From: Nemertoderma westbladi
Taxonomy: Eukaryota; Animalia; Xenacoelomorpha
NCBI GenBank assembly: GCA_032718475.1
Contig: JAUCBJ010001230.1
Location: 1 to 43,349, forward strand
Direction: 5' to 3'
Length of the DNA stretch: 43,349 nucleotides
Shown: positions 1-43,349 of the stretch, piece by piece
Position numbering within the stretch: the stretch's first letter is position 1
How the letters are laid out: each line of letters begins with the position of its first letter
Translations under genes and position numbers: made by a program
The notes under the pieces: generated by a model
Told to the model about the DNA's origin: nothing
What the model saw: the letters and a program-made list of their open reading frames with translations, nothing else
Database searches by the model: none

Positions 1-323
1 GGATCCCGTCACATTCCCTGATTTGGTAAAGTGACTGTTTATTGTTTTGGTTAGAAAACTCGGCCTTAACCTGCTCCTTTCCATCAATTGGTAATTGTTT
101 TTGGCTATAAAATGAGTGTTTTGCTACGTCATGTGGTAATCGATTATCGACAACAACCACAAACTATTAAATATAGAGTCTTTTTACCACAGGCGCATAT
201 GGAAATCTATCTCATAGTCTATAAATCATGGAATCATGGAATGTTTTGGCACAGGCATAGTGAAATCAACTGTCTGACAGTCCAGAAATCAGCAGTCTGA
301 CAGTTTGAAGAAATACATACATA

Positions 324-430
324 AAAAGTCATTAAAAGGACAATAAAAGTCATTAAAAGGACAACAAAAGTCATTATGCATAATTCGTAAAAAAAAATGA
401 CAAAAAAAGTCAAATAAAAGGACATAAAAA
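324..430. repeat. Degenerate ~21-bp minisatellite (AAAAGTCATTAAAAGGACAAT), about 5 copies
   Basis: Repeated AAAAGTCA...AAAAGGACA units are visible. Confidence 0.6.
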
Positions 431-726
431 ATCACTGCCGAAGTAAAAGTATCAGTTCGCTGATTACTCGCAGTTTTGACTTGCCTCGCCCCGCATAGCA
501 ACATCCAGACATCACTATAATGTTGCTGTGCGTTAAAAGTACCAATAATATTTATAGATACACCCCGAGAATGGTAAATAAAGAAATATATAAATACGAA
601 ATATTAATTACAGTACTACTGTACAGTTTTATTGTAGGCCTATGTTTATTACCGGTCGGTAACTTTAAACTGAAACATTTTTCAAAATCATAACTGTCAT
701 TGAATGGGTACGGGTAACTGCAGACT

Positions 727-1654
727 GACAAGTCCCTAAAAGGTGCCACCCTGCTCCATAGCGCGGGAAATTCAAATGATAGAAAGGCATGTAATTTGTA
801 CTGGAAAGGCTACTACTGTACTATATTTTGGCGGTAAATTCAAATCTGTTTTAACATTGAATACATGAATAGAGTAAGACTTAATGTAATTCATTGAATC
901 AGAATAAATTATTTCTTATCGGTTTAATTCACTCATCGGTTATTGTTGTTGTTTTATCTATTGTGGGTCTTCGAGCAGCACGTGAACAACTAAGCCGACT
1001 ATGGTTAACTAGTCTGGTACTTCGAGCAGCACTTAAACAACTAAGCCGACTGGTTAACTAGTCTGGACTTCGAGCAGCACGTGAACAACTGAGCTGACTG
1101 GTTAACTAGTCTGGGACTTCGAGCAGCACGTGAACAACTAAGCTGACTGGTTAACTAGTCTGGGACTTCGAGCAACACATTCATTCATAATAATATTTTA
1201 TCATATTATATGTCATAGAATAATTAATTAAAAAACTTAATTTTCAATTTTGCTCGAAGTCCCAGACTAGTTAACCAGTCGGCTTAGTTGTTCACGTGCT
1301 GCTCGAAGTCCCAGACTAGTTAACCAGTCGGCTTAGTTGTTCACGTGCTGCTCGAAGTCCCAGACTAGTTAACCAGTCAGCTTAGTTGTGCACGTGCTGC
1401 TCGAAGTCCCAGAATAGATAAAACAACAACAATAACGGATGAGTGAATTAAACCGATAAGAAATGATTTATTCTGATTCAATGAATTACATTAAGTCTTA
1501 ATTCATCTATTCAATGTTCAAACAGATTTGAATTTACCGCCAAAATATAGGTGGCAGATCTGATCTGCCACCCTTTCCAGTACAAATTACATGTCTTTCA
1601 ATCATTTGAATTTCCCGCGCTATGGAGCAGGGTGGCACCTTTTAGGGACTTGTC
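727..1654. mobile_element. Non-autonomous foldback element (MULE/FB-like) with 49-bp tandem repeats in both arms
   Basis: Inverted arms at ~727-1174 and ~1249-1654 (GACAAGTCCCTAAAAGGTGCC...GGCACCTTTTAGGGACTTGTC) surround an AT-rich spacer. TSD TGCAGACT at 719-726 and 1655-1662; an alternative reading gives a 10-bp CTGCAGACTG if the ends are 728/1653. Confidence 0.85.
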
Positions 1655-2019
1655 TGCAGACTGTGTGATTGAGATTATTTATTGAGGACTATAGTCTGAT
1701 ACCGGTAGTAGGTATCGTATAGGAACGAAACAACAACTGGTAAAGATTACACGACAAACTGAAATTATTTACACTGATTTAACACAAGCAGACAAGGCAC
1801 AAAATCTAATTAAAATCACAAATTGAATTTTTAAAAGAATAACTGAATAACTAGGCCTACAGAAGTATGTAGGTTAAAAGCTCGGTAACACAAATTACCA
1901 GATTACTGAATTAATTATGATTGTGATTGTCATTATGATATGTGATTGCAGGATTGTTACCGGTACCTAACTGCCTAAGCGCGCTGCGACGAGCTATGGC
2001 CTACGGGTCCGTCTAAACA

Positions 2020-2312
2020 CCCAAATCACAACAAATCACACAAAATCACAACAAATCACATCAAATCACAACAAATCACACCAAATTACACAAAAAATTC
2101 TAATTTTTATTTTTTTCTAATTGTTTATTGTTTTGGTTCGGTTCCTTCTGGCTACCACTGTCTGACTGTAACCTGCTCCTTTACTTTTCAATTTTTTTTT
2201 TGTGATTTGGCAGTTTGGTATGATTTGGTATCATCGGCCAGTCGGCTGTTCAGTGTGATTTGGTAAGGTGTGTTTTGGTTTTGGGATTATTATTTTTTGT
2301 GATTTGGTTTGT
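2020..2312. repeat. Diverged foldback-like repeat with CAAATCACA and TGTGATTTG arms
   Basis: CAAATCACA units at 2022-2093 are mirrored by TGTGATTTG units from 2201. Termini and TSD not resolved. Confidence 0.5.
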
Positions 2313-3239
2313 GGTTTTTACTCAAATACCGGTACTTCAGATTTGTGATTCTTGAACATTGAGCAGTTATTCAGGCAGTCAGGCCTAGGCATATAGGCCT
2401 ATTACAGTATTACCTGACAGCCTGATTACATATTACAGTACTGCAACTGCAGTCAGGCAGTAGGCCTATTACAGTATTAGGTTGGCGAAAGTTTACAAAT
2501 ATAGCTTTAGCTTGACAGCTTGATAGGCCTATAAATTCTCCTTTCTGGGACTTGATGTTGACCATTGACTGCAGCTGCCGGTATACCGTAACCGGTACAG
2601 GCAGACAGGTACAGGCTGACGGGTCCGGGTCAGCCGGTATACAGTCAGACAGGTATAAGGCTGTAAGGCCTATCTACTGATACTGCTATAGACCTACCGG
2701 TATATACTTACATTTATTTCTTCATACCGTCAGACCGTTACAACTGTCAGACTGTTTATTAATGAGCAGATGAGTGATGCCCCTGAAATCCCAAGAAGGT
2801 ACCAACATCTGAATCTCGCTCGACGATGGCAGGAGGATGGGTACCGGTACCTGTATGATAAATTAACACTGGCAGACTGGAAAAGGCTATTACAGTATTA
2901 GGCAGATCAGATAGGCCTAAACAGGTAAACCACGTGAAATATAACGAAATGACCCAATGAGAGGCAGCCGAACGATTTAGAGGGCCGAGGAGCACGATAG
3001 TGCACGTCCAGGTTGGAATTTTTGTAGAGTTTGCTCAACATGTGTGGCGCGGATTAAGGATCCTGGCGCGTAGTGACAGGGGCGTGTGGCGCGCATTGTG
3101 CATTGAGGATCCTGGCGGTCCTGGCGCGAATATGGATGTAGGCCTAGGGTTAGGGTAGGATGTAGGTAGTGTAGCGGTACACTGGCAACACATCCCACAC
3201 TACAGCTCTATTTGAAATTATTCCATAGGTTTAAACAGA

Positions 3240-5178
3240 CAGTCGGTGAGAAGTCAAAAATTGGACTTCAAGTCCAATTTTAGACTTCAAGTCCAATTTT
3301 GGACTCCAAAGTCCAATATTGGACTTTACAGTAGTACAACTCCAAGTGTACCCATGCTGCCATACTGTATATCGGTATTTAAATCAAAACTTCATCCCGT
3401 ATCAGTACATATATATTACATAATTACAATGCATCATCATTTTACAGTTTTAATGATCAAATTAATTATTATAAGTATTATAAGCAGGGATCGCACACGT
3501 ACAGTCAGACATCAGCAGTTACTTTTTGCGGTAGTGGTATGGCTTTGCGGTAGCCTTACTGCCTTAGCGGTGTATACCGCAGTAGCGGTAGTTGAGTTAT
3601 AGCTGTATAGTTCATTCATACCCATACCTGTGGTATTTTCGTATGGCAAAAATAAGACTACTGAAAACTGTAACCTATTATGTAATTGAGTTAATGTTTA
3701 TTGACTAATTGTTTTGATTAGGTTCACTGCGTCAAGTACAATATACACAGCACATCTCTGCATCTCCAACCAGACACTATAACATTGGGGTTGGAGGTGT
3801 CTCATTCAGTCATTGGTTCCCCCAAGCTTGACACTAGAACAAAGCCGCCTCCGCTTTGCAGGACATCGCTTTTAAGCCGTGAGGACCAGCCAGTGCACCT
3901 CATGGAGTGAATAAGCATGGTGGACTGGACAGCCCATGACTTTCTTGAGAAGCATCTTTCTTACTGTCTTAAAGGACACTGGCCTTGAAAATGCGAATGA
4001 TCTAGCAAATGTCATGGGTGATAAGGCTGTAAGAGTGTAAGGGAGTTGTGGAGGCGCACTTTTGTCAACAAGCCGGCACAGCATTCTTAATACAGTAATA
4101 GGGTCTATATATATAATGCAGCTGTAATGCAGCATGCCGATTGTAGTAGTATTATGTGGTGAGGTGATAAGGCTCCTTCAATTGGTAAAGTCAAAAGTGG
4201 CCGTTTATTGTTTTAGTTAGAAAAGCCTGCCTCTGTAACCTGTTCCTTTCCCTCAATTGGTTTATAATTATGACGTGTGTTACTTCTTACTTCTGTACTT
4301 ATTATGTGGAGACCCCAACACGTTAATCAGTTACTAATCCCCTTTCATTATACAGCTGTTTTGAAACACCCTTCCTGTTGTATGGAAAAATTAGAAGAGA
4401 TTGTGGTAGCATCAACTTGTAGTATTTCTTTCTGATAGGGCTCCCATTGCCCATAGGCTTAGACGAAATCGTAGCTTGTACTGTAGTTAGCCTTAGCAGC
4501 AGCTGCAGTTGGCAAACCTGGCTGCCTGGCATTGCTACCAGTTTCCACCAAATATAATTTGTAATTAAATATTTGTTGGAGCATAATCTAATCTAGTCCT
4601 AAAGACTGAAAGACTCTACTGCTCTAAAATCCTGGCCCTGGCCCCTGGGTACATAAGGCTGTAAGGTTAGACATAACATGAATGTAAACAATATGCTAAA
4701 AGCAGAAAAGTAAAGTACAAAGTACCTAGAATGCTAGAATGTACCATTTAGCCTATATTCTAAGTACAGTACACTGAAGATACATACAGAGCTGCAAAGG
4801 CTGAAAGGTAACTTTCCATAACTTAATAGCTTTCTGGCTGTCTCTCATCTGTCATGCTTCATGTACCTTTAAGTTTGATTCTCAAAGTCACGTCCAAAAT
4901 TAGACTTAAAGTCCAATATTGGACTTTTGTAAAAATTCAAAGCCTTATAAAAAAAGTTCCCCCTGGTGAATTTCAGGTCCCCCTGTTCAAAACTCTTATT
5001 TTTTGATATATTTTCGATTAATAAAAAAAAATCCCGCCCGATCCAATTACCCAAGGCCCTGGAACAATTGGCTGATTTGAAGTCCAATATTGGACTCACA
5101 GAAGTCCAATTTTGGACTTGAAATGGAGTCGAAGTCCAATTTTGGACTCAAGTCCAATTTTTGACTTCTCACCGACTG
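3240..5178. mobile_element. Non-autonomous TIR DNA transposon, CAG...CTG termini, 5-bp TSD (superfamily unassigned)
   Basis: 29-bp perfect TIR CAGTCGGTGAGAAGTCAAAAATTGGACTT. Subterminal palindromes AAGTCCAATTTTGGACTT at both ends. TSD ACAGA at 3235-3239 and 5179-5183. Confidence 0.85.
3720..4152 (+). mobile_element. 3' fragment of RTE-like LINE, nested in the 3240-5178 element
   Basis: Aligns by eye with 25060-25393 (CGCCTCCGCTTTGCAGGACAT...ATGCAGCATGCCGAT) and ends in a short GTA tail. Confidence 0.8.
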
Positions 5179-5614
5179 ACAGATTGAAAAATTTCCGCTC
5201 GCTTCGCTCGCGTTTATACTATAAGCCTACTCTTAGCAATGTCTGACTGTGGACAGAGGGACAGATTGAGCATGGACATGACATGACCATTAAAAACATG
5301 ATTTGTTTAAAAAGTTTTTCAATTGTCAGATTCTTCAAACCAATAAAACCATGATTCAGCAGAATTTCCGTGCTCGCTACGCTCGCAATTTAATAACATC
5401 TGTATTTGAAAACAATCGGTTTGCCTACTCTAAATGCTGAAATGTTAAAATTTTCGTGCTCGCTACACTCGCAATTTCATCACATCTTAACGTTGACCTA
5501 CTACTTACTACTACTACCAGACTACTACAGTACAGCAGTACTATCTATCTATTACCGCAGTACTGTCAGACTGTATTTATGTTAACATTATTGGAAAATT
5601 TCCTTGCTCCCTAC

Positions 5615-7618
5615 TAGGGCTCAACAGAAGCTTCGGCTTCGGTTCGGTTCGGGCCGAAGTTTGGCAATTTCGGTTCGGTTCGGCTTCTGCAATTGATACA
5701 GCAGAAGCCCGGAGCAAACTTTGCTAAATATTCCAAGTATTACATTGACTGATTGAGCTAAGACCAGAAGACAGTAAGACTAAATCAATCTGTCCATCGT
5801 TGTACTAATTAATTTTGGAGTGTAAACTTTAAGCAGACTCTGGTGCAGAGCAGACAGTGGTGCAGACAATGGTGCAGACATTGATGCAGACAGTGGTGCA
5901 GACACCTGGTGCAGACAGTGGTGCACGCAGTGGTGCAGAGAGTGGTGCAGATAGTGGTGCAGGCATTGGTGCAGACAGTGGTGCAGACAGTGGTGCAGAC
6001 ACTAGTGCAGACACTGGTGCAGACACTGGTGCAGACAGTTGAGCAGACAGTGGTGCAGACACCTGTTGCAGACACTGGTGCAGACACTGGTGCAGACATT
6101 GGTGCAGAGACAGTGTTGCAGACAGTGGTGCAGACACTGGCACTGGTGCAGACAGTAAAGGGGCGAGCAGGTTAGTAAAGGAGCAGGTTTCAGAGGAGTA
6201 TTGGGGGAACCAAAACAATAAACGTTATTGTTTTGCGGGCTAAGAATACCCAAGCTGCCAAGGGCCAAGAATACTCGCAGGCTAAGAATTCCTGACACCT
6301 TACTGTAGTTAGTGAATGTATATCCCCAGCATGAGACAATAACTTAATGAGCTCGTTTTATTATACAGTAATAAGCAGTGGCTCCAGTAAAGGTAAACAA
6401 ATTAAACATACTCTGTATAAAGTAAGTCATGCAAAAACAATCAAACACTGTCGCTTAAACCTAATCCCCTTTGAGACATTGCTGCTTACAATTTATAGAC
6501 ATTATTGTTAATATGAAAACGGGAATACCGATTAATTACTTTCGTACACACCTCTTATAATTATTTGTAACCAGGGCACATTCACCCGCACGCACCCCGA
6601 CTTGTACTACATACGTCCTCCCTACTTCATGTAGAACCTTTCAGTAGTTACTCGCATATTTGTAGATAATGAAGTCTATGATAAAATATAATATAATTGT
6701 GCCTGGTGGTATTGTGTTTCGTGGTACTCTGGTATTTTCACTCAGGTGTCTGCACCACTGTCTGCACCAGTGTCTACACCACTGTCTGCACCAGTGTCTA
6801 CACCACTGTCTGCACCTCTGTCTGCACCACTGTCCGCATCAGGTGTCTGCACCACTGTCTGCACCAGTGTCTTCACCACTGTCTGCACCAATGTCTGCAC
6901 CACTGTCTGCACGCTGCTCCACTGTCTGCACCACTGGCCGCACCAGGTGGCTGCACCACTGTCTGCACCACTGTCTGCTTAACGTTTACACCCTTAATTT
7001 TGGACTGAACTTCCATTTAAAGGGCATTTTTTTTTAAATGTTTCCAGGTTACTTGGGTAGTTTCAAAATTAGCTTAATTATACAGTAGTTTAGGTTAGGC
7101 TAAATATTGCCATTTTACTTTGTAGTACCCTATTTTTTAATTAATCATAACTTTGATACATAATACCAAATATACCTACTAGCTACTACCTCATATAAAT
7201 AGTATTACAAAGACTACCTGTACTTTTAGTGAGATTTTCTAAATTTGACGTCACTACTGTATGGCTTACTACGGGTGAAAATGTGGTGCATACAGTACTG
7301 CAGTACGTGCATGCATACTGGCATACAGTAAGTATACAGTAGTTTAGGTTAGTAATGTACAGTATGTAAATAGTGCCATTTTATTTTGTAATATTTATTT
7401 TTTTAATTAATCATTAGCTTTCTCGATAAGTCCGCAGACCAAATAGGTACCAGTCTGCCACTGCCAGTCAGCCAGTATAGTGACGTAAATACGAATTTAT
7501 GACCATAACTTGCTAACTTTCTGAACTTCGGTTCGGATTCGGTTCGGTTCGGCCCGAAGTTGGCCCTGCTTCGGTTCGGTTCGGTTCGGCCCCATAAAGT
7601 GCCTTCTGTTGAACCCTA
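5615..7618. mobile_element. Non-autonomous hAT (Ac-like) element
   Basis: 16-bp TIR TAGGGCTCAACAGAAG / CTTCTGTTGAACCCTA with 1 mismatch. Perfect 8-bp TSD CTCCCTAC at 5607-5614 and 7619-7626. (TTCGG)n subterminal repeats at both ends. Confidence 0.9.
5818..6993. mobile_element. Mutator-like foldback element with 12-bp tandem repeats (GGTGCAGACAGT) in inverted arms, nested in the hAT element
   Basis: Ends GAGTGTAAACTTTAAGCAGAC / GTCTGCTTAACGTTTACACCC. 9-bp TSD TTAATTTTG at 5809-5817 and 6994-7002. Repeat arrays at ~5835-6155 and ~6745-6978 are in opposite orientation. Confidence 0.85.
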
Positions 7619-8949
7619 CTCCCTACGCTCGCATATTATTGTTAAAATAAAATATAGGGCTACAATACAGCATTGTAAACTGATCAATTATTAGGCTACA
7701 ATTCAGCAATTACTGCAAACAGGCAAAATTGCAGTCAATTGTTGGCTTGGCAGCTTGGTGCGCATTGGATATGATGGCTGGCGCGATTTTTCGTTTAACC
7801 AGAACGTGTGTGGCGCGCTTTTTGTCAGTATTCCATATAGGGTGCACGTGACATTGTTCAACCTTTTCTGTACCTAAGAAAATTGGTGAAGGTCGGAGTA
7901 CCGGCTGACCGGTACTTTCTTCTTGAAGGAGGAAGAAGAATACCTACCCGTACCGGTAGAAGAAATTTGTATTTCATTTAGCGAATTGGGCTTCCAACTG
8001 GATAAAAAGGAATTTCTAGATCTTGTTCGTGATTATACCCAGAAGTTAGGTAAGGGTAGCCCAGGCCAGGTTGCAAGTCGTGTCGTGTCGACCAGGAGAA
8101 GACTGGTATCGGAATTTCATGGCCAGATGGAAATCCAAGATATCTTGGAGGAAACCGGAGATGCTGATACTTAATCGTCCATTATCGTGTAATGCAGTAC
8201 AGCAGTAATGTGAAAGTTGTCAATGCTTGGTTTTCTCTGTGGAATGACACACTTAACGGAACGGTTAGACTTATTTGTGAAGCCAGCCCAGAGTTTAAAT
8301 TGATGATGAGGGTGGTCTCAGCACTGACTGGCTCTTATCACGTGCTGACGTGTGGCTAAGTTACACGAATAGTTCCCAAAACAGCAAAAGGCACTTTGGC
8401 ATTTCAGCATTTTGGAATTTTTTCCAGGTAGGCCTACCTAAATAATTGCAACCAGCATAAATGCCAAAATGCCAGAGTGCTTTTGGGGAACTGTAGTATA
8501 CATCCTTAAGAGTTCCCGAAAGGCACTTTGGCATTTAATTGTAAATCATTATTAGTGATGATATTACTACATTATACAGTACTGCAATAGGTACGCCTAC
8601 GCCTAAGTGTCTGAGTGTGCATAGCATAGTAACAATTGTAATTGTAATAGACACTCCAAATAACTGCACGACAAGTAAAAATGCATATAACTAACTGCCA
8701 GACTGCAGGCATAAAATATAATATAAATAAATGTGTTGGCAAGCTGTATTTTTCGAGGTATTTGTTATTATACATTTATTATAGGAAGGGATCTAGGGGT
8801 CTTAACCTCGAATGATAAGTTTATTTTACCGAAAATAACTTATCTTTTATTGGCGCAATTGTAGGACTAATCCCATCACATGCGTACTTTTTAACTGGGT
8901 ATTGTACAAATTTAGGAATCGCGTAATTTTTCTTGAAATATCTCTCCAA

Positions 8950-8992
8950 ACCACGTACGCGTTTCGACCTTACTGGGTTTCATCAGCGTGGT
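8950..8992 (-). ncRNA. Minimal type I hammerhead ribozyme (A-C mismatch at base of stem II)
   Basis: Minus strand reads ACCACG-CUGAUGA-AACC-CAGUAA-GGUC-GAAA-CGCG-UA-CGUGGU: 6-bp stem I, canonical core, palindromic ACGCGU stem III, GUA cleavage triplet. Confidence 0.85.
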
Positions 8993-9055
8993 GTCGGATT
9001 CGAACCTGGGACCTTGAGTTGGAAGCCGAGACTACAACCACTAGGCCACAGGTTC
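8988..9055 (-). promoter_or_regulatory. tRNA-derived Pol III promoter segment (A and B boxes), inverted copy
   Basis: Reverse complement contains TGGCCTAGTGG, a CTTCCAA anticodon-like loop and GGTTCGAATCC. Confidence 0.75.
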
Positions 9056-9437
9056 TTGAGATATGGAGTATTAATTCCAAAGCCAGCTGCCATTTTATTA
9101 GCCCCTGATTTTTATTATTGATAGTAACAATGTGTTGGCAAGCTGTATTTTTCGACCAAAAAATTACGCAATTCCTAAATTTCTACAATACCCGGTTAAA
9201 AAGTACTCATGTGATGGGATTAGTCCTACAATTGCGCCAATAAAAGATAAAAAAGTTATTTTCGGTAAAATAAACTTATCATTCGAGGTTAAGATCCCTA
9301 GATCCCTTCCTATAATAAATGTATAATAACAAATACCTCGAAAAATACAGCTTGCCAACACATTGTTACTATCAATAATAAAAATCAGGGGCTAATAAAA
9401 TGGCAGCTGGCTTTGAAATTAATACTCCATATCTCAA

Positions 9438-9505
9438 GAACCTGTGGCCTAGTGGTTGTAGTCTCGGCTTCCACCTCGAGGTCCCAGGTTCGAATCCGAC
9501 ACCAC
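9438..9505 (+). promoter_or_regulatory. tRNA-derived Pol III promoter segment (A and B boxes)
   Basis: A box TGGCCTAGTGG at 9445-9455 and B box GGTTCGAATCC at 9487-9497. Ends in ...CACCA, which overlaps hammerhead stem I. Confidence 0.75.
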
Positions 9506-9558
9506 GCTGATGAGACCCAGTAAGGTCGAAACGCGTACCGGCTGACCGGGTACGTGGT
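9501..9558 (+). ncRNA. Minimal type I hammerhead ribozyme, disrupted by a 15-bp insertion at the cleavage site
   Basis: ACCACG-CTGATGA-GACC-CAGTAA-GGTC-GAAA-CGCG-TA-[CCGGCTGACCGGGTA]-CGTGGT. Confidence 0.8.
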
Positions 9559-11322
9559 TTGGAGAGATAGGCCTATGAGATATTAATTTCAAAAAAAAAT
9601 TACGCGATTCCTAAATTTGTACAATACCCAGTTAAAAAGTACGCATGTGATGGGATTAGTCCTACAATCTGACAATTGCGCCAATAAAAGATAAGCTATT
9701 TTCGGTAAAGAGGTTAAGACCCCTAGATCCCTCCCTTCCTATAATAAATGCATAGCATAGTACTGTAGTAAGCATAGTTTAGTTCCCCATCTCAGTCTGT
9801 CAGTGGGTGTACGATTAAATTAAATTAAAGCATACTACCTAGTATTAGCTTGATTGAACATGCTTAAATATGAAATGAATTACACCGCGCAATTGTAGGC
9901 CTCAGTCATCTATCAGTCTATTTAATGTAAATCTTTAATAAAAAAGTTTTTCTAAAACGTTCCAGATTATAATATGAAACATTTACATTTGTACGTATAT
10001 TACGTACGGTATTACATTTGTATTATATACAATAATATTGTCGCTCCATTCATTTAAATTATGTTTATTCCTTTATTATTACGTCACGTGAACGTGAAGT
10101 AAACAAAATTGCACCCTAACACCATGTATTAGTAATTTTAATGAAATGAAATGTAATATAGGTAGATTTTGAGAGTCAGGATCAGGGAAGGGAAACGGAA
10201 AGGCTAGCTAAGCTAATTAGCAGAGCTAGTAGACTCTAATTGGGAATCTTGGAAACTATTCGTGTGACTTAGCCACACGTCTCTTATCTGCATAGGTGGA
10301 GCGAAGAATCCTGTTAATATAATTCCAGGTTCAGGAAAAGCACAGTATATTGTATTAGCAACGTCGTCAGCCAGTGGAAAGAATTACCCACCATTTGTTG
10401 TGTACTCTGCAAATAATTTGTACCGTGAGTGGGTTGAGAATGGCCCCGAGGGTGCATTGTACCTGTACGGTGTGACGACAAGTGCAGAAATGGTTGGATG
10501 GAAACAACAATCTTTCAGGAATATTTCAAGAAGCTAAGTGAGTGGGTTGGGGATCTTCGGGCATCTTCCCAGACCAATTCTACTGATATTCCATGGCCAG
10601 ATGAGCCATGTATCATTTGATACCGTTGAAATGGCCATTAAGAATTCCATCGTTATTCTGTGCTTACCAGGGCACTGCTTCCATTTATTGCAGCCATTGG
10701 ATGTGGGGGTATTTAAACAAGCGAAGTCTGCTAGGAGGACATTTCTGGTCAATTGGTACAAAGAGTCGCGACTAAAGTCAGTTTCAAAAACTGTCGTTCC
10801 AACACTGCTGAAGAAACTATTCTCGAGTGTTTAAATCAAGCCATATCGTATCAAGCTTTGGTAAAGGTGGCATATTTCCTTATGACCCATCTGCCATTGC
10901 TCATGAGAAGTTGCTGCCAGCTGAGACATTCGAAAGGGACGGAGTTACTTTGCTTGGATCTCTGCCATTGGAAACCCCAACAACTGTTCAGCCATCATCT
11001 GGCTCTGTGGATCAATCTTCTGATTGTCATCATCATGACAATGTATGTTATCTAGTATATACTCCTGTTCATGGAACATTGTCTGTCACCATCAAATATA
11101 CAACCAGCAGCTAATAGTAACACCAGTACTCCTGTTTCTAGAACATTGTCTCCTAACCACCCAACGTACAACCAGTAATACTCCCTGCTAATAGAACATT
11201 GTCACCACCCGATGTCTACATATAACCAGCCGCTAATACTCCTGTTCCAGTAGTTACAATACAATATAATTGAAACTCATATGAAGTCTACCCAGAGAGA
11301 CGTCCGTCAACGAAGACCCCGA

Positions 11323-11896
11323 CTACTACTAGGATCGGCATGCTGCATTGCAGCTGCATTTTTCAAGAATCATGTGCCGGCTTGTCGACAAAATTGCGCC
11401 GCCACAACTCCCTATCATCCATAACATTTGCTAGATCATCCGCATCTTCAAGGCCTCTGTCCTTTAAGATGCGTCTCAAAAAACTCATGCGCTGTCCACC
11501 ATGCTTATTCACTCCATGAGGCTTCCAAAGCACAAGATTATTCACTGACTGGTCCTCACGGCGAAAGCAAATTCCTGCAAAGTGGGGGCGGCTTCGTTCT
11601 AGTGTAAAGCTTGGGGGAACCAATGAGACACTTCCAATGTTATATAGTGTCTGGTTGGAGATGTGTGCATTGTACTTGACACAGACAAGTGATAGTGAAC
11701 CCAGCGTAGCATTCTTGTGAATATGACATCCAGAGATTTGGTGTCATTAGCAGTTAGAGCCCACAGCATGGACTGCCATAGAGGAGTACTGGAACTACTG
11801 CTGCTCTAAATAATCGGACCTTAAGTTTCCAATTAATTCTGTGTGCCTTCCAAATCCTGGAAAGCCTATTCAAGGCTGCCCATTGCCTTTCCCCTT
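11323..11896 (-). mobile_element. 5'-truncated RTE-like LINE
   Basis: ORF 11363-11623 (RPHFAGICFRREDQ..LWKPHG..HGGQRMSFLRRILKD) is near-identical to 25051-25335. (GTA)n tail. Candidate TSD ACCCCGA at 11316-11322 and 11897-11903. Confidence 0.85.
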
Positions 11897-11944
11897 ACCC
11901 CGAAACCCTGTTAAAAGACATCATGGTAGAGAGTGTATAACAAC

Positions 11945-12213
11945 GAGACAGGGGGGAAACTGGACGCAAATCCCACCTTGGCGAATTTATATCCCTCCTC
12001 AATGTTAAATTCTCAATTTAGGGAAAGGAGCAGGTTACAGTGGCACGTTATATTAAGCAAAACAATACAGTGAGCACAATTGAACAGGTTACAGTGTTAT
12101 TTTAGAGAATAATCAGTTGTTATTTGCGTTGAATTTCCCCTGGAGAGGGATTAATTTTTATTGCGTCCAGTTCTCTCCCCCCCCCCCCCCCCCCCCCCCC
12201 CCCCTATCTGTTG
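11945..12213. mobile_element. MITE with imperfect TIRs and 5-bp TSD ACAAC
   Basis: GAGACAGGGGGGAAACTGGACGCAA versus TTGCGTCCAGTTCTCTC(C)nTATCTG. ACAAC at 11940-11944 and 12214-12218. Removing it restores transposase codons E-C-I-T-T-E-E-V-L. Confidence 0.7.
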
Positions 12214-12612
12214 ACAACAGAGGAAGTACTATCACGGCTCGCTGACTGCTGAGGCAAAGAAGGCTAGGCCTAAAGATAATAAACCTAAATCGAAACCTGC
12301 AACTAAGGCCCAAGAAAGCACCCCAACCTAACGACCGACCATCTTCCAGTTCTGAAAAGGCTTCTACTGGTAGTTTGGAAATCATGAGTGATTCTGGAGG
12401 TGAAGATGAAGATGTCAATCATTGTTACAATTGACGAAAGGATTGGCGAAAAGACACAAAACGTAAATTATTATCTCTCGGTCCAGCGTGACCTTTGTGA
12501 CATAAATTGGTCTTTCACCCAGTGCATTGGAGAAGCATTTGATTACGATGACGATTTTTATTGTAACATTTGTTTTGGAATTTAAACCTTGAAAGTTTCC
12601 AGGTTTAAATAT

Positions 12613-12661
12613 ACACTGCAGTTATATAGGTTTCCAGTGGAAACCTATATAACTGCAGTGT
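12613..12661. repeat. Perfect palindrome with 24-bp arms and a 1-nt loop
   Basis: ACACTGCAGTTATATAGGTTTCCA-G-TGGAAACCTATATAACTGCAGTGT. Confidence 0.9.
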
Positions 12662-12946
12662 TTATAAAGTTACAGTGTTTAGGGTATACAGTGCTACATT
12701 GTTTATAAAGTTACAGTGTTTATACAATACATATACAGTGATATATTTACAGTGTTTAAATAGTTATTTGAATAATACTTGATTTATCTATGGGGTTGAA
12801 TTCAGCTCCATAGACTTTTTTTAAAACACGAGATTATGTTCACTTAACCCCTAGATTATCGCACTAAGCACTAAGGGGTAAACTGAACCATAATTTAGTT
12901 CTTAATGCAAATTAGCTATATTCTCTTTACCCCATATATATATATA

Positions 12947-13135
12947 GGGTAATGTCGAAAGTGAACATATGAAAAGGCAAAAAAAATCGCCTGGCGATTT
13001 ATATTTTTGAACTTTAACTACATGGAGGAGGAGAGCATGTATAATGTAAATTTTTTATCTTTAGTTCCGGAATTTTGCACTCTATGTTTCATCACGAAAT
13101 TTCCATTTTGTTGTTCACTTTGCCCCATTTTACCC
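12947..13135. mobile_element. Small TA-flanked MITE (Tc1/mariner/pogo-like)
   Basis: TA|GGGTAATGTCGAAAGTGAACA ... TGTTCACTTTGCCCCATTTTACCC|TA, diverged TIRs. Confidence 0.5.
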
Positions 13136-13387
13136 TACTGCCCTAGAATGCTGGAATGAGAATGTCAAAATCATTTGAGCACCGGCTGACCGGTCAGCCG
13201 GTAGGCGGTAGCGGTACCAATACAATTACGATTGAAATTGATATCGCGGGCTGACTCCTGACGGGACATGTACGCAATAGCAGACAAGTACGGTACTGTA
13301 GTAGTCCTGTAGGCCCCTTTTCCCCTATAAATATAAATTGGCGGGTCACGTACGTGATCAATTTTCAATTTTTCAATTTTCAATCAA

Positions 13388-13540
13388 TTTTTTATTGTTT
13401 ATTTTTTACTATATGCTACTATATTTACGATGATTGTTTTTATTGTTTATTTTTTACTATATGCTACTATATTTACGATGATTGTTTTTATTGTTTGTTT
13501 TTTACTATATGCTACTATATTTACGATGATCGTTTTTATT
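13388..13540. repeat. 48-bp AT-rich minisatellite, 3 copies, continuing in degenerate form after the SINE
   Basis: TTTTTATTGTTTATTTTTTACTATATGCTACTATATTTACGATGATTG repeated three times. Confidence 0.85.
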
Positions 13541-13541
13541 C

Positions 13542-13827
13542 GGGTTCCACCTTGGTGTAGTGGTTGCATTGAATTCACATCTCCTGTAGGTCGTGGGTTC
13601 GATCCTTACATGGGCCAGGGCAGTTTTCGTTTCGGCACGAATGCTTTAAAGGGACCAGCCAGGGCGCATCTCTGCCTTGCATCCTTAAGTGGTAGCTAAA
13701 TGAGTACTAGAGTTTCCTCTGGGGAGTAAAGTTCTGGGGGGACCGCACTGGAAATAAGTCGTCAGACTTTGTGCGTAATCCCTGGCCTAGCGGCCGAAGA
13801 AAATTTACTTTACTTTTACTTTACTTT
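13542..13827 (+). mobile_element. tRNA-derived SINE with a Deu/Nin-like central domain
   Basis: A box TGGTGTAGTGG at 13553-13563 and B box GGTTCGATCC at 13596-13605. GCCTTGCATCCTTAAGTGGTAGCTAAATGAGTAC resembles the Deu/Nin core as I recall it. (TTTAC)n tail. Confidence 0.75.
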
Positions 13828-13954
13828 TATTGTTTGTTTTTTACTATATTTTATGATGTTTTTATTGTTGGTTTTTAATTACTATATTAATTTAGTTGAT
13901 TTTTATTTCATAACTATTGCTATTGCAGTCACGAACTATTAATTACTGTGTACT

Positions 13955-14039
13955 ATGTGTTGTCAGCGCCTTAGAGTACCCGGTACGTATATGATGTAAA
14001 TTTGGCGCTATATAAATAAATATATATTATTATTATTAT
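13955..14039 (+). mobile_element. L2/CR1-type LINE or SINE 3' tail remnant
   Basis: AGCGCCTTAGAG...GGCGCTATATAAATAAA followed by (ATT)n, the typical stem-loop plus microsatellite tail. Confidence 0.5.
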
Positions 14040-14298
14040 CAAGCTACCTACATACGGATTACAGACAGACATACCGGTACTTTAATAGGCTAGGTAGCCT
14101 AAACTGATAAACGTTTGTTTGCAATGATTTATCACACTTCGACTACGACAACAACAGTTACCGGTACGGTACCTATGTGTATATTACTGAATTACTAGTG
14201 GACGAGATACACGGTGCACGTACATCTGTACATACGGTTGTACGCTGTACGGGCACACGGTAAGCTGTTAAACATATTGAACGGAAGTATCGTCGTCA

Positions 14299-16386
14299 AT
14301 GATGGCGAATCATCACGACCGATGGGAGTACGACAGCGGAGCGCGGGACCTCAGTCCGGAACCGCACACCCTGCAGAAACTAATCGAGGCCGCAGTGAAG
14401 TCAATGAACCCGAGCGGAGGAGGTGGGGTCCCTGTAACTGCGGGGCAAAGCTTCCTAGAGCTCGCCAACACACTCCATCTAGCAGCGATGACGTCACTGA
14501 AAGGGGAACTCCGCGAGAAAAGCGACAGATTGGAGCACGTCGTCAAAGACAGAGACTCGTTGGAACGGAAACTCAGTAAATACCAGGCGGATAAGTTGCG
14601 GCATTTACACGATTACAAGGATAGATTGGAGCAACAAAGTCAACGTTACGAAGAAAGAATAACCGAGTTGCACAGCGTGATAGCCGAGTTGCAGAAGAAA
14701 CTGGACTCGTACGAGAGAAACACTTTCCGAGAGGAGGACGAGTTCAACGAGGAACGCGAGAGCGCGAGTAACGAGTCCGTGGACGACAACATTAGCGAGA
14801 GTGCGGACGGGGACCGGAGTTCTAGGAGGGTCGATGATACGGATACCGGATCGGAAACCCACGCACTCCAGGTCCTAAAGGAGTTCGAAGCCGTCAATCT
14901 CAGCGTTACAACCAACAACCTGAACGAGAGAATCGACGAGTTAGAGAGGGAAGTCGACGGGGAGAAGGAGAACAACGAGAAACTGTTGGCGCAGCTGCGT
15001 CATTCGCAGGCGGAATCGCATCGCTTGCGCAACCTCGCGCAGGGGTTGCGCGTCGAAAGAGACCGTCTGATGCGTCGCAACAAGTCGACGAGTTCCGACG
15101 AGGTGGGCCCGTACTCACCGACTCCGCCCGGATCGGAGTCGGATTCTGGAGCGGCGGCGGCGTCCGAGATGGAACTCGAGTTGGACCGACTCCGGACTCG
15201 CTGCGACCATCTCGCCTCCCAGAATGACGTGCTCATGATGACGCTGGACGAGAGCAAGACGCACGCGAACCGGCTCACTATGCTCATCGGTAAGTACGAG
15301 AGCAACAACACCGCGTTGAGACTGGCCATGGAGTACGCGGACCAGGTTATCGAATCGCTCGAGGTTCTACTGCTGTTGGACGAGACGACGGACGACGTGA
15401 TGAACTCCGGGCTGGAGGACGGCGAGTCAACGCGACTTCGCCGGGCCCACGAGAACCGCAAAGCCGCGGAGAACATCGCCAAGTCGCTGCTCCTCTCGCT
15501 GGATCGGTGTTGCGGCGCTGCGAACGCAGCCGCAGCCGCGGCGACAACGATCGCGCAACCGTGGGAGGAGCTGAGCGGGACAACCTCAACGACTTCCTCC
15601 ACGGCGTCCTCCAGCTGCGACTCGGAGTTCTCCAAACTCGACAAAACCCGACTCAAAGAGTACGTCCGCCAACTGAAGCAGGACCGCGCGGCTATACGGC
15701 TCACCATCGTCGAGTTGGAGTCGGTTTACGTCGACTTGGATTCCGCCGAGATCTCACCACGGCACCAGCGGTGGGACTTAGAGAACGCGGTGCTCGGACA
15801 GGAGCTAGCCGCCGTGAAGGAAGACAACGCCGAGTTGCGGAGTCGCTTCTTCCTATTGGAGAAGGAGAAGAAACATCTGGAGACGCGAGTTGGTTCGCAG
15901 TCAGCCCAACAGGCGGCCTACCGCGCACAGATCCTCCATCTAAAGTCCTCGGGTTCCCTTGGCGACGGATCCACCGCGCTCGGAGGGACCCCAGTTATCA
16001 CGCTCGAGGAACTCAAGGCCCCCACCGCGGCCGAGCTCCCGCGGGACCTCGCGGAGGCGGCCCAGCGCGAGCAACACTACAGACTGCGGATCCACGAACT
16101 GGCCGAAGCCTTGGAGCATCTGTCCCGCAACTCCGAGTTGCATCACCAGCAGAGTGCGGACCTCGTCGCCGAGTTGAAGAAAGCGAACGGGGCGTTGGTC
16201 GCCGCCTACGAGAAAGCCAAGAAGAAGCACGGAGGCAGGTTAAAGAAACTCGAGAGTCAGATGAAGATAATGTGCGACCGACACGAGACTACGGTGCGGA
16301 TGCTGAAACAACAGATTCATCTGATGGAGGAAGAGAACTCGCAACTCCATCGCTCCCATCGGAAACACAACGAAACCACACTGTAA
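14299..16386 (+). CDS. MCC: Colorectal mutant cancer protein (MCC) orthologue, coiled-coil protein, 695 aa, uninterrupted ORF
   Basis: MCC-specific blocks YEERITELHSVIAEL; HLASQNDVLMMTLDESK..IGKYESNNTALRLA; QPWEELS..TTSSTASSSCDSEF; DLENAVLGQEL..LLEKEKK; LKKANGALVAAYEKAKKKH. C-terminal class I PDZ-binding motif ETTL (human ETSL). Confidence 0.95.
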   Translation: MMANHHDRWEYDSGARDLSPEPHTLQKLIEAAVKSMNPSGGGGVPVTAGQSFLELANTLHLAAMTSLKGELREKSDRLEHVVKDRDSLERKLSKYQADKLRHLHDYKDRLEQQSQRYEERITELHSVIAELQKKLDSYERNTFREEDEFNEERESASNESVDDNISESADGDRSSRRVDDTDTGSETHALQVLKEFEAVNLSVTTNNLNERIDELEREVDGEKENNEKLLAQLRHSQAESHRLRNLAQGLRVERDRLMRRNKSTSSDEVGPYSPTPPGSESDSGAAAASEMELELDRLRTRCDHLASQNDVLMMTLDESKTHANRLTMLIGKYESNNTALRLAMEYADQVIESLEVLLLLDETTDDVMNSGLEDGESTRLRRAHENRKAAENIAKSLLLSLDRCCGAANAAAAAATTIAQPWEELSGTTSTTSSTASSSCDSEFSKLDKTRLKEYVRQLKQDRAAIRLTIVELESVYVDLDSAEISPRHQRWDLENAVLGQELAAVKEDNAELRSRFFLLEKEKKHLETRVGSQSAQQAAYRAQILHLKSSGSLGDGSTALGGTPVITLEELKAPTAAELPRDLAEAAQREQHYRLRIHELAEALEHLSRNSELHHQQSADLVAELKKANGALVAAYEKAKKKHGGRLKKLESQMKIMCDRHETTVRMLKQQIHLMEEENSQLHRSHRKHNETTL

Positions 16387-17685
16387 GTCCCAAGTTCAGT
16401 CTCAGTTAAGTCTCAATGTTTAGTTTAATTCGTATGATATTGACAATCGCAATGTATTTCCTTTGTATATAATTGAATATGATTGAGCTTTTTTTAGGTG
16501 CTTCCACTTTTTATTTATTCTAGATAGCATTCATTAATATCAATTATGACGATACGTTATATACTTACGGTATTATTATGTACTTAATTTAATATTTATA
16601 AGTCTTTGGTAGTAATTACTGCAATTTTGCACTACAATTTATGTAATAATTGTATTGTAACTCTTTTGGTTATTATTGGATTAGTTGAAGTCTACGTACC
16701 TACTAGTTTTAAATTAGTATTAATTAATGTAATAATTACCGGTATAAGTACTTTTTATGCACATTACGGTTATTTTATCATGGGTTTCTTAAATCGAGAC
16801 AATTCCATTGCTAGTTGATTTTTGTTCGTTGGATTTTTTACTTTGAAGGCAAAATCTGAAATATCCCTTTTTTGTTTAAAAACAAATTCCTTACGTCATC
16901 ATCGGTTTAAATTATCCCAGGTTAAGTAATAGTTGGTTTGGTAAGACCTGACCAAGACAACATACAACTCTTTTAAACATCGTTGATATCTAATACGATT
17001 CGTAGGATTAGTAAAACCTGCCTGGAATGAATTTGCTTTCTTTGAATTTTATTTAATTTTAACTAAATATCAATTTCTTTGGTAAAGCAATGCGGAAAAT
17101 GTGTACAGTAAACTGTACAGTACTGTAACTGTACAGTTCTGTACAGTAAACTGTAGCCTATCCCGGGCGGGGGGGGGGGGGGGGGGGGTGTGTCTGTGGG
17201 CTCTTCGCATCTGTTTTCGAAGACGTTTCGTCTTTATACTATCAGCAGGATCAGTGTGATTCTCAGATAAATCCCTCACTACCTTGGGTAATAATATTCA
17301 GCTCGTGTCATTAAAATCTTAAACTCTTATTGTAAATAATCAATTCCTGTGGCGTGTATAAAGAGATAGTGGTGATGGATTTATATGGCAGCCAACAGAC
17401 ATGTATTGCCTGGGGGTCTGTGGGGGAGAGTTAGTGCATCTATTTACACAATTCGCGTACCTTGTTGCCATCTCGAACCTGAAAATTTGTTTTAATTCTG
17501 TCTGGAACTTTGTACTTTGTGTAATAGGCCGACATAACTACTTAATTTGATATGTTCAGCATCTCAGCTGTTATTAGTCTGGTAATAACGTTAGCCACAT
17601 TAAGATGTATTGTTCCAGGAAACGCCCAGGTGTGGTGTGGCCTCGCTTAGAATGGTTGAAACACAAACAGTAATCGTCATTCATG

Positions 17686-19047
17686 TGCGGCCTTGGTGAA
17701 TGGTTGGGTACGGCCGTGGTGAATGGTTGGGTGCGGCCTTTGTGAATGGTTGGGTGCGGCCTTGGTGAATGGTTGGGTGCGGCCTTGGTGAATGGTTGGG
17801 TACGGCCGTGGTGAATGGTTGGGTGCGGCCTTTGTGAATGGTTGGGTGCGGCCTTGGTGAATGGTTGGGTGCGGCCTTGGTGAATGGTTGGGTGCGGCCT
17901 TGGTGAATGGTTGGGTGCGGCCTTGGTGAATGGTTGGGTACGGCCGTGGTGAATGGTTGGGTGCGGCCTTTGTGAATGGTTGGGTGCGGCCTTGGTGAAT
18001 GGTTGGGTGCGGCCGTGGTGAATGGTTGGGTGCGGCCTTGGTGAATGGTTGGGTGCGGCCTTGGTGAATGATTGGGTGCGGCCTTGGTGAATGGTTGGGT
18101 ACGGCCGTGGTGAATGGTTGGGTGCGGCCTTTGTGAATGGTTGGGTGCGGCCTTGGTGAATGGTTGGGTGCGGCCGTGGTGAATGGTTGGGTGCGGCCTT
18201 GGTGAATGGTTGGGTGCGGCCTTGGTGAATGGTTGGGTGCGGCCTTGGTGAATGGTTGGGTGCGGCCTTTGTGAATGGTTGGGTGCGGCCTTGGTGAATG
18301 GTTGGGTGCGGCCTTGGTGAATGGTTGGTTACGGCCGTGGTGAATGGTTGGGTGCGCCTTTGTGAATGGTTGGGTGCGGCCGTGGTGAATGGATGGGTGC
18401 GGCCGTGGTGAATGGTTGGGTGCGGCCGTGGTGAATGGTTGGGTGCGGCCTTGGTGAATGGTTGAGTACGGCCGTGGTGAATGGTTGGGTACGGCCGTGG
18501 TGAATGGTTGGGTGCGGCCTTGGTGAATGGTTGGGTGCGGCCTTGGTGAATGGTTGAGTACGGCCGTGGTGAATGGTTGGGTACGGCCGTGGTGAATGGT
18601 TTGGTGCGGCCTTTGTGAATGGTTGGGTACGGCCGTGGTGAATGGTTGGGTGCTGCCTTGGTGAATGGTTGAGTACGGCCGTGGTGAATGGTTGGGTACG
18701 GCCGTGGTGAATGGTTGGGTGTGGCCTTTGTGAATGGTTGGGTGCGGCCTTGGTGAATGGTTGGGTGCAGCCTTGGTGAATGGTTGGGTGCGGCCTTGGT
18801 GAATGGTTGGGTGCAGCCTTGGTGAATGGTTGGGTACGGCCGTGGTGAATGGTTGGGTGCGGCCGTGGTGAATGGTTGGGTGTGGCCTTTGTGAATGGTT
18901 GGGTGCGGCCTTGGTGAATGGTTGGGTGCGGCCTTGGTGAATGGTTGGGTGCGGCCTTGGTGAATGGTTGGGTGCGGCCTTGGTGAATGGTTGGGTACGG
19001 CCGTGGTGAATGGTTGGGTGCGGCCTTTGTGAATGGTTGGGTGCGGC
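17686..19047. repeat. 23-bp satellite (GTGCGGCCTTGGTGAATGGTTGG), about 59 copies
   Basis: Uninterrupted tandem array with recurring variants TACGGCCGTGG and GCCTTTG. Confidence 0.95.
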
Positions 19048-19663
19048 TGGTTTGGATGCGGGCAGAATGAAATTGTTGTAAAATACCGCGGTTCACCGCC
19101 GGTTGAAGTTTAAAAAAGTTATCCTCCCAATTCAATAAATATCCAATTGCTAGGATTTTAGACATCATAGTGGTTATGGATGGTGGCCCTACAAACTACA
19201 AATCTAACGAAGCGTTGCTTTGCTATCTAATCCCTTGAATCGTTGGCTGGACTATGTAATGATTGCTTCCCATGTCTCGCAGAATTCCCTGTTGTCCATT
19301 TTAATCCGACTTCTGCAACCCTAGCTGGGGCTAGCCGCGCCATCGCCATAGTGACGTCTTGCAAGTTCTAAGGGCTCAAAGTTCCCTTTTTATATTTTAC
19401 TGATTTTACTCTAATTAATCTCGAAAGTGCCTACTTCCTCAATACATGCTGTTTTGCACACAATAGTTACCCGTTATCTATCCACCATATGGGGGTTTCG
19501 ACGCAATATATATTCAATCATCTCCAGGGGAATTACGCGAGGGGCGTACTGGCCTGTTGTGAATCCGTACAAATGCCCAGTGGCCTGGCCTGTTGAGACC
19601 TGCATTGCACTAACAAAGTACTAGTTGGTAAGATATTAATTTCCGGAATTTCCCCAACTCTAC

Positions 19664-20000
19664 CATACGAAGTGCACTGCTTTGGTATGACGTGCACTAA
19701 TTCACCGGTGCAATTATGCACTTCACCAGTACGAAGTGCACTGCTTTGGTATGACGTGCACTAATTCTCGGGTTCAATTATGCACTTCACCAGTACGAAG
19801 TGCACTGCAACGGTACTAAGTGCACTACACTGGTTCAATGTGCATGGCACCAGTACGAAGTGCACTGCAACAATGCGAAGGTGCACTAATTCACCGGTGC
19901 AATGTGCACTGCACCAGCATGAGTGCACTGCCCGGGTTCAATGTGCACTTCACCAGTACGATATGCACTGCAACACCATGAAGTGCACTGCACTGGTTCA
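19664..20000. repeat. GTGCAC-core minisatellite, ~21-bp subunits in a ~63-bp higher-order unit
   Basis: TACGAAGTGCACTGC recurs at ~63-bp spacing. Confidence 0.75.
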
Positions 20001-20480
20001 ACACAATTTCATTTTCCTTTCGTCATCTAGGCTGGCCTGGTGTACAGTACTTTTCCCGGCCCGGTTCTTTTTCACGGATCTTTCATTATTAATCTACGAA
20101 AATATATAATTTTATCGGAATTTTCACAAATTTTGCTTTCACCCTGAGTAACTACTCTACAAATGGCTTTGGGTTATTTTGTTTTAGAGTGTGTGAAACC
20201 CACTTACTTACACTCAGAATGCTGGATATTACTCGGTTTTTTATTATTACAACATTAGTATTATTAGTTCATTAAGGTTGAAGGTTGTGCAGTATAATTA
20301 CTTGCATTGATTTGATTAGTGACTCTGTGACTCTCTGGTGACTTTAATTGGTTGATTTTTATAGTCTGACAACCACTTATCTTATTTATTAAATCATAAA
20401 TAATCGCCTTTAATTACGAATTATTTCATGAAATCAAATTTTAAATTATTCGAATACTTATTATCTGATTGTGTTGCTGC

Positions 20481-21228
20481 TAGGGATGTGAGTTTTCCGG
20501 AAATATGTTTTTTCATGGAAATTTCCGGAAAAGTACGCTTCACCCTTATTTACGATCACAAAAGCCAAGTCCATGTGAAGAATACCGGGATTTCACTTTT
20601 CGGTAGACTTTTATTGGAATTTTAAATATGAAGATTGTATTTTTTTTAATTTATCTTTCATTAAGTGTTTCATAGCGCTTGTTTCTGTCTTATAACCTGT
20701 GCATATACTAATTCGTTTATTGTTTTGGTTAGATTCAGCCCTTCTGTAACCTGTGTTTTTAGTGAAAACCTGGTATTCTTCACATGGGCCAGACACCGAA
20801 GCATTTCAACACAACTAAACAGGAATCACTTGTTTCTAGTGATAGCCGTACTCTACTTGTGTTTTCCTATGTGTTTTCAGAATGTGTTTAAAGTGACCAA
20901 ATAGCAGGAGGTATTAAATTGTGAAAGATTTAGATTTGAAAGTGTATTAATTTCCGAACTTGCGTGAAAGTTTAAAACATAGTTAATAATGAAATTGTCA
21001 ACACAAAGTCACAAGCACTACTTTAGTTCATATCTTATTATTACTATTTTATGCAATTAATAAGAGGATATTTCTGTAAGTATTTACTACTAAAAGTAAA
21101 CTTATATAATAATTAATAATAATTATTTAATAAAATCGGGAATTTCCGGAAAAATGGCTTTGAAATTTCCGGAATTTTACGTAAAATTCCTCATGAAATT
21201 TCCTAACATTTCCTCTCTCACATCCCTA
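20481..21228. mobile_element. Non-autonomous hAT element
   Basis: TIR TAGGGATGTGAG / CTCACATCCCTA. 8-bp TSD GTTGCTGC (20473-20480) and GTTGCCGC (21229-21236). TTTCCGGAAA subterminal repeats. Confidence 0.85.
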
Positions 21229-21373
21229 GTTGCCGCAGTGTTGTGTTGCGTACAATAAATTATCGCACTGCTAAATAATCTAAAATATTCTAACAATAAA
21301 TTAAGAAGCTCTTATGGTTTGCTAATATTTTTTTATTTGATTAATCGAAATATTCCAAATTGTAATAAAACTT

Positions 21374-22772
21374 GCCCAATACCACGGTCTCCATGTTGTT
21401 GCGCCCAATACCACGGTCTCCATGTTGTTGCGCCCAATACCACGGTATCCATGTTGTTGCGCCCAATACCACGGTATCCATGTTGTTGCGCCCAATACCA
21501 CGGTCTCCATGTTGTTGCGCCCAATACCACGGTCTCCATGTTGTTGCGGCCAATACCACGGTATCCATGTTGTTGCGCCCAATACCACGGTCTCCATGTT
21601 GTTGCGCCCAATACCACGGTCTCCATGTTGTTGCGCCCAATACCACGGTATCCATGTTGTTGCGCCCAATACCACGGTCTCCATGTTGTTGCGCCCAATA
21701 CCACGGTATCCACGGTCTCCATGTTGTTGCGCCCAATACCACGGTCTCCATGTTGTTGCGCCCAATACCACGGTCTCCATGTTGTTGCGCCCAATACCAC
21801 GGTATCCATGTTGTTGCGCCCAATACCACGGTCTCCATGTTGTTGCGCCCAATACCACGGTATCCACGGTCTCCATGTTGTTGCGCCCAATACCACGGTC
21901 TCCATGTTGTTGCGCCCAATACCACGGTCTCCATGTTGTTGCGCCCAATACCACGGTATCCATGTTGTTGCGCCCAATACCACGGTCTCCATGTTGTTGC
22001 GCCCAATACCACGGTATCCACGGTCTCCATGTTGTTGCGCCCAATACCACGGTCTCCATGTTGTTGCGCCCAATACCACGGTCTCCATGTTGTTGCGCCC
22101 AATACCACGGTCTCCATGTTGTTGCGCCCAATACCACGGTCTCCATGTTGTTGCGCCCAATACCACGGTATCCATGTTGTTGCGCCCAATACCACGGTCT
22201 CCATGTTGTTGCGCCCAATACCACGGTATCCATGTTGTTGCGCCCAATACCACGGTCTCCATGTTGTTGCGCCCAATACCACGGTCTCCATGTTGTTGCG
22301 CCCAATACCACGGTCTCCATGTTGTTGCGCCCAATACCACGGTCTCCATGTTGTTGCGCCCAATACCACGGTCTCCATGTTGTTGCGCCCAATACCACGG
22401 TCTCCATGTTGTTGCGCCCAATACCACGGTATCCATGTTGTTGCGGCCAATACCACGGTATCCACGTTGTTGCGCCCAATACCACGGTATCCATGTTGTT
22501 GCGCCCAATACCACGGTCTCCATGCTGTTGCGCCCAATACCACGGTCTCCATGTTGTTGCGCCCAATACCACGGTCTCCATGTTGTTGCGCCCAATACCA
22601 CGGTCTCCATGTTGTTGCGCCCAATACCACGGTATCCATGTTGTTGCGCCCAATACCACGGTCTCCATGTTGTTGCGCCCAATACCACGGTCTCCATGTT
22701 GTTGCGCCCAATACCACGGTCTCCATGTTGTTGCGCCCAATATCACGGTTACCACGGTCTCCATGTTGTTGC
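21374..22772. repeat. 29-bp satellite (GCCCAATACCACGGTCTCCATGTTGTTGC), about 47 copies
   Basis: Near-perfect tandem array with a C/A variant and occasional 9-bp internal duplication CCACGGTAT. No spacers. Confidence 0.95.
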
Positions 22773-23859
22773 TTTTATCATTGTTATTATTAATTTATGT
22801 TTTCCAGCCATTATTTGTATAATTGTCATAAATTATCAAACTTTTTCTCTGAAACTCCTTCTAGTTTTGAATTTATTGTTATTGATAAATTTACTGATGT
22901 GCCACAATTTCGTTAAATCATAAAGTATTTTATTATCTTCGGCGTTTCCGAATGGTTGGTATGATATTTTACATAATAATTTTATGAAAAGTAACTAAAA
23001 TAGTATTATATGTGGACAAAGTATATATAATATAAACCTATTTGCTATAATAATATAAATTTAATTGCTATGGGGCGAGCCATGCACTACAGCAGTACTG
23101 GCAACATACGACAGCAACATTCTACTCAATAAACTTATCTACGAAACATGTTTCAGTTAATGTTAATGTAGAACACATGGTCGCATCCTGACCTACCGCT
23201 GTATGTGATTATGTCTCACCCGGTATCCCCGTCACCCGGTACAGTATAATCTCATATTGGATAGCTGTATGCAACTTAGACAACTTATTGCGTATTTATT
23301 TCTTAATAATTTAATTATTGGCCTTCTATACTGTTGTATAGAAAGTCATGATTTAATTACATGAACTCTTTGAGTTTATTTAAATTTATGTAGATGTGAT
23401 TTCGTGTTTTTTAGTTTTAACTCATTCGACATTGTATAGCCGTGTACTGCACCTTTCTCGACATATTAATGTCTTCCACAATATAGTGCACCATTAACGC
23501 CCTACCTATTATTTCTATTTCACTTTAGTTTCAACCAGTTCCCACATCCATTTACTGCACCAACACAATTCCGTATCCTCAAGTTATTGTTCCATTCTTA
23601 CATCTTTGTTTAACTCAATATTTAATATTTTGCACTTTTGGTTGTCTCTTTTGACATTTGCCGGTTTATAAACCATATGTGTTCGTTCTTTTGATATTGA
23701 TTTACTTACATTTATGTAATTTGTTAAATAATACACCAGGTCCTAGAGTAAACATTAATTACTTAATTAGTCTTTATTAATTGAGATGCTATAAATATTG
23801 AGCTGCTATAAATACACCAGTCCTAGAATAATATGTCTTTATTCATCATCAACATCATT

Positions 23860-25393
23860 CAACATCATGTATCTGTGTCTGGGCTTACAGATATCCCCAT
23901 TGGTAACATCCCTTTGCTGAAATCAAGACTGCAGCTAGGATCAATCGTGCCAGTGGAGTAGATGGCGTTCCCCCTGAGGTTTTTAAAATTCCTGAGTGTT
24001 TGGAGCTCATTCACCCAAATTATTGTGGATATGTATAGAACAAAGAGAGTCCCTAAAGTTGGTCCCAGCCCCAAAGAAGGGCAACCTAACAACCCGTGGA
24101 TCTTTTCGTGGAATCTCGTTAATCTCGATTGCTGCAAAGCTATACAACATAGTTGAGAGACTGTTACGTGGGAACCAAAATGGGTTCCGTAAAGGTCATG
24201 GGACCGTGGAGCCTATTCTGAGACTTACAAGGAGAATCGAAGAGTTATCAATAAAGAAAGACAGACAACTGGCTATTATCTTTGTTGAATTCTTTAAAGC
24301 CTTCGACTCAGTCTCCCGACCACGGATGTTCAGCATACTGGTGGCATCATATGGGATTCCTGAGGAAATTATGGCAGCTATCACATCACTGTACGATGGT
24401 TCCACCACCTTTGTGTCTACCCTCTGCCTTTGTGACAGATCCATTCTAAGTCTTATGGGGAGGGGGGTCCTTCAGGGTGACACACTTGCAGTACTTGCAC
24501 CATTCTTATTCGTAATTGTGGTTGATTATGTTCTACGCATGTCCTTAGACCATCTTAATAAAGATGGGGCGATGGTAACACCCCTACTGACACAAGAAGT
24601 TGAGGAAATCCAGCAAAGTACCTTGCTGGTCTAGACTTTCCTGATGACATAGGGGTACTGTCATAATCACTAGAGGGAGCACAAGGGCTCCTCTGCTCAT
24701 TGGAGCAGGTTGCTTCTAGTGTTGGTCTTTTTGTAACTTCCAAGAAGATCAAAATCATGACAGTGAACCTAGACAGCCCTCAAGAAATGGCTTGCTTGAG
24801 CACGTGGATGACTTCTGATACTTGGGATCATGGATCAGAAAGTCAGACCTTCGGATAGGTAAGGGGAAGGCATATGCAGCGTTAAATAGTGTGTCCAGGA
24901 TTTGGAAGTCTCATAGAATAAAACGGAACCTTAAGGTTCTATTATCTATGGCAGCAGTACCGGTAGTACCAGTACTCTTATAAGGGAGTCCATGCTGGGC
25001 TCTAACTGCAGAGGATACCAACTAAATCTCTGGATGGCACTTTCACAAGAATGCTGCCCCGGGTTCATTGTGTCAAGTACAATGCACACATATTCAATCA
25101 GACTATATACAACATTGGAGGTGTTCTATTAATCTCCCCTAGCTTGCCACTTGAACAGAACCGCCTCCGCTTTGCAGGACATTGCTTCCGCCGTGAGGAT
25201 CAGCCAGAGCATAATCGAGTGCTTTGGCGCCCTCATGGGGCGAATAAGCATGGTGGACAGCCCATGACTTTCTTGAGACGCATCTTAAAGCCATGGCGGC
25301 GCAACTTTGTTGGCAAGCCTGGACAGCATTCTTAATTATGTAATATATATAATGCAGCTCCAATGCAGCATGCCGATCGTAGTAGTAGTAGTA
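23860..25393 (+). mobile_element. 5'-truncated, frameshifted RTE-like non-LTR retrotransposon (reverse transcriptase pseudogene)
   Basis: RT motifs RGISLISIAAKLYN, QNGFRKG, KAFDSVSR, GVLQGDTLA..PFLFVIVVDYVLR, LDFPDD; C-terminal RLRFAGHCFRR; (GTA)n tail. Confidence 0.9.
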
Positions 25394-25489
25394 GCTGCTA
25401 TAAACACACCAGGTCATAAAATAATGTCTTTATTCATTGAACTACTAAATACACCAGGTCCTAGAATAATGTGTCTTTATTCATTGAGC

Positions 25490-26471
25490 TGGGGTTGTTG
25501 GGGAGCTGTGTGTGATGGGTTTGGGGGAGGGAGCTCAGTGAAGGAGGTGATTGTTGGGGAGCTGTGTGTGATGGCTTGGGGGGGGTGCTCAGTGAAGCGG
25601 GGGATTGTTGGGAGCTGTGTGTGATGGCTTGGGGAGGACGCTCAGTGAAGGAGGGGGTTGTTGGGAGCAGGGTGTGTTGGGTTGGGGGGAGGTTGCTCAG
25701 TGAAGGAAGGGGTTGTGGGGAGCTGTGTGTGATGGCTTGGGGAGGAAGCTTAGTGAAGGAAGGGGTTGTGGGGAGCTGTGTGTGATGGCTTGGGGAGGGA
25801 GCTCAGTGAAGGAGGGGGTTGTTGAGAGCAGGGTGTGTTGGGTTGGGGGGAGGTTGCTCAGTGAAGGAAGGGGTTGTGGGGAGCTGTGTGTGATGGCTTG
25901 GGGAGGAAGCTTAGTGAAGGAAGGGGTTGTGGGGAGCTGTGTGTGATGGCTTGGGGAGGGAGCTCAGTGAAGGAGGGGGTTGTTGGGAGCAGGGTGTGTC
26001 GGCTTGGGGGGGAAGCTCAGTGAAGGAGGCGGTTGTTGGGAGCAGGGTGTGTTGGCTTGGGGAAGAAGCTCAGTGAAGGAGGGGGTTGTTGGGGAGGCTT
26101 GGGGGGGAAGCTCAGTGAAGGAGGATGTTGTTGGGGGGAGCTGTGTGTGATGGCTTGGTGAGGAAGCTCAGTGAAGGAAGAGGTTGTGGAGAGCTGTGTG
26201 TGATGGCTTGGGGAGGAATCTCAGTGAAGGAAGGGGTTGTGGAGAGCTGTGTGTGATGGCTTGGGGAGGAAGCTCAGTGAAGGAAGGGGTTGTGGAGAGC
26301 TGTGTGTGATGGCTTGGGGAGGAAGCTCAGTGAAGGAAGGGGTTGTGGATAGCTGTGTGTGATGGCTTGGGGAGGAAGCTCAGTGAAGGAAGGGGTTGTG
26401 GATAGCTGTTGTGTGATGGCTTGGGGAGGAAGCTCAGTGAAGGAGGGGGTTGTTGGGCAGCTGTGTGTGAT
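25490..26471. repeat. G-rich ~53-bp minisatellite, about 18 copies
   Basis: GAGCTGTGTGTGATGGCTTGGGGAGGAAGCTCAGTGAAGGAAGGGGTTGTGGA units, most homogeneous at 26190-26450. Confidence 0.9.
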
Positions 26472-26609
26472 AGATTTATTATCTCGCTAATATTATAATA
26501 TTGCTTTTTCCCTACAATATCAATGCTTACAGTACAATCAACAAGTACCTAGGGGGGGGGGGAGAGATACTCCCTTTTTTGTAAATAGCTAAATTATTTC
26601 TGCTTGTAG

Positions 26610-28810
26610 GTAGTTTTGTATATTTTATACCTTTTGGAGGATAAACATGGCCAAAGATTGAGTTCAAATAAAAAATGTCGCCCCCTAGCGGCCACCAGCG
26701 AAAATGTTAATTTCACTAAAAACATTTTGGAGTCTTGGTTTTTCTGAATCAGCATCCTCGGTTCCACAAAACATATCGGTTACATTTTTGTTTATGTCCT
26801 AATTTTTTTAATATTATTAACTAATATGAATTATTATTTATTATATATTTACTAATTTCAAGAAATTAATATGAAATAATGAAAAAAGATGAAATCATCA
26901 ACTAGAAAAAAACCCAGCCGATATTTTCGATATAAATAAATATATTTTGACGGAGACGTTGACAGACAAACAGAAAGTCAAACTGAGAGACAGGCAGACA
27001 TAGTAGATAATATACATATTATTATTAGATAATTCCAAACATGAAAACAGACATCGACATCAAGAAAAATCGCAACAGCAAACATTTCAGATTGCTTATG
27101 TGCTTTTTAATATTTTGATTGACAGACGGAAAGCGAAGCCATTTCCATATTTGAAATCCTCAATAAATTCTGCTCTAGGTGAAATAAAAAAGAAATCGAA
27201 AATTTTGACGGGGGGGGGGGGTCTTGTATAACAACAATGATAGAGCACTGCGTTGCAGTTAGTGGATCACTCTTTGACTGCGATGTGTGCATGGTATCAT
27301 AATAACTGTAATTCTCAGTGTAAACTGTATAATACAGCACAGCACTATAAATTGAGTGAAGGTACAGCATTAGACTTGGCCTACAACTAACAGTTTGTTG
27401 GTGCTGCTATGCCTATCGCGTATCAGATATGCAAATTCTAGTTATTGTACCAGCAGACCAGTCAGTGCCTTGGCAGCGGATTTATTATTACATTGGTCCT
27501 TAGGGTTCTTTAGTAGTTTAGACCCTACTACTACAAATGCACAACAATCAACAATACTCCTGTACTGCAATAATAATAATAAATTCAACGCTACCGCACC
27601 GTTCTACAGTAACTGTTTTCGTCAGTTTCCCTACACTCCTTGTTTTCGCTTTGTTTTCGCCTGTTGTCACGATCTAGTACTACCCCACTACATGAGAGCG
27701 CTGGCTACCCAATCACTATTACGCAACGTAAATAGTGACTTATTTGGTAATAATGAATGGTCAGGTAATTCACCCGACTTGAACCCCGCCAAAAATATGC
27801 TGCTTCGGAACGTTTAAAATTGAACACGACAGAACAACAGACACACCGATTGAGTTAGTGGTACCTGTATGCTAAGCTCGCTTTCTTCCGTCGCTCGCCC
27901 CACAATAGAAAACATACTATGTCTAAAAAATTTCCTATATGGGTTTTCTTGGTCCGTGACTTCATTTCTGATGTCAGTATTCAAATTTGGCAAATATAAA
28001 CGACTGCCAAACAGACAATTTGGGAGTCATCAATGTTAAATCTGACACTCTAAATGAATTCTGCGACCAGGAAAACCCCTATAACTAAACTTTTAGTTAG
28101 ATGGTGAGCCCTTTTCTTATATTTAACGGACAAATTGTCGGATAGTCAGAAAGACCGACATACAGACAAACAGACTAACTAGATTTCTTTAAAAGTGAAA
28201 TCTTACCTCAGAAATGAAATCAGCGACCAGGAAAACCCCCATACATCTTAGCATGATTATTTTATGGTTTCGTGTTGATATATGACATATATATTGACAG
28301 ACATTCTCACATAACAACAGACAAATTTTGCGCGGAAAGGTTCAAACTTTAAAGGCAATTATCGCGGAATGGTAATTTTTCATTTTTAAAATACGTCTCC
28401 TCCGCTATTTTTCAACCAATTTGCAAGTTTTTGGTATCAAATGAAATCTACTAGTGTGCGCAGTAATAAAATTTGAGCAGGTTTTTTGGTTTTGCAATTG
28501 TTGATCTGTTATAAAATTTTTTACGAGAAAAACAGTGCTTTTTTGAAAATTATTTTCATAATTAGCGGTATTTTCCTTTAAAAGTACGAAACAAAAATTC
28601 TGCTCGAATTTTTTCACGTAATCGGCCATGCTGATTCAAAAAAAAGGTTTCAACTTATAAAAAATAAAGCATAACAAAGGAGAAGCATTTTAAGTCAAAT
28701 ATGGAAATTTTGGCTCTGGCCGCTAAGTGGCGTCAAAAATGCATTTTATATTATGTTTACTTTAAACTTCTACTTCATATTAGTAGATAATTATAGAAAA
28801 ATATAAACCA
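26610..28810. mobile_element. Old diverged inverted-repeat element (boundaries approximate)
   Basis: Mirrored blocks GTCGCCCCCTAGCGGCCA (26677) / TGGCCGCTAAGTGGCGTC (28717) and TTTTTTCTGAATCAGCAT (~26739) / ATGCTGATTCAAAAAAA (~28628). No TSD found. Confidence 0.45.
27660..27817 (+). pseudogene. Tc1/mariner-type transposase C-terminal catalytic fragment
   Basis: HD..PH.MRALATQSLL...EWSGNSPDLNPAKN matches the WPxNSPDLNPIEN motif; the catalytic E is replaced by K. Confidence 0.75.
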
Positions 28811-29828
28811 ACCAATCAATCAATACAGGTTTTTATTGTTATTTTACGCATCATAATAAATTATAATTACGGTGTTTGTTTATATAATAAATCTAATGAT
28901 TCATTAATCTCCTACAAATGTAACGTAAGCAGCACAAAAGAAAGTAAAAGCACGAAAACATATCATTTATAATTAATATGACATATGATAAAAGGTATAT
29001 ACCCCGTAAATTAAATACAATTATTTAAATGTTAAGAATGCGGCATCCATATCAGGTGTGAACATTACTATACAGTAAGTACTTTTATTCAATAAATTAC
29101 TTTTTTTAGAAGTGATCTGAAATTTAATGATCCAAAATCTGAAATTAGAAAGAAAGTAGATAAGACAGTTTGGAATGCATATTGTTTACTATTGGGTAGA
29201 TACGAAGTGAACAGTAATAATAATTATAATCAATGCTGTTCAATTAGTTAAGTTATCTTATCATTTGATTTTATTTAGTTAAAGTGGTTTTAATAAATCG
29301 TTGACTTAGCAACTAAAATAGACATCTACGCCTACAAGTCAATAAATACATGTGGTACTGGTAGGTTAGTAAAGAAGCAGCCACAGAGGCGGGTTGAAAG
29401 AAAATAAAACAATAAACGAGAGTTGGGAATATTGTAAAAAAAAAAACAATTTAATAGGCAATCAACAGCTTGAAAATCAACAGTTTAGGCAATAACAAAA
29501 GTTGATGGTTACATGAATTATTCAAAATGTTGGTATTTAGTTATGTTTTATTTGTTTCAATTATTATTTAACTAAAACCTCAGAATTAGTTGAACAGTAC
29601 TGAAATAATTTATAGCACTTTTACAATGGTACAGTAGATCAAGGTTGTTAGAACATAAATTAACTAAATAGAGAGGCCAATGGATAAAATGACTTAAAAG
29701 TTTAAACACATTAATTTTATGAATAAAATATTAAATATGAGGCCAAGCACATAATTAAAGCGCTATATACCACGAACCCGACTAATGCAACACGTGGTAG
29801 CCCTACTGACTGTTAGTAAAGATAATAC

Positions 29829-29893
29829 TGTGCCATTATAGTTGAATGTGCCATTATAGTTGAATGTGCCATTATAGTTGAATGTGCCATTAT
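29829..29893. repeat. 18-bp tandem repeat (TGTGCCATTATAGTTGAA), 3.6 copies
   Basis: Perfect copies. Confidence 0.9.
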
Positions 29894-31048
29894 GAACGTC
29901 CCATAATACACCAAAGAAAATGAAATTATTGTTTCATCAGCGGCAATTACCTTGAATAGACATCCGTACTCATTTTTTTCTAAAAACCTTACTGAAATAG
30001 CATATCAGTTTACAATTTAGTCTAGCCTCCCAACTTATATTGTGTGAGTCATAATCTTTAGCTTTTAAACTTTAGCCACAAGGGTTTGCAAAAAGTGTTA
30101 TTGTCGAGATTCCCACAGCCGTTACTCCTTATTACCTAAAACTGGTTTATTTGTACTGATGAAAAGGTTGCCTACAAAATATTCTTGAAGACGCATTTTT
30201 ATTCCAGAATATTAATTAAATACCATCAAGCAAAGGAAAATTTAAAAATTAAAAACAAGAATCTTTTGAAGGCGGATAGCATTAGAAAGTAATCCTGGAA
30301 GGTAACCTTTCTAACGATACGCTTTATAAAGTAATATTTTGAATATTTGAATATATATCACCTTCGTAATTCATAAAAAGTGAGAAAAATAACTGAGGGA
30401 TTTTGGTAATTGTTGAAGCTTTGCTAATAAGCGTTTTCAAAAGCTTGTAGCGAAATATTAGAAAATAAAATTCTGACTCACCCACTAAGAGGTCGGAAGG
30501 TCAAACTCCTCTGTTGCAAACTGCAGAACTGTAAATAACCAGCGAACCGCTGTTATCATAGCAGGGCGTGTTCAAAATGTCCCTGTGTGACTCAGAAGCC
30601 ATAATTATTGGCTTTCGAATCGATACCCACACATTGAGACATTTGGGAAACGGCCCTAGTATGATTTATAACTGTTCGTTATTGCATCACAGTTCGGACT
30701 CGCCCCACACGTCATGGCCGTATAGTTTATAGCGCTACAATAGCAGCAAAAACCAATACTTAGAATGGGTTAATAAATTAAAAATTCATTTCCAAATATA
30801 AAGCAATAGGCCCTAGTAATACAAACAAACAGGCACAGGATACGATACGATATACAATTTTCGTAATTTGTAAATCGTATTGTTTTGGATTTTCTCAAAA
30901 ATCACAATCAAAAGTCGTAACTTGAAAAACTGGTACTTATCATAATCATATAGTATCCTTTTCCTAGCATTAAATAATGTAATGAGATCAGATCAAAATC
31001 AGATCAGACAAATAAACCAGGTTAAAAAGGATTCTAAGGCAGTTGTAG

Positions 31049-32590
31049 TTACTCTTGCTCATAAATCCCCGGAAAAAAATACAGCTTTTTCGTTAATATG
31101 TTACCTTGCTCCCCAATCTGTTTGTGTCCAGACACATCTTTTTCAGCCAGTTTACGATTTATTACTGTTGCCATGCTCGCCATATCCTCTACATGGGCTT
31201 TCTCTGCGATCACTTCTACAAGTACCTTGATATACACTGTCCCCAAGCCGCGCCATGAGACATACCCAGGGGTGGTGGAGAACAGCTTGAGAACGTCGCC
31301 GGATACAGGGATCACTCCTCGGGATGGTGCCGCATCCGTCTCATACATGATCGCCGCTGGACTCTCCTTGTCGGTTAAGGCGACTTTGTTAATACCGGAC
31401 GCCAATGCGTTAACCGAATCGGCGTCACCCCCTTCCATGGGGGGAGTGTCGCGAACTGGCGCCTCTTCCACTCCATCCAATCCATCACCTGGACCGTCCA
31501 GAACGCCGAGGTCTTTATCATCTCCTCTACACGCCTGAATGATAAATATCTTGGGTTTTCCGTTTAGATTTGGACAGTTTTGCCCATCGAAACCATCGAC
31601 CAAATGCTGAACCTCGATAAGATAGCCGTCTGTGGTATAGAAGGCACCATGTACTCCGTGAGACATGATACACACGACCGTGCAATCGTAATCCTTGTGC
31701 TGACGGTTTTCCGCGAATCTCTTAATAAGCCGATGGTAATTAACTGCGTTTAGGTTTCGCTCAAGACTCACAGAGAACCCAAGTGCAACAAACAACTTCT
31801 GCAAATTTACGGCGTCCACATCCGAACCCGACCTACTTGTAAGGTTGCGGTTGCTCGGCAAGAAATCCACGAAATTTATGATCAAACAAAGACCTCTCGG
31901 GTTGCTTTTCATCCTGTAAACTTCTTCAGCGTTATCCATCAGCTGACTGCTTTGTTGGGAAGGCCGTATATTCAGTTCTTCAATAAATCCTTCCCCGTTA
32001 AAGGTAATGTGCCCTGGCACCTCATCCCCGGCGGCTTCGCCTTCGTATTTGGATACTTTGACTGGCTTCGGTATGGCGCCGGCCCTGTCACTCGGTCCCC
32101 CATGGTAAAAGGACTGTGGTTGTCCGGATTGCCTGGATGGGCCAGGGGCGTTACCGGCACCAATATAATTCCGACCAGAAACAGGACCGGGACTCGGTTC
32201 ACGTTGCTGTTGCACCGGTATGCTCGGTGTCCGTAATACATTCCCGGGATGCCTGGATTGGGTCACATCGATCGGGTCACGTCTCCCTCTTCCATTGTCA
32301 AGCAGATCTGCAAGGTCATTGTGAATGTTGCTATCGTCCTGTATTGTTCTAAGAATATCACAAAACGTGACGAAATCTTCCTCGCGCTTCCTCTGTAACA
32401 TGTTGATAATTTTGTAGGTTTGTTTCTGTGTCTCTTCGTCATTAATCGCCTTAATCTCCTGGGCTTGGTACTCAGTTAGTATGCCTTGCTCTTCCAATTT
32501 GATTCGAACATTTACGCTGTCCATGTTTTTCATCAATTCCGTCATATTGGATCGGAGGGCTTTCCTGCTGCTCTCAGTTAATAAAACCAT
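31049..32590 (-). CDS. CARD-containing initiator caspase (caspase-2/9-like), ~513 aa, uninterrupted ORF
   Basis: N-terminal CARD-like helical domain. p20 motifs PRGLCLIIN, RSGSDVDA, IMSHG, GKPKIFIIQACRG. p10 motifs STTPGYVSWR, LTKKLYFFPG. Start placed at the ATG at 32590 (MVLLT), which precedes the CARD; the ORF is open further upstream. Confidence 0.93.
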   Translation of the reverse strand: MVLLTESSRKALRSNMTELMKNMDSVNVRIKLEEQGILTEYQAQEIKAINDEETQKQTYKIINMLQRKREEDFVTFCDILRTIQDDSNIHNDLADLLDNGRGRRDPIDVTQSRHPGNVLRTPSIPVQQQREPSPGPVSGRNYIGAGNAPGPSRQSGQPQSFYHGGPSDRAGAIPKPVKVSKYEGEAAGDEVPGHITFNGEGFIEELNIRPSQQSSQLMDNAEEVYRMKSNPRGLCLIINFVDFLPSNRNLTSRSGSDVDAVNLQKLFVALGFSVSLERNLNAVNYHRLIKRFAENRQHKDYDCTVVCIMSHGVHGAFYTTDGYLIEVQHLVDGFDGQNCPNLNGKPKIFIIQACRGDDKDLGVLDGPGDGLDGVEEAPVRDTPPMEGGDADSVNALASGINKVALTDKESPAAIMYETDAAPSRGVIPVSGDVLKLFSTTPGYVSWRGLGTVYIKVLVEVIAEKAHVEDMASMATVINRKLAEKDVSGHKQIGEQGNILTKKLYFFPGIYEQE

Positions 32591-32859
32591 GTTGATATTT
32601 TGTAGAGTTTTGTTTACAAAAACTATGAACATACACAAGACACTACAGATATGCAGTAGCAGAGGTTCTTCTAAATACCGGCAACCGGTAGGCCTAAGAC
32701 TGTAAGATGTGTTCTATCCAAGGACTACTGAAGCAAGGACTGGCACAGGGTAAATACAGCCTTCGCTAGGGAAGGCCATGTTGTTTATGTTACCAGTAAA
32801 CAGTTTGAATGATAACCCATACACATCCTCGCGTAAAAAATTATGGAGAATCTATTTCT

Positions 32860-33406
32860 TACGGTGGTGATTTCCGGCCATTTACTACTTTTTTAGTATT
32901 TTTTTTTCATTTTTTTCGAAAGCAAGTATTTTTTTCATTTTTTTCGAAAGTAGTTTTTTCACTTTTTTCGAAAGGATTTTTTTCATTTTTTTCAGAAACG
33001 ACCTATTCGTTTACATACAGGGACGTAAACAAAACAATTATGCCTACTACCTGACTGGAACACAGCACTGGCACAGTGAAAAGGGCCTAGTCCCACTGCA
33101 CTGAAATGAAACGAAAAGCCTGAAATTTTTACATAAAGAATGAAACAGATACTTTCGAAAAAAAATGAAAAAAAATACTGTAAGAAAATGAAAAAAATAC
33201 TTTCAAAAAAATTAAAAAAATCCTTACTCTTGAAAAAAATGAAAAAAATACTTACTTTTGAAAAAAATGAAAAAAAAATACTTACTTTCGAAAAAAAAAA
33301 GTACTTACTTTTGAAAATAATGAAAAAAATACTTTCAAAAAATGAAAAAAATACTTACTTTTGAAAAAAATAAAATAGTAGTAAATGGCCGGAAATCACC
33401 ACCGTA
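32860..33406. mobile_element. MITE with TACGG termini and 6-bp TSD (IS3EU-like)
   Basis: 30-bp perfect TIR TACGGTGGTGATTTCCGGCCATTTACTACT. TSD ATTTCT at 32854-32859 and 33407-33412. Mirrored T-rich and A-rich TTTCGAAA subrepeats. Confidence 0.8.
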
Positions 33407-33739
33407 ATTTCTGGGATTACTTTTTCAATTATCTGTTGCTTTCATTAAATGTTTTCAATATTTTTGTGTTTATAAATTTTCGTTATGTCCTTTTGTACTC
33501 ATTCGTTATTGGTCATTCGTGGCCTTATTTCAGTATTTAGTTTCATGTATTATTTTATTATGCAGTTCCAGTTATGTGTTTAAAGATGCACAACAAATTT
33601 CATTAAATTCTATTTACTTTATAGGCCTCTTATTATCAGGTATTTTATATTATCACTTTATTTTAATATCGTACTTTTGATTTCTATCAGGTACCGGTAC
33701 TTTATGGTGTTTTACTTAGAGCGTTGAAGAACTCAGAAG

Positions 33740-36700
33740 TTTGAACGAGGGGTAGGGGATCGCTTGTAACGAGGGGTAGGGGATCGCTTGTAATAAGGGG
33801 TAGGGGATCGCTTGTAACGAGGGGTAGGGGATCGCTTGTAATAAGGGGTAGGGAATCGCTTGTAACGAGGGGTAGGGGATCGCTTGTAACGAGGGGTAGG
33901 GGATCGCTTGTAACGAGGGGTAGGGGATCGCTTGTAACGAGGGGTAGGGGATCGCTTGTAACGAGGGGTAGGGGATTGCTTGTAACGAGGGGTAGGGGAT
34001 CGCTTGTAACGAGGGGTAGGGGATCGCTTGTAACAAGGGGTAGGGGATTGCTTGTAACGAGGGGTAGGGGATCGCTTGTAACGAGGGGTAGGGGATCGCT
34101 TGTAACGAGGGGTAGGGGATTGCTTGTAACAGCCTGTTTTAACGAGGGGTAGGGGATCGCTTGTAACGAGGGGTAGGGGATCGCTTGTAACGAGGGGTAG
34201 GGGATCGCTTGTAACGAGGGGTAGGGGATCGCTTGTAACGAGGGGTATGGGATCGCTTGTAACGAGGGGTAGGGGATTGCTTGTAACAGCCTGTTTTAAC
34301 GAGGGGTAGGGGATCGCTTGTAACGAGGGGTAGGGGATCGCTTGTAACGAGGGGTAGGGGATCGCTTGTAACGAGGGGTAGGGGATTGCTTGTAACAGCC
34401 TGTTTTAACGAGGGGTAGGGGATCGCTTGTAACGAGGGGTAGGGGATCGCTTGTAACGAGGGGTAGGGGATCGCTTGTAACGAGGGGTAGGGGATTGCTT
34501 GTAACAGCCTGTTTTAACGAGGGGTAGGGGATCGCTTGTAACGAGGGGTAGGGGATCGCTTGTAACGAGGGGTAGGGGATCGCTTGTAACGAGGGGTAGG
34601 GGATCGCTTGTAACGAGGGGTAGGGGATCGCTTGTAACGAGGGGTAGGGGATCACTTGTAACGAAGGGTAGGGGATCGCTTGTAACAGCTGTTTTAACGA
34701 GGGGTAGGGGATCGCTTGTAACGAGGGGTAGGGGATCGCTTGTAACGAGTGGTAGGGGATCGCTTGTAACGAAGGGTAGGGGATCGCTTGTAACGAGGGG
34801 TAGGGGATCGCTTGTATCGAGGGGTGGGGATCTCTTGTAACGAGGGGTAGGGGATCGCTTGTAATGAGGGGTAGGGGATCGCTTGTAACGAGGGGTAGGG
34901 GATCGCTTGTAACGAGGGGTAGGGGATCGCTTGTAACGAGGGGTAGGGGATCGCTTTTAACGAGGGGCAGGGGATCCCTTGTAACGAGGGGTAGGGGATC
35001 GCTTGTAACGAGGGGTAGGGGATCCCTTGTAACGAGGGGAGGGGATCGCTTGTAACGAGGGGTAGGGGATCGCTTGTAACAGCTGGTTTTAACGAGGGTT
35101 AGGGGATCGCTTGTAACAGCTGGTTTTAACGAGGGGTAGGGGATCGCTTGTAACAGCCGGTTTTAACGAGGGGTAGGGGATCGCTTTTAACGAGGGGCAG
35201 GGGATCCCTTGTAACGAGGGGTAGGGGATCGCTTGTAACGAGGGGTAGGGGATCTCTTCTAACGAGGGGTAGGGGATCGCTTTTAACGAGGGGCAGGGGA
35301 TCCCTTGTAACGAGGGGTAGGGGATCGCTTGTAACAGCCGGTTTTAACGAGGGGTAGGGGATCGCTTGTAATGAGGGGTAGGGGATCGCTTGTAACGAGG
35401 GGTAGGGGATCGCTTGTAACGAGGGGTAGGGGATCGCTTGTAACGAAGGGTAGGGGATCGCTTTTAACGAGGGGTAGGGGATCGCTTGTAACGAGGGGAG
35501 GGGATCGCTTGTAACAGCCTGTTTAAACGAGGGGTAAGGGGATCGCTTGTAACGAGGGGTAGGGGATCGCTTGTAACGAGGGGAGGGGATCGCTTGTAAC
35601 AGCCTGTTTAAACGAGGGGTAAGGGGATCGCTTGTAACGAGGGGTAGGGGATCGCTTGTAATGAGGGGTAGGGGATCGCTTGTAACGAAGGGTAGGGGAT
35701 CGCTTGTAACAGCTGTTTTAACGAGGGGGAGGGGATCGCTTATAACAGCTGTTTTAACGAGGGGTAGGGGATCGCTTGTAACAGCTGTTTTAACGAGGGG
35801 TAGGGGATCGCTTGTAACAGCTGTTTTAACGAAGGGTAGGGGATCGCTTGTAACAGCTGTTTTAACGAGGTGTAGGGGATCGCTTGTAACAGCTGTTTTA
35901 ACGAGGGGTAGGGGATCGCTTGTAACAGCTGTTTTAACGAGGGGTAGGGGATCGCTTGTAACGAGGGGAGGGGATCGCTTGTAACAGCCTGTTTGAACGC
36001 GGGGTGGGGATTGCTTGTAACAGCTGTTTTAACGAGGGGTAGGGGATCGCTTGTAACGAGGGGTGGGGGATCGCTTGTAACAGCCTGTTTGAACGAGGGG
36101 TAGGGGATCGCTTGTAACGAGGGGTAGGGGATCGCTTGTAACGAGGGGTAGGGGATCGCTTGTAACAGCTGTTTTAACGAAGGGTAGGGGATCGCTTGTA
36201 ACGAGGGGTAGGGGATCGCTTGTAACGAGGGGTAGGGGATCGCTTGTAACGAAGGGTAGGGGATCGCTTGTAACAGCTGTTTTAACGAGGGGTAGGGGAT
36301 CGCTTATAACAGCTGTTTTAACGAGGGGTAGGGGATCGCTTGTAACAGCTGTTTTAACGAGGGGTAGGGGATCGCTTGTAACAAGGGGTAGGGGATCGCT
36401 TATAACAGCCTGTTTTAACGAGGGGTAGGGGATCGCTTGTAACAGCTGTTTTAATGAAGGGTAGGGGATTGCTTGTAACGAGGGGTAGGGGATCGCTTGT
36501 AACAAGGGGCAGGGGATCGCTTGTAACGAGGGGTAGGGGATCGCTTGTAACAGCCTGTTTGAACGAGGGGTAGGGGATCGCTTGTAACGAGGGGTAGGGG
36601 ATCGCTTGTAACGAGGGGTAGGGGATCGCTTGTAACAGCTGTTTTAACGAGGGGTAGGGGATCGCTTGTAACGAGGGGTAGGGGATCGCTTGTAACAGCT

Positions 36701-39700
36701 GTTTTAACGAGGGGTAGGGGATCGCTTGTAACGAGGGGTAGGGGATCGCTTGTAACGAGGGGTAGGGGATCGCTTGTAACGAGGGGTAGGGGATCGCTTG
36801 TAACAAGGGGCAGGGGATCGCTTGTAACGAGGGGTAGGGGATCGCTTGTAACAGCCTGTTTGAACGAGGGGTAGGGGATCACTTGTAACGAGGTGTAGGG
36901 GATCGCTTGTAACGAGGGGTAGGGGATCGCTTGTAACAGCTGTTTTAACGAGGGGTAGGGGATCGCTTGTAACGAGTGGTAGGGGATCGCTTGTAACGAG
37001 GGGTAGGGGATCGCTTGTAATGAGTGGTAGGGGATCGCTTGTAACGAGGGGTAGGGGATCGCTTGTAACGAGGGGTAGGGGATCGCTTGTAACGAGGGGT
37101 AGGGGATCGCTTGTAACGAGGGGTAGGGGATCGCTTGTAACGAGGGGTAGGGGATCGCTTGTAACGAAGGGTAGGGGATCGCTTGTAACAGCTGTTTTAA
37201 CGAAGGGTAGGGGATCGCTTGTAACGAGGGGTAGGGGATCGCTTGTAACAGCCTGTTTGAACGCGGGGTAGGGAATCGCTTGTAACGAGGGGTAGGGGAT
37301 CGCTTGTAACGAGGGGTAGGGGATCGCTTGTATCAGCTGTTTTAACGAGGGGTAGGGGATCGCTTGTAACGAGGGGTAGGGGATCGCTTGTAACAGCTGT
37401 TTTAACGAGGGGTAGGGGATCGCTTGTAACGAGGGGTACGGGATCGCTTGTAACGAGGGGTGGGGGATCGCTTGTAACAGCTGTTTTAACGAGGGGTAGG
37501 GGATCGCTTGTAACGAGGGGTAGGGGATCGCTTGTAATGAGGGGCGGGGGATCGCTTGTAACGAGGGGTAGGGGATCGCTTGTAACAGCTGTTTTAACGA
37601 GGGGTAGGGGATCGCTTGTAACGAGGGGTAGGGGATCGCTTGTAACGAGGGGTAGGGGATCGCTTGTAACGAGGGGTAGGGGATCGCTTGTAACGAGGGG
37701 TAGGGGATCGCTTGTAACGAGGGGCGGGGGATCGCTTGTAACGAGGGGTAGGGGATCGCTTGTAACAGCTGTTTTAACGAGGGGTAGGGGATCGCTTGTA
37801 ACGAGGGGTAGGGGATCGCTTGTAACAGCTGTTTTAACGAGGGGTAGGGGATCGCTTGTAACGAGGGGTAGGGGATCGCTTGTAACGAGGGGTGGGGGAT
37901 CGCTTGTAACAGCTGGTTTAACGAGGGGTAGGGGATCGCTTGTAACAGCTGTTTTAACGAGGGGTAGGGGGTTGCTTGTAACAGCTGTTTTAAGGAGGGG
38001 TAGGGGATCGCTTGTAACAGCCTGTTTGAACGAGGGGTGGGGGATCGCTTGTAACAGCTGTTTTAACGAGGGGTAGGGGGTTGCTTGTATCAGCTGTTTT
38101 AACGAGGGGTAGGGGATCGCTTGTAACAGCTGTTTTAACGAGGGGTAAGGGGTTGCTTGTAACAGCTGTTTTAACGAGGGGTAGGGGATCGCTTGTAACA
38201 GCTGTTTTAACGAGGGGTAGGGGATCGCTTGTAACAGCTGTTTTAACGAGGGGTAGGGGATCGCTTGTAACAGCTGTTTTAACGAGGGGTAGGGGATCGC
38301 TTGTAACAGCTGTTTTAACGAGGGGTAAGGGGTTGCTTGTAACAGCTGTTTTAAGGAGGGGTAGGGGATCGCTTGTAACAGCCTGTTTGAACGAGGGGTG
38401 GGGGATCGCTTGTAACGAGGGGTAGGGGATCCCTTGTAACGAGGGGTAGGGGATCTCTTGTAACGAGGGGTAGGGGATCGCTTGTAACAGCTGTTTTAAC
38501 GAGGGGTGGGGGATCGCTTGTAACAGCTGTTTTAACGAGGGGTAAGGGGTTGCTTGTAACAGCTGTTTTAAGGAGGGGTAGGGGATCGCTTGTAACAGCC
38601 TGTTTGAACGAGGGGTGGGGGATCGCTTGTAACAGCTGTTTTAACGAGGGGTAGGGGATCGCTTGTAACAGCTGTTTTAAGGAGGGGTAGGGGATCGCTT
38701 GTAACAGCCTGTTTGAACGAGGGGTGGGGGATCGCTTGTAACAGCTGTTTTAACGAGGGGTAGGGGATCGCTTGTAACAGCTGTTTTAAGGAGGGGTAGG
38801 GGATCGCTTGTAACAGCCTGTTTGAACGAGGTGTAGGGGATCGCTTGTATCAAGGGGTAGGGGATCGCTTGTAACAGCTGTTTTAAGGAGGGGTAGGGGA
38901 TCGCTTGTAACAGCTGTTTTAAGGAGGGGTAGGGGATCGCTTGTAACAGCCTGTTTGAACGAGGTGTAGGGGATCGCTTGTATCGAGGGGTAGGGGATCG
39001 CTTGTAACAGCCTGTTTGAACGAGGTGTAGGGGATCGCTTGTAACAGCCTGTTTTAACGAGGGGTAGGGGATCGCTTGTAACGAGGGGTAGGGGATCGCT
39101 TGTAACAGCTGTTTTAACGAGGGGTAGGGGATCGCTTGTAACGAGGGGTAGGGGATTGCTTGTAACGAGGGGTAGGGGATCGCTTGTAACGAGGGGTAGG
39201 GGATCGCTTGTAACGAGGGGTAGGGGATCGCTTGTAACGAGGGGTAGGGGATCGCTTGTAACAGCTGTTTTAAGAGGGGTAGGGGATCGCTTGTAACAGC
39301 TGTTTTAATGAGGGGTAGGGGATTGCTTGTAACGAGGGGTAGGGGATCGCTTGTAACGAGGGGTAGGGGATCGCTTGTATCGAGGGGTAGGGGATCGCTT
39401 GTAACAGCTGTTTTAACGAGGGGTAGGGGATCGCTTGTAACGAGGGGTAGGGGATCGCTTGTAACGAGGGGTAGGGGATCGCTTGTAACGAGGGGTAGGG
39501 GATCGCTTGTAACGAGGGGTAGGGGATCGCTTGTAACGAGGGGTAGGGGATCGCTTGTAACGAGGGGTAGGGGATCGCTTGTAACGAAGGGTAGGGGATC
39601 GGTTGTAACAGCTGTTTTAACGAGGGGTAGGGGATCGCTTGTAACAGCTGTTTTAACGAGGGGTAGGGGATCGCTTGTAACGAGGGGTAGGGGATCGCTT

Positions 39701-42700
39701 GTAACGAGGGGTAGGGGATCGCTTGTAACGAGGGGTAGGGGATCGCTTGTAACGAGGGGTAGGGGATCGCTTGTAACAAGGGGTAGGGGATCGCTTGTAA
39801 TGAGGGGTAGGGGATCGCTTGTAACGAGGGGTAGGGGATTGCTTGTAACGAGGGGTAGGGGATCGCTTGTAACGAGGGGTAGGGGATCGCTTGTAACGAG
39901 GGGTAGGGGATCGCTTGTAACAGCCTGTTTTAACGAGGGGTAGGGGATCGCTTGTAACGAGGGGTAGGGGATCGCTTGTAACGAGGGGTAGGGGATCGCT
40001 TGTAACGAGGGGTAGGGGATCGCTTGTAACGAGGGGTAGGGGATCGCTTGTAACGAGGGGTAGGGGATCGCTTGTAACGAGGGGTAGGGGATCGCTTGTA
40101 ACGAGGGGTAGGGGATCGCTTGTAACGAGGGGTAGGGGATCGCTTGTAACAGGTGTTTTAACGAGGGTAGGGGATCGCTTGTAACGAGGGGTAGGGGATC
40201 GCTTGTAACGAGGGGTAGGGGATCGCTTGTAACGAGTGGTAGGGGATCGCTTGTAACGAGGGGTAGGGGATCGCTTGTAACGAGGGGTAGGGGATCGCTT
40301 GTAACGAGGGGTAGGGGATCGCTTGTAACAGTGTTTTAACGAGGGTAGGGGATCGCTTGTAACGAGGGGTAGGGGATCGCTTGTAACGAGGGGTAGGGGA
40401 TCGCTTGTAACGAGGGGTAGGGGATCGCTTGTAACGAGGGGTAGGGGATCGCTTGTAACGAGGGGTAGGGGATCGCTTGTAACGAGGGGTAGGGGATCGC
40501 TTGTAACGAGGGGTAGGGGATCGCTTGTAACAGCTGTTTTAACGAGGGTAGGGGATCGCTTGTAACGAGGGGTAGGGGATCGCTTGTAACGAGGGGTAGG
40601 GGATCGCTTGTATCGAGGGGTAGGGGATCGCTTGTAACAGCCTGTTTTAACGAGGGGTAGGGGATCGCTTGTAACGAGGGGTAGGGGATCGCTTGTAACG
40701 AGGGGTAGGGGATCGCTTGTAACGAGGGGTAGGGGATCGCTTGTAACGAGGGGTAGGGGATCGCTTGTAACGAGGGGTAGGGGATCGCTTGTAACGAGGG
40801 GTAGGGGATCGCTTGTAACGAGGGGTAGGGGATCGCTTGTAACGAGGGGTAGGGGATCGCTTGTAACGAGGGGTAGGGGATCGCTTGTAACGAGGGGTAG
40901 GGGATCGCTTGTAACGAAGGGGTAGGGGATCGCTTGTAACAGCTGTTTTAACGAGGGGTAGGGGATCGCTTGTAACGAGGGGTAGGGGATCGCTTGTAAC
41001 AGCCTGTTGTAACGAGGGGTAGGGGATCGCTTGTAACGAGGGGTAGGGGATCGCTTGTAACGAGGGGTAGGGGATCGCTTGTAACAGCCTGTTTTAACGA
41101 GGGGTAGGGGATCGCTTGTAACGAGGGGTAGGGGATCGCTTGTAACGAGGGGTAGGGGATCGCTTGTAACGAGGGGTAGGGGATCGCTTGTAACGAGGGG
41201 TAGGGGATCGCTTGTAACGAGGGGTAGGGGATCGCTTGTAACGAGGGGTAGGGGATCGCTTGTAACGAGGGGTAGGGGATCGCTTGTAACAGGGGTAGGG
41301 GATCGCTTGTAACGAGGGGTAGGGGATCGCTTGTAACGAGGGGTAGGGGATGCTTGTAACGAAGGGTAGGGGATCGCTTGTAACGAGGGGTAGGGGATCG
41401 CTTGTAACGAGGGGTAGGGGATCGCTTGTAACAGCCTGTTTTAACGAGGGGTAGGGGATCGCTTGTAACGAGGGGTAGGGGATCGCTTGTAACGAGGGGT
41501 AGGGGATCGCTTGTAACGAGGGGAGGGGATCGCTTGTAACAGCCTGTAACGGGGGTAGGGGATCGCTTGTAACGAGGGGTAGGGGATCGCTTGTAACGAG
41601 GGGTAGGGGATCGCTTGTAACGAGGGGTAGGGGATCGCTTGTAACAGCCTGTTTTAACGAGGGGTAGGGGATCGCTTGTAACGAGGGGTAGGGGATCGCT
41701 TGTAACGAGGGGTAGGGGATCGCTTGTAACAGCTGTTTTAACGAGGGGTAGGGGATCGCTTGTAACGAGGGGTAGGGGATCGCTTGTAACGAGGGGTAGG
41801 GGATCGCTTGTAACGAGGGGTAGGGGATCGCTTGTAACAGCTGTTTTAACGAGGGGTAGGGGATCGCTTGTAACAGCTGTTTTAACGAGGGGTAGGGGAT
41901 CGCTTGTAACGAGGGGTAGGGGATCGCTTGTAACGAGGGGTAGGGGATCGCTTGTAACGAGGGGTAGGGGATCGCTTGTAACAGCTGTTTTAACGAGGGG
42001 TAGGGGATCGCTTGTAACGAGGGGTAGGGGATCGCTTGTAACGAGGGGTAGGGGATCGCTTGTAACGAGGGGTAGGGGATCGCTTGTAACGAGGGGTAGG
42101 GGATCGCTTGTAACGAGGGGTAGGGGATCGCTTGTAACGAGGGGTAGGGGATCGCTTGTAACGAGGGGTAGGGGATCGCTTGTAACGAGGGGTAGGGGAT
42201 CGCTTGTAACAGCTGTTTTAACGAGGGGTAGGGGATCGCTTGTAACAGCTGTTTTAACGAGGGGTAGGGGATCGCTTGTAACGAGGGGTAGGGGATCGCT
42301 TGTAACGAGGGGTAGGGGATCGCTTGTAACGAGGGGTAGGGGATCGCTTGTAACGAGGGGTAGGGGATCGCTTGTAACGAGGGGTAGGGGATCGCTTGTA
42401 ACAGCTGTTTTAACGAGGGGTAGGGGATCGCTTGTAACAGCTGTTTTAACGAAGGGTAGGGGATCGCTTGTAACGAGGGGTAGGGGATCGCTTGTAACAG
42501 CTGTTTAACGAGGGGTAGGGGATCGCTTGTAACGAGGGGTAGGGGATCGCTTGTAACGAGGGGTAGGGGATCGCTTGTAACAGCTGTTTTAACGAGGGGT
42601 AGGGGATCGCTTGTAACGAGGGGTAGGGGATCGCTTGTAACGAGGGGTAGGGGATCGCTTGTAACGAGGGGTAGGGGATCGCTTGTAACGAGGGGTAGGG

Positions 42701-43349
42701 GATCGCTTGTAACGAGGGGTAGGGGATCGCTTGTAACAGCTGTTTTAACGAAGGGTAGGGGATCGCTTGTAACGAGGGGTAGGGGATCGCTTGTAACGAG
42801 GGGTAGGGATCGCTTGTAACGAGGGGTAGGGGATCGCTTGTAACGAGGGGTAGGGGATCGCTTGTAACGAGGGGTAGGGGATCGCTTGTAACAGCCTGTT
42901 TTAACGAGGGGTAGGGGATCGCTTGTAACGAGGGGTAGGGGATCGCTTGTAACGAGGGGTAGGGGATCGCTTGTATCGAGGGGTAGGGGATCGCTTGTAA
43001 CAGCTGTTTTAACGAGGGGTAGGGGATCGCTTGTAACGAGGGGTAGGGGATCGCTTGTAACGAGGGGTAGGGGATCGCTTGTAACGAGGGGTAGGGGATC
43101 GCTTGTAACGAGGGGTAGGGGATCGCTTGTAACGAAGGGGTAGGGGATCGCTTGTAACGAGGGGTAGGGGATCGCTTGTAACGAGGGGTAGGGATGCTTG
43201 TAACGAGGGGTAGGGGATCGCTTGTAACGAGGGGTAGGGGATCGCTTGTAACGAGGGGTAGGGGATCGCTTGTAACAGCTGTTTTAACGAGGGGTAGGGG
43301 ATCGCTTGTAACAGCCTGTTTTAACGAGGGGTAGGGGATCGCTTGTAAC
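33740..43349 (+). repeat. 24-bp G-rich satellite (AACGAGGGGTAGGGGATCGCTTGT) with optional 12- or 13-bp modules, >9.6 kb, runs off the window
   Basis: Continuous array with interspersed AACAGCTGTTTT or AACAGCCTGTTTT insertions. Confidence 0.97.

Follow-up and report, generated by a model that had tools for sequence, protein, structure and literature searches.

The segment at 8730-9750 of the window (the whole 43,349-nt stretch of DNA analysed here) carries tRNA-type promoter boxes immediately next to a self-cleaving ribozyme motif, and the question it raises is what kind of element joins the two, how it would be transcribed and how it would move. We find that the segment is a damaged head-to-head insertion of an abundant non-coding repeat of 410-411 nt. 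The parts of this repeat and their order are already known, from the schistosome element Sm-alpha; what is new is a member in another animal lineage. The insertion and its surroundings comprise the following features.

8618-8631, plus strand: left-hand member of a pair of 14-nt direct repeats, within a host repeat.
8632-8729: 98 nt of other, AT-rich DNA, between the left duplication and the 3' end of arm A.
8730-9155, minus strand: arm A, 426 nt or about 1.07 units, with its 5' end at 9155 (blastn and alignment, family variants).
8730-8772, minus strand: extension of 39-43 nt at the 3' end of arm A only, not of arm B (mapped arm ends; compare PMC8557442).
8832-8835, minus strand: T4 run, the unit's only one in sense orientation (at 9259-9262 and 9699-9702 in arm B).
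8945-8998, minus strand: type I hammerhead of arm A, with an intact core and a palindromic ACGCGT helix III (Rfam Hammerhead_1 alignment).
8996-9055, minus strand: tRNA-like head of arm A, with its A box at 9048-9038 and its B box at 9006-8996.
9148-9163: head-to-head junction, an imperfect palindrome in which a 5-nt spacer lies between runs of T5 and A6.
9159-9750, plus strand: arm B, about 1.45 units, a partial tandem (blastn and alignment).
9438-9497, plus strand: tRNA-like head of arm B, with its A box at 9445-9455, an anticodon-like TCC loop at 9468-9474 and its B box at 9487-9497.
9495-9563, plus strand: type I hammerhead of arm B (Rfam Hammerhead_HH9 alignment; fold).
9749-9762, plus strand: right-hand member of the 14-nt pair, which overlaps the 3' end of arm B.

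Arm A consists of one 399-nt unit followed by a 27-nt repeat of the unit start, and the unit size of 399 nt given in the initial annotation holds for this arm only, which has an 11-nt deletion relative to the family at 8938/8939. Arm B enters an upstream unit about 36 nt past its ribozyme site and from there crosses one tandem junction and one ribozyme. Because the two arms have three rare letters in common, they represent a single insertion and not the two independent copies that had been supposed. (The arms do carry different lesions, as had been noted: an A for G at 8979 in arm A and a 15-nt insert at 9538-9552 in arm B.) The 14-nt direct repeat is probably a target-site duplication; in public contigs the host repeat also occurs without the insert, with 8626 joined to 9766.

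Further copies are plentiful in public contigs. In all four runs searched (three studies), 3721, 1991, 1471 and 87 contigs align to a 436-nt query; in run X1, 2951 of the 3721 are at least 95% alike, and depth there is 89,000-504,000 on the element as compared to 16-28 in unique flanks (a ratio of about 10^4, which is not a copy number). The family is thus young and present in very high copy. (It may already be catalogued in Repbase or Dfam.) The ends of a 441-nt contig from run X4 overlap by 30 nt, which closes it into a 411-nt unit that lacks the insert of arm B; note that this run is guessed to be RNA, that the contig, which has no flank cover, possibly represents trace DNA of the commonest repeat, and that it was used for unit length and sequence only. 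A contig joint that goes back 400 nt was also seen. Among the contigs we saw none with two consecutive intact ribozymes on one molecule. About six sites are polymorphic at 2% or more in runs X1-X3 and none of them lies in the ribozyme core or the boxes, an outcome that chance alone is estimated to give in about half of cases; in so young a family, conservation of core and boxes is not distinguishable from background. Pattern scans of metagenome contigs (48 loci) and viral contigs (6 loci) yielded no locus, among the 54, that resembles the unit.

Ends at which the 3' side of the element is joined to flanking DNA cluster at 9113/9114 in all four runs (10, 17, 9 and 1 contigs), and a further 18 and 21 contigs extend past 8730 to this same end. 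A second cluster lies at 8768 (9 contigs in X1), at most 5 nt from the end of arm B, so that there are two preferred 3' ends about 54 nt apart. No cluster of 5' ends was found at the head among the 24 rows listed of 710, and the sequence before it has a depth similar to that of the rest of the unit. Loose ends at 8939 diverge near 8950, close to the cleavage site, a position biased by the 11-nt gap of arm A.

A type I hammerhead had been placed directly after the tRNA-like boxes, and both arms bear this out. In each arm it begins 3 nt past the B box, and in arm B the distal part of helix I starts within the final bases of that box; a pattern combining B box and core matches once in the window and in none of 100 shuffles. 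In arm B, stem I is formed by 9501-9506 and 9553-9558, with CTGATGA at 9507-9513, GAAAC at 9528-9532 and the GTA site; stem II is GACC/GGTC with a 6-nt loop. According to the predicted fold, the 15-nt insert of this arm covers the GTA site by base pairing, and in arm A the predicted cut falls between 8956 and 8955, with G10.1 replaced by the A at 8979. Rfam models match the 721 nt searched (Hammerhead_HH9, E 0.0053; Hammerhead_1, the model proposed as a check, E 0.015), both under the gathering score, these being the scores of the two damaged local copies. The family majority repairs both lesions, as the initial annotation had expected of a consensus: the pairing G at 8979 makes up 99.8-100% of depth in three runs, and no insert at the position of the arm B lesion is listed at 2% or more.

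The ribozyme is not, however, the minimal one that had been described. Canonical type I hammerheads have a CUGANGA/GAAA/UH core, a helix I of about 6 bp, a helix II of 4 bp and a short palindromic helix III, and the minimal hammerheads of Penelope elements have a helix II of 7-8 bp, a helix I of 4-5 bp, an extra unpaired base before stem II and little or no loop 3 (PMC4209133). With 6 bp in helix I, 4 bp in helix II, no extra base and a small palindromic helix III, the element has, at the level of sequence, the structure of the canonical metazoan type and not that of the Penelope type. Helix III consists of one pair and a palindromic tetraloop, as in amphibian ribozymes that depend on dimers (PMC7229834), and the palindrome duplex has a predicted energy of -7.5 kcal/mol. 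The minimum-energy fold of neither arm's monomer adopts the hammerhead, and an unconstrained dimer fold of the arm A ribozyme did not give the active dimer; both results count against the dimer-cutting reading set out below.

The head contains A and B boxes at the place where they had been reported, in both arms. Both boxes are perfect and at tRNA spacing, with no variant among those listed at 2% or more; arm B has the family-majority form of the head and arm A has two private changes (9015 and 9019). A relaxed pattern of A plus B box arose in 4 of 20,000 dinucleotide shuffles of the unit. When positions 1-33000 of the window were searched with a profile trained on 63 prokaryotic tRNAs from fetched loci, the two heads ranked first (E 4e-4 and 1.2e-3, model positions 4-68), and the T8-G53 spacing is 43 in the heads and 43-47 in the tRNAs (measurable in 53 of the 63). 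The Rfam tRNA model does not match the element at E<=10 and ARAGORN calls no tRNA in it; from both negatives we take this to be a degenerate head and not a tRNA gene. The supposed glycine-type TCC loop survives as a TCC loop (CT-TCC-AC in the family and in arm B, the last A of arm A being private); as to glycine, the best phage match of the head is a tRNA-Gly at E 2, among 77 records at E<=10 whose best 30 have E values of 2-8 and include 24 annotated as tRNA, all weak matches, and in local alignment against the 63 prokaryotic tRNAs the best is a tRNA-Gln (score 61, shuffled maximum 57). Nor is CACCA the 3' end of a tRNA, as had been proposed, since, numbered from the B box, its CCA occupies positions 67-69 and not 74-76, 7 nt early.

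We reasoned that the locus is best read, with a probability of about 60%, as a decayed head-to-head insertion of a young non-LTR retrozyme of Sm-alpha design that has Pol III boxes and a dimer-cutting hammerhead and is copied in trans by a Penelope-type RT/GIY-YIG protein. Judging from the sequence of the boxes, they likely drive Pol III transcription. By analogy, copying into new sites is likely the work of the Penelope-type protein, which the shape of the insertion suggests: the earlier proposal of Penelope-like mobilisation is strengthened by the head-to-head inversion, the one-sided tail, the two preferred 3' ends and the AT-rich flanks. Penelope insertions include partial tandems with an inverted 5'-truncated copy and a 30-40-bp tail at one end (PMC8557442), are mostly head-to-head with palindromic junctions, 8-10-bp target-site duplications and capture of host DNA (PMC3846280), and have two internal RT starts and AT-rich targets (PMC11167929). 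At this one locus we likewise find a partial tandem, an inverted 5' copy and, at the end of arm A, an extension that resembles the Penelope tail.

Under this retrozyme reading, transcription would begin at the head of a unit within an array and have to read through the T4 run and the next unit. The ACGCGU palindrome would join two hammerheads by base pairing, and their cleavage after GUA would release monomers of about 410 nt that could be circularised. Cleavage would be slow or partial, because inserted copies span intact ribozymes, and only arrays would be fertile, because the cut monomer has its promoter near the 3' end (as described for Sm-alpha). The borrowed enzyme would nick AT-rich DNA and start reverse transcription internally on multimeric or circular RNA, at points that precede the next head by about 58 and about 112 nt; a second copy of the same template in opposite orientation would yield the inverted arm. 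Against this reading, the 54 nt or so between the preferred 3' ends exceed the published tail of 30-40 nt, 98 nt separate the left duplication from the element, and the sense-strand T4 run could end Pol III transcription short of a full unit. A partner element was not found in the window, where the sole RT is a LINE-like fragment. (A 1831-nt contig from run X5, at depth 401, with head and ribozyme at one end, was considered as a partner and rejected as a decayed copy because core G5, at 8984, and stem II, at 8976, are both altered in it at the same depth.)

The T4 run bears on which polymerase is used. It had been placed about 130 nt downstream of the ribozyme, which is right for the family (131 nt past the site) and too far for arm A (120 nt). 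No depletion of such runs is apparent (1 seen, 1.3 expected), no variant of this one is among those listed at 2% or more, and it is possibly a leaky Pol III terminator. Its position within the read-through path would also fit an ordinary Penelope-derived retrozyme that Pol II transcribes, starting at a pseudo-LTR or at promoters of the host, and in which the tRNA-like segment is a captured relic that serves mainly as a hairpin freeing helix I. Consistent with such a relic, the head is predicted to fold as a rod and not as a cloverleaf (z -2.2 in arm B, -2.7 in arm A), with the B box paired to the 7 nt preceding the A box; each unit has several sense-strand AATAAA hexamers; copies do not begin at the head among the rows listed; and newt satellite ribozyme repeats seem to use Pol II (PMC6765202). 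However, the boxes are intact whereas the acceptor stem and the outer T stem have no pairing, as expected if promoter function was kept, and Sm-alpha, with the same layout, is reported to be transcribed by Pol III (PMC6765202). We consider this relic reading with Pol II transcription unlikely.

The closed-loop contig and the joint that goes back 400 nt would also suit a satellite-like repeat spread by DNA-level recombination or rolling circle, its ribozyme and boxes out of use. The dispersed copies, with flank-joined 3' ends recurring at the same base in four runs, and the duplication-bounded insertion into a host repeat that is uninterrupted elsewhere argue instead for retrotransposition and make such a satellite improbable. 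Most doubtful of all is a SINE that uses a LINE enzyme, was inverted by twin priming and is merely freed by its ribozyme from longer transcripts, for although the tRNA-like head, the LINE-like RT fragment and the 14-nt duplication, which fits LINE-type insertion, are compatible with it, the element is unlike a classical SINE in that depth continues upstream of the head, where the listed rows show no 5' cluster, poly(A) or simple-repeat tails are absent, units stand in tandem, both arms have the same sense when followed from the outward-facing 3' ends of one element, and nothing in its sequence is common to the LINE-like pieces in the window.

Sm-alpha, cited at the outset as a SINE-like precedent, is relevant and is more than a loose one, being of the same design: a tRNA-derived Pol III promoter followed by a hammerhead, in tandem, where cleavage leaves the monomer with its promoter at the 3' end (PMC6765202, PMC2770079, PMC8490949). 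The present element shares with Sm-alpha and Sj-alpha of Schistosoma a tandemly repeated, non-coding unit some hundreds of bases long, very high copy and this order of A/B-box promoter directly 5' of a type I hammerhead, and its promoter too would sit at the 3' end of a cut monomer. It differs in host, which is not a schistosome, judging by an MCC protein nearby whose best matches, to hemichordate and lancelet, reach only about 50%, in loop (TCC here, tRNA-Gln(TTG) there), in length (410 nt as compared to 335) and in that cleavage has been shown for Sm-alpha and is predicted here; Penelope-type ends are seen here and are not mentioned for Sm-alpha in the portions of the literature available. 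Metazoan non-LTR retrozymes are likewise multi-copy, non-coding tandem repeats of 150-450 bp with a canonical type I hammerhead in each unit, GC below 50% (154/399, or 39%, in the 399-nt unit), target-site duplications above 4 bp when present (here the 14-nt repeat, which encloses the 98 nt of other DNA) and proposed Penelope-like mobilisation (PMC7229834, bioRxiv 10.64898/2026.07.22.740005); the available text of these two sources reports no tRNA-type promoter for them, unlike here. As a circle the unit folds only moderately (z -2.1). Endonuclease-bearing Penelope-like elements resemble it in insertion shape, preferred 3' ends, target and the presence of a hammerhead in the repeat (PMC4209133), and differ from it in that it lacks an ORF and has tRNA-type boxes, a canonical instead of a minimal hammerhead and 3' ends farther apart.

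Our literature search, which covered few subscription papers, returned no report of such an element outside schistosomes. If the retrozyme reading is true, the Sm-alpha design is not confined to flukes as an oddity. More tentatively, at somewhat below even odds, retrozymes with tRNA promoters and hammerheads may form a recurrent class of Penelope-driven SINEs that flukes and this animal acquired independently, starting from different tRNAs, with the B box as part of helix I in a 120-nt module of promoter and self-cutter. The polymerase and the mobilising retrotransposon of animal retrozymes are open or merely proposed in the available text of PMC7229834 and bioRxiv 10.64898/2026.07.22.740005, and a young family with sharp Penelope-type ends would, if correctly read, identify both. 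Both questions are testable here because the family is young and near-homogeneous, its boxes being perfect, its majority ribozyme intact and its 3' ends recurrent; the gain is one of reach and testability and not of a new kind of system.

Comparison of sequences within the window revealed that two arms of one non-coding repeat are oriented head to head, each carrying an A box and a B box followed, after 3 nt, by a type I hammerhead. (The boxes were placed with the A- and B-box consensus motifs.)

9155 to 8730, minus strand: arm A, one 399-nt unit plus 27 nt
9159 to about 9750, plus strand: arm B, about 1.45 units with one tandem junction inside
9445-9455, plus strand: A box of arm B, consensus motif match
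9487-9497, plus strand: B box of arm B, consensus motif match
8618-8631 and 9749-9762: 14-nt direct repeat bounding the whole insertion

Contigs without the insert join 8626 to 9766, and inside the direct repeat the left copy is separated from arm A's 3' end by 98 nt of other, AT-rich DNA. The repeat is real and well supported as a family. Its sequence was partly present in 7 of the 12 public sequencing runs listed (five studies; none recorded as RNA), the best-matching of which may be the source of the window sequence itself. Contigs aligned to arm A numbered 3721, 1991, 1471 and 87 in runs X1, X2, X3 and X5, respectively. Summed depth over the element was 89,000-504,000 in X1 and 45,000-338,000 in X3, versus 16-28 and 6-14 over unique flanks, values that are inflated by overlapping contigs and do not represent copy number; our reading is that the family has thousands of copies.

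The initial annotation had taken the ribozyme to be intact in the family in spite of differing lesions in the two arms. This was borne out, since a G that restores stem II at 8979 accounts for 99.8-100% of family depth, the insert found in arm B is not among family variants at 2% or more, and a 441-nt contig from a further run (X4) spans the unit and closes on itself through a 30-nt overlap, for a unit length of 411 nt and no insert. Arm A is 11 nt short of the family unit, at 8938/8939. Helix I comprises 6 bp and a distal helix, and a 6-nt loop closes the 4-bp helix II; the palindrome ACGCGU makes up helix III, with GUA as the cleavage site. The Rfam matches fell below the gathering score (HH9, E 0.0053, arm B; Hammerhead_1, E 0.015, arm A). 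These features fit the canonical metazoan form, rather than the minimal Penelope form, of PMC4209133, so that the label "minimal" does not apply. Amphibian ribozymes that depend on dimerization for higher rates have a helix III of one pair with a palindromic tetraloop, as here (PMC7229834). A duplex of the palindrome was computed at -7.5 kcal/mol, and arm A's ribozyme, folded without constraint as a monomer or a dimer, did not reach the active form; cleavage after GUA is a prediction.

The paired A and B pattern occurred in 4 of 20,000 dinucleotide shuffles of the unit. With a tRNA profile built from the 63 tRNAs in retrieved loci, the tRNA-like heads of the two arms ranked as the top two in 33 kb (E 4e-4 and 1.2e-3; model positions 4-68), and their spacing is 43, the range in the profile tRNAs being 43-47. 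The head did not match the Rfam tRNA model and ARAGORN called no tRNA in it. As a description of the loop, Gly(TCC)-like is fair, since the family loop is CT-TCC-AC. The proposal that CACCA is the tRNA 3' end was set aside because, numbered from the B box, tRNA-like pairing ends at position 62 and the CCA falls at 67-69. The predicted fold of the head is a rod (z -2.2 and -2.7) in which the B box pairs with the 7 nt preceding the A box; this would leave the last B-box bases free, and they are predicted to pair in the distal portion of helix I.

Three rare letters that differ from the majority are common to both arms (8760/9334, 8896/9630 and 8902/9624), which argues that the arms came from one donor. 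At one of these sites, arm B's initial partial unit has the majority letter, a weak hint that the template may have been multimeric, with units that differed, and not a single circle copied twice. Both arms extend upstream of the head and across a ribozyme; judged from this layout, one transcript that began at the head and was fully cut cannot have served as the template. Among the 24 of 710 loose-end entries listed, joins of the 3' side to unrelated flanks lie at 9113/9114 (at least 10, 17, 9 and 1 contigs in four runs) and at 8768 (at least 9 contigs, X1). Arm B's end coincides with the second site, and arm A continues for another 39-43 nt and ends 15-16 nt before the first, in AT-rich DNA. 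Penelope-like insertions show a partial tandem, an inverted 5' copy and a one-sided 30-40-bp tail (PMC8557442 and PMC3846280). In the single element studied in vitro, the tail arises because reverse transcription begins at two internal positions, at AT-rich targets (PMC11167929). The arms here likewise combine a partial tandem, an inverted 5' copy and a one-sided tail, a likeness suggesting that the repeat inserts as a Penelope element does, presumably with a partner element.

In the account that we favor (probability roughly 0.6), Pol III would initiate at the head of one array unit and pass through T4 (a four-T run on the sense strand, possibly a Pol III terminator), paired hammerheads would cleave slowly after GUA, and a Penelope-type protein would copy the multimeric or circular RNA in trans from internal start sites. 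Transcription by Pol II, with the tRNA-like head a relic, is unlikely; it would gain strength if T4 stops Pol III, and counts of T4 runs decide for neither polymerase. Spread as a satellite at the DNA level is improbable, and a SINE driven by a LINE slightly more so: a classical SINE should have 5' ends at the head, whereas no cluster of flank joins occurs there among the 24 of 710 loose-end entries listed and read depth continues upstream.

A comparable layout is described in schistosomes. There, SINE-like repeats carry a promoter and then a hammerhead, in tandem, and are apparently transcribed by Pol III; the cut transcripts have the promoter at the 3' end (PMC6765202). Sm-alpha, one such schistosome repeat, has been linked to tRNA-Gln(TTG) (PMC2770079), and a 335-bp member has a type I ribozyme (PMC8490949). 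The design equals that of the repeat here, a likeness that need not mean membership of Sm-alpha proper, and the repeat may, by analogy, work like Sm-alpha. Among the papers that literature searches listed, none described an element of this design outside schistosomes; the repeat is a further member of an already known design, probably in another animal lineage. Its MCC-like ORF marks the window as animal DNA, and a schistosome sequence should have given nearly identical protein matches, whereas those listed reach about 50% identity; the host is therefore probably not a schistosome. The repeat has the sequence features of non-LTR retrozymes (PMC7229834), which are proposed to be non-autonomous Penelope derivatives (bioRxiv 10.64898/2026.07.22.740005); a Pol III head, proposed here, is unmentioned in the searched text of both sources, and PMC10886601 had no bearing on the comparison. 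That Penelope-driven Pol III retrozymes form a recurrent class is a tentative idea, somewhat short of even odds.

In 12 of 54 metagenome or viral loci, a complete type I hammerhead lies a few bases past the CCA of a tRNA-Glu(TTC) gene, a layout that the scan pattern selects (L008, L009, L051, L010, L011, L013, L014, L015, L025, L026, L029 and L037; all some 60-130 nt away from the match to the pattern). Stem I has 5 bp of differing yet paired sequence, stem III 4-9 bp, and the site lies 49-66 nt on. In the tRNA clusters L005 and L049, the CCA of tRNA-Gln is itself inside stem I. At its gathering threshold, Rfam called none of these tRNA-adjacent hammerheads in the 20 loci (of 54) on which it was run. 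They recall the HDV-like theta ribozymes reportedly found beside phage tRNAs; among the papers that literature searches listed, none dealt with a hammerhead counterpart.

Elsewhere the window contains the following features.

727-1654: foldback-like element with long inverted arms, 49-nt tandem subrepeats and a short AT-rich centre
5850-6140 and 6742-6978: inverted 12-nt repeat arrays
25006-25335 (plus strand) and 11363-11743 (minus strand): two related LINE-like 3' pieces, inverted relative to each other and 82% alike
13546-13617, plus strand: second tRNA-like A/B-box segment (profile E 0.0066), unrelated to the repeat heads and probably another SINE head
14299-16386, plus strand: long intron-free ORF for an MCC-like protein, 5 kb from the repeat
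17685-19047, 21374-22749 and 25491-26471: minisatellites of 23, 29 and 53 nt
23996-24631, plus strand: broken LINE-like reverse transcriptase (RVT_1)
31049-32587, minus strand: long intron-free ORF for a CARD-caspase
33744-43349: 24/36-nt G-rich array, 9.6 kb, reaching the window end

Among the best 120 of 724 matches to the MCC-like protein, those from a hemichordate and lancelets were closest (about 50% identity), with vertebrates at 48%.
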